A stretch of 64,000 nucleotides of DNA from an uncultured Acidobacteriota bacterium (lineage in GTDB: Bacteria > Acidobacteriota > Terriglobia > Terriglobales > Acidobacteriaceae). Positions within the stretch are counted from its first letter, which is position 1; every line of letters begins with the position of its first letter. The stretch covers positions 855,458 to 919,457 of the forward strand of contig CAVTLV010000001.1 in NCBI GenBank assembly GCA_963735695.1, read 5' to 3'. The position numbers were made by a program, and so were the translations under genes. Below, in pieces: positions 1 through 64,000 of the stretch. The notes under the pieces are model-generated. The model saw nothing but the letters and a program-made list of their open reading frames with translations, did not search any database and was not told the origin of the DNA.

Positions 1-629
1 GCCTCGACAAGGATGATCGCGGCTTTGGGTGCGAAGACATGCGCATACTCGATATCCATCGACGACTCGACGGACCAGCCGGGGTCCGCGGCAGGCGTAG
101 TGCATGAACCGTTGCCGTTCGCATAAACCTTCACGAACGCGGGCGGGAGCAGACCCCAATAAGAATCAAAAGCCGCCAGGTCGGAATCCGCATTGGGATT
201 GTCATATGCATCGACCAGCGCAATCGCGCCGTACCCGGCAGCGGTTGGGCCACCGGAACCTGAGCTGTAGTTCGGAATGCATCCGGCACTGGCCGGGTTT
301 CCAACATAGAGGCAGCCCAGTGACTGAGGCGTCTCGGCCATTTCGGTTGTGGCGAGCGGTCCAACGAGGCTCAACGCAGCCGGACTCAACGCGGCCGGAG
401 ACTGAACCACGAGGGGCTTGCTGCCGTCAGTGCTGCGCAGAACGTAAGTGGTGTGGACCCGCCCCGCTGGTTGCGGCTTGCTGCTTTCCGGCCGGAAGAT
501 CGACCCGGCCTGTGGGGTGCGCTCGCTGGTTTGAAGAGCCTGAGGCTGCCCGCTACCTCGCGACGTTTCTTGCGCCAGGGCTCCCAGCGCTAGAGAAAAA
601 ACTGACACTGCTGCGATGATGCGTTTCAT
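1..629 (-). CDS. S53 (sedolisin/kumamolisin-like) serine peptidase, N-terminal part; the gene runs off the left edge
   Basis: Hand translation of the minus strand from ATG 629-627 gives MKRIIAAVSVFSLALGALAQ (signal peptide). Further on come GYGAIALVDAYDNPNADSDLAAFDSYWGLLP and SVESSMDIEYAHVFAPKAAIILVE, which resemble the S53 blocks around the catalytic Glu/Asp. It is absent from the ORF track because there is no stop inside the window. The listed + ORF 104-619 is Arg-rich antisense noise. Confidence 0.6.
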   Translation of the reverse strand, partial: MKRIIAAVSVFSLALGALAQETSRGSGQPQALQTSERTPQAGSIFRPESSKPQPAGRVHTTYVLRSTDGSKPLVVQSPAALSPAALSLVGPLATTEMAETPQSLGCLYVGNPASAGCIPNYSSGSGGPTAAGYGAIALVDAYDNPNADSDLAAFDSYWGLLPPAFVKVYANGNGSCTTPAADPGWSVESSMDIEYAHVFAPKAAIILVE

Positions 630-909
630 TGAATTCTCCAGTTTTTGTTTGGTGTTTGGTTCGGAGAGATTCGCTGCGCGGGGAGCCACTGCGCTTTTCC
701 GACCAACAGAACAATGGTGATAATTTTGTTAGAAACGTATCATCGATGCTGGAGTGCGTGGATTAAGGCCGCTCAGCGCTCCCTACTGCTAAAGCCGCCA
801 CGATATTGCAGCGCTCACGGCGCGGCTGAAACGCCGCGGCCCTTTCAAACGGGAACGAAAACAGACTTCTTCAGAGTCTTTCTGGCGAATTCTATCGTAG
901 TGGGCGAGC

Positions 910-3405
910 TCAGGAACCGGTGTAGAGCTGAAAGGGGGCCCAGTAAAACGGTTTATGGAAGGCGGTACTGGATCGAAGCAGCTTGAGCTTGGCATTCCGG
1001 AGAGCGGTGTCGGGAGTTTTTCCTTTTGCGAGTTCTCCGTAGAGTTCGTCCATCAGCTGGGGAGTGGAGACGTCGCTGACCTCCCACAAAGCACCGATCA
1101 CGTTGTGCGCTCCAGCGCGAAGAAATGCCCACGAAAGTCCTACGAGGCCTTCGCCGGTGTAGGCCCGTGAGCCTGCTCCGTAGCACGTCGAAATCGTGAC
1201 TAACTCTGCGTGTAACGGGTGATGAATGATGTCGCGGGCGTAGAGCTTGAAGGAATCGTCCTCGGGCCCAGACTTGGATAGTACGATGGCGGAGTCCAGC
1301 GGGCTGGTGCGACTGGCAGTCCCATGCGCAACAAAGTGAATGTAGGAAAACTGCTCCGGCTTGCCAGACAAATATGCCGTTGGCGTTGCACTATCGCGCG
1401 CGAATATTTTCTGTTGTGGTGGTGAGAAGTTTTTCTCGATACTTTCCATTTCCGCAGAGGCTTTCCGCAGTTCGGGATAATCCGGGTTCGGAGCAATAGC
1501 GTTCCCGAGCAAAAGCAAGCTGGGCGTGCGCTTGTCAGCCGCGCGAGAGGCTGCCAGCAGACGTAGCGAATTTGCATCAGCGATGGTAACGTCTTCAATC
1601 CAGTAGTGCGGAGTCGGGTCGGCAACGATTAAAGTCTCGAAGTTGAGAGTGTTCAGGCTGCCGTCGGGAATGATGATGACTTTCGCATTTTCTGCGAGCG
1701 AAGGTTTCGTCGGCATGACGAGCGTGCGGTAGAGCGTGCGTCCATCGTCATCGGCCGCTGGAAGGAATTCCTGTTGTTCAGAAAGCGCTTTGCGATAGCG
1801 GTGCACCACCGGATCGATTTCCGATTTCGGGGGCAGCGTGAACAAGCTGGTCTTTTTAGCGGTAATCACCCAGAGGTATGACTGCTTCTCGCCGAGCCAG
1901 TAAAAAAGAATCGTGCTGCCGGCGCGTCGTGCGATCTCCTGCGGGTTCAGAGCGACCGGCTTGAACGTGGTCCCTTTTTGCAAGAGACCCAAACCTTCTG
2001 CCAAGGTTCGACCACGACTGTATTCGGCCACTTGCAGAGCCTCTGTGGTCTTGCCTTTGCTCGCCAGGAAATGGATGTAGTCGTCGTAGATGCCGAGCGC
2101 GTTGGAAGGGAATGGCAACTGCAAAGCCTCGCCCTTCAGAGAAGATCGCGCTGTTTCGAAGGTGCTCAGAGCGGCACGATATTCGCGGTCTGCAGGCTGA
2201 GGCTGGTTCTCGTCTTCGTAGAGCTGCGCGAGGGAGTGCTCGGCCTCCCATTTCAAGAAGACGTGGCTCTTGGGATCCTGCTGAATCTCGCGATATATCT
2301 TCTCCGCTTGCTGAGTGTCGTGCATGCGGGCGGCGACGTGACCCTTGACCAGCAGGGGATAGAGCACATCAAGACGGTTGCCGTCTTTAGGAACGAGCGC
2401 GATGGTTTGATCGGCGTAATCGCGGGCTTGATCAAGCCTTCCCCTTCGCTCAGAGACCAAGGCTAGGGACACCAAAGCGTCGATGACATCTTGTTTGGTG
2501 GTTTGTTGTGCTAAGTCGAGAGCCTGCTTATAGTTTTGTTCGGCTTTCTCGAAGTCCTCCGCATCAAGATAGATATAGCCAGCGGTGGTGAGCCAGGTTG
2601 CCTCGTCAGTTGTTGCACCAATCTTCTGAGCGCGGTACCTCGCATCTACGAGCAGGGTTAGGGCTTTTTCGTGTTCTCCTAGTTTGTAATACGCCCAACC
2701 CTCATTGCCCAATGCGGTCTGAGCTATTCGCTCGGCTCCAATCGCCGCGGCCAGTTTGTAGGCGGCGTCGGACCAATCCATCGTCTCGTCATAGTGTTCT
2801 TGCTGCAATGCCGACCACCCAAGGTCCAACAATGCAGTGGCCTCCTTAAAGGAGCTGCTGTGCTCGCGGGCCATGATCAGAGCCTGGCCGAACAGACTCC
2901 GCGCTGCCATGAACCGGCCACGATTCATCTCCATCAAGCCGCGTTCCAGGGGTAAGTCGATGCAATCCGCGGAACTCGAGGTGCTGCAGAGTTGCTCGGC
3001 TTCCGAGAACTTTTTCTCAGCTTCGTCAAAATGTTGCAGGGAGCCATAAGCGGAACCCTCGAGCCGTGCCTTCCTTATCGCAAGGTCACCCGGCGGTGCA
3101 CTCTTCTCGGACGCTATAAGAGGTAGTACTCGATCATTCATTCCCCTCCACGAAAGCGCGTCTGCCTGCAAAAGCAGAAACCTCCAAGCCCACTCTGATC
3201 CACGATTGTGGAACTGTTTGTAGCCCGACTCTGCCTCTTGTTCAGCCTTGGCCACCTGCCCAGTTCGAAAGGAATGCATTGCGTGGTCAAAGGCGGATTG
3301 GGGATCGGGCTGTCGGCCGCAAGAAGGCGAAAAGGTGAGGAGGAAAGCCAACGACACGGATAGACAGAGGCTCGACTTGCCGCGCTGAAAGCGGGTTGCT
3401 TTCAA
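910..3405 (-). CDS. TPR-repeat protein with C-terminal CHAT (caspase-like) protease domain
   Basis: The C-terminal block IHFVAHGTA...LHAELVTISTCYGAGS...GLSWAFLRAGAHNVIGALW is typical of CHAT. It is preceded by about 500 aa of TPR-like helical repeats. The ORF-track start at 3723 would overlap the upstream gene by 289 nt. I place the start at in-frame TTG 3405, just before the hydrophobic segment SSLCLSVSLAFLLTF. The start is uncertain. Confidence 0.8.
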   Translation of the reverse strand: MKATRFQRGKSSLCLSVSLAFLLTFSPSCGRQPDPQSAFDHAMHSFRTGQVAKAEQEAESGYKQFHNRGSEWAWRFLLLQADALSWRGMNDRVLPLIASEKSAPPGDLAIRKARLEGSAYGSLQHFDEAEKKFSEAEQLCSTSSSADCIDLPLERGLMEMNRGRFMAARSLFGQALIMAREHSSSFKEATALLDLGWSALQQEHYDETMDWSDAAYKLAAAIGAERIAQTALGNEGWAYYKLGEHEKALTLLVDARYRAQKIGATTDEATWLTTAGYIYLDAEDFEKAEQNYKQALDLAQQTTKQDVIDALVSLALVSERRGRLDQARDYADQTIALVPKDGNRLDVLYPLLVKGHVAARMHDTQQAEKIYREIQQDPKSHVFLKWEAEHSLAQLYEDENQPQPADREYRAALSTFETARSSLKGEALQLPFPSNALGIYDDYIHFLASKGKTTEALQVAEYSRGRTLAEGLGLLQKGTTFKPVALNPQEIARRAGSTILFYWLGEKQSYLWVITAKKTSLFTLPPKSEIDPVVHRYRKALSEQQEFLPAADDDGRTLYRTLVMPTKPSLAENAKVIIIPDGSLNTLNFETLIVADPTPHYWIEDVTIADANSLRLLAASRAADKRTPSLLLLGNAIAPNPDYPELRKASAEMESIEKNFSPPQQKIFARDSATPTAYLSGKPEQFSYIHFVAHGTASRTSPLDSAIVLSKSGPEDDSFKLYARDIIHHPLHAELVTISTCYGAGSRAYTGEGLVGLSWAFLRAGAHNVIGALWEVSDVSTPQLMDELYGELAKGKTPDTALRNAKLKLLRSSTAFHKPFYWAPFQLYTGS

Positions 3406-3434
3406 ATAGGGAGATGAAATTTGCTGACTAGGGT

Positions 3435-4424
3435 CTATGTTCCGCCGCTGCCGCCTGCGCCTTTTCCGTTCACATTGCACGTCGCTAGCGACGCGCTGCC
3501 GGCCGCAAGGCAGCCCATTTCCAGGCGGATCATGGTGAGCTTGTACGAATTGTGATTCACCGTCAGCTCGGCGAGAAAGATGTTTCCGAAGTCGGGGATG
3601 TGAATCACGTGACCGTAGGATTTCGCTGGGGGTGGGATCTGAATGGACATCCCATCCGCAGCCTTCGCGCTGATGTTCTTGATCTCGACATTTTCGACCA
3701 ATGAACAAGTGATCCCGTCCCATTTACTGTCGCTCTTCCTTGCTGTACTCGCCTGATCCTGAATCTCAGCGTAGTTCAGATTGAAGCCATGATACTTCTT
3801 CGCCAGCAAACCGTCAGCGTCGGTGAGGCGCATTTTCTTCCGATCTTCTCCGGCCAACGATTCGAGAGTTTTTTTCAGCCTCTGGTACTGAGCCCCGACC
3901 GCGCTCATGAGGTCGGTCTTTTGATCGACGGACATCGCATCTTTGCCCGCAGGCCGTTGACCCGTGAGGTCAAGTTTCAGATAAGGCTCTGCTTTGTGGC
4001 GGGCGATCCTCAAATTCTCGAAATGCGTGCCCAGAAAAGTGACATGCGGAGAGTACTCCCCAGGGAAATGCGTGGTGGAGATTTGCGCAACGACCCGATC
4101 CGCCGTCACGACATTCAGAACATTCAAGTCCTCCACTACCGATGTCGCGAGCGTTACCGACGCACCCTCGTGCTTGTCGCTCGTGTGCCCTGAAACCTGC
4201 GTATGGGCAGCGGCGTAAGAAATGATTCCCTCCAGCCGAAAATCCTTCGCGTGCTGAGAGAAATAATTCCGTTGCGCCCGCTCTTCCTCGGGCAGGTCCG
4301 CAAGCTGACCCTCTAACTTCACGAAGGCCTGCTTCTTAATCTGCTCCTCAAACGGCAGTTTCAGCTTGCCGGCAAGGGCGTGAGCTTCCGCATGGAAATA
4401 ATGCGAGGTGCGATTGTCTTTCAT
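3435..4424 (-). CDS. hypothetical protein (329 aa), no recognisable motif and no signal peptide
   Basis: Long ORF with normal amino-acid composition. It sits 20 nt after the anti-sigma gene and about 30 nt before the CHAT gene, so it is in an operon position. The C-terminus is Gly-rich (NGKGAGGSGGT). Confidence 0.65.
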   Translation of the reverse strand: MKDNRTSHYFHAEAHALAGKLKLPFEEQIKKQAFVKLEGQLADLPEEERAQRNYFSQHAKDFRLEGIISYAAAHTQVSGHTSDKHEGASVTLATSVVEDLNVLNVVTADRVVAQISTTHFPGEYSPHVTFLGTHFENLRIARHKAEPYLKLDLTGQRPAGKDAMSVDQKTDLMSAVGAQYQRLKKTLESLAGEDRKKMRLTDADGLLAKKYHGFNLNYAEIQDQASTARKSDSKWDGITCSLVENVEIKNISAKAADGMSIQIPPPAKSYGHVIHIPDFGNIFLAELTVNHNSYKLTMIRLEMGCLAAGSASLATCNVNGKGAGGSGGT

Positions 4425-4444
4425 GAATTCCGCTCGCTCAAGAA

Positions 4445-5122
4445 TTAATTTTGAATTTGCACGTCAATCGGATGACGGCTGAGTTCTTTGCTCTCGCCGG
4501 CAGGGGTGATGCCATTTACGACGAGACTGTAGTTTCCGGATTCAAGATTATGACCCTGGACATAAATCTGCCGGGTCTCTTCGTGGGAGGCGGTTGCAAT
4601 CTGCCTCGACCACTCCTTCTTCCCCGCGGGATTATACAGGTCGGCGGTGTAGGAAGCGAATCCATCTTCCGGAGGAAGATTGACAAGGACTCCGAAGCCT
4701 TCGCCCTTGTGCAGCTTCATGGAAACCGCAGCTGGGCCGCGAGTGCTGACGTTGACGGAAGCCCAGGGGCCGACCTGAGGCTGATTCGCGGTGGCGACCA
4801 ACCTCGGATACGTGACGAAGTTCTGGTAACCGATCACAGCCAGCAGCAAGGCCAACACCGGCACAGCGAAGGCGGGGCGCAGCCAGGCAAGCCATCCAGG
4901 CTTAGCGGTTGCTGCAGCTGGAACACGGGCCACCGAAACAGCGGGAGGCTCCGCCAGAATCACTTTCGTCTGCTCGACGAACATCGCGCCCGCGCGCAGG
5001 TCGAGCGCGCAATCCTGGCAGTCAAAGAGGTGCTCCTCGAACTGATCGCGGAGTTCAGGATCGAGCTCATCCAGCAAGTATCTCTCCGTTGCGTTTTGTC
5101 GGACCGCCTCATCATGGTCCAT
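4445..5122 (-). CDS. anti-sigma factor, zf-HC2 type, single-pass membrane protein
   Basis: HLFDCQDC matches the H-x3-C-x2-C motif near the N-terminus. One TM segment is present (WLAWLRPAFAVPVLALLLAVIGY). The gene lies directly downstream of the ECF sigma gene. ATG 5122 is preferred because GAGGGGA lies 8 nt upstream. Confidence 0.8.
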   Translation of the reverse strand: MDHDEAVRQNATERYLLDELDPELRDQFEEHLFDCQDCALDLRAGAMFVEQTKVILAEPPAVSVARVPAAATAKPGWLAWLRPAFAVPVLALLLAVIGYQNFVTYPRLVATANQPQVGPWASVNVSTRGPAAVSMKLHKGEGFGVLVNLPPEDGFASYTADLYNPAGKKEWSRQIATASHEETRQIYVQGHNLESGNYSLVVNGITPAGESKELSRHPIDVQIQN

Positions 5123-5168
5123 GTCGATTCCCCTCATAACAAATAGTGTTTTGGGGCACAAAATCGTT

Positions 5169-5762
5169 TCAGCGTTTTTCGATGGCCACAGCTCCCGGCG
5201 GTCGAGCCGCTACATTCTTTAAATACAGGGACTTGAACGACAGTTTTGCCCGGTGCAGCAGCACCCGGAGGTAGTCGCGGTCGACGCCAAAGTCACGGCA
5301 AACGTCATCTTTGTCGCGTTCCTCAAGGAAAATCTCCCGCAACAGCCTTCGATCTCGCTCGGGCATTTCCTCCAGGATCTCGCGAATCTTTTCTCCCATT
5401 TGTTTGGCAGCAACGGCACCAAGAACGTCCACATTCGTAGCAGGAAAGTCCTGTTGCTCTTCGTCGTCCAACGAACTGTCGCGCGACGATGCCCGATAAT
5501 GTTCGAGTAAGACGTTGTTGCACATGGAGTTGACGAAAGCGCCGAGCCGTTCGGGCTGGCGAATCTTTCCGCCCCGCAGGGCAGCAAAAACGCGAGTGAA
5601 GGTTTCCTGTCTGACGTCCTCAATCGCCTGCGGTGAATGGAGGCGGGAGCGCAGTTTCAGCTGGATCAATTCGCTGAAGTAAGCCACGAAGTGTTCCTGC
5701 GTGCGGAAGTCTCCTGCCTGAAGACGCTCGACGTAAGATTCGTCAAAGGACTGGAGTTGCAA
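5169..5762 (-). CDS. ECF-type RNA polymerase sigma-70 family factor
   Basis: A region 2-like segment (DVRQETFTRVFAAL) and a region 4 segment (MPERDRRLLREIFLEERDKDDVCRDFGVDRDYLRVLLHRAKLSF) are present, and a zf-HC2 anti-sigma gene follows. Confidence 0.85.
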   Translation of the reverse strand: MQLQSFDESYVERLQAGDFRTQEHFVAYFSELIQLKLRSRLHSPQAIEDVRQETFTRVFAALRGGKIRQPERLGAFVNSMCNNVLLEHYRASSRDSSLDDEEQQDFPATNVDVLGAVAAKQMGEKIREILEEMPERDRRLLREIFLEERDKDDVCRDFGVDRDYLRVLLHRAKLSFKSLYLKNVAARPPGAVAIEKR

Positions 5763-5881
5763 GGAACGGGCCTCGCGGATGCTGGAGTGGGAGTTAGTTT
5801 AGCACTTCAAACGGAAAGGAGGGAGCAGACACGTCCCGTGTAACGAAACGGCCGAAAGTCGCACTATTCTCGAAGAAGGCG

Positions 5882-6184
5882 ATGAGACCTAGCGCTACAA
5901 TTCGAGGACGATCCGTGACTCACCCGTGTTCGCTACGCGCCAGGAAACCTGCTTCAGGATTGCAGCGGCCAGGGGCTTTTCAGTGCACGATCCTCAGAGC
6001 TCTTGAACTGCCCCGAGCTCATCGAGAGGTGTTTCTGTTGAAAGAGATCCAGGGACATACTCTGACCGAGATCGCGGCCTTTCTCGGAATCAGCATCGAC
6101 ACCGCGCGGGTGAGATGGAAGCGCGCCCGCCGTGAAATCGGTCACCTGGGAGATTCCGACGACGTTATGGAACGTGCGCAGTGA
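5882..6184 (+). pseudogene. sigma-70 region 4-only fragment (N-terminally truncated ECF sigma remnant)
   Basis: ILRALELPRAHREVFLLKEIQGHTLTEIAAFLGISIDTARVRWKRARREI is a clear region 4.2 HTH. The 35 aa upstream show no region 2, and I saw none in the other frames. About 640 bp of apparently non-coding DNA follows. Confidence 0.55.
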
Positions 6185-6597
6185 CCGGTCTTGTGCATTC
6201 GCTCCAGCGAATCTGGCCCGCGAAAAACCGCGTCCCCCATCAAACCGGGTGGGGGACACGCGGTTCTCTGCTGAACGTGACCGAGGAAGCCACGCTGGTT
6301 GGCTCGGCGTATGAGGGCGTTCTCGCCTTCACTGAATTGGCCCGACAAAGCGCGCCGACCCTTCTACTGATCGTCTGGAACATCTTCCGGTAGTCCCTTT
6401 CCTCTCAACACCCCCGCGGGCATCCGACAATACTCTCCGAAGTGCGGCAGAAGTTGGCATCTTCGCCTGGACCTTGCGACGGGCATTCATCAATACATAG
6501 TTGTGAGGAGTAAATCAGTCCGGCGTGCCTTGTGGAAATTTACCGCGGGGATGTTTTTAGAGAAATGGCGGATTAAGCAAAGATATGTATTGGCGGG

Positions 6598-6648
6598 AAA
6601 AACCCCGAAGATCGCCGGAACCGCTTCCCCGTTCGGTTCCGGCGATCT
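6598..6648 (-). terminator. candidate intrinsic terminator downstream of the phosphorylase gene
   Basis: Perfect 14-bp inverted repeat AGATCGCCGGAACC (6609-6622) / GGTTCCGGCGATCT (6635-6648). On the minus strand it is followed by TCGGGGTTTTT. It lies about 180 nt after the stop at 6826. Confidence 0.45.
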
Positions 6649-6825
6649 GAAGTGCCCAAGCTTCCCCCCGGTTGCCAAAGGCCTTCCATGTCGGGGATTT
6701 CGTGAATGAGCGGCAGGCGCCACACAAGGTGACTTCTACCGCTCATTTGAGTAGTGCAGGAATCGAGCGTTTCGTTTCAGGAGAAACAAAAAGAATCAGC
6801 TCGACTGTCAGAAGGCCTTTGGTGA

Positions 6826-9513
6826 CTAGGGATTCGCCCTCATATCGCTGGATGTTCCGCCCGCCGCGGGAACGTAGCATTTGAGGGTGTAATCCATGAC
6901 CATTCGGTCGGCGTTGAAGCGCCAGCCCAGGGTGCGGATGGTGCGCTTCATTCGTTTGATCCAGCCCCTGGGAAGACCGTCGCGGTCGCGCTGGTAGTAA
7001 AGAGGGATCACTTCGTCGCGGAGAGTGCGCATCAGATCCTCACCGTCGCGGCTGTCGTGAACGCTCATGTTGGAGTGCGTCTTGCCAGTGCCGATGGCGA
7101 AGCCGTTTACCCCGTCATAAGCCTCGGCCCACCAGCCATCGAGAACGGACAGATTCAGCCCGCCGTTCAGGACTACTTTCTGTCCGCTCGTACCTGACGC
7201 TTCGAGCGGTCGGCGGGGATTATTAAGCCACACGTCGACGCCCTGTACGAAGTGGCGGCCGACGTCGATGTCATAGTCTTCGACAAAAACGAACCTGTCG
7301 CGGAATTTGGGATCGCGCATGAGATCGGCGATTTGCTGCAATACCCGCTTTCCAGGCTCGTCGAGTGGGTGGGCCTTTCCTGCGAATACGAACTGAACGG
7401 GGCGGTTGGGATCATTGACCATCGCGACAAGGCGCTCGATGTCGGTCAAGATCAAATTCGCCCGCTTGTACGTAGCGAATCGGCGCGCAAATCCGATCGT
7501 CAGAGCATCGGGACTGAGCACGCGTTCAAGGCGCTGCAAGACTTCCCGCGACTCTCCACGGCGCTCAGCCTGTTCCACAGCGCGTTTGCGAACGAATTCA
7601 ATGAGCTGGGACTTCAAGTTGAGGTGAGTCTCCCAGAGTTCGCCATCGTCGACGTTTTCAATGCCGAGCCAGATCTTGGCTTCGCTGCCGCGCTGGTGCC
7701 AGTCGGTGCCGAGGTGACGATCGTAGAGGCGAAACATCTGTGGGGCGAGCCAAGAAGGGACGTGGACTCCGTTCGTGATGTGCCCGATGGGAATCTCGTC
7801 TTCCGCTTTGTCTTTGAAGAGTCCGGTCCACATGGCGCGCGAGACCTCGCCGTGCAACGCCGAGACGGCATTAGCGCGCCGCGAAAGACGAAGGGCCAGG
7901 ACCGTCATGCAGAAAAGTTCGTCGTTGTTTGAGGGATTCTCGCGGCCGAGTCCCATCAAGCTGTCCTGAGAAAGCCCAATGGCTTCGCGCAGGGGGCCGA
8001 TGTGTTCTTCGACCAGGCGGGCATCGAAGCGGTCGTGTCCGGCGGGAACGGGGGTGTGGGTGGTGAAAACGACTTCGCGGGAAATGCGCGGGACGGCGGC
8101 ATCGAAGCCGATCCCTTCGTCTTCCATGCGCATACGAATCGCTTCCAGCACGGCGAAGGCGCTATGGCCTTCATTGAGGTGAAGGACGCCGGGAGAGATT
8201 CCAAGGGCTTTGAGGGCGCGGAGTCCACCCACTCCGAGCAATAACTCCTGGCGGATGCGAATGCGAAGATCGCCGCCATAAAGGCGCGAGGTAAGTTCAC
8301 GGTCTTCCGGAGCGTTGCCTTCGACATCGGAATCGAGCAGGTACAGATCTCGGCGGCCGACTTTTACCCGCCAGACTTTGGCCTGCAGGCTGCCGCTTCG
8401 CGTCTCGATGGAGACAAGCACGGGGCGGCCGTCCTTTCCGATGGCGGCCTCCATGGGTAATTGGCTGACGTCCGTTTCGAGATACTCCTCGCGCTGCCAG
8501 CCGCTGAGATCGAGATGCTGGCGGAAATATCCTTGGGGATAGAACAAACCAATCCCGACCAGCGGAATGTCGAGGTCGGAAGTACTCTTGATGTGATCCC
8601 CGGCCAGCACGCCGAGGCCTCCGGAATAAATAGGCAATGATTCGTGCAATCCAAACTCGGCGGAGAAATACGCCACCGGGTGAGGCCGCAGGACGCCGGC
8701 GTGGCGGGTCCCCCAGGTGCGGTCAGCCTCGAGGTATTCCAGCAGGCGACGATAGGCGTAATTCACACGGCTGTGCAGCATGAGTTCCGTGGCGCGCGTT
8801 TCAAGTTTCGCCAGCGGCATCTCGCTCAGCAGGGCTATTGGATTGTGGTTAAGCTCACTCCAACGGGCAGGATCCAGGTCGAGAAAGAGACTTGCGGAGT
8901 TGTGATCCCAGCTCCACCACAGATTGCGTGCGAGCGTCCACAAACGTTCCTGCAACGGAGCAATGAAGCGATCCAGCGTACGGGCTTCGCTGACGATGGG
9001 CGCGACCTGAGAGGCCGCCTCGGCCAGCATGCGAATCTCATCGGCGCTGAACGTCCTGGCTTCGATGGTCTGGACAACGAGGACGCCCTGGAGAATTCCC
9101 CGATCGATCAGGGGAACACCGAGAAAAGACTGATAAGCATCTTCCCCTGAATCTCGGAAATATTTGAACCGAGGGTGGTTCTTAACCTGGCTGACTGCGA
9201 CCGCTTGCACTTGCTCGGCGACAAGTCCGGTCAATCCCTCATTGACTGCCATGCGCAGATTTCCAATACATTCGCGGCGCAGCCCGACGGTTGCGGCCAA
9301 AACGAGATTGGCGCGATCCGGCTCGAGCAAATAGGCGGAGCAAACGTCGGTTCGAAACCTCTTTGCAATCAACGCGACGACGTTCATGAGGGTCTCTGCC
9401 GACTGGCCACCCTCGACGGCCAGATGCTGAATCTCTTCTTTCGTCAGGACATTCCTGACTTCACCCGTGCGCACTGCTTGATCCATAGTTTCTGTGGTAT
9501 CGTATCCGCTCAA
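6826..9513 (-). CDS. glgP: alpha-glucan (glycogen/maltodextrin) phosphorylase, GT35, with N-terminal PtsP-type GAF domain
   Basis: The PLP-lysine block is LEASGTSGQKVVLNGGLNLSVLDGWW. The core motif GGLGVLAGDHIKS is present. The N-terminal ~170 aa (DVCSAYLLEPDRANLVLAATVGL...GLTGLVAEQ...FLGVPLIDRGILQGVLVVQT) read as a GAF domain. Confidence 0.85.
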   Translation of the reverse strand: MSGYDTTETMDQAVRTGEVRNVLTKEEIQHLAVEGGQSAETLMNVVALIAKRFRTDVCSAYLLEPDRANLVLAATVGLRRECIGNLRMAVNEGLTGLVAEQVQAVAVSQVKNHPRFKYFRDSGEDAYQSFLGVPLIDRGILQGVLVVQTIEARTFSADEIRMLAEAASQVAPIVSEARTLDRFIAPLQERLWTLARNLWWSWDHNSASLFLDLDPARWSELNHNPIALLSEMPLAKLETRATELMLHSRVNYAYRRLLEYLEADRTWGTRHAGVLRPHPVAYFSAEFGLHESLPIYSGGLGVLAGDHIKSTSDLDIPLVGIGLFYPQGYFRQHLDLSGWQREEYLETDVSQLPMEAAIGKDGRPVLVSIETRSGSLQAKVWRVKVGRRDLYLLDSDVEGNAPEDRELTSRLYGGDLRIRIRQELLLGVGGLRALKALGISPGVLHLNEGHSAFAVLEAIRMRMEDEGIGFDAAVPRISREVVFTTHTPVPAGHDRFDARLVEEHIGPLREAIGLSQDSLMGLGRENPSNNDELFCMTVLALRLSRRANAVSALHGEVSRAMWTGLFKDKAEDEIPIGHITNGVHVPSWLAPQMFRLYDRHLGTDWHQRGSEAKIWLGIENVDDGELWETHLNLKSQLIEFVRKRAVEQAERRGESREVLQRLERVLSPDALTIGFARRFATYKRANLILTDIERLVAMVNDPNRPVQFVFAGKAHPLDEPGKRVLQQIADLMRDPKFRDRFVFVEDYDIDVGRHFVQGVDVWLNNPRRPLEASGTSGQKVVLNGGLNLSVLDGWWAEAYDGVNGFAIGTGKTHSNMSVHDSRDGEDLMRTLRDEVIPLYYQRDRDGLPRGWIKRMKRTIRTLGWRFNADRMVMDYTLKCYVPAAGGTSSDMRANP

Positions 9514-9896
9514 TTCTTTGTCCTAACCTCCACAACAGCATCCGATGGGACGGTCGTTCTTTGATGATGTCACAATTGGGAGGATTCCGACTATTGTAAG
9601 GTGTATCTGCAAGAATCGAGACCTCAGAATTAAGGTTGGGAACATCGCAAAACCCGTTTGCTTGCTGGCGGGAGGAAAGAGTAGAATTTCGGCCAAACCA
9701 GCCAACTGGCGGAGACTGACGTCCAATTTCCACCGGTTTTGATGAGCTACGCGAATGGGGGACGGCAGATGGAGAGTAGACCCTGCGAGTCGGCGCGTAA
9801 CTTGTTCTATCGACAAAAGACGGTTACATGGACGGGAAACCCTTACAGTGCTGCCCGGAGAACCTTTGGATCTCGCGAGCCGGTATTGGGCGAGCC

Positions 9897-12026
9897 ATGG
9901 AGTCAAGAATAATGAACGGGATTGCCGCGCGATCGCTCGGGTATGGTGCAGGAGTACTTACACTTGTGGTTTTGGGATGTATCCTCGCGGGACAAGCTGC
10001 AGGACCTGCGAAGCATCGAGTCTCGCTGCCGACGGACTGGAGTCACCGGCACGTCATCTTCTCGAACCCGACTACGGCCGAGGAGTACGCGCGGACCATC
10101 GACGAACCGCGCTACTGGCAGCAGATGTATCGGCGTAACTCCCCTGCGTCACTGGTCGCGATGGCGCCGCTCGCCAAGACTGCGCCTTCCAAATTTAAGG
10201 GAGCCCTGCATCGGGACTGGTCCGTGAGCCTTGGCAGTGGAGCCACCATGGGGCCGGGGAACTATCCCGCCAAATTTGGGTTTGATGTGACCACTGCCAG
10301 CTGTAGTGCGGATTACGTGGTGTACAGCACGGGGCTGGCGAGTTCGGGCACGCAGGCCAGTATTGTCGGATTTACGAATATCTACTCGGGATGCGCGGGA
10401 TCGCCGACCGTGAATTGGGCCTACGATACGGGGGGGCAAGTCCTTACGTCGCCGGTCACCTCACTGGACGGCGCTCAGGTGGCGTTTGTTCAGACTGATG
10501 GCGCAGCAAGGGGAACACTTGTCCTAATAAAGTGGGCCGGTTCCTCCGGATCGATTGGATCGCCGATCACTCTTACAAATCTGACGCCTGCGCAGTACCA
10601 GGCTTGCACGACACCCCCGTGCATGACCAAGCTCATCCTAAGGGATAATCTAGGTGTTGCTACCGATGATACAACTTCATCCGCTTTTTACGATTACAAG
10701 AACGACATCATCTGGGTCGGTGGCGCCAGGGGATGGGTGCACAAAATCACGGGAGTGTTCAAGGGAACTCCAATTGAAGTCATAACAGGTGGATTTCCTG
10801 TCCAGGTGTCGGCTGCACCCTGGACCTCAAGCGCGGTGTACGACCGGGTCTCGAACGATGTCTTCGTCGGTGACGCGCTGGGATTCGTTTATGCAGTGAA
10901 TGCCACGACTGGAGCGGTGACTGTTTCCGGGCAGTTGGATTTTGGAGCGGGCGTCGTGGACGCACCGATCATCGATCAGACCGGAGGCTTCCTCTATGTG
11001 TTCGCGTCGAGCGATAACAGTGGTTTATGCACAGCTGGCGTGAACTGTGCCGCTGTCTACCAACTCAGCACAACGTTTGCTAGCGGTGACACCGGAACCG
11101 AGGTCACCGTGGGAGACAGTGTTTTGAGTGCACCCCCAAATCCGAACCCTATGTACATTGGCGGATTCGACAGCGCCTACTTCAGCTCTGCGAATCGAAC
11201 AGGCAATCTTTATGTCTGCGGCAATACCGGGGCGATACCAACGCTGTACCAAGTTTCGGTCACAGCAGGCGCATTCCCGGGTACCGGTCTCGGAACTCCT
11301 TTTACTACGCTAGGCAAGACCGGATCCAATGCGGGGTGCTCTCCGGTTACAGATGTGGCCAACCCGAATACAACGGGCGGGCCTTCCGAGCGGGTGTTTG
11401 TCAGCGTGCAAGGCAGTGGTCTTTCCACGGCATGTTCTTCCGGGGGATGCATCATGAGCTTTCTTGACACGCCATGGAAGGCGAATACGGCGTATTCAAT
11501 CGGACAACAAGTTCTGAGTTCGCGGCGTCGCGTCGAGACAGTCATGACTGCAGGAACGTCGGGGGGTACAACCCCCGTGTGGACAAACTCCGCGGGTGCT
11601 AAGAAAACGGATGGCTCCGTGGTTTGGATAGATCAAGGGGCGCTTAACGCCACCACGATTCCTAGTTGGGTGGCTGGCCATACTTATATCGCTCCAACAA
11701 CCCGTATTATTGATTCGCTTGGCAACGTGCAGGTCTCCACTACCCCGGGCACTTCGGGACCGTCGGCTCCGGCTTGGAACACGACTCCCGGGGGCACAAC
11801 TCCTGATGGCACCGGCACGCTGGTTTGGACTAACGCCGGTCCCGTTGGCACTTTTGCATTGCCCTCAGCTGGCGGTACCAGTGGAATTATCGAGGATAAC
11901 GTTGTCTCTCCGTTAACCCAGGCGGGGGCTTCTCAGGTATACTTCACCACTCTGGGCAATCAGACTTGCGGAACTAGTGGGTCGGGGGGCTGCGCTGTGC
12001 AAGCCTCTCAGCCAGCTTTACAATAA
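9897..12026 (+). CDS. secreted PQQ-like beta-propeller repeat protein with two C-terminal Trp-rich repeats
   Basis: The N-terminal hydrophobic segment is GAGVLTLVVLGCILAGQAAG. Propeller-like blades are visible (VFVGDALGFVYAVNATTGAV, GFLYVFASS). The repeats are W..NTAY..GQQV...GTSGGTTPVWTN...DGSVVWIDQG and W..GHTY.....GTSGPSAPAWNT...DGTGTLVWTNAG. The start could be 9828, 9897 or 9912. Confidence 0.6.
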   Translation: MESRIMNGIAARSLGYGAGVLTLVVLGCILAGQAAGPAKHRVSLPTDWSHRHVIFSNPTTAEEYARTIDEPRYWQQMYRRNSPASLVAMAPLAKTAPSKFKGALHRDWSVSLGSGATMGPGNYPAKFGFDVTTASCSADYVVYSTGLASSGTQASIVGFTNIYSGCAGSPTVNWAYDTGGQVLTSPVTSLDGAQVAFVQTDGAARGTLVLIKWAGSSGSIGSPITLTNLTPAQYQACTTPPCMTKLILRDNLGVATDDTTSSAFYDYKNDIIWVGGARGWVHKITGVFKGTPIEVITGGFPVQVSAAPWTSSAVYDRVSNDVFVGDALGFVYAVNATTGAVTVSGQLDFGAGVVDAPIIDQTGGFLYVFASSDNSGLCTAGVNCAAVYQLSTTFASGDTGTEVTVGDSVLSAPPNPNPMYIGGFDSAYFSSANRTGNLYVCGNTGAIPTLYQVSVTAGAFPGTGLGTPFTTLGKTGSNAGCSPVTDVANPNTTGGPSERVFVSVQGSGLSTACSSGGCIMSFLDTPWKANTAYSIGQQVLSSRRRVETVMTAGTSGGTTPVWTNSAGAKKTDGSVVWIDQGALNATTIPSWVAGHTYIAPTTRIIDSLGNVQVSTTPGTSGPSAPAWNTTPGGTTPDGTGTLVWTNAGPVGTFALPSAGGTSGIIEDNVVSPLTQAGASQVYFTTLGNQTCGTSGSGGCAVQASQPALQ

Positions 12027-12039
12027 GACCGAGACTTCT

Positions 12040-12204
12040 ATGAATACAGACGATTCGACCTCTGAGCAGCCCCGCGTTTCCGTTGCGAAAAAGCCGTACG
12101 AGAAACCGGCCTTCCGCTACGAGCAGGTTTTTGTGACAACGGCTCTGGCGTGCGGCAAAATCTCGACGAGCTCCGCCTGCCTGCACGTGGGAAGCGCTTC
12201 ATGA
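12040..12204 (+). CDS. candidate RiPP precursor peptide (54 aa)
   Basis: The peptide is MNTDDSTSEQPRVSVAKKPYEKPAFRYEQVFVTTALACGKISTSSACLHVGSAS. It is below the ORF-track length cutoff when read from its internal ATG. It starts 14 nt after the previous stop. Its TGA overlaps the ATG of the next gene (ATGA at 12201-12204). The Shine-Dalgarno signal is weak. Confidence 0.55.
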   Translation: MNTDDSTSEQPRVSVAKKPYEKPAFRYEQVFVTTALACGKISTSSACLHVGSAS

Positions 12205-12668
12205 CTGTTTCCGAGCACGGGCAGGACCTTGCCCACGCTCTCAAGTGTGATCTGGCCAGCGAGACCTTGCGCGCCTCCGGTCGTTTGCGGCTGCGCGTAA
12301 CCGGTTGGAGCATGCTTCCGACCATCTGGCCTGGGGATACGCTTGAGTTAGAGGGGACCCGGCGCGACGAGCTTTCTGCGGGCGATATTGTGCTGTTCAG
12401 TCGGGATCGCCGCCTGTTTGCCCACCGCCTATTGAAAGCCAGCGGAAACGGGATCGTCACGCACGGGGATGCGATGCTCCGACCCGACCCGGTCGTCACA
12501 GAAAGCGAAGTGCTTGGCCGTGTCGCATGCATCGTGCGCAACGGCAAATGCATTCTGCCGAGCAAGACCTTGTCGCTTTCAGAACGTACCGTCGCGGGGG
12601 TTGCACGGTCCTCGGAATTCGGCGCCCGCTTCATTGTGGGGATACACGGTCTGCTTCACGGTAAGTAA
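12201..12668 (+). CDS. S24/S26-family peptidase, ER/archaeal (SipW/Sec11-like, Ser-His) type
   Basis: GWSMLPTIWPGDTLEL contains the Ser nucleophile box. GDIVLFSRDRRLFAHRLL carries HR where bacterial P-type SPases and LexA have KR, which is the S26B pattern as I recall it. The gene is translationally coupled to the small ORF. Confidence 0.65.
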   Translation: MTVSEHGQDLAHALKCDLASETLRASGRLRLRVTGWSMLPTIWPGDTLELEGTRRDELSAGDIVLFSRDRRLFAHRLLKASGNGIVTHGDAMLRPDPVVTESEVLGRVACIVRNGKCILPSKTLSLSERTVAGVARSSEFGARFIVGIHGLLHGK

Positions 12669-12696
12669 GACCACCTTAGAATCGATCGAGATTTTC

Positions 12697-13512
12697 TTGC
12701 CTCAGTTGACCACAGACGTCGAGCGCCTCAGCCTCGTAATTGAGATCGGGGGCATGGGTGTGCGCGTGAATACGGCAGACTCGAATTTCCTGGAAATGCT
12801 GCAGTGTCGATATACGGGCTTCGTGAGTGATTCGGACGGGGCTGAAGTTGAATTCGATGTCGAGCTCATCAACCCGGGCGATGGCGATGATGATGCACCG
12901 GTCGAAGTGAAGCATCAGCGCGGCGCGTGGTCATTCCGGCGGGGCGATTTTCTTGCGGAGTGGCAACCGGCCTCGCAACGCGGATGGATTCGGCAGTCGG
13001 CGAACCCGTACTCGATTGATGCGGTGCTGCGCATTGTTCACACGCTGGTGCTGGCCAGGCAGGGAGGGTTCCTGCTGCATTCGGCCAGCGCGATCCGCAA
13101 CGGGAAAGCGTTCCTGTTTGCCGGAGTATCGGAGGCGGGTAAGACGACCATATCGCGACTGGCGCCGTCGGACGTCACGCTTCTTACGGACGAGATTTCG
13201 TATGTGCGAAAGTGCGATGACGGGTACATTGCATTTGGTACTCCTTTCACAGGAGAATTGGCCAAGCTCGGCGAGAATGTTTCGGCTCCGATCGCTGCCC
13301 TCTACTTACTGGCCAAGGGAAGCGAAAATCGAATTGATCCGGTACCGCCCGGCGAGGCGGCGCGCGCCCTGCTTGCGAATCTATTGTTTTTCGCGGAGGA
13401 TGAGGAGCTGGTGCAAGCCACTTTTCATGCCGCGTTTGAGTTTGTGAGCCGTGTACCAGTTTGGCGGTTGACCTTCTTCCCCGATGCACGGGTTTGGGAG
13501 TTGATTCGATGA
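12697..13512 (+). CDS. HPr kinase-like (HprK-related) serine kinase
   Basis: LHSASAIRNGKAFLFAGVSEAGKTTIS contains a Walker A motif (GxxxxGKT) in the context typical of HprK C-terminal-like kinases. The start is ambiguous: TTG 12697, TTG 12706 or ATG 12754. The ORF-track start at 12469 would overlap the peptidase gene. Confidence 0.65.
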   Translation: MPQLTTDVERLSLVIEIGGMGVRVNTADSNFLEMLQCRYTGFVSDSDGAEVEFDVELINPGDGDDDAPVEVKHQRGAWSFRRGDFLAEWQPASQRGWIRQSANPYSIDAVLRIVHTLVLARQGGFLLHSASAIRNGKAFLFAGVSEAGKTTISRLAPSDVTLLTDEISYVRKCDDGYIAFGTPFTGELAKLGENVSAPIAALYLLAKGSENRIDPVPPGEAARALLANLLFFAEDEELVQATFHAAFEFVSRVPVWRLTFFPDARVWELIR

Positions 13513-13811
13513 GTAGCCTTTATGTGGCCCGCAATCCGCGAGTGGCGGCGCGCAGCCTCGACGGCGAGATGATGATCATGTCGGGGCGGGACTCGACATT
13601 ATTTACCCTGAATAAGACCGCAACCATCCTATGGCAAGCGGCCGACGGGGCAACTCCGCTCGAAGAGATCGTGCAGCAAAAGATCTGCACAGAATTTGAG
13701 ATTGAGCCCGGTGAGGCACTGCGAGACGCTGAGACCTTGGCGCGGGACCTTGCCAGCCACGGAATCCTGCATATATCCGAAGAACCAATCGTCCGCGGAG
13801 AGTCGAAATGA
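13509..13811 (+). CDS. PqqD-family peptide chaperone (RRE-type)
   Basis: SLDGEMMIMSGRDSTLFTLNKTATILWQAADGATPLEEIVQQKICTEFEIEPGEALRDAETLARDLASHGIL fits the PqqD pattern. There are ATGA overlaps at both ends (13509-13512 and 13808-13811). Confidence 0.8.
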   Translation: MSSLYVARNPRVAARSLDGEMMIMSGRDSTLFTLNKTATILWQAADGATPLEEIVQQKICTEFEIEPGEALRDAETLARDLASHGILHISEEPIVRGESK

Positions 13812-14935
13812 ACGGGTTGCTCGAGCATATGACCGAGAAGGCGCTGGCGCGGAACATCCCACTCAGCGTGCAACTCGATTTGACCTATCGCTGCAACGAA
13901 CGGTGCGTTCATTGTTATCTCGACCACGAAGATCATGGCGAGATGACGACGGCGGAGATCAAACATTTGCTGGACGAGATGGCGGACGCCGGAGTCTTTA
14001 TCTTGACGCTGAGCGGCGGCGAGATTTTTCTGCGCAAAGACTTCTTCGAGATTCTCGAGTACGCGCGGCTCGAGCGGCAATTCTGCGTGAAGCTCAAGAC
14101 CAATGCGATCATGATCCATGAGCGCCAGGCTGCGAAGATCCGGGACATTGGGGTGGAGTCGATCCAGATCAGCATCTACTCCCACAGGCCGGAGGTGCAT
14201 GATGCGGTCACGCTGGTGCCAGGATCATTGCAGAGATCATTGGACGCAGCGCGGTTTCTGAAGTCGCAAGGACTGCGGGTGATCTTTGCGAACGTGCTGA
14301 TGGTGCAGAATCTGCAAGATTACCAGGGCGTAAGGGCGCTGGCAGAGGAAGTCGGGGTCGAGTGTACCTTGGACCCGACCATCACCCCCATGATGGATGG
14401 CGACCGCTCGGTGTTGAGCATGGGGCTGAAACAGGAAGCGTTGCGCCAGGTATTTCGCGATAAGGAGCTGGTCGGGGATGTGGACGAGTTTTGTACGGTC
14501 GCCGCTCCTGCCGATGAAAACGAGCTGTCAGCTCTGCCATGCAGCGCAGGACATACGACCTGTTACGTGTCGCCTTATGGCGATGTGTTTCCGTGCGTGC
14601 AGTTTCCGATTCCGACTGGAAATGTGAGGAACGAGCGGTTCGTCGACATTTGGCGGTACTCGGAGCGAATGAACGAAGTGCGCTCGATCCGCCTGAAGGA
14701 CCTGACGACCTGCACGTCTTGCTCACACGTCGGGAGTTGCACGCGGTGTCCAGGGCTGGCATTTATGGAGGGCAATATGCGCGGGCCGTCATCGCAGGAT
14801 TGCGAGAAGTCTTTTGCGCGCACAGGAATTCCATCAGCTAATATGCTGGCGAAGAAGCAGGCGTCACGCGATCTGGTGCAGATCCGCATAATGCCGGGCA
14901 ACTCGGCAAGTCAACCCACCGGCGCAATTGCATGA
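13808..14935 (+). CDS. radical SAM enzyme with C-terminal SPASM domain
   Basis: LTYRCNERCVHCY is the CxxxCxxC motif. The SPASM-type Cys clusters are CSAGHTTCYVSPYGDVFPCVQFP and CTSCSHVGSCTRCPGLA. Confidence 0.85.
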   Translation: MNGLLEHMTEKALARNIPLSVQLDLTYRCNERCVHCYLDHEDHGEMTTAEIKHLLDEMADAGVFILTLSGGEIFLRKDFFEILEYARLERQFCVKLKTNAIMIHERQAAKIRDIGVESIQISIYSHRPEVHDAVTLVPGSLQRSLDAARFLKSQGLRVIFANVLMVQNLQDYQGVRALAEEVGVECTLDPTITPMMDGDRSVLSMGLKQEALRQVFRDKELVGDVDEFCTVAAPADENELSALPCSAGHTTCYVSPYGDVFPCVQFPIPTGNVRNERFVDIWRYSERMNEVRSIRLKDLTTCTSCSHVGSCTRCPGLAFMEGNMRGPSSQDCEKSFARTGIPSANMLAKKQASRDLVQIRIMPGNSASQPTGAIA

Positions 14936-14968
14936 GCAGTTCTCAGGAGCAGTATTCCGATCGGAAAT

Positions 14969-16135
14969 ATGCCAGGAAGTTCTGCGCCGCTTGAGACCGA
15001 GTGGTCTTTGTTGCGGGCTGCGTGTGCCGATGTTCCTCCTGCACAGAAAACCGCTCGAATTCGTAAGTTATTAGATTCTCAGATTCGCTGGGATTCTCTC
15101 CTTAGTCTCGCGGAAAATCACGGGGTGCAACCGATTCTTGCACGATCCCTCATGAGTTTCGAGGATCAGATTCCTGCCCAAGCGCTCATCGCTCTAAAAC
15201 AAAGTTATCAGGCAAATCTTCACAAAGCTCTCTTGCTATCAGGTGAATTTGTTCGTGTGGTTGACAAGTTGTCGGAGGCTGGAATCGAATTCATTCCCTA
15301 TAAGGGTCTGGCTTTGGCGGAGACCATCTACGGGGACATTGCGTTGCGCCAAGCCGGCGATATCGATCTCCTGATTCATGCGGCAGATCTGAAGCGCATC
15401 CAGGAAGTGATGGGGAAGATCGGTTACGTGCTGCAATTGAATTTTTCGGAAGACGAAGAAGCGGCATACATAAAGTCTGGGTACGAGTGCGCATTCGACG
15501 GTGCAGCAGGAAGGAATTTGCTGGAGGTCCAATGGGCGATTGAGCCACATTTTTATGCGGTAGATGTTGATCTTGAAGGACTATTCCGCAGGGCGCAGAC
15601 GGCAAGGGTTATGGGCTTAGACACAAAGTCGTTGTCACCGGAGGACCTCTTTGTAGTACTGGGTTTGCATGCGGCGAAGCATGTATGGGGACGGCTGATC
15701 TGGTTATGCGACCTGGAGCGGATCAGCAGGCTGCCGCTAAACTGGAAAAGGATCGTTGAGCACGCGCAGCAACTGGGTGTAGTGCGAATTCTTTGCGTTA
15801 CGCTACTGCTTGCAGAAAGACTGCTCGGCTCTCCTTGCCCGGCATTGGCCGCGGAAAATCTTCCCAAGGATTCAGCAGCTGAACCATTGGCGCAGGAGAT
15901 CGAAACATACATTTCAAACGATAAGACATACGATGTTGAGTCGCTCGCGTACTTCCGCCTGATGCTGAGATTGCGAGAACGGCGCATCGACCGTATCCGA
16001 TTTGTTAGCCGATTTGTATTTACGCCAGGGCCCGGCGAGTGGGCGGTGATGCGACTCCCGAAACTTCTATTTCCGCTATACCGGGTGTTGAGACTTACTC
16101 GCCTAGTCGGCAGAATAGTCAGTGGCCGGGTCTGA
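14969..16135 (+). CDS. nucleotidyltransferase family protein (PF14907 / NTP_transf_5-like)
   Basis: The N-terminus (WDSLLSLAENHGVQPILARSL) and the GDIDLLIHAADLKRIQEVMGKIGY block are typical of the uncharacterised nucleotidyltransferase family found in lasso-peptide clusters. Confidence 0.6.
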   Translation: MPGSSAPLETEWSLLRAACADVPPAQKTARIRKLLDSQIRWDSLLSLAENHGVQPILARSLMSFEDQIPAQALIALKQSYQANLHKALLLSGEFVRVVDKLSEAGIEFIPYKGLALAETIYGDIALRQAGDIDLLIHAADLKRIQEVMGKIGYVLQLNFSEDEEAAYIKSGYECAFDGAAGRNLLEVQWAIEPHFYAVDVDLEGLFRRAQTARVMGLDTKSLSPEDLFVVLGLHAAKHVWGRLIWLCDLERISRLPLNWKRIVEHAQQLGVVRILCVTLLLAERLLGSPCPALAAENLPKDSAAEPLAQEIETYISNDKTYDVESLAYFRLMLRLRERRIDRIRFVSRFVFTPGPGEWAVMRLPKLLFPLYRVLRLTRLVGRIVSGRV

Positions 16136-17332
16136 GCGAGTCCAACTTCGCAGATAGAGGACGTACATAAGCGCGCATCCCAACAGCGGGACATAGAAGC
16201 CAGCCTTCAAGGTCCCAAACCTTGTGGACGAAACACCTACAAGCCATGGTAAAAGACCGCCCCCGATGTTCGACAGAACGAACATGAGCGATCCGATCCG
16301 GGGGGAATCAAACTCACGAGACAGGAGCGAAATTGTAATGGGGTAGACGTATGAGAGACCCAAACCCCCGGCGCATGCGCTGGCAGCCACTCCCGGCAAT
16401 TCATGCGAAGAGATCAGTCCTGCCATTCCCGCACACGCCAAAAGTAAGCCAATCTGGACCAGTCGGATTTCGTCAATGACCAGGAGCAGAGCAGGTGCCA
16501 GCATTCTGCCGACCGTCAGCGAGGCATAGAAAAAGGAGGGAATCGCCAAAGATGTAGCCAGTGTCAAGGTTCCCAGACTCTTCCCATAGGACGCCAGCCA
16601 CTGGCCAAATCCGTTTTCCACCCCGACGTAGAGAAAAAAAAGCAGTGCGAGAATGGAAAATAGATGGGTACGCGCACGAATCAGGGACAGGACCGGGCGT
16701 TTGTCCAATATCACAGCCGGTTCGACGATGCCGCCGCCGGTTAACGCTATCCCGATCACAACCGAAACACAGAAGCCGGAGACGCAAAGCAAAAATAGCG
16801 GAATGTGTTGAGTCTTGGAGGCCGCGGCTACCAGGAAGGGACCGGCTACCGCTCCCGTGCTCCAGAAGAAGTTCAGCAGATTTAGCGTCGCGCTTCTGCG
16901 TCCCGGATTCACTGCGGCGACCATCAGGTTCGCTGCGGGAACTGCCAAGCCGAGTCCGGCACCATTCGCTGCAATGCAAACAATGGCAGACCATTTTGGA
17001 CCGGCTAGCAAAAAGGCCAGCCCCATAGCGGTGAGAAGAAGTCCGGTCTTCATTGCAAAGCGGTATCCTCGCCAGGAAGCCAAGACTCCTGAAAATGCAA
17101 CGGCGCAAGTCGAAGCAACGTACTGGACCGGAAAAAACGCGCCCGCCTGTGAGTAATTCAATGACCAGCGCGCCGAAAGCGTCGGCAGCATCGGACCGAG
17201 AATAACGGTTGCGACTCCGATGGGAATAAATGAGATGTACGCGGCATAGGTGAGAACGCGGGCAGAATCGGGCGCTGTGTGCGTGGCGGCGGTAGACATG
17301 AGGGGAGCGACTGCGTCCCCGGGCAGACGCAA
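16103..17332 (-). CDS. MFS transporter
   Basis: About 12 hydrophobic segments with MFS-like loops. The 3' end overlaps the convergent NTase gene by 33 nt. An alternative start is ATG 17299. Confidence 0.7.
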   Translation of the reverse strand: MRLPGDAVAPLMSTAATHTAPDSARVLTYAAYISFIPIGVATVILGPMLPTLSARWSLNYSQAGAFFPVQYVASTCAVAFSGVLASWRGYRFAMKTGLLLTAMGLAFLLAGPKWSAIVCIAANGAGLGLAVPAANLMVAAVNPGRRSATLNLLNFFWSTGAVAGPFLVAAASKTQHIPLFLLCVSGFCVSVVIGIALTGGGIVEPAVILDKRPVLSLIRARTHLFSILALLFFLYVGVENGFGQWLASYGKSLGTLTLATSLAIPSFFYASLTVGRMLAPALLLVIDEIRLVQIGLLLACAGMAGLISSHELPGVAASACAGGLGLSYVYPITISLLSREFDSPRIGSLMFVLSNIGGGLLPWLVGVSSTRFGTLKAGFYVPLLGCALMYVLYLRSWTRSDPATDYSAD

Positions 17333-17345
17333 GATCGTGTTGATC

Positions 17346-18389
17346 CTAGCAGGAGAGGGGTGCGTTTGCCGTAGATTCCCTGACGACTAGTTCAGGCTCG
17401 ATCGCAATCTCCGAAGGGTATTCCTTCTTGCCCTCAATTCGATCCAACAGGGTCTGGGCGGCGACTTCTCCCATACGGTTCAATGGCTGCCGCACCGTGG
17501 TCAGGCTGGGGGTATGAAAAGCCGCCCCGGGGATGTCGTCAAATCCGAGAACGGATATATCCTGCGGTACTCGGAGGCCTTGTTCCAGGATCGCACGGAT
17601 CGCGCCGATTGCGGATATATCGTTGTAGGCGAAGATTGCAGTGAATGGCTTCTGACGAGCGAGCAATTGCTTGGCGAACGGATAACCCAACATCGGTGTT
17701 GGGTCGTCCGTATCGATCTGCACGGTCAGCTCAGGATCAATGTTGATCCCGATCTCGGCGGCCACATGACAGATGGCATCCCAACGGTCCAATGAATCAG
17801 AACTTACTGGATTGCCCCTCATGAACGCGATACGTTCATGGCGCAGATCCTTCAGGTGGTTGAGCGCCAGAACAGCTGCCCGTTTGTGATCGAGCACGAT
17901 GTTGGTGATGCCCTTCAGTTTCTTGTGACCGGCGATCGCCACAGTGGGCAGCATGGGGACTTCCTGCACCGTAGTATCGACAGTGATAATCCCCTCGACA
18001 CCGCGTTCAGAAAGGAGTTGCGAATAGCGGCTCAACAGAGCCTGATCGTGCCGATGGACGACAGTCAGGAAAAAATAGTCGCGCTTCCTCAGATATTGCT
18101 CGATGCCGCTAATGATCGGTGAACTGTAGGAATCGCCGATCTCTTCCGCGATCACTCCAATCGTGTAAGTGCGTTTGTTGCGGAGAGTACGGGCAAAGAA
18201 GTTGGGGCGATAGTTGAGTTCCTTGGCGGCCGCGCGGATTCGGTTCTTGGTCTCCTGCGGAATGGAACGGGCAGACGGAGAATCGTTAAGGACAGCCGAG
18301 ACTGTGCCGGGCGTAAGTCCTAAGTATTGCGCGACCGATTTGAGCGTGATGACCTGCGGCTTTTGGCCGGGCTTCTTGACTTGCACCAT
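17346..18389 (-). CDS. LacI-family transcriptional regulator
   Basis: The N-terminal HTH is TLKSVAQYLGLTPGTVSAVLND, followed by a periplasmic-binding-protein-like sugar-binding core (AIFAYNDISAIGAIRAI, ISVLGFDD). Confidence 0.85.
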   Translation of the reverse strand: MVQVKKPGQKPQVITLKSVAQYLGLTPGTVSAVLNDSPSARSIPQETKNRIRAAAKELNYRPNFFARTLRNKRTYTIGVIAEEIGDSYSSPIISGIEQYLRKRDYFFLTVVHRHDQALLSRYSQLLSERGVEGIITVDTTVQEVPMLPTVAIAGHKKLKGITNIVLDHKRAAVLALNHLKDLRHERIAFMRGNPVSSDSLDRWDAICHVAAEIGINIDPELTVQIDTDDPTPMLGYPFAKQLLARQKPFTAIFAYNDISAIGAIRAILEQGLRVPQDISVLGFDDIPGAAFHTPSLTTVRQPLNRMGEVAAQTLLDRIEGKKEYPSEIAIEPELVVRESTANAPLSC

Positions 18390-18394
18390 GGGCT

Positions 18395-18410
18395 TTTAAA
18401 TCGTTTTAAC
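18395..18410. promoter_or_regulatory. candidate LacI-type operator (imperfect palindrome centred on CG)
   Basis: TTTAAATC|GTTTTAAC has 6 of 8 matching positions per half-site. It lies 6 nt upstream of the lacI-family start codon. It shares the AAATCG.TT core with the site at 20170-20185. Confidence 0.3.
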
Positions 18411-18513
18411 TGCCGTTCAAGAACCAAGGCAATGCTACCAGACTGCCGCTCCTTGTCAGTGATTCCGCACACGCTTTCGATTTGCACGGGCCCATGCCTC
18501 AGAACCGGCGCCC

Positions 18514-20058
18514 TCACACCTTCGCATACCGTTCGCTGTTCGGTTTCGAGCCGCTCAATGCGAAATACAAAATGTACAGGTAGCAAATGACCGGCAAGAA
18601 GAACGCGTGATGAATGCCGATGTGGTCGGCGATCCAACCCTGCGCTACCGGAATGATTGCCCCACCGACAATCGCCATAATCATGATTCCGGATCCATCG
18701 CCTGTCAGCGGCCCGAGCTCTGCCACGCCAAGAGTAAAGATGCTGGGGAACATGATGGAATTGAAGAATCCGACCAGGATAATGCTGTACATCGCGGTAT
18801 GGCCGTTCGTCAGCATGGAGACTGCGACGAGGCCCGCCGCGCACACTGCACAGAGGCCAAGCAAAATTCCTGTTCGCACCACCAAGCGGCCTCCACGAAG
18901 GGCCGTGGCGATTGCGAGGACTGCCGCTACGACAGCGACCAGAGCGAAAAGTGGGCGGGCGGTAACGAGAATATTGACGACAGCCCAGAGGAGGGCTATG
19001 AAGCTGAAATGAGTTGGAGGCGCAAGCTGGTCGGCAAATGCGTGGGCAACCCAGGACGAGATTAGAAAGAGCACGACTCCACCGACAGACGCAAGCGCCA
19101 GATAGGCTGCCTTTGCCCCGCTCAATAGCGCCGATCCGAAGAAACGACCGACCATGGCGCCGCCCCAGTAGAGGGCGACGAAGCCAGCGGCAACCTTCTC
19201 TGTCAGGGCTCCAATTTCAGGCTGGCCGAAGTAATTTACCAAGAAGCTTCCAATGGAAACCTCAGCGCCAACATAGACAAAGATGGCGATGGCCCCGAAG
19301 ATCAAATTCGGATGCTTCCAGATGGAGTCGTCGACCTTCTCCCCGAGCTGATGTTGAGCATGTGGAATTTTTGGCAACTTGAAACTGCCAATCGCGATCG
19401 CCAGCAGGACGAGCGCGATGCCCAGTCCGACGTAAGGCATCTTGACTGTCGCAGCTTCGTGCAGGCGATAAGCCTGCAGCGCGTCTGGCGCTAGAGCTCT
19501 CACTTCCTCAATTTTTCGCGCCGCGGTCAGAATAAAGAGGCCACCGAAGAAGGGGGCTAGAAACGTCCCTAGAGAGTTGAACGCCTGCGTCAGATTGAGC
19601 CGGCTCGACGCGGTTTCGGGCTTTCCCAGAACGGTGACATATGGATTGGCGGCTACCTGCAGGCAGGTGATTCCCGCAGCAAGCACGATGAGCGCGCCGA
19701 GGAATAGCGGGTAAGACGGAACACTGGCTGCAGGAACAAACAAAAATGCTCCCAGTCCCATAGTAAGCAGACCCACGACCATCGATCGCTGATACCCGAT
19801 CCAGTCAATAATCTTCGCTGAGGGGATCGAGAACAGGAAATAGGCGCCGAAGAACGCAAACTGAACCAGCATCACCTTGAAATAGCTCAAGTCAAAAATC
19901 GATTTCAGGTGGGGAACTAAGATGTCGTTCAAGCAGGTAAGGAAGCCCCACATGAAGAAGAGCGTGGTCACTGTGGCCAGCGGAGCGCCATAGCTTTGTC
20001 CGGTGCCCGGAGCGGGAGCAGCGGCCGTGGTGCTGGTATTAGGAGTTGCGATCGCCAT
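18514..20058 (-). CDS. sugar:H+ symporter of the FucP/GluP (glucose/galactose) MFS subfamily
   Basis: The N-terminus LFFMWGFLTCLNDILVPHLKSIFDLSY and the later blocks GRFFGSALL and FFNSIMFPSIFTLGV are typical of GluP/FucP. At 514 aa it is longer than usual. Confidence 0.8.
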   Translation of the reverse strand: MAIATPNTSTTAAAPAPGTGQSYGAPLATVTTLFFMWGFLTCLNDILVPHLKSIFDLSYFKVMLVQFAFFGAYFLFSIPSAKIIDWIGYQRSMVVGLLTMGLGAFLFVPAASVPSYPLFLGALIVLAAGITCLQVAANPYVTVLGKPETASSRLNLTQAFNSLGTFLAPFFGGLFILTAARKIEEVRALAPDALQAYRLHEAATVKMPYVGLGIALVLLAIAIGSFKLPKIPHAQHQLGEKVDDSIWKHPNLIFGAIAIFVYVGAEVSIGSFLVNYFGQPEIGALTEKVAAGFVALYWGGAMVGRFFGSALLSGAKAAYLALASVGGVVLFLISSWVAHAFADQLAPPTHFSFIALLWAVVNILVTARPLFALVAVVAAVLAIATALRGGRLVVRTGILLGLCAVCAAGLVAVSMLTNGHTAMYSIILVGFFNSIMFPSIFTLGVAELGPLTGDGSGIMIMAIVGGAIIPVAQGWIADHIGIHHAFFLPVICYLYILYFALSGSKPNSERYAKV

Positions 20059-20169
20059 GAGTTCTAATCTTCCTTCGAGGGGCTATGAATTGCGTGATCG
20101 CCGCCATCATACATCGGGGAGAAGCTATTTTGCGCACTTTCTTCCGGGAAAGAATCGCGTCCAGGCCCT

Positions 20170-20185
20170 ACAAAATCGATTCTCT
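20170..20185. promoter_or_regulatory. candidate LacI-type operator in the divergent gluP-like / hydrolase intergenic region
   Basis: ACAAAATC|GATTCTCT has 6 of 8 matching positions per half-site and a perfect AATCGATT core. A TTGACA hexamer follows at 20189-20194, but I saw no convincing -10 element. Confidence 0.3.
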
Positions 20186-20258
20186 AGCTTGACAATCAGT
20201 TCCAGTTGCCGGAGACTCAGTCGTTTCCGGCAATCATCTTCTCTTTCGAGAACTGTCT

Positions 20259-23200
20259 ATGCGCAGAGTAATTCTGTTCGTACTCTTTACGTTCACTGTC
20301 CTCGGCAGCTGGACTCTTCTGCTGGCCCAGAGCGAGCTGAGAGATGTCGTGGTGTTCAGCGAACCGGGATTCCCGGCAGCGGACTCCGCCGCGCCTTCAG
20401 AAGTGCAACTCGCGGCACTGTTCTCTGGGGCGAACAAGGTGGGAGCCGATCAACTTCCAGCAGTTCTGTCCTCTCAGTCGGCTCATCTGCTGGTACTTCC
20501 CTACGGTTCCGCTTTCCCCGAGGAGGTTTGGCCGGCGATTAAGAGCTTTCTGGATCGGGGAGGAAATCTGTTGGTGTTCGGCGGAATGCCGTTTACGCGC
20601 GCGGCATATCGGGATGCAAAAGGATGGCATCTGCGGGACTACAGTGTGAGGTTCATCCGCCCGCTAATGATCGATCAATATCAGGAGACTCCGGGATCGG
20701 ACGGGCTTCAATTCCAGAGCAATCCCGAGCTAACTCTTAAAGTGCCGGCGTTCTCGTGGAAGCGAGCGTTCAGCCCGGTGATCCGGCTGAGCGCAGTGGA
20801 TTTGTACCATCGGGGCGGCGCGGCGGGATCACTTGATGCACGGCTGGACACACTCGCGTGGGGCGTTAAGGATGGCCGCAAACTGTCTGCACCGGCGATT
20901 CAGGTGGATCACGACCGGAACGGCTTCGACGGCGGACGCTGGATTCTGGTGAATGCGGAGTTCGGGCGCGAGTTTTTCGACAATAAGGAATTAATCCAGG
21001 CACTGGTGAATCGGGCGCGGAAAGGCGAAGAACAATTCGCGGTGCGCCCTGTGTTGCCGCTCTACCTTCCGGGCGAGCCAGTGGAGCTGCAAGTTGATTG
21101 GCATGCAGCAACGCCGGGGAGCGGGATGTCCATAAAGGTTACAGCCTTCTCCGAGTCAGAGCCTTCGAATCACGCGACTGTGACCGGAGCGATGCCTTCG
21201 ATAGGACCGATGATATTATCGCCTCCTGCTGGCAAGGGATTTTTCGTTCTCGAGGCGCAGTTGCTAGAGGGCGACCGAGTGCGAGCCATCTATCATTCGG
21301 GATTCTGGATTCGTGACGAAGCCTACCTTCGATCCGGCCCGCATCTGAGTGTCAATCACGACTACTTCGAACTTGACGGTCATCCGCTGGCGGTAGTGGG
21401 CACGACATACATGTCGAGCGAAGTGCAGCGCCTGTTCTTCGGGCATCCGAATGTTTATGTGTGGAATCAAGATCTCGGACAGATTCACGATGCGGGACTG
21501 AACATGATCCGCACCGGGTGGTGGACTGGCTGGGACAAGTTCTGCGATGAGAATGGGCAGCCTTACGAGCGGACGCTACGCACGCTGGAAGCCTATCTCA
21601 TGACGGCGCGTAAATACAGTTTGCCCGTGCAGTTCAATTTCTTCGCGTTCTTGCCGGATGTTCTCGGGGGCAGCAATGCATTTCTGGACCCGGGAGCGGT
21701 GCGAAGGCAGCAAACCTTGATCTCCTCGGTAGTCGCGCGTTTCCACGATGTGCCTTTTCTCGCATGGGACCTTATTAATGAGCCGAGTTTCTCTCAACAT
21801 CTGTGGACAATGCGCCCCAATGGCGATTCCATTGAGCTGGCGGCCTGGGACGAGTGGCTGAGCAAACGCTACCCGGATCGTACCAAGCTTGCCGCGTTGT
21901 GGAATGTTCCGCCACAGTCCATTGCAGGAATGATCCCTCTTCCCAGCGAAACAGAGTTTTCCCCGCGAGGCATGTACGTGGGGATCAACTCTCTGCGGGT
22001 GAACGACTACGTCCTGTTTGCGCAGGAATCTTTCGCTCAATGGGTACGTACGATGCGCGAAACCATCCGCGCGACAGGCTCTCAACAATTAGTCACTGTG
22101 GGTCAGGACGAGGGCGGGATTCAAGACCGTCTTTCACCGGCGTTCTGGGGTTCGTCGGTCGACTTCACGACGAATCACTCCTGGTGGCAGAACGACTACA
22201 TTCTTTGGGATTCGCTCGCGGCAAAGCAACCGGGTGAAGCTATGCTCATCCAGGAAACGGGGCTGCAGCGGGAGTTGAATCTCGACGAGATTGCGCGCCG
22301 CACACCAGAGAATGAGGCTGCCCTTCTTGAACGGAAGATTGCGTCGTCATTCATACAGGGATCGGGGGCGATCGAATGGCTCTGGAATACGAATTCCGAC
22401 ATGACAGAGAGCAACGAGACGCCGATTGGGGCAGTGCGGACCGATTACACGGAAAAGCCGGAAGCGACGCTACTGCGGGATTTTGCCCGATTTGCGCCTT
22501 CTTTGCAGGAGCACCTCCGAGATCCCCAGCTTCCGCCGGTTGCGATTGTCACCTCGCAAGCATCGCAGTACTCGGTGCTGGCGGATTTCCAACTGGAAGC
22601 ACAGCGACGCGCCGTGCGCGCTTTGACATATCTGGCCGGCTGCCGGTCGTATGTGATCGCTGAAAATCAGATCGAACGGCTCGGCAATCCGAAGCTTGTC
22701 ATTCTTCCATCGCCGCAGGCGCTGAGCGACACGGCCTGGACAGCATTGCTGAAGTACGTAGACGCGGGAGGGAATCTGCTGATTACGGGTTCCGTCGAGC
22801 GGGACGAGCATTGGCAGAGGAAACATCGAGCTTTCGAACTTGGGATCAAGGCACATGCTGAGCCGGTGGTATATCACAACGCGGTTATCACTCTAGGGGA
22901 AGCGCGCATTCGTCTCGCGTTCGGTCAACAACTACAGAATTGGCTGGATTCGTTGAAATTTGAAGATGACTCGACTTTCAAGGAAATTCCGCACGGCAAA
23001 GGGCGCATTTATTGGGCGGCGTACCCGGTGGAGTTGGCAGAGGACCTGCAATCCGCAGCTGACCTCTATTCTCAGGTGGCCGCACGGATGAACCTATCAC
23101 CGCCGTTCACCACCGCTACTGCGCTCGCATCGGGCGTGCTGGTGTTCCCGACTCTAACGGGAGATTCGATAATGTACGTCTTTGTGTCAGATTCTGACAG

Positions 23201-23330
23201 AGACGTGAACGTCAACATTCGTGACCAGGCGACGGGAGTTCCGATTGTCTTTCCTTTGCGGGCCCAGCACGCGGCGCTTGCGGTGATTGGCAAGAAGGAA
23301 AAGAAAGTCGTCGCCAAATATGGCTTCTAG
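20259..23330 (+). CDS. secreted multi-domain glycoside hydrolase, clan GH-A (GH5/GH42-like)
   Basis: The signal peptide is MRRVILFVLFTFTVLGSWTLLLA. AWDLINEPSF is an NEP acid/base motif. MLIQETG is a candidate nucleophile. VILPSPQALSDTAWTALLKYVDAGGNLLITG resembles a GH42-type trimerisation/GATase-like domain. Confidence 0.7.
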   Translation: MRRVILFVLFTFTVLGSWTLLLAQSELRDVVVFSEPGFPAADSAAPSEVQLAALFSGANKVGADQLPAVLSSQSAHLLVLPYGSAFPEEVWPAIKSFLDRGGNLLVFGGMPFTRAAYRDAKGWHLRDYSVRFIRPLMIDQYQETPGSDGLQFQSNPELTLKVPAFSWKRAFSPVIRLSAVDLYHRGGAAGSLDARLDTLAWGVKDGRKLSAPAIQVDHDRNGFDGGRWILVNAEFGREFFDNKELIQALVNRARKGEEQFAVRPVLPLYLPGEPVELQVDWHAATPGSGMSIKVTAFSESEPSNHATVTGAMPSIGPMILSPPAGKGFFVLEAQLLEGDRVRAIYHSGFWIRDEAYLRSGPHLSVNHDYFELDGHPLAVVGTTYMSSEVQRLFFGHPNVYVWNQDLGQIHDAGLNMIRTGWWTGWDKFCDENGQPYERTLRTLEAYLMTARKYSLPVQFNFFAFLPDVLGGSNAFLDPGAVRRQQTLISSVVARFHDVPFLAWDLINEPSFSQHLWTMRPNGDSIELAAWDEWLSKRYPDRTKLAALWNVPPQSIAGMIPLPSETEFSPRGMYVGINSLRVNDYVLFAQESFAQWVRTMRETIRATGSQQLVTVGQDEGGIQDRLSPAFWGSSVDFTTNHSWWQNDYILWDSLAAKQPGEAMLIQETGLQRELNLDEIARRTPENEAALLERKIASSFIQGSGAIEWLWNTNSDMTESNETPIGAVRTDYTEKPEATLLRDFARFAPSLQEHLRDPQLPPVAIVTSQASQYSVLADFQLEAQRRAVRALTYLAGCRSYVIAENQIERLGNPKLVILPSPQALSDTAWTALLKYVDAGGNLLITGSVERDEHWQRKHRAFELGIKAHAEPVVYHNAVITLGEARIRLAFGQQLQNWLDSLKFEDDSTFKEIPHGKGRIYWAAYPVELAEDLQSAADLYSQVAARMNLSPPFTTATALASGVLVFPTLTGDSIMYVFVSDSDRDVNVNIRDQATGVPIVFPLRAQHAALAVIGKKEKKVVAKYGF

Positions 23331-23533
23331 TGTCTCCGAGTTGCTTATTCCCCTACCTTGCATCGGAGCCCGGGCACCTGAAATCAACGCGATATCCCCT
23401 CGAATACGCTCTCCTTACAGCATCTGGGGTATTGTCTCTCCTCGCGCAGGAAAATACTTTCGGGGTATTAGACCAGCCTAGGGTGCTCCGCTGATCGCTG
23501 GGAAAAGCACAAGGTCGTAAAAGGAGAAACACG

Positions 23534-24103
23534 ATGCCAAAAGGTTCGCTGCGGGAACTTTATATCGACGAACTGCGGGATCTCTATAGCGCTGAAACCC
23601 AATTGACAAAAGCACTGCCCAAAATGGCGAAGACATCTTCGAACAGTGAGTTGCGGCAGGCATTCGAAGAGCATCTCCGGCAGACGTCTGAACAGGTTTC
23701 ACGCCTTGAACAGATATTCGACATGCTGGAGGAGAAGCCGACGGGCAAGAAGTGCCTTGGGATCGAAGGTTTGGTCAAAGAAGGTGCCGAAACAATCCAA
23801 GAAGACTATGAGGACGCGGTAATGGATGCAGCCATAATCGGCGCTGCCCAAAGGATGGAGCACTATGAGATTGCCGCCTATGGGACGACGAGGGAACTCG
23901 CCCGACTGCTGGGAGAAACCGAACATGTTCCTCTCCTGGAGCAAACGCTACACGAAGAAAAGCAGACAGATGAGAGACTGACTCAATTGGCCGGACAGAT
24001 CAATCCGCAGGCTCTGGTAGTCGGCAAAGGAGTGGAAGACCAGCAAGGCGAAGGGGGAGAAAGAAAGAGACGAACCAGGAGTTCATCCCGACGTGCAGCT
24101 TGA
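23534..24103 (+). CDS. ferritin-like DUF892 (YciE/YciF-type) stress protein
   Basis: LRELYIDELRDLYSAETQLTKALPKMAKTSSNSELRQAFEEHLRQTSEQVSRLEQIF is the hallmark N-terminus of the family. The RBS AAAGGAG lies upstream. Confidence 0.8.
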   Translation: MPKGSLRELYIDELRDLYSAETQLTKALPKMAKTSSNSELRQAFEEHLRQTSEQVSRLEQIFDMLEEKPTGKKCLGIEGLVKEGAETIQEDYEDAVMDAAIIGAAQRMEHYEIAAYGTTRELARLLGETEHVPLLEQTLHEEKQTDERLTQLAGQINPQALVVGKGVEDQQGEGGERKRRTRSSSRRAA

Positions 24104-24112
24104 CTGAGATCG

Positions 24113-24136
24113 GTGGAAGGGCGTCCACCCTTCCAC
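24113..24136 (+). terminator. stem-loop 10 nt after the DUF892 stop (no U-tract)
   Basis: Perfect 9-bp stem GTGGAAGGG / CCCTTCCAC with a 6-nt loop. Confidence 0.4.
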
Positions 24137-24252
24137 AAACTCTCATACTGCATCTGGAAAATACGGCAATTAGAGTATCGGCCAACCTCGATTTCTGCGG
24201 GCATGTTCTTACGGCAAATGCCTACGCACGTCGTCCGCCGTGAGGATTTCAG

Positions 24253-24516
24253 ATGACCAGATATTCCAGTAACTCCCATTCCTCTGGAAGTTCCAGCGCC
24301 TCCGGGCACTCTTTGTATCAAGCTGCCTTATTTGAGACTTATCGGGAGTTAATTCCTGCCAGACTTGCCGAGGCGGAAGAGGCAACCCTCGATCGCGTAA
24401 AGGAGTTCTTCGGAGTTGATTCCGACCACATCGAAGAAGACCAAACTCCGGACGACGCACTGTATGCTCTACGGGCGCTGCGGAACTGCGCCGTTTCGGA
24501 AGCAAACGCTGCATAG
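24253..24516 (+). CDS. hypothetical small protein (87 aa)
   Basis: The ORF has a GAGGA Shine-Dalgarno 6 nt upstream of the ATG, a Ser-rich N-terminus and an acidic helical remainder. Confidence 0.45.
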   Translation: MTRYSSNSHSSGSSSASGHSLYQAALFETYRELIPARLAEAEEATLDRVKEFFGVDSDHIEEDQTPDDALYALRALRNCAVSEANAA

Positions 24517-24667
24517 TAGTTGCCTTCTAGTGCCGAGCCCGGGTTCGCCAGTTCTAGCCGGCATTTCCTAAGTGAATGCAGTGCTTCTAGTTGGGGCAAC
24601 GCTGTATTGTTAGCGTTCGTCGGTCGTCTTAGAGTGCAAGAAACAAAGAAAGTCGAGCTTCCCTCTA

Positions 24668-24928
24668 ATGGCAAGCAAACCGACAACGGACGTTCCATCC
24701 GCGCAACTTCCCTCCATGAGCATGAATCTGAAGCGCACGTTTGAGAATGCAGTCCGTGACATCTATCAGGCCGGAATAACCGGAAGGACGTCGAACTATC
24801 GCAGGCCCATCGTGCAGCGATCGCACATGCCTTCAGAATCTTCGGCTAATGCACAAAAGAGAGCGCTCTCTGACGCGGCCAAGGCTCTGGCACAACTGTG
24901 GAAAGTTGCGCCGAACTCCGGTCGCTGA
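24668..24928 (+). CDS. hypothetical small protein (86 aa)
   Basis: ORF with plausible composition but a weak RBS. Confidence 0.3.
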   Translation: MASKPTTDVPSAQLPSMSMNLKRTFENAVRDIYQAGITGRTSNYRRPIVQRSHMPSESSANAQKRALSDAAKALAQLWKVAPNSGR

Positions 24929-24948
24929 TGTTCCAGGGAGCGGGCCTT

Positions 24949-25113
24949 TCAAAAGATTGCAAGAATCACCACGGATGGGTGAAGGGGTGGTTCTTTCGCA
25001 GGCGCAGTTTTCTTGCGCGACGAGATGATGGCGGTGACAAGAATAATCATCAAGAACAGCGCGACGGCTGCTGCTGCAGTTCGTTTCCCGGCATTTGGAT
25101 TCCCAACGATCAT
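24949..25113 (-). CDS. possible 54-aa single-pass membrane peptide
   Basis: Hand translation gives MIVGNPNAGKRTAAAAVALFLMIILVTAIISSRKKTAPAKEPPLHPSVVILAIF. There is one clear TM followed by a positively charged stretch. It is below the ORF-track cutoff, and the SD-like GGTG is too close to the ATG. Confidence 0.3.
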   Translation of the reverse strand: MIVGNPNAGKRTAAAAVALFLMIILVTAIISSRKKTAPAKEPPLHPSVVILAIF

Positions 25114-25526
25114 TGCACCTAAGCCCTGGAGAAACTTGACGAGTGTTGATTTCTAAATCGATTCTTATGCTCCTATGAGTATTGGTTGAGGCTGGCGTTC
25201 GGGCAATCGGCCCTTCCCTGTAGTTGTCAGGAATTGGGAGCTATATCAGATTTGTCCTGGATCTTCCGGATCTGGCTCTCTGATGGGGAGGTCCGGGTTT
25301 TCCGGTGGATCGACAGGATCCTGAATTGGCGAGGGATATGGCTCTGGTGGGGTCCCCAACTGGTACTGGAATCTAGGATCTTTGGGATGCATGCCAGTCT
25401 GATGCTGGCAAAGCGGCAACGGCAGCCACAGATTTCGGATGTTAGAGATCGAACTGCATTGACGGACGCCCATGTCGGCCACTTGCCTTTATGCGAAGGT
25501 GGGCCGCAATGGCCCGCCCGTAAATC

Positions 25527-26002
25527 CTAGCCTGAAGGATGTTGTCGGGCACGGAGGGTCCCACAGATAAGGTCTGTGTTGAATCGGAAGATTAAGGGAT
25601 GAGTCCGATGCTGCTCAAATTCGATCGCGTTGCTCTTCATCCCCAGTTTGCCTCTGCCTTTTACCAGCTTGCCCATGAAGTTTTTGGTTCTCGCTTGGTC
25701 GTCCAATTTGTTGCTCAATTTTGTCACTGGATCCTTCAACAAGAGACTACCTTTTTCGTGTTCAATGCGTCCGGTAAATGCAAGTTCATCCTGAGTCTGA
25801 TCCGACGGAGAAGACGGCGCTCGCGAGTCTGGTGTCTGTGTCTCTCTGAGGGAGACAAAGATTGCTGCGCTCTTTTCTGCGGGCTTAGGTTCGTCGGTGT
25901 CGCATCTTCGTCCGCCTGTTGACCGTGTGCCGACGGGGATAGAGCGACTGCCGCCAAGGTCAAAGCGGCGGCCACCAGCAGACGAAAAAGGATATCTTTC
26001 AT
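25527..26002 (-). pseudogene. DUF5818-like small secreted protein interrupted by a frameshift
   Basis: ATG 26002 has GAGGTG 7 nt upstream and opens a clean signal peptide, MKDILFRLLVAAALTLAAVALSPSAHG, in the frame that stops at 25736. The DUF5818-like body (FTGRIEHEKGSLLLKDPVTKLSNKLDDQARTKNFMGKLVKGRGKL) is in a different frame that ends at 25527. Confidence 0.5.
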
Positions 26003-26060
26003 TTCGTCGCACCTCGATTCACGTTCAATGCATCCATCTGAATAGAGTGGACAGTTGCGC

Positions 26061-26456
26061 TCAACTCTCGGAAGTTATGGAAGCAACTTTGATCGTGTTT
26101 CCAGTGCGCGTACCGAGGACGCGAGCGCGCTGGCCCGCCAGCTTTTTAAATGAACCCAGATCGCCTTCGAGGAGGTAGATCGATTCGTTATCAACGAGCG
26201 CGAAAGCTGCGCCTCCATGAACACAGACTCGGACGCAATTACTTGCTGAGCGGTCGAGAGCGGGCTGATGTCTTGCGCCACAGTGAGAACAAGTAATCAT
26301 GCCTTCGAAGGATCGAGCATCTTCCGGCGGGCTGACGCGCGCCATTTGACCGACGGTAACCCCTGCCGCCGCTCCCAGGCTGGCTAAAAGCAGGGCCAAG
26401 GCGAGGGCAACGCCAGCTCCGAGCAAAATGATTTCGCACACGTGTTTGGTCTTCAT
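26061..26456 (-). CDS. membrane-anchored Cys-rich DUF5818-like protein
   Basis: ATG 26456 has AGGAG 7 nt upstream. The TM segment is CEIILLGAGVALALALLLASLGAAAG. A Cys/His cluster is present (CSHCGARH...CVRVCVHGG). The C-terminus AFALVDNESIYLLEGDLGSFKKLAGQRARVLGTRTGNTIKV parallels the two neighbouring paralogues. Confidence 0.6.
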   Translation of the reverse strand: MKTKHVCEIILLGAGVALALALLLASLGAAAGVTVGQMARVSPPEDARSFEGMITCSHCGARHQPALDRSASNCVRVCVHGGAAFALVDNESIYLLEGDLGSFKKLAGQRARVLGTRTGNTIKVASITSES

Positions 26457-26697
26457 GCAGGATCTCCTGACACCGGCAGTCATGGATGCTCGGGTTGAGG
26501 GAAGAGTTGACAGATATGGACGAGCACATGGCTTGCCATTCCCCAAGAGAGCGGGCTCTCAGCTTTCCTTTTCAGATGGAAGTACAAACCAGGAGTACCC
26601 ACGCAACGCCCTTGTGTTGTTGAGAAGGAAGCAAGGTAGAAATTGCCTACAGGGTGCACTCTTTCCGATAAAAAGGGCTTCCCAATGCCCCTGTAAG

Positions 26698-27219
26698 TTA
26701 GGCTGCGGCCGCGGCGGCTTGGGTCGCGTCGAGACTTGCTGCTTCCTGGGCGCCGGCGCCACGGAGAAGATCAATCGCGCTCGTCGCCTTTGCCTTCTCC
26801 GCGCAAGAAACATACACCAATGCGCCTACATCGGAGAGCTGGTGTCCAAGTCTTTTCGCATCATCTGGAGAGAATCCTAGATCTACCAGCGTTCGATAAC
26901 CGCGTGAAAGTGAAGATGAATTCTTGTCTGTGAACAGCGCATTCAAGAACGCTTGAGATCGTATGAATACACCAACGGTTGGAATCACAACGGCCCCGAA
27001 CTTTGAGAACCAGCGAATCATGCGCGTAGTCGTTGCATCCTCGACTCCTGCAACACAGTTCGTCGAATCATCGAAAATTCCCGCATCGGGATGAGCGGGT
27101 GAAAGAACCATGCAGATGTTTTCATTGTGGTAACCGGCCCGGTTTAGTGCGGAAACAACCTTGGGCAAGGCTACATTGCGCGAGTACATTCCATATGCTG
27201 CGGTTCCGCTGCTGATCAT
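26698..27219 (-). CDS. hypothetical protein, possibly a YflT/general-stress-17M-like domain
   Basis: ATG 27219 has GGAG 8 nt upstream. AAYGMYSRNVALPKVVSALNRAGYHNENICMV and the C-terminal DAKRLGHQLSDVGALVYVSC resemble that family. The assignment is weak. Confidence 0.45.
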   Translation of the reverse strand: MISSGTAAYGMYSRNVALPKVVSALNRAGYHNENICMVLSPAHPDAGIFDDSTNCVAGVEDATTTRMIRWFSKFGAVVIPTVGVFIRSQAFLNALFTDKNSSSLSRGYRTLVDLGFSPDDAKRLGHQLSDVGALVYVSCAEKAKATSAIDLLRGAGAQEAASLDATQAAAAAA

Positions 27220-27365
27220 GGCTGAACTCCGAAGCCGGGCTATGCGGAAGGAGGTCGCAAATCCTTCGACGGCACAGGCAAGTTTGTAAAGGATACAAAG
27301 ATTATGGACTCGAGGCACTAGGGTGAATCATGTAAGGCCGCCAAGGCGGGAGCAGGGATTTCTTG

Positions 27366-27806
27366 CTATGAGGAGGGCTCGATTTTAAGGACCCGGATGG
27401 ACTTAACGTGCGGGCGAACATTCCCCACGACTTTTACGCTCTGATTTTCATAGACGTCAAGGACTTCGTCGGCTTCAAGTTGATACGTCGTGCTGCCCTG
27501 CATTTGGAGAACAAACCGGTTCCCGTTCTTGATGATTGCACCCGCATAAGACTGGGCGGGTTCCTGCTGCCTTTGCGGGTCGGCGGGCAACTTGGCTTGT
27601 TGGTCTTGAGGTTGCTCCGGTTGCGGTACTGAAGGGTTCGGGGGTGGCAATGGCTGGGGCGTCGGTTGTGGTTTCTGCACCTGAGACCACGCAATCAACT
27701 CGCGGCTCGTATATGCATCCTCGGGAGTCTGGAGCGTCGATTGTTGAGGAAAGGCTTCTGATACAAGCACCAACAGGAATGCGATAAGCATCGTCAATCG
27801 CCCCAT
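27366..27806 (-). CDS. DUF5818-like small secreted protein
   Basis: It has a signal peptide (MLIAFLLVLVSEAFP), a Pro/Gln-rich linker and the block YAGAIIKNGNRFVLQMQGSTTYQLEADEVLDVYENQSVKVVGNV. GGAG lies upstream. Confidence 0.6.
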   Translation of the reverse strand: MGRLTMLIAFLLVLVSEAFPQQSTLQTPEDAYTSRELIAWSQVQKPQPTPQPLPPPNPSVPQPEQPQDQQAKLPADPQRQQEPAQSYAGAIIKNGNRFVLQMQGSTTYQLEADEVLDVYENQSVKVVGNVRPHVKSIRVLKIEPSS

Positions 27807-27973
27807 GATTACATCTCCGAAAGACGAAGCTATGGCCCGGATATGGCGACCCTTTCGTGCTCTGAGTTAGCGCGTGACCCAGACATGCGTGGTCAAAGGT
27901 CGTTTTACGCGTCGCCCCGCAAACGGTCCATAGAGTGTTCGCGGTATCGCGAGGCCACCTGTTCTGTCTGAGC

Positions 27974-28639
27974 TCAATAAACGTGAACAATACCGTTCCG
28001 CACGGCATAGCGAGTGAGATCCGCAACGGAATGTAGACCTAGCTTACGCATGAGGTTTGTGCGATGTGTCTCCGCGGTCTTGACACTCAGGTTCAGAGTC
28101 ACGGCTACTTCTTTGCTCGTGCGCCCTTCGGCCAATAATTGGATCACCTCGCGTTCGCGCGCCGTGAGGAGGTCGCCGGAAGAATTAGCGACATCTTCGA
28201 TCTCGGAACGTTCCCTTTCGCGGTTCAGAAACCCGTCCAACACCATCTGGCTGACCCGCGGCGTGAAAAATGTCTTCTGGCTCTCAAGAGCCTCTACCGC
28301 GGCGACCAGATCGCGACCAGCATCGGATTTAAGAAGGAATCCACGGGCGCCAGCACGCAACACTTCTCGGATGACGTTGTCCGAATCGTGCATGGTTAAA
28401 ATCAGGACCGCTACATTCGGACTGGTTGCCAGAATTTGCCGAGCCGCTTCCAACCCATTCAGATTCGGCATCCCGATATCAAGCAAAACCAAGTCAGGCT
28501 TCGTGCTTGTCGCCAGTTCAACTGCGTCACGTCCATCCTTAGCTTCGGCGCACACCTCCCATCCCGGGTGATTCTCGAGAAGAGAGCGAATGCCGCGCCG
28601 GGCAACCTCGTGATCATCTGCGATAAGGATGCGGAGCAT
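27974..28639 (-). CDS. NarL/LuxR-family response regulator (REC + HTH)
   Basis: The receiver reads MLRILIADDHEVARRGIRSLLE...DLVLLDIGMPNLNGLEA. The C-terminal LuxR HTH reads LTAREREVIQLLAEGRTSKEVAVTLNLSVKTAETHRTNLMRKLG. A strong GGAGGTG RBS precedes ATG 28639. Confidence 0.9.
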   Translation of the reverse strand: MLRILIADDHEVARRGIRSLLENHPGWEVCAEAKDGRDAVELATSTKPDLVLLDIGMPNLNGLEAARQILATSPNVAVLILTMHDSDNVIREVLRAGARGFLLKSDAGRDLVAAVEALESQKTFFTPRVSQMVLDGFLNRERERSEIEDVANSSGDLLTAREREVIQLLAEGRTSKEVAVTLNLSVKTAETHRTNLMRKLGLHSVADLTRYAVRNGIVHVY

Positions 28640-29007
28640 TTTTGCACCTCCGAGATACCGAACGGAGTCCACACCGGGTCCGTGCTGTAAGTTATTCGGA
28701 ATCAGTCATTCAGACGCCTGGAAGCACTTACTCTCTTGCTCAGTAGCACATCTGCTGCCAAACGCCTATCCTCTTGCTACCGAATAACAACACCGACTCC
28801 GCGTCTTTGACTCTGTGTAACTTTTGCCAAATGACGTTTGATTGCGAGGGACGCGCATTCCCCGATCATGCCTGTGATGTTGCACATACAGCGAACACTC
28901 TAGGTCTTCACAGCGGCCCCGATTATCCCAAGCAAATCCCTGCTCACAAATGCGTTAACCGAGCGCGCCAGTCTTGCATCTGAAAACATTCACGGGAGGT
29001 CACGCGC

Positions 29008-30075
29008 ATGTGTGCAAATTTCACATCTCATTTCCACTCATTTCTACGGCGCAGTTTTCCCCTCGCTACGCTCGCGGTTATTTCCTGTGGCTGGGCAGCC
29101 TCTCAGGACGATCCGATGGCTCTACCGCCCCGAACCTCGCAGCCACCCGCTTCTGCACAGCAGGAGTCCAACCTCCCGCAACCCGCCGACCAGCAATCAG
29201 GCGAGCGTTCGATTTCCCCGATCCAGAGCTCCGAAGATCAAGGCAGATTCGTTTTCAGGAAGCAGGTACAGGAGGTCGTGCTGCACGCAACCGTTGTCGA
29301 TGAATATGGAAGGCTGGTCACGTCGCTGGATCGCACAGCTTTTTCGATCTCTCAAAATGGACAACCGGAAACAATTACGTCTTTCCGCAGAGAGGATGTG
29401 CCGGTTGCAATCGGAATTGTGATCGATAACTCTGGGTCGATGCGCGACAAGCGAGCAAAGGTGAATCAAGCGGTATTAAACCTGGTCCGCGCGAGCAATC
29501 CCGACGATCAGGTGTTCGTGGTGAACTTCAGTCAAACACCTTATCTGGACCAAGACTTCACCTCCGACGTGAATCTGCTCCAGACCGCATTGCACCAGGT
29601 TTCAAGTCGCGGAAGCACGGCTCTCTACGATGCTGTTGTGGCATCAGACTCCCATCTACGAAACAATCCGCGGCTGGATAACAAGGTGTTGCTCGTGATC
29701 ACGGACGGACAGGACAACATGAGCCGGGACACCTTGCAGGATGCTTTGCAGAGACTGCAGTCGAATAAAGGGGCGACTTTGTATGCGATCGGTTTGACGA
29801 ATCCAGGAATGACGCGCTCCGGCCGGGAAGCATTACGGAGCCTTGCAGCCAGCACCGGCGGTACTGCATTTTTCCCGCAGAGTCTGGACGAAGTGGATTC
29901 GATCACTCGATCGATCGCGCACGATATTCGAAGCCAATACACGCTGGCGTACAACCCGGGAGGCAACATCGGGACGGGATACCAGAGGATTCGGGTAGAA
30001 GCGAGAGGCACACCCCACAACCGCCTCACCGTTCGTACCAGGACCGGGTACTACCCCGGAGAAGCCGTAAAGTGA
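29008..30075 (+). CDS. VWA-domain protein of the VWFA-related Acidobacterial type
   Basis: FVFRKQVQEVVLHATVVDEYGRLVTSLDRTAFSISQNGQPETITSF is followed by the MIDAS-like block VAIGIVIDNSGSM. A signal-like N-terminus and a GGGAGG RBS are present. Confidence 0.8.
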   Translation: MCANFTSHFHSFLRRSFPLATLAVISCGWAASQDDPMALPPRTSQPPASAQQESNLPQPADQQSGERSISPIQSSEDQGRFVFRKQVQEVVLHATVVDEYGRLVTSLDRTAFSISQNGQPETITSFRREDVPVAIGIVIDNSGSMRDKRAKVNQAVLNLVRASNPDDQVFVVNFSQTPYLDQDFTSDVNLLQTALHQVSSRGSTALYDAVVASDSHLRNNPRLDNKVLLVITDGQDNMSRDTLQDALQRLQSNKGATLYAIGLTNPGMTRSGREALRSLAASTGGTAFFPQSLDEVDSITRSIAHDIRSQYTLAYNPGGNIGTGYQRIRVEARGTPHNRLTVRTRTGYYPGEAVK

Positions 30076-30078
30076 GTA

Positions 30079-30101
30079 GCGGCTTGGCTGGATCAAGCCG
30101 C
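30079..30101. terminator. hairpin spanning the stops of two convergent genes
   Basis: 8-bp stem GCGGCTTG / CAAGCCGC with a 7-nt loop, lying between and over the stops at 30075 (+) and 30093 (-). There is no clear U-tract. Confidence 0.35.
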
Positions 30102-30794
30102 CGTCGGTCCAGTTGGTGACTTCGGGGGCGGCGGCAGTTCAATCTGTATCAGGTTGTTCTTGATCGCATAGACGACCAAGTCCCGAATCGAGTGGAAACT
30201 TAACTTCCGCATGATATTGCTGCGATGAGTTTCCACAGTCTTGGTGCTTAGATTCAGGAGTGACGCGACCTCCTTGGAGCTGTTCCCTTCGGCAAGCAGT
30301 TGAGTAATCTCTCGTTCGCGGGCCGTTAAGGTCGGCAGCTTCGGGGCTTCGTTTCTCGAGACCTTCTGGCCCTTTTCCAGGAAGCCGGCCAGTACGAGGT
30401 CATTTACGCGCGGAGTGAAGAACATACGTTTGTTCTGTAGCGCCTCGACGGCTGAGACCAGATCCCGCGCGGCGTCCGATTTTAGGACAAAACCACGAGC
30501 ACCCGCATCTAAGGCTTCGCGGATCACTTGATCCGAGTCGGTGATGGTAAGCACGATGACCTTGAAGTGCGGATCATGCTGCAGAAGCTGCCGTGTAGTA
30601 TCCAAGCCATTCAAGTTAGGCATGCCGATGTCGACGATGACGACGTCGGGTTTTAGCTGCAGAGCCTTGTCAACGGCCTCGCGACCGTCGCTCGCCTCGC
30701 CACAGACCTCCCAGCCTTCGTGCTTTTCAAGGAGCGCGCGCAAACCTCTGCGCACAATTTCATGATCGTCTGCCAGAAGGATTCTCAGCGCCAT
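30093..30794 (-). CDS. NarL/LuxR-family response regulator (REC + HTH)
   Basis: The receiver reads MALRILLADDHEIVRRGLRALLE...DVVIVDIGMPNLNGLDT. The HTH reads LTAREREITQLLAEGNSSKEVASLLNLSTKTVETHRSNIMRKL. Confidence 0.9.
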   Translation of the reverse strand: MALRILLADDHEIVRRGLRALLEKHEGWEVCGEASDGREAVDKALQLKPDVVIVDIGMPNLNGLDTTRQLLQHDPHFKVIVLTITDSDQVIREALDAGARGFVLKSDAARDLVSAVEALQNKRMFFTPRVNDLVLAGFLEKGQKVSRNEAPKLPTLTAREREITQLLAEGNSSKEVASLLNLSTKTVETHRSNIMRKLSFHSIRDLVVYAIKNNLIQIELPPPPKSPTGPTAA

Positions 30795-30839
30795 AAATGT
30801 GCCCTTTCCCCAGAGTCCGGTCAAAACAGGCCATGAGGC

Positions 30840-31253
30840 CTAGCTCACATGCGGATAAGTTCGTTCGTTGAGAGCGGTAAACACGCGATGCTGACTTACG
30901 GCTTCTACAGCCGCCAGCAAATCCCGAGCCGCGTTCGATTTCACAACGTAACCGCGAGCACCCGCTTCCAGTGCCTCGCGCATCATCTGGGGCGAGTCAT
31001 GCTGCGTCACGAAGAGAATCTCCAGGTCAGGAAACTGCCTTCGTAACAAGCGACACGCCTCCAAGCCATTCATCCGCGGCATAGTGACGTCCAGCACCAT
31101 CACATCGGGATTCAATTCCCTGGCTTTTTCCAGGGCCTCGGCTCCATCAGACGCTTCCCCAATCACTTCCCACCCCGAATGCCCTTCGAGAAGGGTTTTC
31201 AGCCCCTGTCTCACAATCGGATGATCGTCGACGACAAGAATGCGAATTGTCAT
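30840..31253 (-). CDS. stand-alone NarL-type receiver domain protein (no HTH)
   Basis: The sequence reads MTIRILVVDDHPIVRQGLKTLLE...DVMVLDVTMPRMNGLEA...GARGYVVKS and ends after the receiver at 137 aa. GAGGAA lies upstream. Confidence 0.85.
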   Translation of the reverse strand: MTIRILVVDDHPIVRQGLKTLLEGHSGWEVIGEASDGAEALEKARELNPDVMVLDVTMPRMNGLEACRLLRRQFPDLEILFVTQHDSPQMMREALEAGARGYVVKSNAARDLLAAVEAVSQHRVFTALNERTYPHVS

Positions 31254-31479
31254 TCGATTTCAGTTCCTCGGGGGAGACCGACCAAACGATTCGCCACATT
31301 TTATCCCCTAAACGGATGTGACAGCCTGACCAATACCCGCTTAGTGTCGAAGCCACAACTCGGCAGAGGGGGAAAGCGCCCTAGACTCCAAAACGAAAGG
31401 CTAACGTTCGACTTTCCCGGGACCAATACAGGGAATCCTGTATTTCGCCGATCTTTGCCTCGAAACAGCGACCTCTCCA

Positions 31480-31878
31480 TTAGAGTCCGCTGGAAGTCAC
31501 AGGAAAGTAGGTTCGGTCATGCAGTAATGAGTCGACAGCCTCAACAACCGCGCCGATATCCTGCTTCGCGCAAGCTCCGCGCACTCCGGCTTCGCGCGCG
31601 GCGTCCGCAAGCTGCCTGGAAAGATGTAGAGTCACCATCAGAATCGGGATTTTCGGGAACATGGCCGAGATCTGCTTGGCAACGTCGACCCCATTCAGAT
31701 CGGGCATCTGATAATCGAGTACGACCAAGTCAGGAGGAGGTGATTCCAAGACCTGCTGCAACGCCTCACCTCCGGTTCGCGCTTCTCCACAAACTCGCCA
31801 ACCTTCCTGCTGCTCGAGGATCGCTCTCAGGTAGCGTCGGACCGCGGGATTATCATCAACAACCAGAATGCGGATCAA
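31480..31878 (-). CDS. stand-alone receiver domain protein (no HTH)
   Basis: The sequence reads LIRILVVDDNPAVRRYLRAILE...DLVVLDYQMPDLNGVDV. I place the start at TTG 31878 because GGGGAGG lies 7 nt upstream. The ORF-track start at 32001 adds a non-receiver-like leader. Confidence 0.75.
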   Translation of the reverse strand: MIRILVVDDNPAVRRYLRAILEQQEGWRVCGEARTGGEALQQVLESPPPDLVVLDYQMPDLNGVDVAKQISAMFPKIPILMVTLHLSRQLADAAREAGVRGACAKQDIGAVVEAVDSLLHDRTYFPVTSSGL

Positions 31879-32136
31879 CCGAAAGCCTCCCCGCTGGCAA
31901 ATGAAAAGCACGAATTCCGAGCGGGTAATGAGAATGGCCCTTTCCGGAAACACCAGAACGCAAAGTTGGAACCACGTTGATCGACCAGCAACTTCGATCA
32001 CGGCTCCCGGCTGATTATCTTTTTACTGCCTCTTCTCAGAATCGCTTCCCTCAAGCTACGGGAGGGATAGATGTCCCACAATCCAGTGAAAACAGTAGAG
32101 TTCCACAGAAATCATGGGCTTTGTTCGGCCTTGTAT

Positions 32137-33318
32137 CTACCAAATGCCTTTATCGCTGCCGGTGATCTTCAGCTCGAGTGCGGCCGCGGTGGCCAAGCCT
32201 GGCAGCAGGCTCAGACGGAACGAGTTTCGAACTTCGCCTCGCATTAGAAGTGTCTTGAGCTCACTGGCGTAAAGATTCATTGAATGCGGCAAAATGGGTA
32301 CACGCAGAAAGTCTTTGCGATAGTGAACCTTATCCACTCCGAACTTTGCGGATTCTGTCACAAGCGCTGGTAATGCGATGCCCTGGCTTCGAAACGATTC
32401 CGCGTAGCCAGAGATGACAGTGAGATAAGTGGCGATGCCCTCCCATATCCCGGCGGCGGACCCCAAAATGTGGAGATATGTAAAGTCCACGCACTCGGAT
32501 TCCAACAAGGAGGCATTGTCGATCACGTCACAGAGACGAATGTAGAAGTGCCGATACATGCGTTGCAGGGTGCTGATGATGATGCGATCTTCGGGTGCCA
32601 ACACGCGAAACGAATATTGCCCGATGTTGATCACGCGAGTACGGCGGGATAACGACTCGGTTACAGCGGTTTGCTCACCGGTCTGACCCAGGCGCCCAAT
32701 ATGTACTTCGACCAGTTCGGGTAATCCGGGCACGACGAAATTCCATTTGTTGGCCAGGCGATCGCCCCAGCTTCGCTGGTCGACCTTTGCCCCGAAGTTC
32801 GCGACCATTACATCCACCACGCGAGCCGGTTCGGCATCCGTGTACAAATCAAGATCGCTTCCAATATCCGGCCAGTGATCCAGCGACTTGATCACGGTAA
32901 CGGGGCATCCGTTCTGCTCGAGAGTGGCGCAGATACGATTGAGGAAGCCAAGGGCGTGACGGATGCGAGAATTTTCTTCGTCGATGGCGAGCGACACCCA
33001 GTCCCCGAAGTCTGGGCTTCCATTCACTTTCGGAAGCTCGCTTAATTGGGAGAAGGAGCGGATGATGACGTGGTTCTTCGCAGCGAGCTCCACGATAGCT
33101 TCAAATCTGCCTGGATTAAGATCCAGAATAGTTTCCGCGATCCGATTCGTGGGCGTCGACGGAGCGGGATCGCTAAGCACAAGTTCAGATAAAAAGTGAA
33201 AGTCGATTTCAGGTTGGTGCGACGTCTCCATCAGCGAGGGGCTCCATTCGGGGCTAAGGTGAGTTGCCGAGGACTTTTGATGCGGTTCACGGGAGCTGAG
33301 GTTGGCGCGTGCGAGCAT
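32137..33318 (-). CDS. nucleotidyltransferase family protein (PF14907-like), second copy in the window
   Basis: FEAIVELAAKNHVIIRSFSQL and the block WPDIGSDLDLYTDAEPARVVDVMVANFGA parallel the 14969-16135 protein. ATG 33318 lies 5 nt after the upstream stop and has AGGAAA upstream. Confidence 0.5.
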   Translation of the reverse strand: MLARANLSSREPHQKSSATHLSPEWSPSLMETSHQPEIDFHFLSELVLSDPAPSTPTNRIAETILDLNPGRFEAIVELAAKNHVIIRSFSQLSELPKVNGSPDFGDWVSLAIDEENSRIRHALGFLNRICATLEQNGCPVTVIKSLDHWPDIGSDLDLYTDAEPARVVDVMVANFGAKVDQRSWGDRLANKWNFVVPGLPELVEVHIGRLGQTGEQTAVTESLSRRTRVINIGQYSFRVLAPEDRIIISTLQRMYRHFYIRLCDVIDNASLLESECVDFTYLHILGSAAGIWEGIATYLTVISGYAESFRSQGIALPALVTESAKFGVDKVHYRKDFLRVPILPHSMNLYASELKTLLMRGEVRNSFRLSLLPGLATAAALELKITGSDKGIW

Positions 33319-33322
33319 CGGA

Positions 33323-34306
33323 TTACTTTCCTGCGGAGACAGAAGAGGAGCTGGTCTGACTGCACTTGGCAAAATTGAGCCGCTCGACTGCCGTACCTTC
33401 CTCGTAGTCGTTCCAGGTTTCGATCATGATGAAGGGAAGCGGATGAGCCTCGTCGAAGTAACGAGTGTAGAAGTGAAGGGTGTCTTCAAAGGTTTGGCCG
33501 CAGCGGCTCTGCATGTGGCGATTTAGTCCCCAAGTTGCGGATGAGTCGTCGAAGCCCGGCCAGGCCGCACCGACGATGATCTTATCGGGATGCTTGTTGC
33601 GCATGTTCTTGTAAAAATCATCCAAGTACTGTTCGCCCCAATTGCTGCCATCTGAAGTCCAACCCTTTTGTCCAGGCTGCACCCACGCATACATGCCCGC
33701 GAAGTCCGAGGCGTACCGCGCGGGCGGTTCGTCTTTGTAGATCAGGATCGGAGACGACTCCCATGACTGGCAGTGCTCAACCACCCGGTTCCAGTCGACG
33801 TGGCCCCGCTTCGGAAAAATGAAGATCATGGGGCGACCGCTATAAGTCAGATAGGAGCTGCGATGAGGCGCGCTGGGACCGATATAGGAGCTATACGCCT
33901 TATCGAAGGCTGAAATTGCGCCGTCAGTGGCCTGGGCGTCATCATCCGCAGGCTCGTTGTAGAGCAGAGCCACCTGAAAGCGACTTTCGTCCGCAGCCTC
34001 CTGCAGCAATGCAAAATTGTGATCGGAAAATGGAGCACCTTCCCCGTACCAGTCGACGACAAACGCCGAGATGCCCATGTGTCGAGCCTGTTGGATTTGT
34101 TTTCGAAGAACAGCGGGATCGTAGCTGGCATAACCGACGTCTAAGTGTTGCTGATCGCCGAACCACGGCATGTAAACGGCGATAAGCCTAGGCCCGGCGT
34201 TAGGAGCCTGCAGATTGCGGTCCACCGCGCGATGCATGCCGGGCGTGGTGCAACCCGTCCCTGCCATAAAACACACGATCGCCAGTGCCAGCAGTTTATT
34301 AGACAA
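33323..34306 (-). CDS. GH99-like glycoside hydrolase, exported (possible lipoprotein)
   Basis: AVYMPWFGD...GISAFVVDWYGEG...IMIETWNDYEEGTAVE resembles the GH99 block FNEWHEGTQIE. The start is TTG with GGAG 8 nt upstream. The N-terminus is LLALAIVCFMAGTGC. Confidence 0.6.
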   Translation of the reverse strand: MSNKLLALAIVCFMAGTGCTTPGMHRAVDRNLQAPNAGPRLIAVYMPWFGDQQHLDVGYASYDPAVLRKQIQQARHMGISAFVVDWYGEGAPFSDHNFALLQEAADESRFQVALLYNEPADDDAQATDGAISAFDKAYSSYIGPSAPHRSSYLTYSGRPMIFIFPKRGHVDWNRVVEHCQSWESSPILIYKDEPPARYASDFAGMYAWVQPGQKGWTSDGSNWGEQYLDDFYKNMRNKHPDKIIVGAAWPGFDDSSATWGLNRHMQSRCGQTFEDTLHFYTRYFDEAHPLPFIMIETWNDYEEGTAVERLNFAKCSQTSSSSVSAGK

Positions 34307-34375
34307 GAAAGAGCTCCAGTTTGCGATGAGCTTTGGATGCCGTGCCCAGAGCCTGGGTTGGCAGACGGCGATTCT

Positions 34376-34915
34376 TCAGAACTGAGAGACGGCCTGGAGT
34401 TGGCGGATTACCCACCGGTCTGCACCAGGCGTCATCAGCACGATATAGTGCACAATCGCATGCTCAATGTGGATGGTTTTGACGCCGTCGTGGATTTCAA
34501 AGTCGTACTCGGCTGTGTCGTGTAATTCGATTACGTCCCCTGCGGGGGCGTAGAACGCGGCCTCGAGTTTATGACGCTGGTTAAGGTATCGCGAGGTGAT
34601 ACCGCTCCGATGCTGGCTGCTAACCGTTTCTCTCAGCCAGTCATTCGCAGTGCCGGCAAAAAGGCCGTTCAGCGGGCCAGCGGAGTTCGATTCCATTGCT
34701 ACATCGAGATTGGTCCAAGCGAACCTGTAGTCGCGCACGATGGCACGCTGCGTCAGGGCCTCCACAGACCGCGGGCTCGTTTTGCTCGCATCTAGTGTGA
34801 CCTGGGGAGAATTGTCTGCCGCAAAAAGAGCAGACGATGACAGCAATATCAGCACAATCATTGCGCTGACTCTCAACCGGGCAGGATGCTTCATGTGACG
34901 AGAATTTGCGTTCAT
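34376..34915 (-). CDS. hypothetical exported protein
   Basis: It has a signal peptide (RLRVSAMIVLILLSSSALFA). Its start lies 1 nt from the upstream stop, so it is in an operon position. Confidence 0.6.
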   Translation of the reverse strand: MNANSRHMKHPARLRVSAMIVLILLSSSALFAADNSPQVTLDASKTSPRSVEALTQRAIVRDYRFAWTNLDVAMESNSAGPLNGLFAGTANDWLRETVSSQHRSGITSRYLNQRHKLEAAFYAPAGDVIELHDTAEYDFEIHDGVKTIHIEHAIVHYIVLMTPGADRWVIRQLQAVSQF

Positions 34916-34916
34916 C

Positions 34917-35816
34917 TCACTCCTTGCTTCCGAGCCGCAGTTCGTTTCCTGTCGCGACTCCGGACGCAGCCGAGACTACGACGGGGCCTTTGGCGACCAG
35001 CGTAGCGCGGGCGATATCCTGCTTGACCGGGGCATCCACAAAGCTGACCTCCTGGCCATCTTTCGCAGTGAACGTCACGATTGTCCCGTCCGGCACGGGA
35101 TTACCCGAGCAGTCGCGCACGGGTTCAGTCTCGACGAGAATGCCCTTCGCAGTTCGCTGTCCCTTAATTCGCAGATTACATGGATCAGAGGCGACCTGCT
35201 GCACGACCCTGCGGGCGACTAAATCGCTGAGCGATGCCGAAATCTGCAACGCACCCGCGAACTTTCCCGAGCCAGTGCGAAACCAGGCAACGCCGTCGTG
35301 AGTCAGTACATTGCGCGAGGAGGGAGCAGAGCTCTTGGCGGTCAATTCAAACTGAACCGTGACGGGCGCCAGAACGAGGTTATGAAATTGGTCGAAGGGA
35401 AAAGCTACCCCGTTGATCACGTCATTCAATCCCACCGGCGCTCGCGAGGGGTGCACAAGAAACGTAAGAGCGGCTGGTTTGTCGGGAGCAACAAAAAATC
35501 GAGCACTGCTGCAAGTGCTGGCACACAGAATAGCCACATAGTCGCCGGAGCTTTGAAGCTCTTTTGCACTTAAGTCGATGCTCTGTCCCAGCTCCACATC
35601 TCGCCTGAAGGAGATTGACGGACCTCTAAGATAGAACGTGGCCGAGCCATTACCCGCTGTTGCTATGGACGCTGCCTGTCCAGCTACGGCGTTGGAAGGA
35701 ACACGGAGTGGCGTATCCTGCGCAACAGCAACCATCGCCAGGAAAATGAAAACACCCGTGACCAGAACGCCGTAAACACTATGACTTTTGCAGGCTGTAT
35801 TGATTGACGACGACAT
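34917..35816 (-). CDS. hypothetical exported/membrane-anchored protein
   Basis: The hydrophobic N-terminus is VYGVLVTGVFIFLAMVAVA and the remainder is beta-rich. The start is uncertain (ATG 35816 or 35864) and both options overlap the upstream gene end. Confidence 0.55.
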   Translation of the reverse strand: MSSSINTACKSHSVYGVLVTGVFIFLAMVAVAQDTPLRVPSNAVAGQAASIATAGNGSATFYLRGPSISFRRDVELGQSIDLSAKELQSSGDYVAILCASTCSSARFFVAPDKPAALTFLVHPSRAPVGLNDVINGVAFPFDQFHNLVLAPVTVQFELTAKSSAPSSRNVLTHDGVAWFRTGSGKFAGALQISASLSDLVARRVVQQVASDPCNLRIKGQRTAKGILVETEPVRDCSGNPVPDGTIVTFTAKDGQEVSFVDAPVKQDIARATLVAKGPVVVSAASGVATGNELRLGSKE

Positions 35817-36924
35817 GAAAATTCTGAACCTTTCCGGCCACGGATTGTGGAATCTCAACCGCAAATGACTCCGTTGACTGCGGAACCAGGGCTTGCTCTA
35901 CGTATCCGTCGGAGACCCACACGACCTTGCCACTGTTATCGTAGAAACTCGCGATGACGTGCGGGATGTTTACCGTCTGCCCACTTTCATTCAGCAATTC
36001 TCCATGCAGCACCGAATGACCTTGCGCATCCGTTTCGAGCTTCTGGTTCATCACTCCGATAACAGGATCCGATGACGCCGGGACAAGCGTGGCCTTAACA
36101 TCCATCCGGACATTCTTCACCTTGCTCAGGCTTACCTTGGGGAAATCGATGCGATACGGAGTAACTTGCTTGGGCAGCAACACGTGAAGAATCTTGTCGA
36201 AGCTGCTTTCATCGTCGATCGCGCTGCCGGAAGCGTCGACTAGTATGGCATTTACATTGACGAATGCCGGAACCGTATCTTCGTTTACGACTTCACCCAT
36301 TACCACGGCGCCTTCAGCGGAATCGACGGCATTCATAGAGACGATTCGTACATTTGGAGCATCGACGTTGTGTGCGCCCCATTCCTCCCCTGCGGACCCT
36401 GTAACCAGATCCCAACGCAAGTAATTCACCGGGACGATTTGGGCAGGAACATTTGGTTTTGGTGTCTCATCCCAAATTACTTTCCAGGTATCGCCGCGGT
36501 GGGCGAGATGAAAATCGCGAACGTCTTCGACCGGCCCTACTGGAGTACTCCAGTGCAAGCGCACCCGCATTTGAGCTTCGGAGTTCGTAGCGTGAAGCGG
36601 ACGCGTGTCGAACCGCTCAAGACTGGAGAACGAGCGTAACCCGCCACTGGAACCAACCCATTCCTGGATGAACGCTTGCTCGTTCAGAGTGTCGCTGGTG
36701 CGTTCTACGCTCGAAAACGCTCGATCCCAGTTCCGCCGTTGGACGTCAAGCAGGAAATTATTGAGAGCCTGTTCCGGGTTGGGGGCATTGGTGCTGAATC
36801 CAGGCAGAGCGGCTCCCGAAGCTATCCCAACGGTTCCTGCAGATCGCCCCGTGGACAATCCAAGAAACATGAGAACAACTGTGACCGCAACAATGAGAAT
36901 GACAATTGGCAGAGTTCGCATCAT
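35779..36924 (-). CDS. hypothetical membrane-anchored protein
   Basis: The N-terminal TM is MMRTLPIVILIVAVTVVLMFLGL. The GAGGAAGTGGA RBS lies within the end of the upstream gene. Confidence 0.6.
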   Translation of the reverse strand: MMRTLPIVILIVAVTVVLMFLGLSTGRSAGTVGIASGAALPGFSTNAPNPEQALNNFLLDVQRRNWDRAFSSVERTSDTLNEQAFIQEWVGSSGGLRSFSSLERFDTRPLHATNSEAQMRVRLHWSTPVGPVEDVRDFHLAHRGDTWKVIWDETPKPNVPAQIVPVNYLRWDLVTGSAGEEWGAHNVDAPNVRIVSMNAVDSAEGAVVMGEVVNEDTVPAFVNVNAILVDASGSAIDDESSFDKILHVLLPKQVTPYRIDFPKVSLSKVKNVRMDVKATLVPASSDPVIGVMNQKLETDAQGHSVLHGELLNESGQTVNIPHVIASFYDNSGKVVWVSDGYVEQALVPQSTESFAVEIPQSVAGKVQNFHVVVNQYSLQKS

Positions 36925-36933
36925 TCCACTTCC

Positions 36934-38679
36934 TCAGGCTACGTAATCACGCGCAGGTTCCGAAAACTCTCTCTGCGGCTCGATCGCTTTTCGTACGTTC
37001 TGTCTGGCCGGCAAGAGGAGGACCAGGAAGATCGCCAACACGCTCACGCCAATGGGGAGCGTACCCCAGAGCAATCCCATCCAGGCCGGCGGAATAGCAT
37101 CAGAGTCAATGCGGTGGGCAGGAGGAACGTCATCTTTCGACCACGCTGTGATCTCGCCGTTGTCGAAGGTCTCCGTCTTTCGCCAGCCGACAAAGGTCAG
37201 CAGCGGTTCGTAATAAGAATCATGGACAAACACGTACTTCAGTCCATAGCGATTCGCGTGCTCGAGCATGGCGCGGAGTGAAGCCATACCCGCAGAGCCA
37301 TAGAACTTGGCATTCGTCAATTGAGCTGAACCATAGTGAGTCATCTCAGGCAGAAGTCGGGCAGAGTTGTAGTCGCCATCGACGCTGCTGGCGTTGGTAT
37401 AGGTAGAAACTTGTGCGAGTTCGCTGCCGAAACCAAGGGTGAGATAGCGATAAGCGTCGTGGCCATCGCGATTGAGAAATGCGATCACGGGATTCACGTT
37501 TACAGTCGCAGCTGGTCGGTAGGGATTCGCTGTAAGCCAAGAAAGGGTCGCACCGATCGTCGCCACGGCAGCCAAAGACAACGCGACGGCAGCTTTCGCC
37601 CGAAAACGATCAAGCAATTCGACGGCTAACAGACCCACAATCGGCATAGCCATCAGTGTTGCCCAGAACGTGAAACGTTCGAAAGTGAGGACTTCAAACG
37701 CGCGCCCAAGCAGCCACCTAGGCAGCGGGGTCGTCCCGCCGAGCCCAAAAATGAGGGTTAGCCAGAAACCGAAGAGAAGTGGTCTGAGCCTTCGTACCGA
37801 GGCGCCTCGGATGACGATGAATGGCAAGGCCAGAATGAGAGCCCCGTACGGGATCACAAAATAGTTGATTGCCGTAATTGAGTTCAGGAGGAAGTTCGCC
37901 CGACTGTCGTGGGGGATTGGAATCTGATGGATGGGATGTTGGATCAAAGTCATCCAATACGGGAACAGAACGACTCCAACCCCGAGACCGACGAGGACTG
38001 CGAACGCCACGGCGCGTGAGACCGATACGACTAGCGAGCCTTTGGTGCGGCCATCTAGTGCGTCCATATAGATCACCCAAAGCACAGGGCCCGCAAACAG
38101 GACCGTACCGAAGATCAGCGTCACGTGGTGCGCTGCCGCGGCAGCCCAACTCACGGCGACGCCCTTGATCAAAGCGCGTCCAGAACCTTGGGTCGACCAT
38201 TCGTAAAAATACGGCAAGGCGTTCAAGTAGAGGGCAGCTGAGGAGATCGTTGCCAATTGCCCGGCCTGGTAGATCAGGAAGGCAAGCGCGCCGAGAAAGA
38301 TGCTGCCCAACGCTGCGTACGATGCGGGGCGCTCATCGACCCAAATACGGGCAAAACGGAAGACGCCGACGGGCAGCAAAAGAACGCCAACCAACTGCAC
38401 GAGCATGTACGCCATTTTCAGGCCGGCGACAGTCGAGACAAGCGCGATCCACTGGTGCGTCAATGGCGGGTAGGTCGTTTGCGAAAAGCCTCCGAACCAC
38501 TTCTCATTCCAGGGATTGAACCAGTGTTGCGCATAGTGCGAAGCGAGAAAAATATGGAAGTTCGCGTCGAATGAACCCGACGGAAGTTGCATGAGTAACA
38601 GAGGCCCGTGAACGGCCAAGGCCACCAACACAATCGCTAGAAGCGGAATCGGACGGGAGTAGCTTTCGTTCGGCGTCAT
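36934..38679 (-). CDS. polytopic membrane protein, GT-C-like glycosyltransferase or polymerase candidate
   Basis: About 12 or more hydrophobic segments are followed by a soluble C-terminal ~150 aa. An early loop reads DANFHIFLASHYAQHWFNPWNEKWFGGFSQTTYPPL. The family assignment is tentative. Confidence 0.5.
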   Translation of the reverse strand: MTPNESYSRPIPLLAIVLVALAVHGPLLLMQLPSGSFDANFHIFLASHYAQHWFNPWNEKWFGGFSQTTYPPLTHQWIALVSTVAGLKMAYMLVQLVGVLLLPVGVFRFARIWVDERPASYAALGSIFLGALAFLIYQAGQLATISSAALYLNALPYFYEWSTQGSGRALIKGVAVSWAAAAAHHVTLIFGTVLFAGPVLWVIYMDALDGRTKGSLVVSVSRAVAFAVLVGLGVGVVLFPYWMTLIQHPIHQIPIPHDSRANFLLNSITAINYFVIPYGALILALPFIVIRGASVRRLRPLLFGFWLTLIFGLGGTTPLPRWLLGRAFEVLTFERFTFWATLMAMPIVGLLAVELLDRFRAKAAVALSLAAVATIGATLSWLTANPYRPAATVNVNPVIAFLNRDGHDAYRYLTLGFGSELAQVSTYTNASSVDGDYNSARLLPEMTHYGSAQLTNAKFYGSAGMASLRAMLEHANRYGLKYVFVHDSYYEPLLTFVGWRKTETFDNGEITAWSKDDVPPAHRIDSDAIPPAWMGLLWGTLPIGVSVLAIFLVLLLPARQNVRKAIEPQREFSEPARDYVA

Positions 38680-38887
38680 TCAATACACACTCCTGCGCTA
38701 GGCAGCCAAATTTGATTCGTAACGGGTCCATAAGGTTTGCGTAATTTCTGGCTCCGCGATGTCTACAGCCCTCCCTTGAGGCAAACCTAATTGTTCCAAT
38801 CGCATCTGAACTGGGCCGCGGAACTTCCCGTGTGGAAAACACTTTGCGGGGACTGTTCCAGACTTCATTCGTATAAGTGGTGACTCT

Positions 38888-41800
38888 GTGAAAAGCCGGT
38901 TTCCGTTCACTTGCTTTTGCCTTGTTACGGTTTTAATGCTCTTGGGAAGAGGATCAGGGCAGACTTACGATCTTGGTTCGGGCAAGAAGACGGACCAACA
39001 AAACTCCAACGGTAACGATTTAAGTTGGGGTGCGGGCATTGAAGTCGCGCGGCAGGCCCGCGCAGCCGATGAGTCCCTGAAGCGGAATGACTTTGGAGGG
39101 GCCGTAGCGCACGCCCAGCAAGCCGTCAATTCAGCTCCCCAAGATGCGGAACTCTGGTTCTTGTTGGGATATGCCGCTCGCTTGAACGCCCAGTATGGGC
39201 TGTCGGTGGACGCTTACAATCGGGGATTAAAGCAAAAGCCGACCTCCGTCCGTGGGCTGGCCGGGTTGGCTCAGACCTACGCCAGGATGGGCCGAGACAA
39301 TGAAGCAGAGCAACTGCTACGCAAAGTCATCGAAGCCAATCCTAAAGACGCCAACAGTCTACAGCTCGCAGGTGAATTGCTGCTTAGCACGGATCCGAAA
39401 ACCGCGCTAGCCCTTCTCGAGCGAGCCGATGCCGCCCAACCGTCTGCCCATGGAGATTTGCTGATTGCTCACGCCTACCAGAGGCTCGGGCAACCGGATG
39501 AAGCGGCCCGTTATATCAACCAAGCCAAGAACCGTGGGCCACACGATCCTGATGTGCTACGCGCCGTAGCCGAGCAATACAGGAATCAGGGGAAATACGA
39601 CGAGGCAATAGCAACCTTACAGGCGATTCCGAGCAAGAATGCCGATGTGCAAGCAGAAATGGCTTACACCTATGAACTTGCCGGCAACCCCCACGAGGCT
39701 GCGGTTCTGTACTCGCGCGTTGCCAAAGCTTCGAAGGGAAACATTGGATTTCAATTGAGCGCTGCGCAAGCGTTCATCAACGCCGGGAAACCAGAAGAAG
39801 CAACGCCCTTCCTCGATGCCGCACGCTCGATCGAGGGCAACAACTATCGCCTCCATGCGATCCTAGCAGCTCTTGCGGAATCTGAAGATCGTCTTCCCGA
39901 CGCGGAGCAGGAATACAAGATCGCACTGAGCAATCTGCCGGCGCACGTGCAAGAAGGACCTCTTTATCCGATCGAGTTGCGGCTGAATCTATATGAGACC
40001 TACGTACGGCTCGACGATGACACCAACGCAAAACAGCAATTGCAGGCCGCTGCGACCGCTATTCAACAGGTTCAGGTTCAGGATTCAGCTCGACCGGAGA
40101 TGCTCCGCCTGCGTGCAGCGGTAGAAGCCGCGTCCGGGAACCTGGATGCTGCCAACCGCGATTTGAAAGAGGCGCTGGCTCTCGCACCCGGCAACGTGAA
40201 CTCGATGATGAACTTGGGAACGTTGCAGTGGAAAATGGGCCAAAAAGGCGCTGCCCGCGAAACATTCTTGAAGGTTATGGAGTTGGACAAGAATAATCGC
40301 CAGGCGCTGTCAGGTCTCGGATATCTGGCGCGCGATGCCGGCGATACGAAGCTGGCCGAGTCGTACTTCTCTCGTGCCATTGCGACGCACCCGAAAGATT
40401 ATGCTCCACACCTCGCGCTGGGTGACCTCTACACAGCCGAGCGCAACTTCCATGCAGCAGAAACCGAATACGAAAACGCTTATGAGCGGATGCCAAGTAA
40501 TCCTCTGGCCGTGGCCGGAGGCGCAAATGCCGCGTTGGAATCACACAATATTGACTTGGCTCAACGCTGGCTGGAGCGGGCGAACGAAAAGATGAGCGGA
40601 AACGTGCAAGTACAGCGCGAACGCGAGCGCTATCTCACTTTCCGAGGGCAATACGCAGAGTCCGCTCAGCTCGGCCAGAACGTCATTGCCAAGCTTCCGA
40701 ACGATCGCGAGGGTGTTGATTATCTTGCATATGACCTTTACTATCTCGGCCGCTACGACGAGGCGCTCTCGTTAGTCAAGAAATATGAGCCGGTCCTGGC
40801 GAATGATAAGGATCTTCCTCTGATTGCGGGCAATGTCTACGTTCGCAATCACGATCTACAGGCCGCGTTGCAAAGCTTCACGCGTGCGCTTGAACTAGAC
40901 CCAAAGATGGCCACTGGATATGTGAATCGCGGCTTCGTATGGAACGATCTGAAGCAAGCGGCGAAGGCATCCAAGGATTTTCAAACGGCCTTGAAGTTAC
41001 AGCCAGACTACGGCGAAGCTCATCTTGGATTGGCTTACGCTAACCTCCAGCTTCATCGGCCCAAACCTGCCCTCAAACAGCTCGAAGCTGCGCAGAAGAC
41101 CTTGGGCAAGTCGCGGCCATGGCATCTGGCGCGAGCCGAAGCATTCCGCCAGGAAGTAGATTATCCGCATGCCGCTGAGGAGTACCGCATCGCGTTGGCT
41201 GAGGACGCCAACGATATGACAACTGAAATGGCCTATGCCGATGTCCTCTTGCGCATGCGCCAGTACACTGAGGCTATCGCGGCGTTGAACGACGCTCTGA
41301 AGCTCGCACCTTCTGAACCCGCGATCTACGCCTTAATGGCGCAGGTCCATGCGAAACAAGGAGAGCGGGACCAGACACTTCGGGATATTGAGGCAGCAGA
41401 CCGTCTGGGTGGAAATCGCTTGGAGATTTTGACCGCCACCGGCGATGCGCTACTGACGTTGGGTGATCGCGACGCTGCGATGCAACGATTCTCGAGGGCG
41501 TTGGAAGTCCCGGGAGGAAACCGAATCGGGATCCGGCTTGCACTGGCCCAGATTTTCCTGCGCCAGAGTCATGCGGATGAAGCTCGCCGGCAAATTGCAC
41601 TTGGTTTTGCGGAAGCCCGGATGTTGCCAGATTCCCCTATCAGCGGGCAGGATTTCGCCGATGCAGGGAATCTATTTCTCGCGATGCACGATTTTGATCT
41701 GGCCGAGCAGTATTTCGGCCGAGCTCAAATGGCAGGGGCGAACAACCGTGCAGTAGCCATTGGTCTCACCAATACGTACCTTGCCGAGGGTAATACGCAG

Positions 41801-43045
41801 AAAGCAGGCTCGACTCTAGCCAGTCTAGGTCCCGCGAGCGACTTCCAGGACGATTACGACTACATGATGGCGTCGGCGAATCTCTATCGCCAACGTCAAG
41901 ACCCGCTGCATTCGCTCGCATCGTTTGCACAGGCCAGCACGATCGCCGGGCCGGAAGATCACGGCGTGGCAGAAAGTTCGCAATACATTGAAGCCGAGCA
42001 GGAAGGCCGTCAGATCAACAACAAAACCAGTTTTGTTCCGGAGGAATTGTCCGCTCCTGCTTTTGAAGACATCAATGTCTACACTTTGGACGCGAGGATT
42101 CTCAAGGTAACCAACCCCGCCTTATTGCCGCCCCCGCGACATTCTTTTCAGAATTTGGTTGAGTCCCACTACCGAGTACAACTGGGCAACCTCCCAGTGA
42201 TCTCGGGATTTGTGGGTCAAGGCTTCACCACGGGACGTTTGCTCTTTCCCAGTGTCGGGGTGGTTCAAGATCGCAATACTTTCGACACGATTATCAATGG
42301 AGGAGTCAACCCAATCCTGCATTTCGGGTCAAACTCAATCACATTCAACGGAGGACTTCAATTTACCATTCGGCGCGATACTGTGTCCCCCGTCTACATG
42401 AGTCAAAACCTGTTTCGGCAGTTCCTGTACGTGTATACGAGTTCATTCTTCAACTGGATTTCGTTTACCGGAAGTGCCGAGCGGGAGAGTGGTCCGTTCA
42501 TCGATCGAGACTTACACTCCCGCGACGCCTTTGCCAACATCGAGTTCACGGTTGGACGCCCGTGGGGTCGTACTTCGCTGATCACCGGGTACTCAGTTCG
42601 AGATTTGCTATTCCGTCCGATGGTCGAGGAGTACTTCAATACCTCCGTCTACGCCGGCCTGCAACGCAAGTTCGGCAATCGCCTGACAGCAGCTCTTCTT
42701 GCGGAAGATCTGCGCTCGTGGCGCGTACAGGGTACGCAGTACGCGATCGCGCAGGCGCTATTGCCCGGAGGACGCTTCGAGTTTCGGGCGACTCCACGCT
42801 GGAGTGTGCAGGGTTCCGCTGTGATCTCCCGAGGATCCGGCTTCCACTCATACGACAATGTCCAGAGCCAATTTCTTGTGTCCTACGTGCGTCCTCTGCG
42901 AGGACGCGTGAAAGATGGCTCAATGGAGACGCCGGTTTCTTTCCCGCTACGTTTCTCGATCGGCGTGCAGCAGCAGAGCTTTTACAACTTTCCGGGTTCG
43001 AGCAGAAACACTGTGCTTCCCGTTGTGCATCTCACTCTGTTCTGA
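38888..43045 (+). CDS. giant TPR-repeat protein with C-terminal outer-membrane beta-barrel-like domain (PgaA/BcsC/PelB-like architecture)
   Basis: GTG start with signal peptide (FTCFCLVTVLMLLGRGSG). About 950 aa of TPR repeats follow. The last ~400 aa are beta-rich with alternating hydrophobicity, and the protein ends ...VLPVVHLTLF, an OMP-type terminal Phe. Confidence 0.7.
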   Translation: MKSRFPFTCFCLVTVLMLLGRGSGQTYDLGSGKKTDQQNSNGNDLSWGAGIEVARQARAADESLKRNDFGGAVAHAQQAVNSAPQDAELWFLLGYAARLNAQYGLSVDAYNRGLKQKPTSVRGLAGLAQTYARMGRDNEAEQLLRKVIEANPKDANSLQLAGELLLSTDPKTALALLERADAAQPSAHGDLLIAHAYQRLGQPDEAARYINQAKNRGPHDPDVLRAVAEQYRNQGKYDEAIATLQAIPSKNADVQAEMAYTYELAGNPHEAAVLYSRVAKASKGNIGFQLSAAQAFINAGKPEEATPFLDAARSIEGNNYRLHAILAALAESEDRLPDAEQEYKIALSNLPAHVQEGPLYPIELRLNLYETYVRLDDDTNAKQQLQAAATAIQQVQVQDSARPEMLRLRAAVEAASGNLDAANRDLKEALALAPGNVNSMMNLGTLQWKMGQKGAARETFLKVMELDKNNRQALSGLGYLARDAGDTKLAESYFSRAIATHPKDYAPHLALGDLYTAERNFHAAETEYENAYERMPSNPLAVAGGANAALESHNIDLAQRWLERANEKMSGNVQVQRERERYLTFRGQYAESAQLGQNVIAKLPNDREGVDYLAYDLYYLGRYDEALSLVKKYEPVLANDKDLPLIAGNVYVRNHDLQAALQSFTRALELDPKMATGYVNRGFVWNDLKQAAKASKDFQTALKLQPDYGEAHLGLAYANLQLHRPKPALKQLEAAQKTLGKSRPWHLARAEAFRQEVDYPHAAEEYRIALAEDANDMTTEMAYADVLLRMRQYTEAIAALNDALKLAPSEPAIYALMAQVHAKQGERDQTLRDIEAADRLGGNRLEILTATGDALLTLGDRDAAMQRFSRALEVPGGNRIGIRLALAQIFLRQSHADEARRQIALGFAEARMLPDSPISGQDFADAGNLFLAMHDFDLAEQYFGRAQMAGANNRAVAIGLTNTYLAEGNTQKAGSTLASLGPASDFQDDYDYMMASANLYRQRQDPLHSLASFAQASTIAGPEDHGVAESSQYIEAEQEGRQINNKTSFVPEELSAPAFEDINVYTLDARILKVTNPALLPPPRHSFQNLVESHYRVQLGNLPVISGFVGQGFTTGRLLFPSVGVVQDRNTFDTIINGGVNPILHFGSNSITFNGGLQFTIRRDTVSPVYMSQNLFRQFLYVYTSSFFNWISFTGSAERESGPFIDRDLHSRDAFANIEFTVGRPWGRTSLITGYSVRDLLFRPMVEEYFNTSVYAGLQRKFGNRLTAALLAEDLRSWRVQGTQYAIAQALLPGGRFEFRATPRWSVQGSAVISRGSGFHSYDNVQSQFLVSYVRPLRGRVKDGSMETPVSFPLRFSIGVQQQSFYNFPGSSRNTVLPVVHLTLF

Positions 43046-43063
43046 ACCGGCTTTGCGCACTCC

Positions 43064-45076
43064 ATGACTCTTGTCGGGCAGTTTCGGATACGCGACGCAT
43101 CACACAGCACTCCTCCAAGCGCGACCCAATCTCAGGCTAAGGCGCTACGACAGAAGCTACTGGGAGGCAGCCTGACGCTGCTTGCTGGATCGGGCCTGGT
43201 TGGGGTCGCCAATCTGGTTTACAACGTGATTACGGCGCGAATGCTGGGCCCCACAGGCTTCGCCCATGTGACGGCAGTCTATACACTGCTGATGCTTGCT
43301 TCCGCGATCACGCTCTCGTTCCAGGCAGTCTGCGCAAAGTATGTTGCGAGCCATGAGTCGTATGAGGACAAGGCAGCGATCTTTTCCTCGTTGCATTTGA
43401 AATCGTGGATGGCGGGCGTCGGACTTGGTCTGCTCCTGTTCCTGTTCAATCGAGTGCTAACAAAATACTTGAATTTGCCGGATCAAGGGTTGATTTCTCT
43501 GCTCGCACTAGGAACGGCTTTTTATATTCCGCTAGGCGCCCGGCGCGGTTACATCCAGGGCGTTCACGCTTTCAGTTCTTTAGCCGCGAACTTCATGGTG
43601 GAAGGACTGGTACGTCTCGGAGGAGCCTACTTTTTAATCAAGTTCGGCCTCGGGGTTGAGGGCGCGGTGCTTGCCAGCGTAATCGCCGTTGTCGCTTCGT
43701 ACTTCCTGGCTAGGCCGCATCCCAGACTGGCATCGTTTCCAAAACTCAAAATTCCTATCGCTTCGGGCGAGAGCGTACAAGCAATCGTGTTCTTCGCCGG
43801 ACAGGGCACAATCAACAATTTCGACATAGTTTTGATGAACCACTTTTTCGTCCCAGAGCAGGCGGGGATCTATGCTGCCGTTTCGCTCGTAGGACGGTTG
43901 ATCAACATGTTTGCCTGGTCTGTGGTGAACACAATGTTCCCTGTCTCCGCCGCTGCTCGTTCGAGCGATCGCGAGGCGCGGCCGGTGTTGTTCATGTCGC
44001 TGACCATGGTCTTCTTCATCTTGTCTGCGTTGATCCTTGGCCTTTGGGCCATTCCCAGCTTCTTGTGGAGGACTCTGTTTGGAGCGCACTTCGAAGTCGC
44101 CAACTCCGGCGGTCTGGCAACGTTGCTGATCCTCTATGCGGTTGCGACCGGAATCTATTCATTGAGTTCCGTGTTGATCAGCTACGAAATGTCGCGCAAG
44201 ATCGCGAACACCAGCTGGGTTCAGTTGGCGTTCAGCGGCGCTTTGATTCTCGGGATATGGGGATTGCACCATTCCCTCGCGCAAGTTATCTACGAGCGTC
44301 TGTTTCTGATGGGGGTGCTGTTTGTCGCCGTCGCCCTGCCTCTCTTGCGCCGGGAGATCACGCCAGCAGAGACCCTGGATGTTCACCCTCCGTTGAGCCT
44401 GGTTCGACCGTTGAGCGAGCAAGTAGTGATCGCTGAGTTTCTCCGCAGCGAGTTTCACCATCCCGAATTTGAAGAGTATCGTCGAGAGTTTGCACGATTG
44501 GTGGAAGCACCAGATCTACAAAGCGACCGCGAGAACGCGCTCCGGCGGGCCCTGCTGTTTCTTCGGCGCGGAGCGATGTGGCGAGAACTTCCGGACGACA
44601 CGCAATGGTTCGAGGTAACACTCACTAGTGAAGAGTTGACTCGGGTCCGCTTCTTTCCGCGCGCGCAGTGGCGACGAGTTGCCGAAGGAAGCTTCTATAT
44701 TATCGACGTACTAACGTGCCTGCGTCAGAAGTGCCAAGAGTCACCCGATGATGAGTTTTTCCGGAAACTACACCGCATCAGCAACCCCGTCCAGGAAGGT
44801 CTGGTGAGCCGCACCGTATTGCTGATCGGAGTGGACGCCCACAGCCCCCTAACGATTCTCGACGGCAATCACCGGATGGCAGCGGCCATGCTCGCCCAGC
44901 CTCCCGCGGCGCTGGAAACCTTTCGCTTCATTTGCGGCCTGTCGCCTGCGATGACACATTGCTGCTGGTACCGGACAAATGTAAACACGCTTTCGCGCTA
45001 CTTGACGAACCTTGTGCGGCACCTATTCTCCGATCCGGAGACGGACCTGGGGCGCTTCCTGGAAAGCGGTTCTTGA
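43064..45076 (+). CDS. MOP-superfamily polysaccharide flippase (Wzx-like) fused to a ~240-aa C-terminal soluble domain
   Basis: The N-terminal ~430 aa are polytopic (LLAGSGLVGVANLVYNVITARMLGP...). The C-terminal domain contains LTILDGNHRMAAAML. Confidence 0.65.
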   Translation: MTLVGQFRIRDASHSTPPSATQSQAKALRQKLLGGSLTLLAGSGLVGVANLVYNVITARMLGPTGFAHVTAVYTLLMLASAITLSFQAVCAKYVASHESYEDKAAIFSSLHLKSWMAGVGLGLLLFLFNRVLTKYLNLPDQGLISLLALGTAFYIPLGARRGYIQGVHAFSSLAANFMVEGLVRLGGAYFLIKFGLGVEGAVLASVIAVVASYFLARPHPRLASFPKLKIPIASGESVQAIVFFAGQGTINNFDIVLMNHFFVPEQAGIYAAVSLVGRLINMFAWSVVNTMFPVSAAARSSDREARPVLFMSLTMVFFILSALILGLWAIPSFLWRTLFGAHFEVANSGGLATLLILYAVATGIYSLSSVLISYEMSRKIANTSWVQLAFSGALILGIWGLHHSLAQVIYERLFLMGVLFVAVALPLLRREITPAETLDVHPPLSLVRPLSEQVVIAEFLRSEFHHPEFEEYRREFARLVEAPDLQSDRENALRRALLFLRRGAMWRELPDDTQWFEVTLTSEELTRVRFFPRAQWRRVAEGSFYIIDVLTCLRQKCQESPDDEFFRKLHRISNPVQEGLVSRTVLLIGVDAHSPLTILDGNHRMAAAMLAQPPAALETFRFICGLSPAMTHCCWYRTNVNTLSRYLTNLVRHLFSDPETDLGRFLESGS

Positions 45077-45084
45077 GAGCGAAC

Positions 45085-46230
45085 CTAGCGCTTTTGTTGA
45101 ATTGAGCCTGGGGTCGCGGACGGGACTGAGTCCTCTACAATGCTGTTGTCGCGGCGACGCAGCGCGACCGGTGCTGGTTGGCGTCGTAACGAATCACGTT
45201 CCTGGGCTACCTTGGTCTGAACTCGCGCGTCATTGTCTTCAGCAACTGCGAAGAGCTTCCGGCCTTCGGCAACCCGACTAGTGGCGACACCTACCGTTAA
45301 ATCGGCTCCGCCGGCCTGGCGCGCTTGCTCATAAAAAAACTCGGCAGTTTCACGGTCTCCTTCGAGTTCGGCGACGTATCCGATATTGTTCAGCGTAAAG
45401 GCGTTGCCAGGATCGAGAGAGTAGGCTTTCCGAAAATCCGCGTCGGCGGTGCGCAAGTCGTTGCGATTGACGGCGGAGACACCACGAAGATTCAATTCCG
45501 CCACCTGCTCGGGCAAGTCTTGCTCGTGCGACAAATGTTCGCGCAAGGCCTTGGCGTTCTGTTGCGCCATCTGGCTGACTTGACGTCCTCGCCAGCCGGG
45601 ATTGGTGGTTACTACCGCTGTCGCCTCAGTGCCCGCTCTGGATGCTTTCTCGAAATTTCGCAAGGCATCCTGCCCCTCGCCCTCCATTTCCTTGGCGACG
45701 CCCATGTTGTTCAGCGTGAATACGTTATTGGGATCGCTCTTGACCACCTCCTGGAGAAGCAGGTCGGCTTCGGGCGCACGTCCCTGTTGCAGAAGACGCA
45801 CAGCTTCGACATTAGCGTGGTTGACTTGAAGAGGCTCGTTCGTTACCGATAGTGCCGCTTTCATAGGCTGACCGCGCAACTGGCTTTTGCTCGACAGATC
45901 AACCACGGCATCGCTGGATTGCTCAGCCGCCAACGAATAGAACTGCTGGGCTCGGTCGATCTGCCCCTGCAATTCCGAAATATATCCGAGATTGTTCAGC
46001 GTAAACGCGTCGTCCGGGTCAAACAAGTACGCCTTGTAGAAGAGCCCTTCCGCTTTTCGGTAGTCATGCTTTCGGACTGCTTCCACGCCCTCGCGGTTGA
46101 GCCGTTGAACGGGGGTGAGTTTGCTACGCCTCGGAATCGTTATCTTGAGATCTCCCGCGCGAGCGTATTGAGAAGTCAATTCCGCTGCTGCGATCAGAGT
46201 TAGCCCTAATAGCCACCGTTTGGGAAGCAT
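45085..46230 (-). CDS. secreted TPR-repeat protein
   Basis: The signal peptide is MLPKRWLLGLTLIAAAELT. Repeated blocks read DP.NAFTLNN.GY..E..G. The ORF-track start at 46302 is a TTG further upstream. Confidence 0.75.
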   Translation of the reverse strand: MLPKRWLLGLTLIAAAELTSQYARAGDLKITIPRRSKLTPVQRLNREGVEAVRKHDYRKAEGLFYKAYLFDPDDAFTLNNLGYISELQGQIDRAQQFYSLAAEQSSDAVVDLSSKSQLRGQPMKAALSVTNEPLQVNHANVEAVRLLQQGRAPEADLLLQEVVKSDPNNVFTLNNMGVAKEMEGEGQDALRNFEKASRAGTEATAVVTTNPGWRGRQVSQMAQQNAKALREHLSHEQDLPEQVAELNLRGVSAVNRNDLRTADADFRKAYSLDPGNAFTLNNIGYVAELEGDRETAEFFYEQARQAGGADLTVGVATSRVAEGRKLFAVAEDNDARVQTKVAQERDSLRRQPAPVALRRRDNSIVEDSVPSATPGSIQQKR

Positions 46231-46383
46231 GCAGACGTTTTCCTCGTGAGTACGAATAATGTGGTCTGGGCTACTGCCAGACGACGATTTGATGCTGAAC
46301 AAGCAGATTTGTTTGCCGTGGGATACGGCAACTCGCTTTCAATTCCGACCACCTAAGAGCCTGGATCGGCATCTAATTGCGGT

Positions 46384-47340
46384 GTGAAACCTGCACTAAG
46401 AATTTGCGTCGCACTTTCTTGCGCCACGATGGCTGTGGGCTGCTCGCTTTTCACCAGTTCTGCCGTCGCACAAAGCGCTAACGAACCTTCCTCGTCGGCC
46501 ATGATCTCGCCCAAATCAGAGGCTAAAGCCGACGGCGCCATTGAACCGAGGAAACCGTCGATCACAGAAGACTCTGAGGACGCCTCCATTGCTGTCGATC
46601 CCTCGACGCTACTGCCGGCGCTGCCACCGGTTCCCAAAGCGAACGCTACGCTGATTGGCGGAACGCTCGACAGGATCGATATGGTTCGCGACAGAGTTAC
46701 CGTTCGTTTGTTCGGAGGCGGGAAAGAGAGCTTTTTGTTTGATCCCCGGACGCAGGTTTATCGCGGCGGCAAGCCCGTCACCGTCGCTGACTTGCATGAG
46801 GGAGAGAGGATATATCTGGATACGATCCTCGACGGCAGCACGGTATTTGCCCGGACTATACGCCTCACGTCGGCCCATGCGACTGGAACGAGCCAGGGCG
46901 TGGTGCTCAAATTCCGGAGTAACGGAGGCGAACTTGTTCTCCGCGATGCACTGTCCCCGAACCCAGTAGATGTTCGGGTGAATCCTTCCACGAGGGTTAT
47001 GCAAGGGGACCGAGCAGTACCTATCAGCGCCCTTGTTCCTGGAACTCTGATTTCAATACGTTTCAGCTCAGAGGGAAGCGCACACAACACCGCGACAGAG
47101 ATCTCAGTCCTTGCGCAGCCAGGTACCCGATATACATTCTCCGGACAGGTGGTTCATATCGATTTGCGTACCGGACTGCTTGTGCTAAATTCCTCGACTG
47201 ATCATAAGACCTACGAGGTCTACCTTCCACCTTCAATCAATCCTGATGAGAGCCTGCAGCCGGGCGCAGCAGTTAAAGTCATCACCGACTTCGACGGAGA
47301 GCGCTACGTCGTGGGCAACGTGACCGTCAATTCGCACTGA
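46384..47340 (+). CDS. hypothetical lipoprotein with three OB/DUF5666-like repeats
   Basis: The start is GTG and the lipobox-like segment is TMAVGC. There are three similar ~80-aa segments: DRVTVRLFGG...VADLHEGERIYLD; ELVLRD...ISALVPGTLISIRF; LLVLNS...LQPGAAVKVITDF. Confidence 0.55.
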   Translation: MKPALRICVALSCATMAVGCSLFTSSAVAQSANEPSSSAMISPKSEAKADGAIEPRKPSITEDSEDASIAVDPSTLLPALPPVPKANATLIGGTLDRIDMVRDRVTVRLFGGGKESFLFDPRTQVYRGGKPVTVADLHEGERIYLDTILDGSTVFARTIRLTSAHATGTSQGVVLKFRSNGGELVLRDALSPNPVDVRVNPSTRVMQGDRAVPISALVPGTLISIRFSSEGSAHNTATEISVLAQPGTRYTFSGQVVHIDLRTGLLVLNSSTDHKTYEVYLPPSINPDESLQPGAAVKVITDFDGERYVVGNVTVNSH

Positions 47341-47432
47341 AGCATTCTCCCGGGCGGAGTCTCGGGCTGGACTAAAAGCCACTTACTGAAAATTACGCAG
47401 GACTTCCACCCAGCGGCAATCGGATAAATGTA

Positions 47433-48926
47433 TTAAGGACCGGGATATCCGAGGTTCTGGTAGTCGCAGACTCCTCCGGTTGCCGGGGCCGGAGGTGTCG
47501 GGGGTGTTGCCCAGGGCACGTTCTGGAAGTCGAAGAACTCGGTCATGTCCATCTGCGCTGCATCCCGTTTGGTTAGAGACGGTATGTCAAACCGAGTCTC
47601 GATAAGTTTCAAAATGGCAGTGTAGTCAGCCGGGGTGTGGGACACATAGTTTTTCTTGGCAAAGGGGGAAACAACGATCAGCGGAAGGCGATAGCCGGTG
47701 AAATTGAAATCGCAGTTGGGTCCATTCGGGTCGTTTCCCACCGTGCATTGATCACCCGTCTGCAGATCGATCGGCGCGATCCCATCGGGGTTCACCGCCT
47801 GCATCGGAGCGATGTGATCGTATAAGCCACCCGCCTCATCGTACGTCAAGATAAAAACCGAATCCTTCCACGAGGGACTGGACATTAGTGCGTTCATCAG
47901 ACTGGCAACGTAAGCGGCACCGACTTGCACGTTCGTGCCAGAACTCGGATGCTCGTCGCGGTGCGACAGAAATCCAGTTTCGATGAACGCCACCGAGGGA
48001 AGTGTTCCAGCTTGCGCATCGCTAAGATACTGCGAAACCGGGACCACATTGTCGGGCAACGCACTTGGAGGAGCATAAGGAGCAAACTGCGTGAGGTAAG
48101 TGCATGCGCCCGCGTTTGATGACGGGGCACTCGGCGTGATCTCTCTTGTCGGACCCGGCTTCGAATCACCCGGAGGTGAAGTAGAACAGGTATCGTCGGA
48201 GTAGTAGACCTTCCAACTGATTCCGGCCTTCGTCATCGCGTCGAAAATCGTGGGCGCTGTGAGCGGAGCATTGTCGGCCGCGTTGGTTCCGGGCGGGTAG
48301 GCATATCCCTCGGAAGTTGCGGCATAGAGATACATGCGATTGATCTGCGTGCGGTCTAGTGCTGGGGCAAACCACCGGTCTGACGTAGCAAAATTCGAGG
48401 CCATGAAGTAGTAATACGGCAGGTCATTCCAGTCGTAATAGCCCATGGCACGAATCCCGGCCGTGTCCGTGAATTGTGGGTTGGCGCCATTGGTATTCTC
48501 GTTCCTCGCGAAGTTTGCTGCATTCCAAACGAAACCATCCAGTGTCGCCGTGCTTGAGCCCGGGTCGTGCAGGTTCCAGTCGAGATGGCTTTCGTTCCAC
48601 GAAGGGCTGAGATTCTCAACGCATTCGGTGGCAAGGTGGAAGGCAGAGACGGTGGTGGCGCCATCGAAGCTGGGATTGGAAGCGTTTACGGGAAGGCCGT
48701 CGAATTGCTGAGCGGGGTATCCATTCGCCGCCCAATAGGCAGGAAGTTGTCCAAAATAAGAATCCAGCGAGCGGTTTTCCTGCACCATGACAACAATGTG
48801 ATTGATGGAGGAGTTGAGGGCGGCATTCGACTGGTTGCCCGAGAGTCCCTGACAGCCAGAAAGCACAGACCCGACGACGATGATCCAAAGAGTAGACAAA
48901 TACCGGAACTTTGCAACCCAGGCCAT
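47433..48926 (-). CDS. phosphoesterase family protein (phospholipase C / AcpA-type acid phosphatase)
   Basis: INHIVVMVQENRSLDSYFG is the family signature. The lipobox-like segment is VLSGC. ATG 48926 is preferred because GGTGG lies upstream. Confidence 0.8.
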   Translation of the reverse strand: MAWVAKFRYLSTLWIIVVGSVLSGCQGLSGNQSNAALNSSINHIVVMVQENRSLDSYFGQLPAYWAANGYPAQQFDGLPVNASNPSFDGATTVSAFHLATECVENLSPSWNESHLDWNLHDPGSSTATLDGFVWNAANFARNENTNGANPQFTDTAGIRAMGYYDWNDLPYYYFMASNFATSDRWFAPALDRTQINRMYLYAATSEGYAYPPGTNAADNAPLTAPTIFDAMTKAGISWKVYYSDDTCSTSPPGDSKPGPTREITPSAPSSNAGACTYLTQFAPYAPPSALPDNVVPVSQYLSDAQAGTLPSVAFIETGFLSHRDEHPSSGTNVQVGAAYVASLMNALMSSPSWKDSVFILTYDEAGGLYDHIAPMQAVNPDGIAPIDLQTGDQCTVGNDPNGPNCDFNFTGYRLPLIVVSPFAKKNYVSHTPADYTAILKLIETRFDIPSLTKRDAAQMDMTEFFDFQNVPWATPPTPPAPATGGVCDYQNLGYPGP

Positions 48927-49280
48927 TCGCACCACCTGATGAGAGTCTTTCGGGAACGAACCGGAACTCGTTTTGGATGAATTCAGCTGCTGGAATGTTG
49001 GTTTGTGAGTGAAGTTGCGAGACCGTAGTTTGATGAATAGGACCGCCTAGTTTCTGCTGGAGATCACCTGAGTTCTATCGACGGGCACCAAGTCCCAGCT
49101 TGTCACCGTCCCAGAGGTTGGCGTACGAAAGATACTTGTTCTAAATAGTGGTTTCGCCATAAACTCGCTCCGTCCCAGAAAGTTCAAGACTGGTTCAGAG
49201 GAATCCACGGGGTGGCGTCCTCCCTCCGGAACCAGAACAATGCAAGTGCAAGACCTCGGCAACTCCGCTCCTGAGGGCAG

Positions 49281-51080
49281 ATGTGTCTTAAAAATTGGTG
49301 TGTCTTAGTCCTGCTGCTGTTGTGGACAGCTATATGTGCGGCGGGGAATTCTGTTGTACCAACCACCACCTTGGCCGCACAGACGGCAAATAACACAAGT
49401 GCGGCTGACATCTTTTTAGCCCAGAGCAATGGGAACGCTGCTGCCGGCAGCGTGAGCAAAGTCGACATTCATAGTCTGCTCTATCCGGGCGCGACCACCA
49501 AAGTGTACGCCCACCTATTGCTGTGGTTCGGAGGTTCGAACCACATGAATGTCGGTTACAGTTCCACGGACGCAAAACAGATCCATCGACAGATCACAGA
49601 CATGATCAGCCGCGGAATTGACGGAGTGATTGTCGACTGGTACGGCCCGAACAATAGCATCGACCAGGCCGCGAAACTAGTGATGTCTGAGGCCGAAGCT
49701 CATCCGGGCTTTACATTCGCAATCATGATCGATCAGGGTGCGATCAAATGGAATTCCTGTTCCGGTTGTTCGCCGCAACAGGCCCTTATCAGCCAACTGC
49801 AATACGTAGAGCAGACCTACTTTCCGTCGCCGGCTTACATGACCCTGTCCGGAAGACCGGTTGTCACTAATTTCGATATTGATCTCTCCTACTCGATCAA
49901 CTGGGATGATGTAAGCGCTTCCCTGTCGACGCAGCCTGCTTTTTTGTTTCAAAACAATGGCGGCTTCACGCATGTCTTGAGTGAAGGCAGCTATTCCTGG
50001 GTCATGCCAACGACTTCTGACTATGGCATCGGCTACCTAAAGAGCTTTTATGACACGGGAATGGGGCTGGGCAACGAACAGATCGTGGGTGCGACGTACA
50101 AGGGATTCAACGACACGCTTGCGGCTTGGGGCTCGGGTCGCATCATGGGCCAGCAGTGCGGCCAAACGTGGCTGCAGACGTTTTCCGAAATCAATAGTCT
50201 CTACAATTCAGGCAGGCAATTGTCGGCATTGCAGTTGGTCACCTGGAATGACTACGAAGAGGGCACCCAGATCGAATCAGGGATTTCCAACTGCCTGACC
50301 GTTTCGGTTTCAACTGCGAGCAATTCATTACGGTGGACGGTTAAGGGGCAGGAGAACACGGTCGATCATTACATCGCATTCGTCAGCACAGACGGCAAGA
50401 ACCTGATGTCTCTCGGTCAAGCCAATCCGGGCGTTGGATCGCTGAACCTCTGCAGCTATTCGATTCCGGATGGGACCTACACCTTCTACGTGCAGGCTGT
50501 TGGAAGAGCGGGCATCACGAACGACATGTCATCAGCGGTACAAGCAAAACTAAACTGCGGGAGCGGAAACAATCAGAGTTTGACTCTCAAGGTTAATCCC
50601 ACAACGATGACCGTCACCTCAGGAAGCTCCGGCACCTCAACTGTAAGCGTGACGCCAGAGGTAGGCTCATTCAACAGCGCCGTCGCGCTCACTTGTTCCG
50701 GGCTTCCCCGCAACTTGAAGTGCTCATTCGCTCCCGCATCCGTCGTTCCAGGCGCGAATACGGCCAGTTCCGTCCTGACCATTACTTCCAGTGCAGCTCC
50801 TTCCACGAATCACAGTGAAGCTCGCACTTTCTTTCTCGGCGATTGCCTGCTCGGGTTCGGCCTGTTCGGAGTGGTGATCGTTGGGAACATCGACCGTCGG
50901 CGTGCGTTCCAACTTGTAGTAGCCGGCGTTCTGAGCACTGCCATTGTCGGTTCCGTCTCCTGCGGCGGAAGTACTGGCGCGGTGCAGAGTTCTGCTATCC
51001 CCAGCAGCTATACCGTTACCGTTAGCGGGAATACTGGATCCATTCAGCTTTCCACCAACGTTACCGTTATCGCGAAGTAG
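49281..51080 (+). CDS. GH99-like hydrolase domain followed by Ig-like modules and hydrophobic C-terminal segments
   Basis: GIDGVIVDWYGPNN...LQLVTWNDYEEGTQIESG shows it is a paralogue of 33323-34306. The C-terminal repeats are of the type SSVLTITSS and SYTVTVSGNTGSIQLSTNVTVIAK. Confidence 0.65.
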   Translation: MCLKNWCVLVLLLLWTAICAAGNSVVPTTTLAAQTANNTSAADIFLAQSNGNAAAGSVSKVDIHSLLYPGATTKVYAHLLLWFGGSNHMNVGYSSTDAKQIHRQITDMISRGIDGVIVDWYGPNNSIDQAAKLVMSEAEAHPGFTFAIMIDQGAIKWNSCSGCSPQQALISQLQYVEQTYFPSPAYMTLSGRPVVTNFDIDLSYSINWDDVSASLSTQPAFLFQNNGGFTHVLSEGSYSWVMPTTSDYGIGYLKSFYDTGMGLGNEQIVGATYKGFNDTLAAWGSGRIMGQQCGQTWLQTFSEINSLYNSGRQLSALQLVTWNDYEEGTQIESGISNCLTVSVSTASNSLRWTVKGQENTVDHYIAFVSTDGKNLMSLGQANPGVGSLNLCSYSIPDGTYTFYVQAVGRAGITNDMSSAVQAKLNCGSGNNQSLTLKVNPTTMTVTSGSSGTSTVSVTPEVGSFNSAVALTCSGLPRNLKCSFAPASVVPGANTASSVLTITSSAAPSTNHSEARTFFLGDCLLGFGLFGVVIVGNIDRRRAFQLVVAGVLSTAIVGSVSCGGSTGAVQSSAIPSSYTVTVSGNTGSIQLSTNVTVIAK

Positions 51081-52379
51081 CGTTACGGGCGGTATATCGC
51101 TCCATGGCGTATGTAAAACGACCGCCCGCCTTGCCCAGCTCAGGGAGTTACGCGTGAGCAACCGTAGAAGGAGAGCTTTTGACGGGATCCAGCGGGGCAA
51201 CCGGCGGACCCGGGCAATATATTTGAGCGTTTGAACTCGCTGCTGAAGCTCGAAGTGCCTCAGATACTTCTGCACCACGTTGGGCATCGTCATGCGCAAT
51301 GCAGCAGAGAAGTTCTGCGTCGCCATCGCGTATTGTTTTTCTGGATCTTTGAGCAAGCGATGCAGGCAATCAGCCAGTCCTTCAGCATCCCCGGGCGGAT
51401 AGAACTCTATGGCCAATTCTTCACTTTGTGCCATTTGGCGAAAATCTGGAAGATCAGCACTCACCATTGGTACGCTAAACGCGCACGCCAGATGCGCCAC
51501 ACCGCTGCAGCCAGTGGAGGACGAATACGGCATCACCGCGACGCTCGATTCCTGGAATAAGTCCGCCAGTTCGTCTTCCGGAACGTATCCTCTGAATTCA
51601 ATCTGAGGATTCCCTGCATTCTCCTTCTTGACGGATTCCACATAACCTGCCGCCTGCGGATGATCTCCCCCGGCAACTACGAGCTGGGCCTCCGGTAACT
51701 TCGGGGAAAGCAATTTGAAAGCCTCGATCATGAGTTCCAACCGCTTGTACGTGCCCCATTTTCCGAAGGCCAGAATACGGTGGGTAGGAGTTCCACGGCG
51801 CGAAAAGTCGGGGAATTCGGGGCGGCGAGCCAGCAATCCGTGGGCGCGCAGATGAACATTGTCGCGGCCGTACTTATCATTCAGAATCTTGCGGTATCCC
51901 GGCATTAGAACAGAGACGGAGTTCGAAAGCAGAAGCATCCTCGTGGCCACCGCACCAGCGAATCGATACAGGCGCTCGTGGCGCACGCCCACGTCCTTCA
52001 ATTCGACCGTATCCATGAGGTGATGCAAAGTCACATGGGTGTATCGTCCACCGAGGCGAGCGAGCAACGGAGACATGAGGCCGCTGAAAGCGACGAGTGG
52101 GTTTCTGCCAAAGGTACTGAACAGCAGATTAAACCAGACCACATCAGGCCTCAGGCGCCTGATGGTTCGGATCAGCCGATAGACGGTGGTCGGATCGTCG
52201 AACGACCAGCACCTCAATACCGTGAAGCCCTCCCGCTCCTCAAGGGCGGTTGGAAGTTCATCCGCAAGCACAGTAAGGCTAAGGAAAGGATTTCGCTGCA
52301 GTTCTTGCGCGATGTGAAATCCGTATTCGCTCAAACCTCCGGTACTGGGAGGGAATGTTGTGACCAGACAAATCTTCAT
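50724..52379 (-). CDS. GT4-family glycosyltransferase with a ~150-aa low-quality C-terminal extension
   Basis: MKICLVTTFPPSTGGLSEYGFHIAQEL is a GT4 N-terminus. A Glycos_transf_1-like core is present (RILAFGKWGTYKRLE...LVVAGG...FRGYVPEDELADLF). The tail overlaps the convergent gene. Confidence 0.75.
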   Translation of the reverse strand: MKICLVTTFPPSTGGLSEYGFHIAQELQRNPFLSLTVLADELPTALEEREGFTVLRCWSFDDPTTVYRLIRTIRRLRPDVVWFNLLFSTFGRNPLVAFSGLMSPLLARLGGRYTHVTLHHLMDTVELKDVGVRHERLYRFAGAVATRMLLLSNSVSVLMPGYRKILNDKYGRDNVHLRAHGLLARRPEFPDFSRRGTPTHRILAFGKWGTYKRLELMIEAFKLLSPKLPEAQLVVAGGDHPQAAGYVESVKKENAGNPQIEFRGYVPEDELADLFQESSVAVMPYSSSTGCSGVAHLACAFSVPMVSADLPDFRQMAQSEELAIEFYPPGDAEGLADCLHRLLKDPEKQYAMATQNFSAALRMTMPNVVQKYLRHFELQQRVQTLKYIARVRRLPRWIPSKALLLRLLTRNSLSWARRAVVLHTPWSDIPPVTLLRDNGNVGGKLNGSSIPANGNGIAAGDSRTLHRASTSAAGDGTDNGSAQNAGYYKLERTPTVDVPNDHHSEQAEPEQAIAEKESASFTVIRGRSCTGSNGQDGTGRIRAWNDGCGSE

Positions 52380-52453
52380 TAGCCTCCTGCGTCGCTCGGC
52401 AGCAGCAGATTCGATGTGCTCCGAGGGAAAGATGTTGTAGACGAGAAAGGACT

Positions 52454-53167
52454 TTAACCGCTGGGCGTTTTGGCGGTGCTAACTGGGGAAGTATGTCCGG
52501 GAAGAACCACGGTGCCTGCACCGGGCTTAAGCTCCGCGAGGGCGTTTCTGATGGCTTCAGTCGTTTCCGCTATGGAAGACGGCCCTAGGACAGTTAATCC
52601 TGCGATATTCGCAATCTCGAGATAGGCGTTCCGGTTGCGGTGAACGAATTCCAGTGGATATTCGGGCTTGCGCGAAACGGCATTTTCGGGATCGGCATCC
52701 AGAAGGAAAGCCAAATCCGGTCTTGGAACGATTCGCAGGACCAGTCGCACGTAGAGTCGCACCGGCCAATGCTGAAGAGGTAGGTTCGCCAACTCGTCAT
52801 AAATGTAACGGTCAAAAATCACGAAATCGACATCTTTCGCGGCTTGTCTGGACACCACTGCGGACAATCGAAATGCGTCAAAAATGTAAAGAAGGAGCCG
52901 AAGCCAGACCATGTACCAGGAGGTCACATTCTTATCGCGGCGCGCAATAGGCTGATCAGGACTTCCGACGCCTCTTTCGCCTTTGAATAAACGGAGGGTT
53001 AGGTGTTCGCGATATCTTGAGAACGCAACGACATCGTCCCAAAACGTATATAGCGTGAAGCGGTGCCCACGGTCGTCCAAGCAGCGCAAAAGAGCGTCGA
53101 TCTGTGTGCTTTTCCCAGCTCCATCGATTCCGGAAAAGCTCAGAAGTTTGAACTTTTGTGATTTCAT
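52454..53167 (-). CDS. thymidylate kinase-like P-loop protein
   Basis: LSFSGIDGAGKSTQIDAL matches the GxDGxGKST P-loop typical of dTMP kinase-family proteins. Confidence 0.6.
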   Translation of the reverse strand: MKSQKFKLLSFSGIDGAGKSTQIDALLRCLDDRGHRFTLYTFWDDVVAFSRYREHLTLRLFKGERGVGSPDQPIARRDKNVTSWYMVWLRLLLYIFDAFRLSAVVSRQAAKDVDFVIFDRYIYDELANLPLQHWPVRLYVRLVLRIVPRPDLAFLLDADPENAVSRKPEYPLEFVHRNRNAYLEIANIAGLTVLGPSSIAETTEAIRNALAELKPGAGTVVLPGHTSPVSTAKTPSG

Positions 53168-53204
53168 TCGATGCGCTTCGTGGCTTCAAAACCGTGGCCG
53201 CGCG

Positions 53205-53717
53205 TTAGTGAGCACCAGGCGGTTTGCTAGGCGAAGCGGCGCTCAGGGCGATTACTGTTCCAATCGCTGCGCCAGCCCCCAGGATCGCACCGACTTTGAT
53301 GACCACGGTACGCACCCGCCGCTGCTTCGCTGGAGCGATCGCTGCTCCTGCCGGTTGGGCAGCGGTCACTCCAGTGACCCTTGGGCCCTCTGCGGCTGCG
53401 GTTCCGACCGGTCTTTGCAGCTTCTCATCCTGCTTGCCCGTCGCGGGCGAATCCTGCTTCTCCGTCGTTCGCGAGTCGGATTGCGAGCTGATCGATTGCG
53501 CTGGCGGACCCTGCTGGGGAACATTCTGTGATTTTGCCCACATTACTCCCGGGCTGTCGGGCAGTTCTTCCGAGGGTGCGGGCGCAATTGAACGATCGGG
53601 GCCGCTGGTTTGTGCCGAAGTGCCGGATGCGGCATTCTGCGCAACCATATTGGCAGGACAACTAAGAGCGAGCGCACAGAGTGCACTAAGAAGAAGACCT
53701 GGATGATGCGGTGGCAT
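53205..53717 (-). CDS. hypothetical low-complexity exported protein with C-terminal TM
   Basis: It has a signal peptide (LLLSALCALALSCPANMVA), a Ser/Pro/Gln-rich middle and the C-terminal segment VVIKVGAILGAGAAIGTVIAL. The + ORF 53224-53706 covers the same DNA, but its product has no such organisation. Confidence 0.45.
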   Translation of the reverse strand: MPPHHPGLLLSALCALALSCPANMVAQNAASGTSAQTSGPDRSIAPAPSEELPDSPGVMWAKSQNVPQQGPPAQSISSQSDSRTTEKQDSPATGKQDEKLQRPVGTAAAEGPRVTGVTAAQPAGAAIAPAKQRRVRTVVIKVGAILGAGAAIGTVIALSAASPSKPPGAH

Positions 53718-53765
53718 CTGAATCTCCTTTTTTGCAGGTTCAGTAGCGGAAACCCGCCAGTTAAT

Positions 53766-54173
53766 TTAACTCGCTTGCTTGAGCACACCGAGTTCGCTGA
53801 ACACGTCAGCGTACCAAGGAGTGTTCTGGGGCACTGCGTCGGCTGGAATAGCGTTGAAACTCCGCACAGCATCCTCACAGGTTTGAAATGTCTCAAATAC
53901 ACGAGCCACACGCATGAGTTCCAAAATCACCTCGGCCTCTGGAGAAAGAGAGGCGAGCTTCAAATCGCCGTCACGCTTCAACACCTCTTCGAGACAACGC
54001 AACAGCATCTCTACACCAGCGCTTTCCATCGAACGTACCTGCGAACAGTCGAGGACAATACGCGGACGATTGGACTCGAGCAGTGGTCCCAGTTCCTCCA
54101 TAAAATTACGGACTTCTTTTACGTTTAAAACCTCTGGCACTTGCATCACCACCACGGGCCCACTGGTCAGCAT
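53766..54173 (-). CDS. STAS-domain protein (anti-sigma-factor antagonist type)
   Basis: LNVKEVRNFMEELGPLLESNRPRIVLDCSQVRSMESAGVEMLLRCLEEVLKRDGDLKLASLSPEAEVILELM matches the SpoIIAA/RsbV pattern, including the conserved Ser position (ESAG). Confidence 0.75.
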   Translation of the reverse strand: MLTSGPVVVMQVPEVLNVKEVRNFMEELGPLLESNRPRIVLDCSQVRSMESAGVEMLLRCLEEVLKRDGDLKLASLSPEAEVILELMRVARVFETFQTCEDAVRSFNAIPADAVPQNTPWYADVFSELGVLKQAS

Positions 54174-54236
54174 CTCTAATACCCCTTTTTGTTTTAACTT
54201 TTTGTAACGTTCTTTTTTCAAGCCTTCCGGCCAAGT

Positions 54237-55235
54237 CTATTCGGCAGAGGAAAGTGCCATGGGGCTAGTCTCAATGCTCCCCCAGGATTCACGACGTACT
54301 CCGCCTACAGTGTTTTGCCGCATTACTACAGGATCAGTAATCTCAAGGTTTACGTTGTGCTGAAGGTTCAGCAGATTACTTCCCTCCACGATGGAATGAC
54401 AAAGATCTAGGCCGATACCGACGTAACTGTTTGGCAGAATCGTACTGTCTTCCACTGCGGTTCCGAAGTCCACACGAGAGTTGCTTTCCACATTGCTTCC
54501 TCGCGTGATGAGACACTCGTCTGAAATGTGGACGTCACGTCCGATGAAGGCCGGCGCCACCACTCGTGCGGAACGCTCGATCTGCGCACCGTCGCAGCTC
54601 CAGATCCCGGGCTTAATTTCCCAGCCTTGGGGACGGAGACGGCAACGCGAATAAAGGCTGTCGAGTACAAGTCGTCGGAATTCCCGCGCAGTCCGCAACT
54701 GATTTACGTATCCTTGTAAGCGATACATTGCCGGCCTCGCGCAGAGCAGAGTGGAAAGAGTCGCCACATGCTCCGGCAATCCCGAGGGGTCGACCATCCA
54801 GACGTCGAGCGGCGCATCGTCACTAAATGCGCGCGTAACGCCCTCGCCTTGTTCCTGGTGGAAGTTGAGCATTTCCGCAACATCAAATTCCACATAGGCG
54901 CCGCATCGTACGATCACGACTGTCCCGAACCCCTCTCGTTTGTAATTCGCAAAACGGTCAGCCGCGAGATCAGCTAGCGATGCTTGATCAGATGTTTTTG
55001 CATGGTGGTCTCGATCATTCGAGATCACAGATACGGCGTTGCAATTTTTCTTGAGGTCTTCGGCAAGTCTGGCGATTGGGGTCTTTCCCAGAACTTCCAT
55101 GCTGGCCCATGGCGCCCGGTACGAACTAAAGCGTGAAGGAGACTGTTTGTCCTCCGTCGCGCCGGTCTGATCGCCGATGATGATTGCCCCGACCACTGAT
55201 TTCATTCCTTTCCCGTAATGCTGCGCGAAGATCAA
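54237..55235 (-). CDS. nucleotidyltransferase-like N-domain plus left-handed beta-helix (hexapeptide) protein, N-terminal motif degenerate
   Basis: The C-terminal hexapeptide-like run is IGRDVHISDECLITRGSNVESNSRVDFGTAVEDSTILPNSYVGIGLDL. The N-terminus AIIIGDQTGATED stands where sugar-nucleotidyltransferases have GGxGTRL. Start is TTG 55235 or ATG 55205. Confidence 0.5.
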   Translation of the reverse strand: MIFAQHYGKGMKSVVGAIIIGDQTGATEDKQSPSRFSSYRAPWASMEVLGKTPIARLAEDLKKNCNAVSVISNDRDHHAKTSDQASLADLAADRFANYKREGFGTVVIVRCGAYVEFDVAEMLNFHQEQGEGVTRAFSDDAPLDVWMVDPSGLPEHVATLSTLLCARPAMYRLQGYVNQLRTAREFRRLVLDSLYSRCRLRPQGWEIKPGIWSCDGAQIERSARVVAPAFIGRDVHISDECLITRGSNVESNSRVDFGTAVEDSTILPNSYVGIGLDLCHSIVEGSNLLNLQHNVNLEITDPVVMRQNTVGGVRRESWGSIETSPMALSSAE

Positions 55236-55239
55236 AGTT

Positions 55240-55992
55240 TCAACGCGACTGTCTCGCTGACTTAACCACGGCGGCGAATTCCTCTCCGACGCTGGCGACG
55301 AGTTTCCGGCGGCGAATCTTCGTCTTGGGGAACAGAAGTGTGCGCATCTTCAGTTTCGCTTTGTGCAGTTGAGACTTCGAGTTCCCGATCGAGCAATCGA
55401 GGAGTTGGGCAATTTCATGGTGCTGGTAGCCTTCAACTTCGTGCAGTGCGAAAATGCGGCGGCAGCCTTCCGGCAATTCCTGAAGGGCCCGGCGTAACGC
55501 GATGCGATCAACCACACCGCTCAAGTCGGGGTCATTCTTTCCGAAATCGCGATGCAGTGATGGAGACTCGGAATGTACCGGCTCATCCAGAGATACCGTC
55601 GGCGGCGATTTGCGGCGGCGCAGTTTCATCAAAACGGTATTGACCGCAACGCGATACAACCAAGTCGAGAACGCCGCATCTCCCCGGAACGATCCGACTG
55701 TGCGAAAAACCTGCAGAAAAGCTTCCTGGGTCAGATCCTCGGCTTCCGCTACATCTTTGGTCATCAAAAGGCAAACCGAATAGACCCGGTTCTTGTGTTG
55801 CTGAAAGAGCGTGGCAAATGCCTGTTCGTCGCCTGCCTGCGCACGCTTTACCAGATTGATCTGGGAGTCGTCACGGCCTTTGGCGCTGGTCGAGGGGATC
55901 ACATTCGCTTCTGTAGCGGAAATCGCACAAGTTGCCACGTTTGGCCTCCTTACACCTGCATGGAATTTGTCCGCACCAAACCCCGCGAACAT
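55240..55992 (-). CDS. ECF-type sigma-70 family factor
   Basis: Region 2 reads EDLTQEAFLQVFRTVGSFRGDAAFSTWLYRVAVNTVLMKLRRR. Region 4 reads LPEGCRRIFALHEVEGYQHHEIAQLLDCSIGNSKSQLHKAKLKM. The start is set at ATG 55992 because the longer ORF (56145) would run through the terminator at 56097-56131. Confidence 0.8.
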   Translation of the reverse strand: MFAGFGADKFHAGVRRPNVATCAISATEANVIPSTSAKGRDDSQINLVKRAQAGDEQAFATLFQQHKNRVYSVCLLMTKDVAEAEDLTQEAFLQVFRTVGSFRGDAAFSTWLYRVAVNTVLMKLRRRKSPPTVSLDEPVHSESPSLHRDFGKNDPDLSGVVDRIALRRALQELPEGCRRIFALHEVEGYQHHEIAQLLDCSIGNSKSQLHKAKLKMRTLLFPKTKIRRRKLVASVGEEFAAVVKSARQSR

Positions 55993-56096
55993 GGTCTGAG
56001 AGTAGGGAATGAGGCCTTTCCCTTGTATCGGGTCACATCTGTAAAGGGTTGCCGGAGAGTCTGTAAGGCTATCGATTTTTTGGCGAACCCTGATCG

Positions 56097-56131
56097 GCAA
56101 AATAAGAAAAAATCCGCGCGAGGCGCGGATT
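56097..56131 (-). terminator. rho-independent terminator after the TonB-family gene
   Basis: Perfect 9-bp stem AATCCGCGC / GCGCGGATT with a 3-nt loop. On the minus strand it is followed by TTTTTTCTTATTTT. It lies about 50 nt after the stop at 56183. Confidence 0.8.
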
Positions 56132-56182
56132 GTGGAACAAAACATTCAGTTGTAGGGCAACAAACGGATTGACAATCGAGGC

Positions 56183-57139
56183 TCAATACAAGTGGAATTC
56201 CACCTCAACGCTAATCTGTACATCAACCGGGCTTCCGTCTTTAAGCGCCGGTTGAAACCGCCATTGCTTCACAGCTTCGAGAGCTTTGGCATCGAGCCCG
56301 AATCCCAGACCGCGAATGACCCGAATGTCACGTGGATGTCCTGCTGAGTCGACGATTAACCACAAGACACATGTTCCCTGCTTTTTCGCTCTTCGAGCTT
56401 CTTCGGTGTAGTCAGGGTCCGGGGCCGAAACCGCGGTAGGAGCGGAAATCCCTCCGCCTACTTTGTAAACTCCACCGCCGAAACCACCGCCACTACCGGC
56501 GCCCACACCCGGTCCGTGGCCAACTCCAACACCGCCTCCAGAACCAGAGCCAATTCCGCCTCCAGAACCTGTGCCATTAGATGGCGGCGCGGCAGGCATT
56601 GCCGGCGCGGCAGCAGGAACTCCGAGATTCGGCATGCGGTTTTCCGCCAGGTGCACTTGCGGTGGCGCCACCACTGTCGGTTGCACAGCCAGTTTGGGTT
56701 TCTCATTGCGTATCACGATCGCGGGTGGAGTGATTTGTTGCAACGCCGCCTTGGGAGCCCGCCCTTTCGGAGCAGGAATGGGATCGCGATCACCACCACC
56801 GCCCCCTCCGCTGATTACTTTCTTGGCGACAGGCAAGGCGTAAGATTCAGGAGAAGGCGCAATCAGCGTTACGGTCTGACGCGTTTCTCGCTGCGTAATC
56901 TGATGACTCACAAACACGCCACTCAGGAGCAATCCAATGAGCACCACGTGCACGATAGCGGACACCGTCACGCCACTTGCTCGATAATTGTTGTACTGGC
57001 CCCAGATTTGATCGGGCGGACGCGAGGCCCTCAGGGCCGGGCCTGCTGGCCCGGTGGGATAGCGCCGGTTAGTCAAAGGTCTCGCCGGCACCCGCAACCA
57101 TTGTTCGCTGTTATAGGCAGAATTGTGATGACTCGACAT
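56183..57139 (-). CDS. TonB-family energy transducer
   Basis: It has an N-terminal TM (VSAIVHVVLIGLLLSGVFV), a Pro- then Gly-rich linker, and the C-terminal TonB domain PDPDYTEEARRAKKQGTCVLWLIVDSAGHPRDIRVIRGLGFGLDAKALEAVKQWRFQPA. Confidence 0.85.
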   Translation of the reverse strand: MSSHHNSAYNSEQWLRVPARPLTNRRYPTGPAGPALRASRPPDQIWGQYNNYRASGVTVSAIVHVVLIGLLLSGVFVSHQITQRETRQTVTLIAPSPESYALPVAKKVISGGGGGGDRDPIPAPKGRAPKAALQQITPPAIVIRNEKPKLAVQPTVVAPPQVHLAENRMPNLGVPAAAPAMPAAPPSNGTGSGGGIGSGSGGGVGVGHGPGVGAGSGGGFGGGVYKVGGGISAPTAVSAPDPDYTEEARRAKKQGTCVLWLIVDSAGHPRDIRVIRGLGFGLDAKALEAVKQWRFQPALKDGSPVDVQISVEVEFHLY

Positions 57140-57244
57140 GATTGCTCCTCAATACATACACCAACGCAGGTTTCGAATAGATGCGTTTAGAAGCGGACGG
57201 GTTGAAGCCGATAGAGGATGTAGCTGTTGATTTCTCTCCGTTGT

Positions 57245-57280
57245 ACCAAACAAAATGGCGGGATATGAGCCTCCCGCCAT
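57245..57280 (-). terminator. rho-independent terminator after the DUF3309 gene
   Basis: 9-bp stem ATGGCGGGA / TCCCGCCAT with an 8-nt loop, followed on the minus strand by TTTGTTTGGT. Confidence 0.6.
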
Positions 57281-57328
57281 GTGTTTTCAGCCAGCTCTTA
57301 ATTTTTGCCAAACTTGTCCCACCCACCG

Positions 57329-57481
57329 TCACAAACGACCAGCGAGAAAAAGAACAATGACCACGATAACGATTAGACCCAATCCTCCGCTTGGGTAATA
57401 TCCCCAGGATCGACTGTAAGGCCACGTGGGCAATGCACCAAGCAGCAAGAGAATCAGGACCACAAGAAGGACTGTGTACAT
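57329..57481 (-). CDS. DUF3309-family small membrane protein (50 aa)
   Basis: Hand translation gives MYTVLLVVLILLLLGALPTWPYSRSWGYYPSGGLGLIVIVVIVLFLAGRL, containing the family signature WPYSR.WGY.PSGGLG. A GGAGGTGAA RBS sits directly upstream. It is below the ORF-track cutoff. Confidence 0.8.
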   Translation of the reverse strand: MYTVLLVVLILLLLGALPTWPYSRSWGYYPSGGLGLIVIVVIVLFLAGRL

Positions 57482-57576
57482 TTCACCTCCAGGTTTTAAG
57501 GCTCGCGCAAGTTAATCCTTTTTGACCGGCTCACGGTCAATCGCTGAGCCGTTCAGTTTCTGCTTAAAACGCACCG

Positions 57577-58335
57577 CTACTTCGCAGCTGTTTCGCTTGC
57601 GCCCCCAGTTTCCATGCGGCCTGATTCCCGGCTCTCCTCCGAGTACTTCTTCACCGCCGTCAGGAAGGGTTGGGCGACAGCTGGGGGCTGCACTTTTCCA
57701 CTCAGAATGTCGGAAAAGGGAACGAACTTGCCGTACAAGAGATGAGTCTCGTCTCTATCCTGAGTAACCGCAGCGCCGTTGAGATCGATTCCCGCAAACA
57801 GACCGCGTGCGCGCGAATACGTCAGCACCTCGGCTCTCATCTTGATGTCCGTATCGGCTCCCGTATCACGGCCGACCGGACCTGCTGCTGCGGATGCATC
57901 GGCACCCAGCTTGAATTTGCTGGAGAGTAGGTGTTCCATCCCGTGCTCGTTCGTCACCACCATAACTAAATCAACCGCTTGGCCTCCCAGCTGCAAACCC
58001 CAACTGCCGCCAGTGATCGTCATCGGCGCCGGGGCGCTCCATCCGTTTTCCGTACGACAGGTGGCTACACCTTTGCCATGACTCCCGCCAAAACCGATAG
58101 CAATTTTCACCATCGACGGAATTACTGCAATGCACTTCGCATTTTTCATCACTTTGTCGGGAATGGCCTTGTCCTTGACGGCCATGATCTCGTCCAGAAC
58201 TTTAGCCGAGGAGTCGATTCGCTTAGCAATGTCGGATTGTTCCTTGTCGTCGGCGGACCAACTCACACCGGCCAGGAGGGAACAGATACCCAGCACCAAC
58301 AGAAATTTCGACACTGTGGAAGAAACTCGTCTCAT
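57577..58335 (-). CDS. SYLF (Ysc84/DUF500) lipid-binding domain protein, exported
   Basis: A signal peptide is followed by AKCIAVIPSMVKIAIGFGGSHGKGVATCR...GGSWGLQLGGQAVDLVMVV...FKLGADASAAAGPVGRD...VLTYSRARGLFAGIDLNGA. Confidence 0.8.
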   Translation of the reverse strand: MRRVSSTVSKFLLVLGICSLLAGVSWSADDKEQSDIAKRIDSSAKVLDEIMAVKDKAIPDKVMKNAKCIAVIPSMVKIAIGFGGSHGKGVATCRTENGWSAPAPMTITGGSWGLQLGGQAVDLVMVVTNEHGMEHLLSSKFKLGADASAAAGPVGRDTGADTDIKMRAEVLTYSRARGLFAGIDLNGAAVTQDRDETHLLYGKFVPFSDILSGKVQPPAVAQPFLTAVKKYSEESRESGRMETGGASETAAK

Positions 58336-58729
58336 TGTTGACCTCGTTCTGTGCTCCCCACGAGCACCTGCTATTAGAACTGCGAGGCTAAGCTATCCCG
58401 TGGCCGAACAAGGTTCTATCCGGGGGAGGCAGTAAAGACGGTCAGAAGTTTCCGCAGAAGAACACCTCAGATAGACTTGCTGAACCGGGGGCGGAGTACA
58501 GGTTTCACCCTATTGTGGGTATTACGCCGCCGAAATAGTCTGCAATCTCTACTCGACACAACGCCCCCCAAGCGGGTGCCGGTCCTCTGGGACGGACCGG
58601 CACCTGCTCCTTCCAGAGGTTGACTCTAGACCTACAGCCCGCGAACCGACTGAATACGGTGTTACGCGGATGGAGTCACAACAGCGAACTCTTTATGCTC
58701 GGTCCGAAGTCCTACACGGAGGCGAAAAT

Positions 58730-58897
58730 ATGCTTTATTGGGCTTTGGTGTTCCTGGTTATCGCGCTGATAGCAGGAGTCTTAGGCTTCGCTGGAGTGGC
58801 AGTCGCTTCAGCGGGCATCGCGAAGGTGCTATTTATCATCTTCCTGGTGCTGTTCTTGCTTTCGCTGATCTCGCATTTAGCCAGAGGACGCGTTTAG
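58730..58897 (+). CDS. DUF1328 (UPF0391, YtjA-like) small membrane protein
   Basis: The sequence is [59 protein letters not shown] precedes ATG 58730. Confidence 0.8.
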
Positions 58898-58917
58898 AAT
58901 CTTGGTAGATGACCACG

Positions 58918-58946
58918 GGGCGGCGCTAAAAGCCGCCCGGTATTTT
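58918..58946 (+). terminator. rho-independent terminator after the DUF1328 gene
   Basis: 7-bp GC stem GGGCGGC / GCCGCCC with a 7-nt loop, followed by GGTATTTTC. Confidence 0.6.
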
Positions 58947-59149
58947 CATTCGGGCAAATGAAATCAGTTCGAATACCCAGAGTGCCCATTTGAACTGACC
59001 CGGCGGACCTCGGACTCTCGCAAAACATATTCGATCAAGTAATCCAGCATTGGGACTAAACGAAGTTGTGGCTTTGGGACTTCAAGTCGCTTGGCTTCTG
59101 ATATTGGGCGTTCCGAACGGGGAACGGCAGAGCGGCGTAGCCCTGCAAT

Positions 59150-60811
59150 CTAAGCAGAGACGGCAACGCCAAGTGAATCTTGGCGAACGGCAGGAATAAT
59201 CACTTCAACGATAGTGCCGGGATTGGCGTTCGCTAGACGCAGACTGCCTCCGAGTTCAGTCACGCGCTGTCGCATTCCCCCGATACCCACACCGACGCTT
59301 TCTGGTCGTAACTGAATCACCTGCTCCTCTACTCCTTTCCCGTCGTCACGAACCGTCACGACTATAGTCCCGTCCTTTCGGATCAGGGTCACGCTTCCGT
59401 TGCGGGCTCCGGAGTGACGGAACATGTTTGTGAGCGCCTCTTGGACAATGCGGAAAATCGCAGTTTCCAGTTCCGACCTGAGACGGCCGAGATCCGGCGG
59501 GTCGACTTCTAGCACCGTGCGGATGCCGCTGCGTTCCGATAGACCCTCCAGAAACCACCGAAGCGCGGATACTAGCCCGACTTCGTCGAGCAATGGCGGA
59601 TGCAACAGGTGAGAAATGGTGCGAACCTGCTGGATCGCTTGGTCGATCAACTGACTCGCTTCCACTGAAGCCTGCCGCATTGAGGGTGAAGAATCCCTGG
59701 CCAGAATGCCATCCAGAATCATCTTTGCAGCGGCGAGTTCCTGACCGAGGCCGTCGTGAATTTCGCGTGCGATCCGCCGCCGCTCCTCGTCTTGCATCGT
59801 CATCATACGATTCGAGAGACGTCTGAGCGCGGCGGTCCTGCTCTCGACCATTCTTTCCAGTTCAATCGCGCTTTCACGAATCGATTGTTCCAGCAGTTTG
59901 CTATCGTGAATGTCAGAACAGGTCCCGTACCACTTCACAACGGCTCCGTGGGAATCACGGAGAGGCACCGCTCGGGAACGAAACCAGCGATACTGTGAGT
60001 CGGCCCCGCGTAGCCGGTAGTCGCAGTCATATACATCCCCGGACTGCACGCAATGTAGCCACTTTTGGTGACTCTCTTCGCTGTCGTCGGGATGTACGTA
60101 GTCCAGCCAACCGAAGCCCTTCCCCGTCTCAGGTGGGGCTCCGGTGTATTCGTAAAAGCGACCGCTGATGTAATCTCGGCTACCGTCAGGATTCCGGCTG
60201 AAGATAATGTCGGGAGCAGTCTGCACAATGGCGTCCAGTTCCTGATTCCGCTGTGCCAGCTCTCTATTTAGTTTGTGCAACGCGACGGCTTTTTGCTGCA
60301 GCTCCGCAGTGCGTTCGGCAACCCGTTGTTCGAGCTGGCTGTTAAGCCGCTCGAGTTGTCGGTTCTTGCGGTGTAACTCGGTGAAGACCTTCACCTTCGC
60401 GCGCAGAACTTCCGGAACGATGGGCACGGAAAGATAGTCGACTGCTCCATGCTGGTAGCCTTTGAGGCGATCAAGATCAGTGAGGTGCACGGCTGAGATG
60501 AAGATGATTGCCGTCTTTTGGAAGCGCGGATGCTGACGGATGATCTCGGCGAGCTCAAAACCATCGATCTCAGGCATGCTCACGTCCATCAGCACAACTG
60601 CCACGTCCGTCTTGAGTAGTTTTTCGAGGGCTTCTTTGGCAGACGAGGCCTTGATGAGATTCTCCCCCAGGTCGGAGAGGATCGCCTCATAGGTCAACAA
60701 CTTACCCGGCTGGTCATCGACCATCAGGATATTCACGCGATCGTCGGTCAGGGTCTCGGACGGCTCGCGAATCGGATTTGATCTAATTTCTGCGCTCGAA
60801 CCTATACTCAT
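59150..60811 (-). CDS. hybrid sensor: REC + coiled coil + PAS + HisKA_3/HATPase_c histidine kinase
   Basis: The receiver reads VNILMVDDQPG...VVLMDVSMPEIDGFE. A PAS-like segment is present (WLHCVQSGDVYDCDYRLRG). The HisKA_3 H-box reads RRRIAREIHDGLGQELAAAK. The ATPase blocks are N (EALTNMFRHSGA) and G (VGIGGMRQRVTELGGSL). ATG 60811 overlaps the upstream TGA as ATGA. Confidence 0.85.
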   Translation of the reverse strand: MSIGSSAEIRSNPIREPSETLTDDRVNILMVDDQPGKLLTYEAILSDLGENLIKASSAKEALEKLLKTDVAVVLMDVSMPEIDGFELAEIIRQHPRFQKTAIIFISAVHLTDLDRLKGYQHGAVDYLSVPIVPEVLRAKVKVFTELHRKNRQLERLNSQLEQRVAERTAELQQKAVALHKLNRELAQRNQELDAIVQTAPDIIFSRNPDGSRDYISGRFYEYTGAPPETGKGFGWLDYVHPDDSEESHQKWLHCVQSGDVYDCDYRLRGADSQYRWFRSRAVPLRDSHGAVVKWYGTCSDIHDSKLLEQSIRESAIELERMVESRTAALRRLSNRMMTMQDEERRRIAREIHDGLGQELAAAKMILDGILARDSSPSMRQASVEASQLIDQAIQQVRTISHLLHPPLLDEVGLVSALRWFLEGLSERSGIRTVLEVDPPDLGRLRSELETAIFRIVQEALTNMFRHSGARNGSVTLIRKDGTIVVTVRDDGKGVEEQVIQLRPESVGVGIGGMRQRVTELGGSLRLANANPGTIVEVIIPAVRQDSLGVAVSA

Positions 60812-63800
60812 CGATGCAACCACATGCGCAAGGCAGAGAGTAATTGTTCCGTGTTTACGGGCTTAGCCAAATACTCTGAGGCGCCCGCTTCCAGACATTT
60901 CTCGCGGTCACCCTTCATGGCCTTGGCGGTCAATGCGATGATTGGCAGCCGCCGGAATAAAGGGTTCTGACGAATTACCTGCATGGTCGCGTACCCATCC
61001 ATTTCAGGCATCATGATGTCCATGAGAACGATCGCCACATCCGGAGTCGACTCCAGCATCGAGATCGCTTCTCTACCTGTTCCAGCGGTCAGCACTGCCA
61101 TCCCGCGACGCTCAAGCACGCTGCTGAGCGCAAAGATGTTTCGCATATCGTCATCGACAACAAGGACCTTCTTACCAACGAGCGCCTCATCTGATCGATG
61201 GAGGCGATCAAGCATCTTCTGCTTTTCCTCTGGAAGATCAACAACCACACGATGCAGGAAGAGGGCGGTCTCATCAAGCAGCCTCTCGGGAGACTCCACT
61301 CCTTTCACTACCACACTGCGGGCAAGAGTGTGCAGTCGCGCGTCTTCCTCAGGCGATAACTCTTTGCCCGTGAAGACGACGACGGGCAAGTCCCGGACGC
61401 TGGGCATGTCCCGCATGCGTTCCAGGATGTCGAAGCCGCTCATATCAGGAAGGCGCAAGTCGAGCACTGCGCAGTCAAAAGACTCTTCCCCTACCAGCTT
61501 CAATGACTCGGCTCCCGTGGCAGCCACAATTACATCAATGTCGTCGTAACCCAGAAGTTCTCGGATACTGAGCTGCTCTGCGGGATTGTCTTCGACGATT
61601 AGCAAGCGCTTGCGACGTGGCGAGGCATATTCTTTGATGCGGGTTAGGGCTGACGCGAGCTCGTTCGCATTGGTGGGCTTGGTTACGAACGCGAAGGCAC
61701 CACGGGCGAGGCCGTGCTGGCGATCTTCGTCCAAGGTGAGCATCTGCACCGGTATATGCCGCGTCGCTGGATCCTGTTTGAGATGGTTCAGCACGGTCCA
61801 GCCCAGCATGTCGGGAAGGAAAACGTCCAACGAGACGGCACTGGGGTGAAATTCGCGGGCAAGCGCAAGGGCCTGCGCGCCACGCAGAGCCACTAGTACT
61901 TTGAAACCCTTGTCCCGTGCCAGGTCGCATAGCACACGAGCATAGTGTGGATCGTCCTCCACGATCAGAAGCACAGCATCATCGGCCTGCAAGTTGTCGC
62001 GATCGTCATCGATTTCCTCTACTGGATGCTCAGTCACGACCATATTCGACAATTTGAGAGGAGCGGCTGGTGCCTTCCAGTCGGCGGGCGTTAGCTTCGA
62101 GGCCGACGGCCCGACATAGGTGAGTGGCAGATAGAGCGTGAAAGTGCTGCCCTCACCCGGGGTACTACGAAGCTGGATTTCACCTCCCAGAAGGCTAGCC
62201 AACTCACGGCTGATGGCCAGGCCAAGCCCCGTTCCGCCGTACTTGCGGCTGGTGCTGGCGTCCGCCTGTTGGAAAGCTTCGAAGATGATGCGCTGCTTGT
62301 CGGGGGCAATTCCTATGCCAGAGTCAGTCACCTCGAAGGCCACCACAGATGCGGCGCCGCTGAGAATCGGATGATCTTCGCTCCAGCGCTTGTCGGCGAT
62401 GGAGACACAGAGCCGGACAGAACCGTGTTCCGTAAATTTGAATGCATTGGACAACAGGTTCTTAAGTACCTGTTGTAGCCGCTTTGAGTCCGTCACCAGA
62501 CTGCGTGGAAGATGCGAATCCGGGGTCACCTCGAAGGTAAGTTTGCGATTTTCCGCCTCGTGCCGGAATGGCCGTGCCACCATCTCCAGCAAGTTAGTAA
62601 AGAAGACTTCCTCGGCCTCAACAGACACCGTCCCAGACTCGATCTTGGATAGATCGAGAATATCGCTGATGAGATTGAGCAAATCCGTCCCGGCAGCGTG
62701 GATCGTGCGCGCGAACTCCACCTGCTTAGCTGTCAGATTGTGATCTGGGTTCTCGCTGAGTTGCTGCCCGAGCACCAGAATCGAGTTCAGCGGTGTCCGC
62801 AACTCGTGTGACATGTTGGCGAGGAACTCAGATTTGTATTTGGAAGTCAGGGCAAGTTCTTTTGCTTTCTCTTCCAAAGCACGTCGAGCCTGCTCGATTT
62901 CCTGATTCTTGCGTTCGACTTCCACGTTCTGTTCCGCAAGCTGTTGCGCCTTTTGAGCGAGCTGCTCGTTGGTCTGCTGCAATTCCTTTTGCTGAGTTTG
63001 CAGTTCCGCCGCCAATTGCTGCGATTGTTTGAGAAGACCCTCGGTCTGCATCGTGGCTTCGATACTGTTCAATACAATGCCAATGCTGGCCGTCAATTGC
63101 TCCAGAAACGCCAGGTGCGAAGCGGTAAAGGAGCTAAGAGACGCCAGTTCGATGACTGCCTTGACGCGATCTTCGAACAAGACCGGCAGTACGATCACGT
63201 TTCTCGGAACCGAGGCAAAAAGACCTGAACGAATCGGAACTGTCTTATCAGGCAGATCTGTGATCAACATCCGCCGTTTTTCTGACGCAACTTGTCCGAC
63301 CAGCCCGTCGCCAATCTTCAACTGCCGAAGATGGCCGTTTTCGCCATCGTCGGCGAACGCTGACAACAAGACCAGGCCAGCCGATTCTTCTGTTTCCATC
63401 TGATAAATCACGCCCTGTTGCGCGTTCACGAGCGGAGCAAGTTCGGAGAGCAACATGCGGCCCACGGTAGCCAGATCACGCTGCCCTTGAAGCATGCCGG
63501 TGAAGCGCGCCAGGTTCGTCTTCAGCCAGTCTTGCTCGGTGTTGCGATCCGTAGTGAGTCGCAGGTTGTCGATCATCGTGTTGATGTTGTCTTTCAATTC
63601 TGCGACTTCGCCGCTGGCTTCGACCTGAATGGATCTGGTCAAATCGCCCTTGGTGACGGCCGTTGCGACTTCCGCGATGGCTCGGACCTGGTTCGTCAGG
63701 TTGTCGGCCAACAGGTTCACGTTACCGGTGAGGTCCTTCCATGTACCTGCGGCGCCCGGCACGTTGGCCTGACCGCCAAGTCTTCCTTCCACACCGACTT

Positions 63801-64000
63801 CGCGGGCGACGGTGGTCACCTGGTCGGCAAACGTGGCAAGCGTGCCCGTCATGTTGTTGATGGTTTCGGCCAAAGCTGCAATCTCGCCCTTGGCATTCAC
63901 GGTCAACTTCTGCCCAAGGTCGCCGTTGGCAACGGCAGTAACGACTTTGGCGATGCCGCGCACCTGTTCGGTGAGGTTTACAGCCATGACGTTGACGTTG
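60808..64000 (-). CDS. hybrid sensor histidine kinase: poly-HAMP + GAF + HisKA + HATPase_c + three receiver domains; the 5' end lies outside the window
   Basis: Repeated HAMP units read N.MT..L...VR.IA.V.TAV..GDL. The H-box is [15 protein letters not shown]. The G-box is [14 protein letters not shown]. There are three D-containing receivers ([35 protein letters not shown]). The frame stays open upstream of ATG 63987 to the window edge. Confidence 0.85.

Follow-up and report, generated by a model that had tools for sequence, protein, structure and literature searches.

A conserved operon of soil Acidobacteria is the probable biosynthetic locus of an uncharacterised RiPP family with a lasso-like leader and a radical SAM enzyme

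A tightly packed operon that is conserved across hundreds of soil Acidobacteria encodes a small peptide together with modifying and trimming enzymes, a combination that matches no studied family of peptide natural products. The copy analysed here lies within a 64,000-nucleotide stretch of DNA from an uncultured member of the Acidobacteriaceae (the window). It is probable that the operon is the biosynthetic locus of an uncharacterised RiPP family, and in our best reading this family joins the lasso-like leader, RRE and kinase module with a radical SAM (rSAM) enzyme and an S26-type leader peptidase. An earlier note on this DNA, made from the sequence alone, had described the operon as a compact RiPP-like cluster; its observation was confirmed and its interpretation is supported, with several corrections given below.

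The six co-directional genes of that description were found in the ORF list of the window at 12040-16135 (Table 1), and the three ATGA junctions (12201-12204, 13509-13512 and 13808-13811) proved real on direct reading of the sequence. Through them, the peptidase start overlaps the stop codon of the precursor, and the PqqD gene is coupled to both of its neighbours, kinase and rSAM. Since the gene order is identical in most of the 80 loci retrieved, a chance arrangement is ruled out. Translation of the kinase, previously taken to start at ATG 12469 of the long ORF, most likely begins at TTG 12697, as judged by homology to the start at locus L070. The unit holds the six genes as described, but a co-inherited beta-propeller gene upstream had been missed, and the co-directional unit probably begins there, one gene before the precursor. 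The long ORF of this gene starts at 9828, its homologues at the Met of codon 29, and the gene lies on the same strand, 13 nt upstream of the precursor.

Table 1. Genes of the operon and its immediate surroundings (positions within the window)
Feature	Position	Strand	Remarks
Beta-propeller protein gene	~9912..12026	+	Associated gene; membrane-anchored or secreted
Precursor peptide, 54 aa	12040..12204	+	Leader/core pattern, 68 distinct homologues
Soluble S26B-like peptidase, S24/S26	12201..12668	+	Peptidase_S24 (PF00717), 27.8 bits
ScmC-family P-loop kinase-like protein	12697..13512	+	Start inferred as TTG 12697; PEPCK/HprK fold
Discrete PqqD-type RRE, leader-binding chaperone	13509..13811	+	PF05402, 47.1 bits
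Radical SAM/SPASM peptide maturase candidate	13808..14935	+	PF04055, 80.5 bits; PF13186, 40.5 bits
PF14907 nucleotidyltransferase, accessory tailoring enzyme	14969..16135	+	NTP_transf_5 (PF14907), 193 bits
MFS transporter, convergent	16103..17332	-	PF07690, 56.9 bits

The small ORF, which is annotated publicly as a 54-aa gene, is a genuine precursor peptide as far as sequence comparison can tell. Residues 1-35 are the predicted leader (…KKPYEKPAFRYEQVFVTTA) and the predicted core is LACGKISTSSACLHVGSAS. Comparison of 68 distinct homologues shows a near-invariant leader (KKPYEKPxFRxExVFVTxAL) and a hypervariable core, with Y20, K22, P23, R26, E28, F31, V32, T33, A35, C38, K40 and C47 invariant; all 68 carry two Cys, 8-10 residues apart, and all 68 end in Ser. 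All synonymous codons are used at the invariant residues, which indicates that the ORF is selected at the protein level. Conservation of the small ORF next to the PqqD/rSAM pair, a check set in advance, was found in 68 of the 80 loci, and three diverged lineages (L086, L081/L090 and L083) have the ORF as well.

At least 535 species genomes contain a relative of the rSAM; the 80 best belong almost entirely to Terriglobia, and the gene order is common to most of them. The precursor, peptidase, kinase, PqqD and rSAM genes form a co-inherited core set, which is also present in another chromosomal context (L070) and in L086, where the kinase is 57% identical. L081/L090 has the four enzymes at 32-37% identity and three precursors in tandem. 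Two-Cys cores are found in all lineages that have the rSAM. The sole lineage without it, L083, keeps an ScmC-like protein, PqqD and an S26B-like peptidase, and its peptide has a YKKP leader, ends in Ser and has a core without Cys; the correlation between rSAM and Cys rests on this one rSAM-less lineage.

Such covariation bears on the idea that the main substrate of the enzymes is another protein or a small molecule, the small ORF being a regulatory or unrelated peptide. We regard this as quite unlikely: Cys tracks the rSAM and the C-terminal Ser tracks the kinase across distant lineages, a PqqD-type RRE implies a peptide substrate, and the small ORF has a leader/core architecture and shares a coupling ATGA junction with the peptidase gene. 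What speaks for it is that about 10 of the 80 loci have lost the precursor while the S26, kinase, PqqD, rSAM and nucleotidyltransferase genes are intact, that ScmC-like genes are also found alone beside dprA (L082, L088), and that the rSAM resembles heme-pathway enzymes and peptide maturases about equally. In the precursor-less loci, either the precursors are encoded elsewhere or the enzymes use another substrate.

The earlier note had linked PqqD, the kinase and the PF14907 nucleotidyltransferase to lasso-peptide clusters, and this link gains strength from the lasso-like form of the leader and from the invariance of the C-terminal Ser. In lasso clusters, HPr-kinase homologues act on the linear precursor and place a phosphate on its C-terminal Ser, this Ser is the only feature common to such precursors across phyla, and the N-gene product puts hexoses onto the phosphate (PMC8498205); lasso B1 proteins recognise YxxPxL and accelerate phosphorylation (PMC10368454). 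With the phosphorylated or phosphoglycosylated clusters (paeninodin, pseudomycoidin and BsfA), the operon shares a discrete PqqD-type RRE, a Y-x-x-P-x-[LF] leader with a Thr close to where it is cleaved, a P-loop kinase of HprK/PEPCK fold with a Ser-ending precursor, and an optional PF14907 nucleotidyltransferase. However, PqqD scores below the lasso B1 cut-offs (best NCBIfam match lasso_PqqD_Strm, 28.5 bits against 70), and the kinase belongs to the ScmC family rather than to PF07475, a family named in the earlier note: neither PF07475 nor any lasso-kinase model was matched above cut-off in the Pfam/NCBIfam profile search. Its orthologues carry a precomputed PF27840 'ScmC' assignment, the window kinase itself had no match in the Pfam copy searched, and its best NCBIfam match is ScmC (33.7 bits against 125). 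The Walker A motif GVSEAGKT, His128 and Asp165 are conserved across 25 diverse homologues. A Foldseek search with the AlphaFold (AF2) model (pLDDT 92.3) gave PEPCK (E 2e-9) and HprK/P (E 1e-4), so that the predicted fold resembles PEPCK no less than HprK. The nucleotidyltransferase, listed earlier as a cluster gene, is present with a conserved G-D-x-D motif, but it is an accessory outside the core set, absent from the basal Terriglobia clade (L068-L080), L081 and L090.

The reported absence of a lasso cyclase and B2 protease was borne out by the profile search, which detected no Asn_synthase or transglutaminase-like domain in window ORFs of at least 150 aa, and no look-alikes were seen among the cluster neighbours in the loci inspected. 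Where lasso clusters have cyclase and B2, the operon has a radical SAM/SPASM enzyme and an S26-type peptidase, and its core lacks the conserved Asp or Glu needed for a macrolactam. The suggestion that these two enzymes take the cyclase and B2 roles is plausible for the peptidase and an analogy for the rSAM. One might also see a decayed lasso cluster that lost its cyclase and B2 and stands alongside an unrelated rSAM with no specific product. The YxKPxF leader with Thr two residues ahead of the putative cleavage site, the lasso B1 models as best matches of PqqD, the kinase and PF14907 as a known lasso tailoring pair, and the occurrence of phosphorylated lasso clusters in Acidobacteriaceae would all suit decay, which is nevertheless very improbable, as the conservation data already speak against it. 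The coding sequences are intact and coupled in translation, their catalytic residues are invariant in 74-80 homologues, the precursor is under protein-level selection, the rSAM of the core set is always present and ATGA-coupled to PqqD, a distant lineage has the set again at 32-37% identity, and the core offers no conserved acidic residue for ring closure.

The rSAM carries a CX3CX2C motif (Cys29/33/36) and a C-terminal Cys cluster (245, 252, 263, 302, 305, 311, 314), the latter invariant in 80 homologues, and its closest solved relatives are SkfB and PqqE. It reached no NCBIfam cut-off (top scores MftC, 139 against 265, and AhbD, 136 against 500) and, judged by these profile scores, lies below the cut-off of every known non-peptide pathway model. 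The top family scores (MftC and heme/heme d1 enzymes) are all far below cut-off and so do not fix its reaction type. The earlier placement of the gene set outside the characterised RiPP classes stands. No NCBIfam cut-off was reached, those of the SynChlorMet models included. Like the sactipeptide/ranthipeptide systems (SkfB, AlbA and PapB type), the operon combines a full SPASM Cys set and a relationship to SkfB with an RRE and a Cys-containing precursor, whereas its RRE is a separate protein, its scores are far below the family cut-offs, its two Cys are variably spaced (8-10 residues, or about 55), and its kinase and S26 peptidase are foreign to those systems. The mycofactocin pathway (MftA/B/C/E/F) also has an rSAM/SPASM enzyme with a PqqD-like chaperone, an invariant C-terminal precursor residue, a peptidase and a sugar-adding tailoring step, and MftC is the top NCBIfam match of the rSAM (138.9); yet this score is well short of 265, the precursor ends in Ser instead of Val-Tyr, the core is hypervariable, and the peptidase and tailoring families are different.

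The likeness to the SynChlorMet cassette (NCBIfam TIGR04248-04251, a purely bioinformatic definition) that had been noted holds for the adjacent ScmC-like kinase-fold protein, PqqD-like protein and rSAM/SPASM enzyme. The operon could thus be a plain member of this cassette (ScmC/ScmD/ScmE/ScmF), already in TIGRFAMs/NCBIfam and nothing new, given the 'ScmC' family and best NCBIfam match of the kinase and the presence of ScmD and ScmE among the matches of PqqD and the rSAM. This is unlikely, since all equivalog cut-offs are missed widely (33.7 against 125, 16.7 against 100, 96.5 against 400), there is one rSAM and not two, MftC, AhbD, NirJ and GeoRSP all outscore ScmE for it, and the operon has three things more, namely the S26 peptidase, PF14907 and a defined family of precursors. 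We know of no SCM model for the S26 peptidase or PF14907. The SCM cassette is itself uncharacterised, and a literature search for 'SynChlorMet' or 'ScmC' found no paper.

The peptidase, presumed to be the leader peptidase, is of the ER/archaeal Ser/His/Asp type. It resembles signal peptidase I of this type (Sec11, SipW) in its GxSMxP Ser box, His box (AHR) and GD box; all 74 homologues compared keep Ser37, His75 and Asp90, a weak alignment to human SEC11C spans the Ser and His motifs, and at the presumed precursor site, Thr and Ala occupy positions -3 and -1. In contrast to Sec11 and SipW, it has no membrane anchor (no TM segment was predicted from its sequence), its match to sigpep_I_arch (archaeal-type signal peptidase I, TIGR02228) is below cut-off (35.9 bits against 51.85), and its gene is part of a peptide-modification operon and overlaps the stop codon of the precursor.

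For the chemical steps, their order and the cleavage site, we infer the following pathway. The 54-aa precursor would be translated first, and the discrete PqqD would bind the leader at Y-x-K-P-x-F, the type of motif read by lasso B1 proteins, and hand the bound peptide to the remaining enzymes. The radical SAM/SPASM enzyme would modify the core of about 20 residues, most likely by forming one or two thioether or other cross-links via the two invariant Cys. The ScmC-type kinase may phosphorylate the side chain of the invariant C-terminal Ser, and the PF14907 nucleotidyltransferase, where present, may decorate the Ser phosphate, as in pseudomycoidin. Finally, the soluble S26-type peptidase would cut off the leader after the invariant T-x-A (Thr -3, Ala -1).

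Two further observations count against our best reading: no dedicated exporter or immunity gene was found at the cluster, and vertical, syntenic conservation this strong is unusual for antibiotic-type RiPPs. Both speak for the peptide being a cross-linked, phosphorylated partner, subunit or prosthetic piece of the co-inherited secreted beta-propeller instead of a free natural product, similar to the rSAM-cross-linked gamma subunit of quinohemoprotein amine dehydrogenase or the peptide-derived cofactors PQQ and mycofactocin. The locus is inherited like a housekeeping trait, the mycofactocin maturase is the best family match of the rSAM, and the adjacent propeller gene is kept with the cluster in most loci of Terriglobia and likewise in L086, there with an overlap of the precursor start. 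It has been lost together with the precursor at least five independent times, but a single deletion of two adjacent genes would also give such joint loss. The protein has an N-terminal hydrophobic segment (KD19 2.0) and a conserved C-terminus (C-x7-9-C-AVQASQxALQ); its AF2 model (pLDDT 77) matches only generic beta-propellers (BamB, YxaL and WD40 proteins), with no cofactor site identified in this fold. Considering also that L070, L068, L072, L077, L080 and L081/L090 have the precursor and enzymes without a propeller gene, and that a hypervariable core between invariant residues is unexpected for a cofactor or fixed subunit, such a partnership appears rather unlikely, and we retain the reading of a RiPP family. 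Downstream, the 3′ end of the MFS transporter gene overlaps the nucleotidyltransferase gene by 33 nt. The transporter also has a weak TsgA match, and its gene is syntenic in most loci and missing where the cluster sits elsewhere, such as in L070; it more likely belongs with the adjacent LacI regulator, although it may serve as an exporter.

All six co-directional genes that the earlier note had placed at 12040-16135 of the window were recovered by ORF listing and direct reading of the sequence, and so were the three ATGA start/stop overlaps it had described (12201-12204, 13509-13512 and 13808-13811). A promoter and terminator scan returned only background-level signal and did not resolve the operon boundaries, and Rfam gave zero matches within the window.

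Genes of the cluster and the associated upstream gene, with window positions and the evidence for each assignment
Feature	Position	Strand	Evidence
Beta-propeller protein gene	~9912-12026	+	AF2 model, hydrophobicity, synteny
Precursor, 54-aa ORF	12040-12204	+	ORF listing and sequence reading
S24/S26-type peptidase	12201-12668	+	Peptidase_S24, 27.8 bits; TIGR02228, 35.9 bits (cut-off 51.85)
Kinase-like gene	likely start TTG 12697, end 13512	+	Local Pfam, no match; NCBIfam, sub-threshold
PqqD	13509-13811	+	PqqD, 47.1 bits
Radical SAM/SPASM gene	13808-14935	+	Radical_SAM, 80.5 bits; SPASM, 40.5 bits
PF14907 nucleotidyltransferase	14969-16135	+	NTP_transf_5, 193 bits

A scan for relatives of the radical SAM enzyme, with one genome per species, revealed at least 535 stretches carrying such a relative, the best 80 of which were retained for analysis. 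Nearly all of these 80 loci belong to metagenome-assembled genomes of Terriglobia (Acidobacteriota), and the few with other taxon labels look like binning errors. The earlier note had made its RiPP-type interpretation depend on conservation of the small ORF beside the PqqD and radical SAM genes, and a homologue was found at the same place in 68 of the 80 loci, no two of these precursors being identical. Their leader segment, KKPYEKPxFRxExVFVTxAL, shows almost no variation (Y20, K22, P23, R26, E28, F31, V32, T33 and A35 are identical in all 68) and contains the motif Y20-x-x-P23-x-F25 as well as T33/T34 preceding A35. Every precursor has exactly two Cys residues, spaced by 8-10 residues and with 6-9 residues after the second, and a C-terminus of the form [AV]-S; the sequence in between is hypervariable. 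All 68 Terriglobia precursors end in this Ser, as do the peptides of the further loci L086, L081/L090 (six peptides) and L083. Since the invariant residues use all synonymous codons (four each for Pro, Val, Thr, Ala and Arg), conservation acts on the protein and not on the DNA. A conserved leader followed by a variable core is the classical pattern of RiPP precursors, and the small ORF is a true precursor. When 32 precursors were compared with NCBIfam at E values up to 10, no lasso-leader model was matched, and the only matches were two stray single-member ones (actinodefensin and galT); the similarity of the leader to lasso leaders is therefore one of motif.

Judging from their conserved residues, the enzymes of the cluster look active. 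All 74 peptidase homologues keep the residues Ser37 (GWSMxP box), His75 (AHR box) and Asp90 (GD box), and a PDB search by sequence retrieved a single protein, human SEC11C, whose alignment spans the Ser and His boxes. These features place the peptidase in the Ser/His/Asp (ER/archaeal, SipW-like) class of S26 enzymes, in agreement with the ER-type call of the earlier note; its score did not reach the cut-off of the S26B signal peptidase I equivalog TIGR02228. No segment lies above the hydrophobicity threshold, hence the peptidase has no membrane anchor and is soluble, presumably cytoplasmic. For the kinase-like gene, homology to the orthologue in L070, a basal Terriglobia locus, favours the TTG codon over the ATG of the long ORF as the most likely start. 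The Walker A motif (GVSEAGKT) is retained in 25 homologues, down to 20% identity, as are His128 and Asp165, and the protein is modelled with a PEPCK/HprK P-loop fold (AlphaFold pLDDT 92.3, pTM 0.88), for which a Foldseek search returned ATP-dependent PEP carboxykinases as the best matches (E ~2e-9), followed by HprK/P (1knx and 1kkl; E ~1e-4). By sequence, only generic P-loop proteins were found for it in the PDB. The designation as an HprK-like kinase thus holds for the Walker A motif and the fold but not at family level, because PF07475 was unmatched (E <=0.01) and the NCBIfam cut-offs were missed (HprK_rel_A, 19.5 vs. 200; HprK_rel_B, 15 vs. 200). Membership of PF27840 'ScmC' is read through relatives of the window kinase, namely the precomputed Pfam matches on the orthologous kinase in L084/L085 and on homologues at 20-57% identity. 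The protein P0123 was considered as a peptidase-kinase fusion and rejected, as its N-terminus has no similarity to the peptidase.

The radical SAM enzyme contains a CX3CX2C motif (Cys29, Cys33 and Cys36) and SPASM cysteines at positions 245, 252, 263, 302, 305, 311 and 314, all invariant in 80 homologues, with SkfB and PqqE as the nearest relatives of known structure. With a discrete PqqD RRE overlapping its start and a conserved precursor in the same operon, it has the attributes of a candidate radical SAM/SPASM peptide maturase. The exact sequences of the window radical SAM enzyme and peptidase were absent from database records, and no PDB match by sequence was found for the nucleotidyltransferase.

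Several known systems share parts of this gene set. HprK/P-type lasso kinases have in common with the window kinase the Walker A P-loop, the HprK/PEPCK-like fold and a substrate peptide with a C-terminal Ser. However, a lasso cluster was rejected: the cyclase (Asn_synthase) was not found among window ORFs of at least 150 aa, nor was the transglutaminase-like B2 protease among these ORFs and the shorter ones within 9-20 kb, as the earlier note had stated; the acidic residue of the lasso core (N-terminal Gly/Ala/Ser/Cys, Asp/Glu at 7-9) has no conserved counterpart across the 68 window-type precursors; and PqqD, which matches the generic PqqD domain, missed the lasso B1 models (lasso_PqqD_Strm, 28.5 vs. 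70; lasso_PqqD_Bac, 21.3 vs. 80). Asn_synthase is also absent from the precomputed Pfam annotation of L081, L083, L084, L085 and L086. The SynChlorMet cassette, previously suggested as the closest relative, does belong to the same broad ScmC/PqqD/radical SAM neighbourhood and is itself an uncharacterised system, but its equivalog cut-offs are missed by both the window kinase (ScmC, TIGR04249, 33.7 bits vs. 125, with distant family members at 19-56 bits) and the window PqqD (ScmD, TIGR04248, 16.7 bits vs. 100). Moreover, SynChlorMet has two radical SAM/SPASM enzymes, ScmE and ScmF (cut-off 400 bits each), whereas the window cluster has one, with a score of 96.5 bits against ScmE and with ScmF missing from the best 25 of its 63 matches. 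By NCBIfam criteria, the SynChlorMet cassette was rejected because all cut-offs are missed and the radical SAM enzyme is single. The top NCBIfam scores of this enzyme (MftC 139, AhbD 136, NirJ2 133, WgkB 105, GeoRSP 104 and ScmE 97) are all far under the cut-offs, and mycofactocin (MftC, 138.9 bits vs. 265; precursor ending in Val-Tyr vs. [AV]-S here), GeoRSP, ACGX, SCIFF/ranthipeptide and sactipeptide systems were likewise rejected by family score. A full-text literature search, in which subscription journals are under-covered so that a prior description is possible, found no paper on this gene set. The RiPP-type interpretation is supported by the conserved precursor, the retained enzyme motifs and the missing lasso cyclase, and the cluster is best filed as an RRE-dependent radical SAM RiPP pathway that reuses the lasso leader/RRE/kinase/nucleotidyltransferase module together with a soluble ER-type S26 peptidase.

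The chromosomal position of the operon is shared by most of the 80 closest loci, indicating a trait of the whole lineage and not a sporadically occurring antibiotic cluster. The usual gene order in most of these loci is glgP(-), beta-propeller, precursor, peptidase, kinase, PqqD, radical SAM, nucleotidyltransferase, MFS(-) and LacI(-). The left synteny anchor, a glycogen/starch phosphorylase-family gene (6826-9513, -) that adjoins the cluster, encodes an N-terminal GAF domain and DUF3417 and is 80-98% identical across loci; at the other end, the convergent MFS and nucleotidyltransferase genes share 33 nt of their 3′ ends (16103-16135). Farther to the left (910-5762, -) lie genes for a TPR-CHAT protein (910-3723), a putative zf-HC2 anti-sigma factor (4445-5161) and an ECF-type sigma factor (5169-5762).

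In a basal clade of Terriglobia (L068-L080, in which L070 is the complete chromosome OY970281.1), the precursor, peptidase, kinase, PqqD and radical SAM genes lie in other contexts, and the nucleotidyltransferase, MFS and LacI genes are absent. The same five genes, with ScmC as the kinase (57% identity) and a propeller homologue, are found in L086, whose precursor is …RKPYRKPSFRSEQVFETMALACGKTPGSHEAHCHGFGVKHS. In L081 and L090, all four enzymes are only 32-37% identical to those of the window and are arranged as ScmC, PqqD, radical SAM/SPASM and S26-like peptidase, followed by three tandem precursors of 86-88 aa (for example, MKKYSKPTIFTEKSFETSALACGK…YAGLCGNWVTLAS) that have the leader and ALACGK motif as in the window, a second Cys 8 residues from the end and a terminal Ser. 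It follows from these three groups of loci that the five-gene core is old and moves as a unit, and the nucleotidyltransferase is an accessory gene. The six genes proposed previously are thus all present, the last of them as an accessory gene; the upstream propeller gene had been omitted. The G+C content over the nucleotidyltransferase gene (15000-15999) falls to 0.50-0.53, compared with ~0.57-0.60 elsewhere in the cluster, consistent with later acquisition of this accessory gene. A second PF14907 (NTP_transf_5) protein in the window (32137-33372, -; 32.5 bits, barely over the cut-off) has GH99/GH71-like, Polysacc_synt and glycosyltransferase genes as neighbours (33323-34306, 43064-45076 and 49281-52379), so within this genome the family serves in a polysaccharide context too.

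A metagenome scan with the L081-type kinase identified three loci only. The tandem precursors (L081, 10476-11590; L090, 8392-9580) have long Gly/Ser-rich cores with the conserved internal motifs YDTFTGH and GFGPGGTS; in L081, the opposite strand immediately downstream carries two large B12-binding/radical SAM genes. L083 has a weak ScmC-like protein, PqqD, an S26B-like peptidase (SGSMYP … MHRLI … GDNA) and a 32-aa peptide (MKQITAPVKKSYKKPAKTSEKIELTAFATVAS), and both the radical SAM enzyme and Cys residues in the peptide (…KKSYKKPAKTSEKIELTAFATVAS) are absent. This system (2285-2761 and 7001-8243) is situated inside a cluster of glycosyltransferase, methyltransferase and ABC-transporter genes. 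Across lineages, the YxKP leader goes with PqqD and the terminal Ser with the kinase, and, on the evidence of the one lineage L083, Cys in the peptide goes with the radical SAM enzyme. ScmC-family genes also stand alone directly after dprA (L082, 2569-3393; L088, 2328-3134), with no PqqD, radical SAM or small peptide nearby; thus, not every family member belongs to a peptide-maturation operon.

We consider it reasonably probable that the cluster is an RRE-dependent radical SAM RiPP operon with the specific steps proposed here, which are assigned by analogy and build on directly observed genes, coupling, folds, motifs, precursor selection and co-inheritance. PqqD would bind the leader through Y20-x-x-P23-x-F25, the radical SAM/SPASM enzyme would modify the core at or through Cys38 and Cys47, the kinase would phosphorylate Ser54, the PF14907 protein would decorate the phosphate, and the soluble S26 peptidase would cut after T33-x-A35. 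Signal peptidases require small residues at -3/-1 of the cleavage site, a rule with which the proposed cut is consistent; it would also put Thr34 at -2, as in lasso leaders, but Tyr at -16 instead of -17, which leaves room for a cut one residue later. The type of radical SAM reaction is the weakest step: the Cys-Cys spacing, from 8-10 up to ~55 residues across precursors, is compatible with a Cys-Cys-dependent macrocycle as well as with two local cross-links. Among lasso systems, B1 RREs read YxxPxL at -17 to -12, Thr occupies -2, phosphorylation is also accelerated by B1, and Acidobacteriaceae carry phosphorylated lasso clusters (PMC10368454). Lasso precursors of different phyla have little in common except the C-terminal Ser, which HPr-kinase homologues of lasso clusters phosphorylate on the linear precursor, and the N-gene nucleotidyltransferase of pseudomycoidin puts hexoses on the phosphate (PMC8498205).

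If this pathway is correct, a lasso-type module (YxxP leader, B1-type RRE, C-terminal-Ser kinase and nucleotidyltransferase) would recombine with a different class-defining enzyme, and a soluble ER/archaeal-type signal-peptidase homologue would serve as a RiPP leader peptidase. It would also make the ScmC/SynChlorMet-type protein family, which to our knowledge has so far consisted only of database models, accessible to experiment for the first time. The precursor alignment yields testable predictions, including T-x-A cleavage, the two Cys residues as radical SAM targets and a phosphate on the last Ser. Uncharacterised radical SAM RiPP families are numerous; Terriglobia rank with the most abundant bacteria of soils, and we know of very few peptide products characterised from them. 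For an abundant and little-studied phylum, the cluster is a solid candidate for a new RiPP family, and one that can be tested.

A less conventional role is conceivable in view of the wide syntenic conservation, the link to the secreted propeller gene and the missing exporter. The propeller protein has an N-terminal hydrophobic anchor or signal, no PDB sequence match and no informative Pfam match, and a fold search with its model (pLDDT 77) found generic propellers only, giving no functional lead. Its gene stops 13 nt before the precursor, with no convincing terminator found between them, and travels with the cluster in L086 as well as in the majority of Terriglobia loci. About ten loci retain the enzymes and lack both the propeller gene and the precursor (L006, L022, L030, L033, L044, L047, L076, L002, L028 and L038, with a gap between glgP and peptidase/kinase), falling in at least five separate places of the radical SAM tree, and L013 has decayed, frameshifted remnants of both. 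The peptidase gene and the 5′ portion of the kinase gene are likewise missing from L002 and L084/L085. Several loci and the L081 lineage have a precursor without the propeller gene, which we treat as an associated gene. In quinohemoprotein amine dehydrogenase, a radical SAM-cross-linked small peptide becomes part of an extracytoplasmic enzyme. That the modified peptide is similarly made for the co-inherited secreted propeller protein, in the form of a partner, subunit or prosthetic piece that carries cross-links and phosphate, and not as a diffusible product, is a speculative and rather improbable reading; if true, it would be a second example of this logic, conserved across Terriglobia. The propeller protein has about 1,550 homologues, some of which (P0357, P0367, P0369, P0375, P0413 and others) are ~905 aa long with an extra PF11999 domain, and others have a weak PF13570 (PQQ-like) match.

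Follow-up and report, generated by a model that had tools for sequence, protein, structure and literature searches.

The phosphorylated and glycosylated lasso peptides, represented by paeninodin (PadeA/PadeK), pseudomycoidin (PsmA/K/N) and BsfA/K/N, are among the closest described systems to the locus analysed here. In lasso leaders, YxxPxL is the motif recognised by the B1 protein, and it lies at −17 to −12 (PMC10368454). The HprK-like kinases of lasso clusters phosphorylate exactly the C-terminal Ser of the linear precursor, this Ser is conserved wherever such a kinase is present (PMC9266682), and B1 accelerates the kinase reaction (PMC10368454). PsmN, an uncharacterised nucleotidyltransferase, adds hexose to the phospho-Ser (PMC6993621). 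Other related systems are the SynChlorMet (SCM) cassette and the GeoRSP system, which combine ScmC-like, PqqD-like and radical SAM/SPASM proteins; the sactipeptides and ranthipeptides, made by thioether-forming radical SAM/SPASM maturases of the SkfB, AlbA, CteB and PapB type; the mycofactocin (MftA/B/C) and PQQ (PqqA/D/E) pathways; and, for one enzyme, the ER/archaeal-type signal peptidases (S26B: SEC11, SipW, archaeal SPase I).

We analysed a 64,000-nucleotide stretch of DNA (the window) from an uncultured bacterium of the Acidobacteriaceae (GCA_963735695.1, contig CAVTLV010000001.1), in which a 54-codon ORF had been noted. Our analysis indicates that this ORF is a real, strongly conserved gene and probably the precursor of an undescribed family of enzyme-modified peptides. 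As in the phosphorylated and glycosylated lasso peptides, the leader has KKxYxKPx[L/F] and a conserved Thr shortly before the core (although the spacing to either candidate cleavage site differs from the canonical one), there is a discrete B1-type PqqD RRE, the cluster encodes an HprK-like candidate kinase and an uncharacterised nucleotidyltransferase, and the precursor always ends in Ser. However, no lasso cyclase, B2 cysteine protease, Asp/Glu acceptor or ABC exporter was found, and a radical SAM/SPASM enzyme and a soluble signal-peptidase-type serine protease are present instead. No paper describing this family was found in full-text literature searches, which did not extend to Haft & Basu 2011 or Zhu et al. 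2016. The RRE-Finder paper, the 2025 RRE paper and the rSAM compendium do not mention such a cluster, and a peatland BGC survey gives only class counts.

The 54-codon ORF and its conservation

The ORF at 12040..12204 (+) translates to MNTDDSTSEQPRVSVAKKPYEKPAFRYEQVFVTTALACGKISTSSACLHVGSAS, followed by a stop. The TGA stop (12202-12204) overlaps the ATG (12201-12203) of the next gene as ATGA. The residues Y20-E-K-P23-A-F25, T33-T34, C38 and C47 (9 apart) and the C-terminal Ser are all present, and the stretch from A35 onward has no Asp or Glu. These features agree with the preliminary description in every detail that could be checked in the sequence. However, its statement that gene callers would miss the ORF does not hold in general, as this exact peptide and its relatives are on record as called genes ("hypothetical protein") in JGI, NCBI and ENA data.

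Homologous proteins of 52–61 aa were found in more than 120 clusters at 90% identity, and a profile search found 648 clusters at 50% identity. Relatives occur in at least 408 species-representative genomes, almost all of them Terriglobales/Ca. Sulfotelmatobacter. In 81 distinct 72-nt leader blocks, entropy was 0.23, 0.15 and 1.22 bits at codon positions 1, 2 and 3, with 34,317 synonymous against 8,516 non-synonymous codon differences. This shows that the ORF is under purifying selection and indicates that it is translated. It is present in a single copy in the window, and no other copy of the motif family was found in the six frames of the window. No NCBIfam model matched ten family peptides at E values up to 10, and no Pfam family matched the ORF. 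A search of the peptide profile against PDB hit only a chance KKPYEKPA string in an RRM protein and no lasso leader chain.

The family pattern is KKPYxKPxFRxExVF[VE]T-x-AL-x-CGK, followed by 6–8 variable residues, a second Cys, 5–9 variable residues and a C-terminal Ser. In a 35-sequence alignment, K18, P19, Y20, K22, P23, F25, E28, V30, F31, T33, A35, L36, C38, K40 and C47 are invariant, while the residues between and after the two Cys vary freely. The preliminary description had predicted that small ORFs upstream of homologous S26/HprK/PqqD/rSAM clusters would show a conserved leader motif, conserved Cys positions and a hypervariable remainder, and this is what was found.

The conserved leader block K18-A37 (12091..12150 (+); KKPYEKPAFRYEQVFVTTALA) contains the lasso-type YxxPxF element (Y20, P23, F25), the near-invariant T33 (181 of 182 unique sequences) and an A35-x-[S/A/T/G]37 signal-peptidase-type (−3,−1) site, with position 37 being S106/A50/T14/G7/N3/H1/F1. 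The putative core C38-S54 (12151..12201 (+); CGKISTSSACLHVGSAS) contains the invariant C38, G39 (95%), K40 (182/182), a second Cys (C47), a hypervariable Ser/Thr/Gly-rich remainder and a C-terminal Ser that is invariant in 182/182 sequences. There are exactly two Cys. Only 43 of 182 members have any Asp/Glu in the variable part, and at no fixed position. The leader/core boundary is uncertain. The preliminary description had placed the core from A35, but the peptidase type favours cleavage after A35-L36-A37, so that the core would start at C38. The canonical spacing of the lasso YxxPxL would instead place the junction after L36, which matches neither the Thr(−2) site nor the AxA site. A lipobox or signal-peptide reading of ALAC was rejected because Leu is at −2 rather than −3 and there is no hydrophobic h-region.

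The neighbouring genes

In 67 of 77 genome loci the peptide gene is followed, in the same order, by genes for a peptidase, a ScmC-family protein, a PqqD protein and a radical SAM/SPASM enzyme. ATGA overlaps link peptide/peptidase, ScmC/PqqD and PqqD/rSAM. The association survives rearrangement, as peptide-PqqD-rSAM in one case and ScmC-PqqD-rSAM-peptide in another. However, nine of the 77 loci carry the peptide with the upstream beta-propeller gene (see below) but none of the enzymes within 10 kb. There is no strong Shine-Dalgarno sequence upstream of the peptide gene, and a promoter/terminator scan of the operon was at background level. No exporter is encoded in the operon. An M48 CAAX-type protease gene downstream of the rSAM was present in only six loci and is not a component of the system.

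The first gene (12201..12668 (+)) encodes a soluble S26B-type serine peptidase of 155 aa, which is the candidate leader peptidase. It matched PF00717 (Peptidase_S24) at 27.8 bits and TIGR02228 at E 6e-9, below the cutoff of the latter (35.9 against 51.85). The best PDB hits of the family profile were human SEC11C/SEC11A (E 3e-9 to 6e-8; SEC11C at E 2.9e-9), then bacterial SPase I and then LexA. The SM-P, HR and GD...D motifs of the S26B catalytic core are shared, and S37, H75-R76, D90 and D96 are invariant in 69 sequences. Unlike the membrane-anchored enzymes that act on Sec signal peptides, it has no hydrophobic segment (maximum Kyte-Doolittle hydropathy 0.87 over 19 residues), and it is encoded in a cytoplasmic RiPP operon, translationally coupled to a presumed substrate that has no signal peptide. 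LexA/UmuD-type cleavage at C38-G39 was ranked below AxA|C because the general base is His, not Lys, and the SEC11 matches are about 10^5-fold better than the LexA matches.

The second gene (12697..13512 (+)) encodes a ScmC-family P-loop protein of predicted HprK/PEPCK fold, 271 aa, with an inferred TTG start, and is the candidate kinase for the C-terminal Ser. It matched TIGR04249 ScmC at E 2e-8 and HprK_rel_A at 4e-4, both below cutoff, and its homologues carry PF27840 (ScmC), one of them being named "SynChlorMet cassette protein ScmC" in UniRef. PDB sequence searches gave no useful hits. An AF2 model of modest confidence (pLDDT 66) matched PEPCK at E 3e-7 and HprK/P at E 6e-5. The motifs LLHSASA, GxSxxGKTT and LLTDE are conserved and correspond to the H-K-D-D motif of HprK-like peptide kinases (PMC9266682), although the second acidic residue is Glu rather than Asp.

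The third gene (13509..13811 (+)) encodes a discrete PqqD-family RRE of 100 aa (PF05402 at E 4e-12), whose best NCBIfam hit is lasso_PqqD_Strm, below cutoff. The best PDB hits of its family profile were the lasso B1 proteins TbiB1 (E 2.7e-7) and TfuB1 (8e-6) and a lasso PqqD chaperone, whereas PqqD itself scored only 0.012. This gives independent support to the suggestion, made in the preliminary description, that the leader is of lasso type.

The fourth gene (13808..14935 (+)) encodes a radical SAM/SPASM enzyme of 375 aa (PF04055 and PF13186) with a complete CX3CX2C motif at C29/C33/C36, eight Cys in the SPASM region and no fused N-terminal RRE. Its best NCBIfam hits were MftC (139 bits against a cutoff of 265), AhbD, NirJ2, GeoRSP (104 against 400) and ScmE (96.5 against 400), all far below cutoffs. 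The scores to AlbA (78 against 850), StsB (82 against 625) and SkfB (62 against 300) were lower. Its best PDB hits were SkfB (E 2.5e-11), PqqE, SuiB and CteB, and the alignment to SkfB starts at SkfB residue 102. As compared with the sactipeptide and ranthipeptide systems, there is again a radical SAM/SPASM enzyme, an RRE and a Cys-containing core, but the RRE is a separate protein, and there are only two Cys and no conserved acceptor.

The trio of ScmC-family protein, PqqD-family chaperone and PqqE-like radical SAM/SPASM protein is also that of the SCM and GeoRSP systems. However, the scores against the SCM equivalog models (TIGR04248-04251) are far below cutoffs (ScmC 33.7 against 125, ScmD 16.2 against 100), there is one radical SAM gene and not two, and a peptidase, a nucleotidyltransferase and a beta-propeller partner are added. 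The mycofactocin and PQQ pathways likewise have a small precursor, a discrete PqqD-family chaperone and a radical SAM/SPASM enzyme without a fused RRE. In the present family, however, the surviving part of the peptide is hypervariable, the C-terminus is Ser with no Gly-Val-Tyr or Glu/Tyr pair, and the PqqD protein is closer to lasso B1 than to PqqD itself.

In 41 of the 67 full clusters (about 60%) a PF14907 "uncharacterised nucleotidyltransferase" follows. In the window it lies at 14969..16135 (+), has 388 aa, matches PF14907 at E 7e-57 and has a GDIDLL (DxD) motif, with DxD at residue 131.

Upstream of the peptide gene, 9828..12026 (+) encodes a secreted protein of roughly 700 aa and unknown function (probable start ATG 9912), predicted to be a beta-propeller, which ends 13 nt before the peptide gene. 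A homologue lies directly upstream in 62 of 75 loci, including the nine that lack the enzymes, and is also adjacent in three rearranged clusters with different gene orders. An AF2 model (pLDDT 79.6, pTM 0.82) showed an N-terminal hydrophobic helix and an all-beta body. Foldseek returned only generic beta-propellers, and there were no informative Pfam or PDB sequence hits.

Inferred pathway and alternative explanations

Our best explanation, in which we have considerable though not complete confidence, is that the ORF encodes a RiPP precursor processed by the adjacent RRE/radical SAM set. The enzymatic steps are inferred and are individually less certain. The lasso-B1-like PqqD protein would bind the leader through Y20/P23/F25 and present the peptide to the partner enzymes. 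The radical SAM/SPASM enzyme would then modify the core, most likely by a crosslink using the invariant C38 and/or C47 as thioether donors. This chemistry, which the preliminary description had also raised, remains tentative. The ScmC protein would phosphorylate the side chain of the invariant C-terminal Ser, as PadeK, ThcoK and PsmK do on lasso precursors. This step seems somewhat more likely than not, and it gives the terminal Ser more importance than the preliminary description recognised, although the Ser is also kept in the peptide-PqqD-rSAM locus, where no kinase gene is adjacent. Where present, the PF14907 nucleotidyltransferase would add a further group to that phosphate, as PsmN does. 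The soluble signal-peptidase homologue would remove the leader, most likely after A35-L36-A37, where A35 and the small residue at position 37 fit the established (−3,−1) rule of signal peptidases, releasing a peptide of about 17 residues that starts at Cys38. The evidence for this cleavage site is about evenly balanced. The constant pairing with the beta-propeller protein suggests that the product acts with or on that protein outside the cytoplasm.

A possible alternative to the crosslinking step only, and not to the RiPP-precursor reading, is that the two Cys simply form a disulfide and that the radical SAM enzyme performs epimerisation, a C-C or ether crosslink involving K40 or Ser/Thr, or an MftC-like modification of the C-terminus. 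The best rSAM family score is to MftC, which acts at a precursor C-terminus, K40 is as invariant as the Cys, no conserved acceptor for a thioether exists, and SuiB (Lys-Trp C-C bond) and PqqE are among the nearest solved relatives. However, no aromatic residue is conserved for a streptide- or PQQ-type C-C link, the rSAM matches are too far below family cutoffs to discriminate, and SkfB, a thioether former, is the best PDB hit, with CteB also matching.

It is less likely that the modified peptide is not a free natural product but a dedicated ligand, cofactor or small subunit of the beta-propeller protein. The analogy is QHNDH, where the radical SAM enzyme QhpD crosslinks the small gamma subunit QhpC, a serine peptidase removes its leader, and the peptide then joins a beta-propeller subunit; a looser analogy is PQQ made by PqqD/PqqE for beta-propeller dehydrogenases. 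The genomic pairing described above, the top rSAM score to MftC and the discrete PqqD, as used by the cofactor pathways, are in favour of this. One locus also reads in frame from one gene into the other, but this may be an assembly error in a long-read MAG. On the other hand, the part of the peptide that survives processing is hypervariable, unlike cofactor precursors, the beta-propeller protein has a signal/anchor helix while the peptide has none, 13 of 75 loci have the full enzyme set without the beta-propeller gene upstream, and the fold search gave no enzyme signature.

A true lasso precursor whose cyclase and B2 protease are encoded elsewhere in the genome is very unlikely and already contradicted. 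The lasso-type leader, the B1-like RRE, and the HprK-like kinase and PF14907 nucleotidyltransferase, as in paeninodin/pseudomycoidin-type clusters, would fit it. However, no asparagine-synthetase-like cyclase or transglutaminase-like B2 gene was found in the operon, in the gene calls of the related loci inspected, or among the ten large ORFs scanned elsewhere in the window, and no Asp/Glu acceptor is available in the window peptide, as the preliminary description had concluded. The remaining possibility, a chance reading frame in the 3′ UTR or intergenic region, is suggested only by the short length, the lack of a strong Shine-Dalgarno sequence and the absence of Pfam or NCBIfam matches, and is contradicted by the hundreds of homologues of conserved length, the third-position variation and the retention of the ORF in rearranged contexts.

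Implications for the Terriglobales

A more far-reaching reading, which we regard as doubtful at present, is that of a new RiPP class. In this, a lasso-derived recognition and tailoring module (leader, B1 RRE, Ser kinase and nucleotidyltransferase) would have been recombined with a radical SAM/SPASM crosslinking enzyme, leader removal would be done by a cytoplasmic, anchor-less homologue of the ER/archaeal signal peptidase, a protease type not known as a RiPP leader peptidase, and the phospho-decorated product would work as a dedicated ligand or subunit of a secreted beta-propeller protein found in hundreds of soil Acidobacteria.

Terriglobales Acidobacteria are among the most abundant and least cultured soil and peat bacteria, and almost none of their peptide natural products have been characterised. 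The present precursor family gives a defined, testable substrate for a ScmC/PqqD/radical SAM cassette type whose precursor has apparently never been assigned, for a soluble signal-peptidase homologue that may be a new kind of leader peptidase, and for the HprK-like kinase and PF14907 transferase pair outside lasso peptides. It also shows how RiPP pathways evolve by swapping the class-defining enzymes while keeping the leader/RRE pair, which matters for genome-mining rules that classify clusters by RRE type. The constant linkage to a secreted beta-propeller protein offers a handle on function.

The peptide gene and its family

The ORF at 12040..12204 (+) reads ATG...TGA and translates to MNTDDSTSEQPRVSVAKKPYEKPAFRYEQVFVTTALACGKISTSSACLHVGSAS. 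Its stop overlaps the ATG at 12201 of the next gene (ATGA). Analysis of the translated sequence revealed a YEKPAF element, a Thr-Thr pair, two Cys nine residues apart, no Asp or Glu from A35 on, and a terminal Ser. The coordinates and sequence given in the preliminary description are exact.

A search with the 54 residues returned more than 120 clusters of 52-61-aa proteins down to about 55% identity. We then built a profile from 35 of these proteins, which found 648 clusters at 50% identity in 1.84 billion proteins. A back-translated scan of one genome per species found 408 loci, almost all of which are labelled Ca. Sulfotelmatobacter, Acidobacteriaceae or Terriglobales MAGs from soil and peat. 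In 81 distinct DNA versions of the 24-codon conserved block, entropy was 0.23, 0.15 and 1.22 bits at codon positions 1, 2 and 3, and synonymous codon differences outnumbered non-synonymous ones four to one. This excludes an untranslated spacer and confirms that the ORF is a real gene. Long antisense ORFs of 198 and 70 aa (12038..12634 (-) and 11974..12186 (-)) overlap the peptide and peptidase genes but, given the third-position variation pattern in the + frame, they are most likely by-products of high G+C content. The preliminary description held that length-filtered gene callers would miss the ORF, but this is not generally true, since the exact peptide and many of its relatives are already called as "hypothetical protein" in public data. 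No Pfam or NCBIfam model matched the peptide, even at E up to 10, and no paper in the literature searched contained its motifs. The family is large, taxonomically coherent and, as far as that literature and the family libraries show, undescribed.

The N-terminal 12-20 residues of the family members vary. They are followed by a nearly invariant block, KKPYxKPxFRxExVF[V/E]T-x-AL-x-CGK, then by 6-8 variable residues, a second invariant Cys, and 5-9 variable residues (mostly 7). The last residue is Ser in 182 of 182 unique sequences. The variable parts are rich in Ser, Thr, Gly, Gln and Asn and contain no third Cys and almost no aromatic residues, while Asp/Glu occurs in only 43 of the 182 and at no fixed place. 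A conserved leader with a hypervariable core carrying a few fixed residues is the signature of a RiPP precursor. This is what the preliminary description had predicted, and its interpretation is supported. Two family members, P0372 and P0353, have N-terminal extensions with a second leader-like element. P0372 starts with KKVYTLPELLIYGNLAQITST, which looks like a canonical lasso leader, ahead of the normal KPYQDPAFRYERVFETMALACGK block, and P0353 repeats KRPYVKP[AD]FR twice. These could be fused or mis-called tandem precursors.

Neighbouring genes and their predicted products

The peptide gene is followed by a 155-aa peptidase (12201..12668), a 271-aa ScmC-family protein with a TTG start (12697..13512), whose length matches the gene calls of related loci, a PqqD protein (13509..13811), a radical SAM/SPASM enzyme (13808..14935) and a PF14907 "uncharacterised nucleotidyltransferase" (14969..16135). 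Each gene overlaps or nearly abuts the next. Of 77 genome loci with enough downstream sequence, 67 have peptidase, ScmC, PqqD and radical SAM genes in this order directly after the peptide, and 41 of those 67 also have the nucleotidyltransferase. Nine have none of the enzymes, and one is a deletion remnant. The link survives rearrangement: one locus has the order peptide-PqqD-radical SAM, and another contig has ScmC-PqqD-radical SAM-peptide, while the standard order was found in a divergent subfamily. In six clusters that lack the nucleotidyltransferase (locus L021, at 12996..14492, and loci L029, L030, L032, L034 and L083), a membrane M48 (Ste24/CAAX-protease-like) peptidase gene follows the radical SAM gene. 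It is absent from the other loci, so it is probably a clade-specific neighbour. A 937-aa TPR plus CHAT-domain (caspase-like) protein encoded at 910..3723 (-) is unrelated to the peptide system.

A profile of 13 members of the PqqD family hit the lasso B1 proteins first, namely TbiB1 (E 2.7e-7), TfuB1 (8e-6) and a "lasso peptide biosynthesis PqqD family chaperone", whereas PqqD itself scored only E 0.012. The best NCBIfam hits were also lasso PqqD models, below cutoff. B1 proteins bind the YxxPxL element of lasso leaders (PMC10368454), and the invariant Y20-x-x-P23-x-F25 of the peptide family is the likely counterpart.

The family profile of the peptidase hit human SEC11C and SEC11A (E 3e-9 to 6e-8), with bacterial signal peptidase I (4e-5) and LexA (1e-3) well behind. 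S37 (in GWSMLP), H75-R76, D90 and D96 are invariant across 69 sequences. This is the Ser/His/Asp arrangement of ER/archaeal-type (S26B) signal peptidases rather than the Ser/Lys dyad of LexA or bacterial SPase I. The protein has no hydrophobic segment, so it is a soluble enzyme.

The ScmC protein has a conserved His, a Walker A motif (GVSEAGKTT) and an LLTDE acidic pair. A profile search picked up the P-loop region of ATP-dependent PEP carboxykinase, and an AlphaFold model of modest confidence (pLDDT 66) matched PEPCK (E 3e-7, TM about 0.5) and HPr kinase/phosphorylase (E 6e-5).

The radical SAM enzyme has CX3CX2C at residues 29-36 and a full SPASM cysteine set. It has no N-terminal RRE, and its alignment to SkfB starts at SkfB residue 102. 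Family scores do not discriminate between reactions: MftC scored 139, AhbD 136, NirJ2 133, GeoRSP 104, ScmE 96 and sactisynthases 62-82 bits, all far below cutoffs.

The predicted beta-propeller protein upstream

Unexpectedly, the 732-aa ORF at 9828..12026 (+), which ends 13 nt upstream of the peptide gene and encodes a ~700-aa predicted secreted beta-propeller protein of unknown function, has homologues directly upstream of the peptide in 62 of 75 loci. The protein has an N-terminal hydrophobic helix and many conserved Cys. Its AlphaFold model (pLDDT 79.6, pTM 0.82) is all-beta and matched only generic beta-propellers such as WD40 tandems, BamB, YxaL and YncE. All 984 scored homologues are "hypothetical", and a subset of them (about 905 aa) carries an additional PF11999 (ice-binding-like, DUF3494) domain.

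The partnership also holds in the nine loci (L047 6248..10162, L051 4718..10171, and L053, L056, L061, L074, L076, L077 and L084) that have no modifying enzymes within 10 kb. The cores of these nine are unusually alike (...ALSCGKTGTQAQCSLNIKVS). In two of the four inspected, L047 and L051, ORFs that look like an ECF sigma factor and a zinc-finger anti-sigma factor, as judged from sequence by eye, lie just upstream. In L084 (9782..10159) the beta-propeller homologue reads in frame through its usual stop position into the peptide ORF (...GGCAVQASQQGFKLEKAATFMANENSS...), which is either a natural fusion or an indel error in a long-read MAG. Homologues of 29-33% identity sit beside the peptide in three other gene orders.

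This linkage suggests that the peptide acts with the protein outside the cell. However, that reading is in tension with the lack of an exporter and with 13 loci that have the enzymes but not this gene upstream. An MFS transporter, a LacI-type regulator and a second MFS (sugar-permease-like) gene do lie downstream on the opposite strand (16103..20058 (-)), but they are syntenic only in the clade that has the nucleotidyltransferase. They look like sugar uptake rather than peptide export, although the first MFS gene was not excluded as an exporter.

Inferred processing and comparison with known systems

Our analysis indicated that the peptide is not a lasso. Neither a cyclase nor a B2 protease was found in the operon, in the gene calls of the related loci inspected, or among the large ORFs scanned elsewhere in the window, and there is no conserved acceptor residue. 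The most likely mechanism, which is inferred from the gene content and from characterised pathways, is that the B1-like RRE binds the leader and the RRE-less radical SAM enzyme modifies the core. A thioether crosslink from C38 and/or C47 is our best guess for the latter step, because these are the only invariant reactive side chains apart from K40 and the terminal Ser, but this assignment is tentative.

The terminal Ser is the best-supported tailoring site. In lasso clusters with HprK-like kinases, the linear precursor is phosphorylated on its C-terminal Ser, and that Ser is "extremely conserved" wherever such a kinase occurs (PMC9266682). B1 accelerates the reaction (PMC10368454), and the uncharacterised nucleotidyltransferase PsmN then adds hexose to the phosphate (PMC6993621). 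The same trio of invariant terminal Ser, HprK-fold protein (as predicted) and PF14907 protein is present here.

For leader removal, the signal-peptidase type of the protease points to the (-3,-1) rule. A35 is invariant, and position 37 is Ser, Ala, Thr or Gly in 177 of 182 sequences. Cleavage after A35-L36-A37 would free a 17-residue peptide starting at Cys38, but cleavage after T33-T34, following the lasso Thr(-2) logic, or at C38-G39, as in UmuD, is not excluded.

On this inferred mechanism, the system works like a lasso pathway at the recognition and C-terminal tailoring steps, and like a PqqE/MftC/sactisynthase pathway at the core-modification step. By component list it resembles the SynChlorMet and GeoRSP cassettes (ScmC, PqqD and radical SAM/SPASM). 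However, it fails all their equivalog cutoffs, has one radical SAM gene instead of two, and adds a peptidase, a transferase and the beta-propeller partner. It is therefore a member of none of the defined families, and is best described as a distinct variant within RRE-dependent radical SAM RiPPs.

Follow-up and report, generated by a model that had tools for sequence, protein, structure and literature searches.

A candidate RiPP operon of Acidobacteriaceae combining an ScmC-family kinase-like protein, a radical SAM/SPASM protein, and a precursor with a conserved C-terminal serine

Introduction

Lasso peptide kinases phosphorylate the C-terminal Ser of their precursors (PMC8498205), and in pseudomycoidin the protein PsmN, whose residues D134 and D136 are essential, is required for the attachment of a hexose to the phospho-Ser (PMC6993621). 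An earlier note on the DNA studied here had drawn on both points, and both were confirmed in these publications (PMC8498205, PMC6993621). The lasso kinases use the leader-bearing precursor as substrate, are accelerated by a PqqD-like RiPP recognition element (RRE), and need a YxxPxL motif in the leader. The catalytic residues of BsfK, which phosphorylates the internal residue Ser3, and of other lasso kinases have been mapped, the G166A variant of BsfK being nearly equal to the wild type (PMC10368454). In the phosphorylated lasso systems (paeninodin PadeK, ThcoK, SyanK, PsmK/PsmN, and BsfK), a kinase with the motif H...GxSGxGK[ST]...D[DE] is found beside a PqqD-type RRE, together with a precursor having a YxxPx-hydrophobic leader motif and a terminal Ser and, optionally, a nucleotidyltransferase partner. 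All of these features recur in the locus described below. To our knowledge, retained side-chain phosphorylation in finished ribosomal peptides has been shown so far only for lasso peptides.

A second relative is the SynChlorMet (SCM) cassette, which comprises ScmC, the PqqD protein ScmD, and the radical SAM (rSAM)/SPASM proteins ScmE and ScmF (NCBIfam TIGR04248-04250, PF27840) and was reportedly described bioinformatically by Haft and Basu in 2011. An ScmC-type protein, a PqqD protein, and an rSAM/SPASM protein are shared by our locus, but its proteins fall well short of the equivalog cut-offs, it has one rSAM protein rather than two, and it adds a recognizable precursor, an S24/S26 peptidase, a PF14907 protein, and a beta-propeller protein. 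The earlier note knew of no description of this combination of tailoring logic. This has to be restricted, as kinase, PqqD, and rSAM/SPASM are catalogued together as SynChlorMet; the cataloguing is purely bioinformatic, and our literature search retrieved no chemistry for that cassette or for the cluster reported here. Sactipeptide and ranthipeptide maturation (SkfB, AlbA, CteB) likewise combines an rSAM/SPASM enzyme and an RRE acting on a Cys-containing core, whereas in our locus the RRE is a separate protein and a kinase, a nucleotidyltransferase, and a Ser/His peptidase are added.

Results and discussion

The window, i.e., the whole 64,000-nucleotide stretch of DNA analyzed here, contains an operon on the + strand in which the ORFs for a 54-aa precursor, an S24/S26-type peptidase, a P-loop kinase-like protein, a PqqD protein, an rSAM/SPASM protein, and a PF14907 nucleotidyltransferase are all intact. 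Four-nucleotide ATGA overlaps are present at the precursor/peptidase junction, where the peptidase start overlaps the precursor stop, and at the kinase/PqqD and PqqD/rSAM junctions. The gene set named in the earlier note (kinase, PqqD, rSAM, PF14907, and a precursor ending in GSAS) is present, intact, and co-oriented. Kinase, PqqD, and rSAM occurred together in all 81 species-level genomes compared, with PqqD and one rSAM/SPASM gene directly 3′ of the kinase gene in each locus; the peptidase was found in 79 and the nucleotidyltransferase in 60 of these 81 loci. Distant metagenomic relatives, whose kinases are 32 to 44% identical, also contain the cassette and have a matching gene set in different gene orders. 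This arrangement is well beyond chance. At least 560 species-level genomes contain a relative; the recovered genome loci all belong to metagenome-assembled genomes. Candidatus Sulfotelmatobacter and related Acidobacteriaceae carry the cluster very frequently, and it is widespread in soil Acidobacteria.

Unlike lasso clusters, neither the window cluster nor the 81 related loci encode an Asn-synthase-like C cyclase or a transglutaminase-like B2 protease; their place is taken by an rSAM/SPASM protein and an S24/S26 Ser/His peptidase. No exporter belongs to the conserved cluster core, the window has no second, paralogous cluster and gave no defense-system matches in PADLOC, and a promoter and terminator scan gave no signal above shuffled controls. 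In the literature searched, the product of this cluster was nowhere described, no work joining "HPr kinase" with "SPASM" was found, and two RRE-mining papers contained no mention of kinases or Acidobacteria.

The precursor gene (positions 12040 to 12204, + strand) encodes the peptide MNTDDSTSEQPRVSVAKKPYEKPAFRYEQVFVTTALACGKISTSSACLHVGSAS, with the predicted core CGKISTSSACLHVGSAS. Its leader contains the sequence KKPYEKPAF, a lasso-like YxxPx-hydrophobic motif, and leader and core are predicted to meet at an invariant A-L-x junction (Ala at −3 in 185/185 and Leu at −2 in 184/185 distinct homologues). The predicted core is 17 to 19 residues long and consists of about 27% Ser and Thr. Cys1 and Lys3 are conserved in all 185 homologues and Cys2 in 184. 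The earlier note had made its claim dependent on conservation of the C-terminal Ser among homologous precursors, and this residue was present in 185 of 185, against a Ser background of 14% at variable core positions. Among the distant precursors, 15 of 17 end in Ser or Thr; one that does not (L109) ends in ...RSA. The interchange of Ser and Thr in the distant clades points to the hydroxyl group as the conserved feature. The distance from Cys2 to the terminus is also narrowly confined (7 in 141/184, range 6 to 9), and this spacing is also compatible with a cross-link involving the last residue.

The conserved terminal Ser/Thr, the kinase motifs described below, and the cassette make C-terminal phosphorylation the best-supported prediction for the precursor. 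Given the Ser/Thr content of the core and the internal target of BsfK, the phosphorylated site could nevertheless lie elsewhere. Phosphorylation might also be a transient activation, the phospho-Ser/Thr being eliminated to a dehydro residue that is then attacked by Cys2 to give a lanthionine-like ring or hydrolyzed to a C-terminal amide. The Ser/Thr interchange and the constant distance of an invariant Cys would suit such a route, and class II to IV lanthipeptide synthetases are known to phosphorylate and then eliminate. We consider it very unlikely, as domain-profile searches found no phospho-lyase or cyclase domain in the cluster, the rSAM protein would be superfluous, and lasso systems with a homologous kinase keep the phosphate (PMC8498205).

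The kinase-like protein (positions 12697 to 13512, + strand) starts with TTG and has 271 aa, as do its homologues. Its identification is based on a precomputed Pfam match to PF27840 (ScmC), weak NCBIfam matches, a structure model, and motifs; a Pfam set without the PF27840 model gave no match. The predicted role of the protein is phosphorylation of the precursor. PF27840 is assigned to every homologue, and ScmC and HprK_rel_A matches were obtained for 36 of 36 family members. All curated NCBIfam cut-offs were missed by the window protein, including that of the ScmC equivalog TIGR04249 (34.7 bits versus a cut-off of 125), which places it in the same broad family but not among the SCM equivalogs. 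Of the HprK-type NCBIfam models, only HprK-related A and B matched the family, below cut-off. The earlier note had spoken of an HprK-like kinase, which is apt for the PEPCK/HprK fold and the lasso-kinase motif but not for the family: a bona fide HprK was rejected, since Hpr_kinase_C (PF07475) gave no match at E ≤ 0.1 in any of the 36 members and Foldseek ranked PEP carboxykinase (PEPCK) above HprK/P. TIGR00679 did not match the window kinase either, and no HPr/PTS context surrounds it.

An AlphaFold model based on 59 aligned sequences, the most divergent of them 55% identical, had a pLDDT of 88.9; a model from 29 near-identical sequences (pLDDT 49) was not used. Foldseek placed PEPCK first (E = 1e-9) and the HprK/P structures 1kkl, 1kkm, and 3tqf lower (E about 1e-4, target TM about 0.5); a PDB search with the single sequence returned nothing relevant. 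The features of the HprK/P catalytic domain, a fold with P-loop, His, and Asp, are present, and the His and Asp positions are equivalent to those of HprK/P and ATP-dependent PEPCK. The conserved catalytic residues, of the pattern His, GxSxxGK[ST], D[DE], are His128, G143-x4-G148-K149-T150, and D165-E166. They match the lasso-kinase motif H-G-G-G-K-S-D-D (H148, G163, G166, G168, K169, S170, D186, and D187 in BsfK numbering), with the spacing agreeing to within one residue, so that the residues mapped in BsfK and other lasso kinases are kept (PMC10368454). This ORF was the best match in the window (E = 1.8e-6) for a profile derived from published segments of lasso kinases. Only the catalytic core resembles the lasso kinases; it is 31 to 44% identical to those of the characterized enzymes (BsfK and PsmK share 46%), and on sequence grounds the protein is only remotely related to characterized peptide kinases.

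The Foldseek ranking, together with profile searches that likewise put PEPCK first, raises the question of whether the protein is a PEPCK-like small-molecule phosphotransferase or a noncatalytic scaffold. A further point in this direction is E146, which replaces the second P-loop Gly (GVSEAGKTT) in the clade of the window, i.e., in 73 of about 118 close homologues, with Gly in most relatives. We judge this to be highly improbable. At 271 aa it is far from the length of PEPCK and lacks most of the substrate-binding regions of that enzyme, and the His/P-loop/Asp-Glu motif and its spacing follow the peptide-kinase pattern. The gene is moreover strictly linked to those for precursor, RRE, and leader peptidase despite shuffled orders, and the N-terminal ~80 kinase residues are swapped along with the precursor.

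The PqqD-family RRE, a putative leader-binding chaperone (positions 13509 to 13811, + strand; PF05402, E = 4e-12), has its best NCBIfam matches among lasso PqqD chaperones, none of which reached the cut-off. The next gene encodes the rSAM/SPASM peptide maturase (positions 13808 to 14935, + strand; PF04055, E = 2e-22, and PF13186, E = 3e-10). The cluster motif of this protein is CNERCVHC, of the CxxxCxxC type, and RRE and precursor are encoded in the same operon, as is characteristic of rSAM/SPASM RiPP maturases. Its matches to curated families were all below cut-off, with MftC as the best (2e-40); the nearest solved sequences were SkfB (2.5e-11) and PqqE (6.7e-6). We predict that this enzyme forms cross-links in the core, probably via the two invariant Cys residues.

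With the thioether-forming SkfB as nearest solved sequence and Cys-Thr thioethers known in ranthipeptides, the terminal Ser/Thr might instead be the acceptor of a ranthionine- or sactionine-type thioether from Cys2, closing a C-terminal macrocycle, and the kinase would then modify a different Ser/Thr or have a target other than the peptide terminus. The tight Cys2-to-terminus spacing fits this proposal, as does the internal Ser3 target of BsfK (PMC10368454). It leaves the presence of a kinase in every locus without a reason, however, and the terminal residue is the sole invariant hydroxyl residue available to that kinase. As the characterized precursors with a C-terminal Ser encoded beside such kinases are all phosphorylated there (PMC8498205), we regard a terminal thioether as unlikely, if less so than transient activation.

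The S24/S26-type protein (positions 12201 to 12668, + strand; Peptidase_S24, E = 2.6e-6; sigpep_I_arch, E = 8e-9) is soluble and has a Ser/His dyad in the motifs GWSMLP and AHRLL. GxSMxP is conserved, and the second catalytic position is His and never Lys. We predict that it is the leader peptidase. Strict adherence of the cut to the AxA rule of signal peptidases was rejected, because distant clades allow K, Q, or I at position −1.

The nucleotidyltransferase (positions 14969 to 16135, + strand) matches the PF14907 (NTP_transf_5) model over its full length (E = 7e-57; 193 bits versus a gathering cut-off of 31.2; model positions 2 to 249 of 249), and its metal-binding DxD motif, GDIDLL, is conserved. 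A PDB sequence search was empty, and in the literature searched PF14907 was found only in unrelated phosphonate work. The earlier note had treated kinase and nucleotidyltransferase as a pair. Both do stand beside PqqD and rSAM here, but the nucleotidyltransferase is missing from 21 of the 81 loci, and the loci with a kinase but no nucleotidyltransferase still keep the terminal Ser. Terminal Ser/Thr also stays in several distant clusters devoid of the enzyme, which reappears in two others (L108 and L113). Being absent from about a quarter of the related loci while the terminal Ser is retained, it is an accessory tailoring enzyme and not an obligate partner. In the precursor of L113, selenocysteine at an in-frame TGA was considered and rejected, the downstream hairpin not being significant (z = −1.05).

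We propose that the operon produces an rSAM-cross-linked peptide that is phosphorylated at Ser54 by the ScmC-family kinase, decorated by the PF14907 protein, and freed of its leader by the S24/S26-type peptidase, a proposal to which we give an even chance of being right as a whole. The steps and their order are predicted from the gene set. PqqD would bind the 54-aa precursor via the leader sequence KKPYEKPxF and hand it to the rSAM/SPASM enzyme, which would cross-link the 17- to 19-residue core, most likely via the two invariant Cys. PqqD would also deliver it to the kinase for transfer of phosphate from ATP to the hydroxyl group of the C-terminal Ser54; as in the lasso systems, the leader-bearing precursor is the expected substrate. 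Where present, as here, the nucleotidyltransferase may decorate this phosphate further, in the manner of the pseudomycoidin protein PsmN, taken here to be a PF14907 member. The peptidase would finally cut near the invariant A-L-x|C junction. If this pathway is correct, the logic of a kinase with or without a nucleotidyltransferase would occur on a second, unrelated scaffold, making it a tailoring module portable between RiPP classes, and the ScmC family, a large one with over 9,000 clusters at 50% identity, would become accessible to functional study for the first time.

Upstream of the precursor lies a gene for a large protein of about 710 to 730 aa (positions 9828 to 12026, + strand; the start codon is approximate). 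Its N-terminus forms a hydrophobic anchor or signal, and it weakly matches a beta-propeller model (Beta-prop_ACSF4). A PDB sequence search with this protein was empty. The gene is directly upstream of the precursor in 65 of the 81 loci, and rearranged clusters keep a homologue, upstream in L084 and downstream of the rSAM gene in L085. Beta-propeller and precursor genes are lost jointly in seven loci (L014, L022, L024, L026, L034, L054, and L082). The protein is a member of the cluster.

Persistence through rearrangements and joint loss with the precursor could mean that the product, instead of being a secreted natural product, is a peptide-derived ligand or cofactor of the beta-propeller protein, comparable to PQQ or mycofactocin, with kinase and nucleotidyltransferase adding a phospho or nucleotidyl handle. 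The best curated rSAM matches, MftC and PqqE-like with a PqqD partner alongside, and the absence of a dedicated exporter point the same way. The core, however, is hypervariable except at four positions, which sets it apart from cofactor precursors; the beta-propeller protein carries its N-terminal anchor or signal and matched no cofactor family above threshold, and the distant clusters L088 to L121 have no detectable homologue of it; a cofactor role is therefore improbable in our judgment. Possible but doubtful is a broader proposal, a new RiPP class of rSAM-cross-linked peptides whose C-terminal phospho-Ser/Thr would be extended by the PF14907 enzyme to a phosphodiester-linked sugar or nucleotide, and which would be paired with the co-varying beta-propeller protein in a strain-specific manner, as signal, toxin, or ligand. 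Such a pairing would account for the joint swapping or loss of propeller, precursor, peptidase, and N-terminal kinase domain as a unit between near-identical genomes.

This unit is a hypervariable block (positions 10124 to 12939, + strand) that takes in the greater part of the beta-propeller gene, the genes for precursor and peptidase, and approximately the first 80 kinase codons. Close relatives have it exchanged or deleted in its entirety. Replacement of precursor, peptidase, and beta-propeller protein in one block suggests diversifying selection as in competition or recognition loci. In L030 the DNA on either side is about 88% identical to that of the window, with no alignment across 10124 to 12939, and L054 shows a clean deletion of positions 9701 to 12900.

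Operon layout and proposed pathway

The operon is preceded by a glycogen phosphorylase gene, lies on the plus strand, and starts with a gene for a protein of ~730 amino acids whose N-terminus has a hydrophobic segment and which shows a weak beta-propeller signature (9828-12026, ORF and domain search). This gene is followed by a 54-aa ORF for the precursor, MNTDDSTSEQPRVSVAKKPYEKPAFRYEQVFVTTALACGKISTSSACLHVGSAS (12040-12204), and by genes for an S24/S26-type peptidase (12201-12668), a 271-aa P-loop kinase-like protein with a TTG start (12697-13512), PqqD (13509-13811), a radical-SAM/SPASM enzyme (rSAM; 13808-14935), and a PF14907 nucleotidyltransferase (14969-16135). The ORFs and domain matches in the window agree with the coordinates and gene identities reported in the earlier note. 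The genes are tightly packed, with ATGA overlaps at three junctions, an arrangement suggestive of translational coupling. On the 3′ side of the operon lie a convergent MFS transporter gene, a LacI regulator gene, and sugar-utilisation genes; the nucleotidyltransferase gene (+) and the MFS gene (-) share 33 nt at their 3′ ends (16103-16135).

We infer all of the chemistry of the best-supported pathway, which has five steps and which we hold to be about as likely right as wrong. The leader-bearing precursor would be presented by PqqD, its core would be cross-linked by the rSAM enzyme, its C-terminal Ser would be phosphorylated by the kinase, the phosphate would be decorated by the nucleotidyltransferase where present, and the leader would be removed by the Ser/His peptidase.

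Distribution of the gene cluster

More than 6,600 relatives of the kinase were found at 90% clustering. The best 120 of these share 77-94% identity with it and all carry a precomputed assignment to Pfam PF27840 (ScmC, a protein of the SynChlorMet [SCM] cassette). Among representatives at 50% identity, searched exhaustively, 9,315 were related at E ≤ 1e-3, and 188 remained at E ≤ 1e-30. A scan with one genome per species returned at least 560 loci, of which 80 were kept, all from metagenome-assembled genomes of Candidatus Sulfotelmatobacter, Acidobacteriaceae or Terriglobia; with L001, which duplicates a contig stretch of L079, 81 loci were counted. Kinase, PqqD, and rSAM genes were present in all 81, the peptidase in 79, the beta-propeller protein in 65, and the nucleotidyltransferase in 60, and an HMM search found the precursor in most loci (77 matches, the window's own included). 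About 20 loci occupy another chromosomal site and entirely lack the nucleotidyltransferase; MFS-LacI-MFS sugar genes are present only beside the nucleotidyltransferase-containing locus type. In L064, unrelated genes lie 3′ of the rSAM gene. Loci labelled Candidatus Binatus, Verrucomicrobiia or Candidatus Solibacter (L003, L017, L041, L028) have the same synteny as the Sulfotelmatobacter loci, and their kinases are 75-81% identical to the window kinase (L003, L017, L028) or 71% (L041), similar to those of Sulfotelmatobacter loci. These contigs are probably mis-binned; horizontal transfer is less likely.

Conservation of the precursor C-terminus

The earlier note had made its prediction of a phosphorylated peptide dependent on a C-terminal Ser conserved among homologous precursors. 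Ser is the last residue in 185 of 185 distinct precursors, a set merged from protein-database homologues (120/120) and HMM-recovered sequences from the loci and the window (77/77), against a background of 14% Ser at variable core positions. Cys1 and Lys3 are likewise present in all 185 sequences and Cys2 in 184, and Ala(-3) and Leu(-2) ahead of Cys1 are invariant or nearly so. The residues that immediately precede the terminal Ser are free to vary (SAS, KVS, KAS, KTS, and others). The L029 precursor is degenerate and has lost the second Cys. Since the terminal Ser is also kept in loci without the nucleotidyltransferase, it tracks the kinase rather than the nucleotidyltransferase. The main rival to phosphorylation is that the terminal Ser/Thr accepts a cross-link from Cys2; the distance from Cys2 to the terminus, which is mostly 7, speaks for this reading, which we nevertheless consider unlikely. 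A transient phosphorylation followed by elimination, with the same residue as the kinase target, appears very improbable.

To cover more distant relatives, metagenomes were scanned with family members 32-35% identical to the window kinase as seeds. The 36 contigs returned contain the same genes in reshuffled order, for example kinase-PqqD-rSAM-precursor(s)-peptidase, PqqD-rSAM-precursor-kinase-peptidase-PF14907 (L108), or precursor-PqqD-rSAM-kinase-peptidase-PF14907 (L113), with PF14907 confirmed by Pfam in the latter two. Three tandem precursor genes with differing cores, all Thr-terminal, lie 3′ of the rSAM gene in L097 (2937-3677). In the distant precursors, the leader motif Y-x-K-P and the junction L-x-C are retained; the last residue is Ser in eight and Thr in seven, with two exceptions. 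This interchange points to the side-chain hydroxyl, presumably the requirement of the kinase, as the conserved feature. One exception, L109, ends with ...TRSA. In the other, L113 (2545-2710), an in-frame TGA follows ...LICGKA, and readthrough into AVTCPMMITIS would restore both the second Cys and the terminal Ser. The TGA may have arisen by missequencing, in a pseudogene, or as a recoding site; a hairpin 3′ of it, sought as a recoding signal, was not significant (z -1.05).

Identity of the kinase

The kinase does not qualify as a genuine HPr kinase: Hpr_kinase_C matched 0 of 36 diverse family members. PEPCK_ATP matched 29 of the 36 weakly, and the window kinase itself had no match in the Pfam copy searched. 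With NCBIfam, ScmC (36/36, best 4.5e-15), HprK-related kinase A (36/36, best 2.2e-11), and HprK-related kinase B (32/36) were matched, all below the curated cut-offs. The family profile aligns with Thermus PEP carboxykinase over the His...GLSGTGKTT segment. The best structural match of the AlphaFold model (pLDDT 88.9) was ATP-dependent PEPCK (E about 1e-9), with the catalytic domains of HprK/P in second place (E about 1e-4, target TM about 0.5).

The window kinase contains His128, G143-V-S-E-A-G148-K149-T150, and D165-E166, and judged by these motifs its predicted catalytic residues are those of peptide kinases; that its substrate is not a peptide at all has very little probability. In BsfK and other lasso-peptide kinases, H148, G163, K169, S170, D186, and D187 matter, and a G166A variant is nearly wild type (PMC10368454). 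Glu146 in the Walker A motif GVSEAGKTT (13126-13137, residues 144-147), a position that is Gly in most relatives, is kept in 73 of about 118 close homologues, with Gly in the rest, and therefore represents a feature of the clade rather than a lesion. When 11 lasso-kinase sequences were made into a profile, its top six-frame match in the whole window was the kinase ORF (E 1.8e-6). The identity of the kinase over the ~55-residue catalytic core is 44% with BsfK, 43% with PsmK, 32% with ThcoK, and 31% with PadeK (BsfK versus PsmK, 46%); because they derive from a published partial alignment, a short machine-read segment of a supplement, these comparisons are supportive and not decisive.

Partner proteins

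The nucleotidyltransferase retains a GDIDLL motif, which we take to be equivalent to the D134/D136 pair of PsmN, the nucleotidyltransferase-like partner in pseudomycoidin and presumably a PF14907 member. This pair is essential for hexose addition to phospho-Ser (PMC6993621). The best curated matches of PqqD were lasso PqqD chaperones, all below cut-off, and the leader motif Y-E-K-P-A-F is similar to the YxxPxL motif read by lasso RREs, one of which, BsfB1, strongly accelerates BsfK (PMC10368454). The rSAM enzyme reached none of the curated family cut-offs; MftC, the mycofactocin maturase, was its best NCBIfam match, and its nearest solved sequences were the sactisynthase SkfB and PqqE. With two invariant core Cys, thioether formation would be the simplest guess for its reaction.

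The peptidase contains the motifs GWSMLP and AHRLL, and all matched homologues have His, and in no case Lys, at the second catalytic position. Its best NCBIfam match was archaeal-type signal peptidase I, and as it has no obvious membrane anchor it was assigned as a putative leader peptidase, with a predicted cut close to the invariant A-L-x↓C. A strict AxA rule for the leader cut fails in distant clades.

A replaceable block on the substrate side

The closest genomes (compare L030 and L027) share ~88% DNA identity with the window on both flanks and do not align across 10124-12939. The unaligned stretch takes in the bulk of the beta-propeller gene, the precursor and peptidase genes, and ~80 codons at the start of the kinase gene. 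This block looks like a cassette replacement or a product of diversifying selection. In L054, the stretch corresponding to 9701-12900 is cleanly deleted, and precursor and beta-propeller gene are jointly absent from another five of the 81 loci (L014, L022, L024, L026, L034) and from the more distant variant L082. Thus, the half of the cluster on the substrate side evolves as a unit that can be replaced. The joint loss with the precursor, together with retention of the beta-propeller homologue through changes in gene order, shows that this protein belongs to the system; that the peptide product serves it as a ligand or cofactor is improbable. The precursor-less loci (with L082/L083) retain kinase, PqqD, and rSAM and usually peptidase and nucleotidyltransferase; their precursor gene may lie at another genomic site, or else these clusters are in decay.

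Comparison with known systems

The published work on paeninodin and pseudomycoidin (PMC8498205, PMC6993621) confirms the background of the earlier note, namely phosphorylation of a C-terminal Ser and further decoration of the phosphate. The window system would work like this lasso kinase module with or without nucleotidyltransferase, but the cluster contains neither a cyclase nor a B2 protease and is therefore not a lasso cluster. The claim that the tailoring combination is undescribed held in part: ScmC-type proteins co-occurring with PqqD and rSAM/SPASM enzymes are already recorded in NCBIfam (ScmC, ScmD, ScmE) and Pfam, so the bare kinase-PqqD-rSAM combination is catalogued, although the window proteins do not count as SCM equivalogs; our literature search found no paper that connects a kinase of this type with an rSAM peptide, a C-terminal Ser or Acidobacteria. 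The cluster would represent a RiPP pathway whose modules are known but whose combination is undescribed, and it yields a sharp prediction that can be tested.

In some distant contigs, the main kinase gene has a further kinase-like gene of greater divergence, or an extra rSAM or PqqD-like gene, beside it (L095, 2305-5346; upstream in L091 and L122), reminiscent of the two-rSAM SCM cassette and of paired HprK-related A/B kinases. Polysaccharide genes (Wzy_C, Poly_export/SLBB, a Wzz/GNVR tyrosine-kinase-like protein, a heparinase II/III-like protein) adjoin the cluster in three unrelated lineages (L084, 9334-14816; L108, 234-4213; L113, 7336-9555), and the window cluster sits between glycogen phosphorylase and sugar-utilisation genes. 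This neighbourhood may be a coincidence or may reflect a link with surface glycans.
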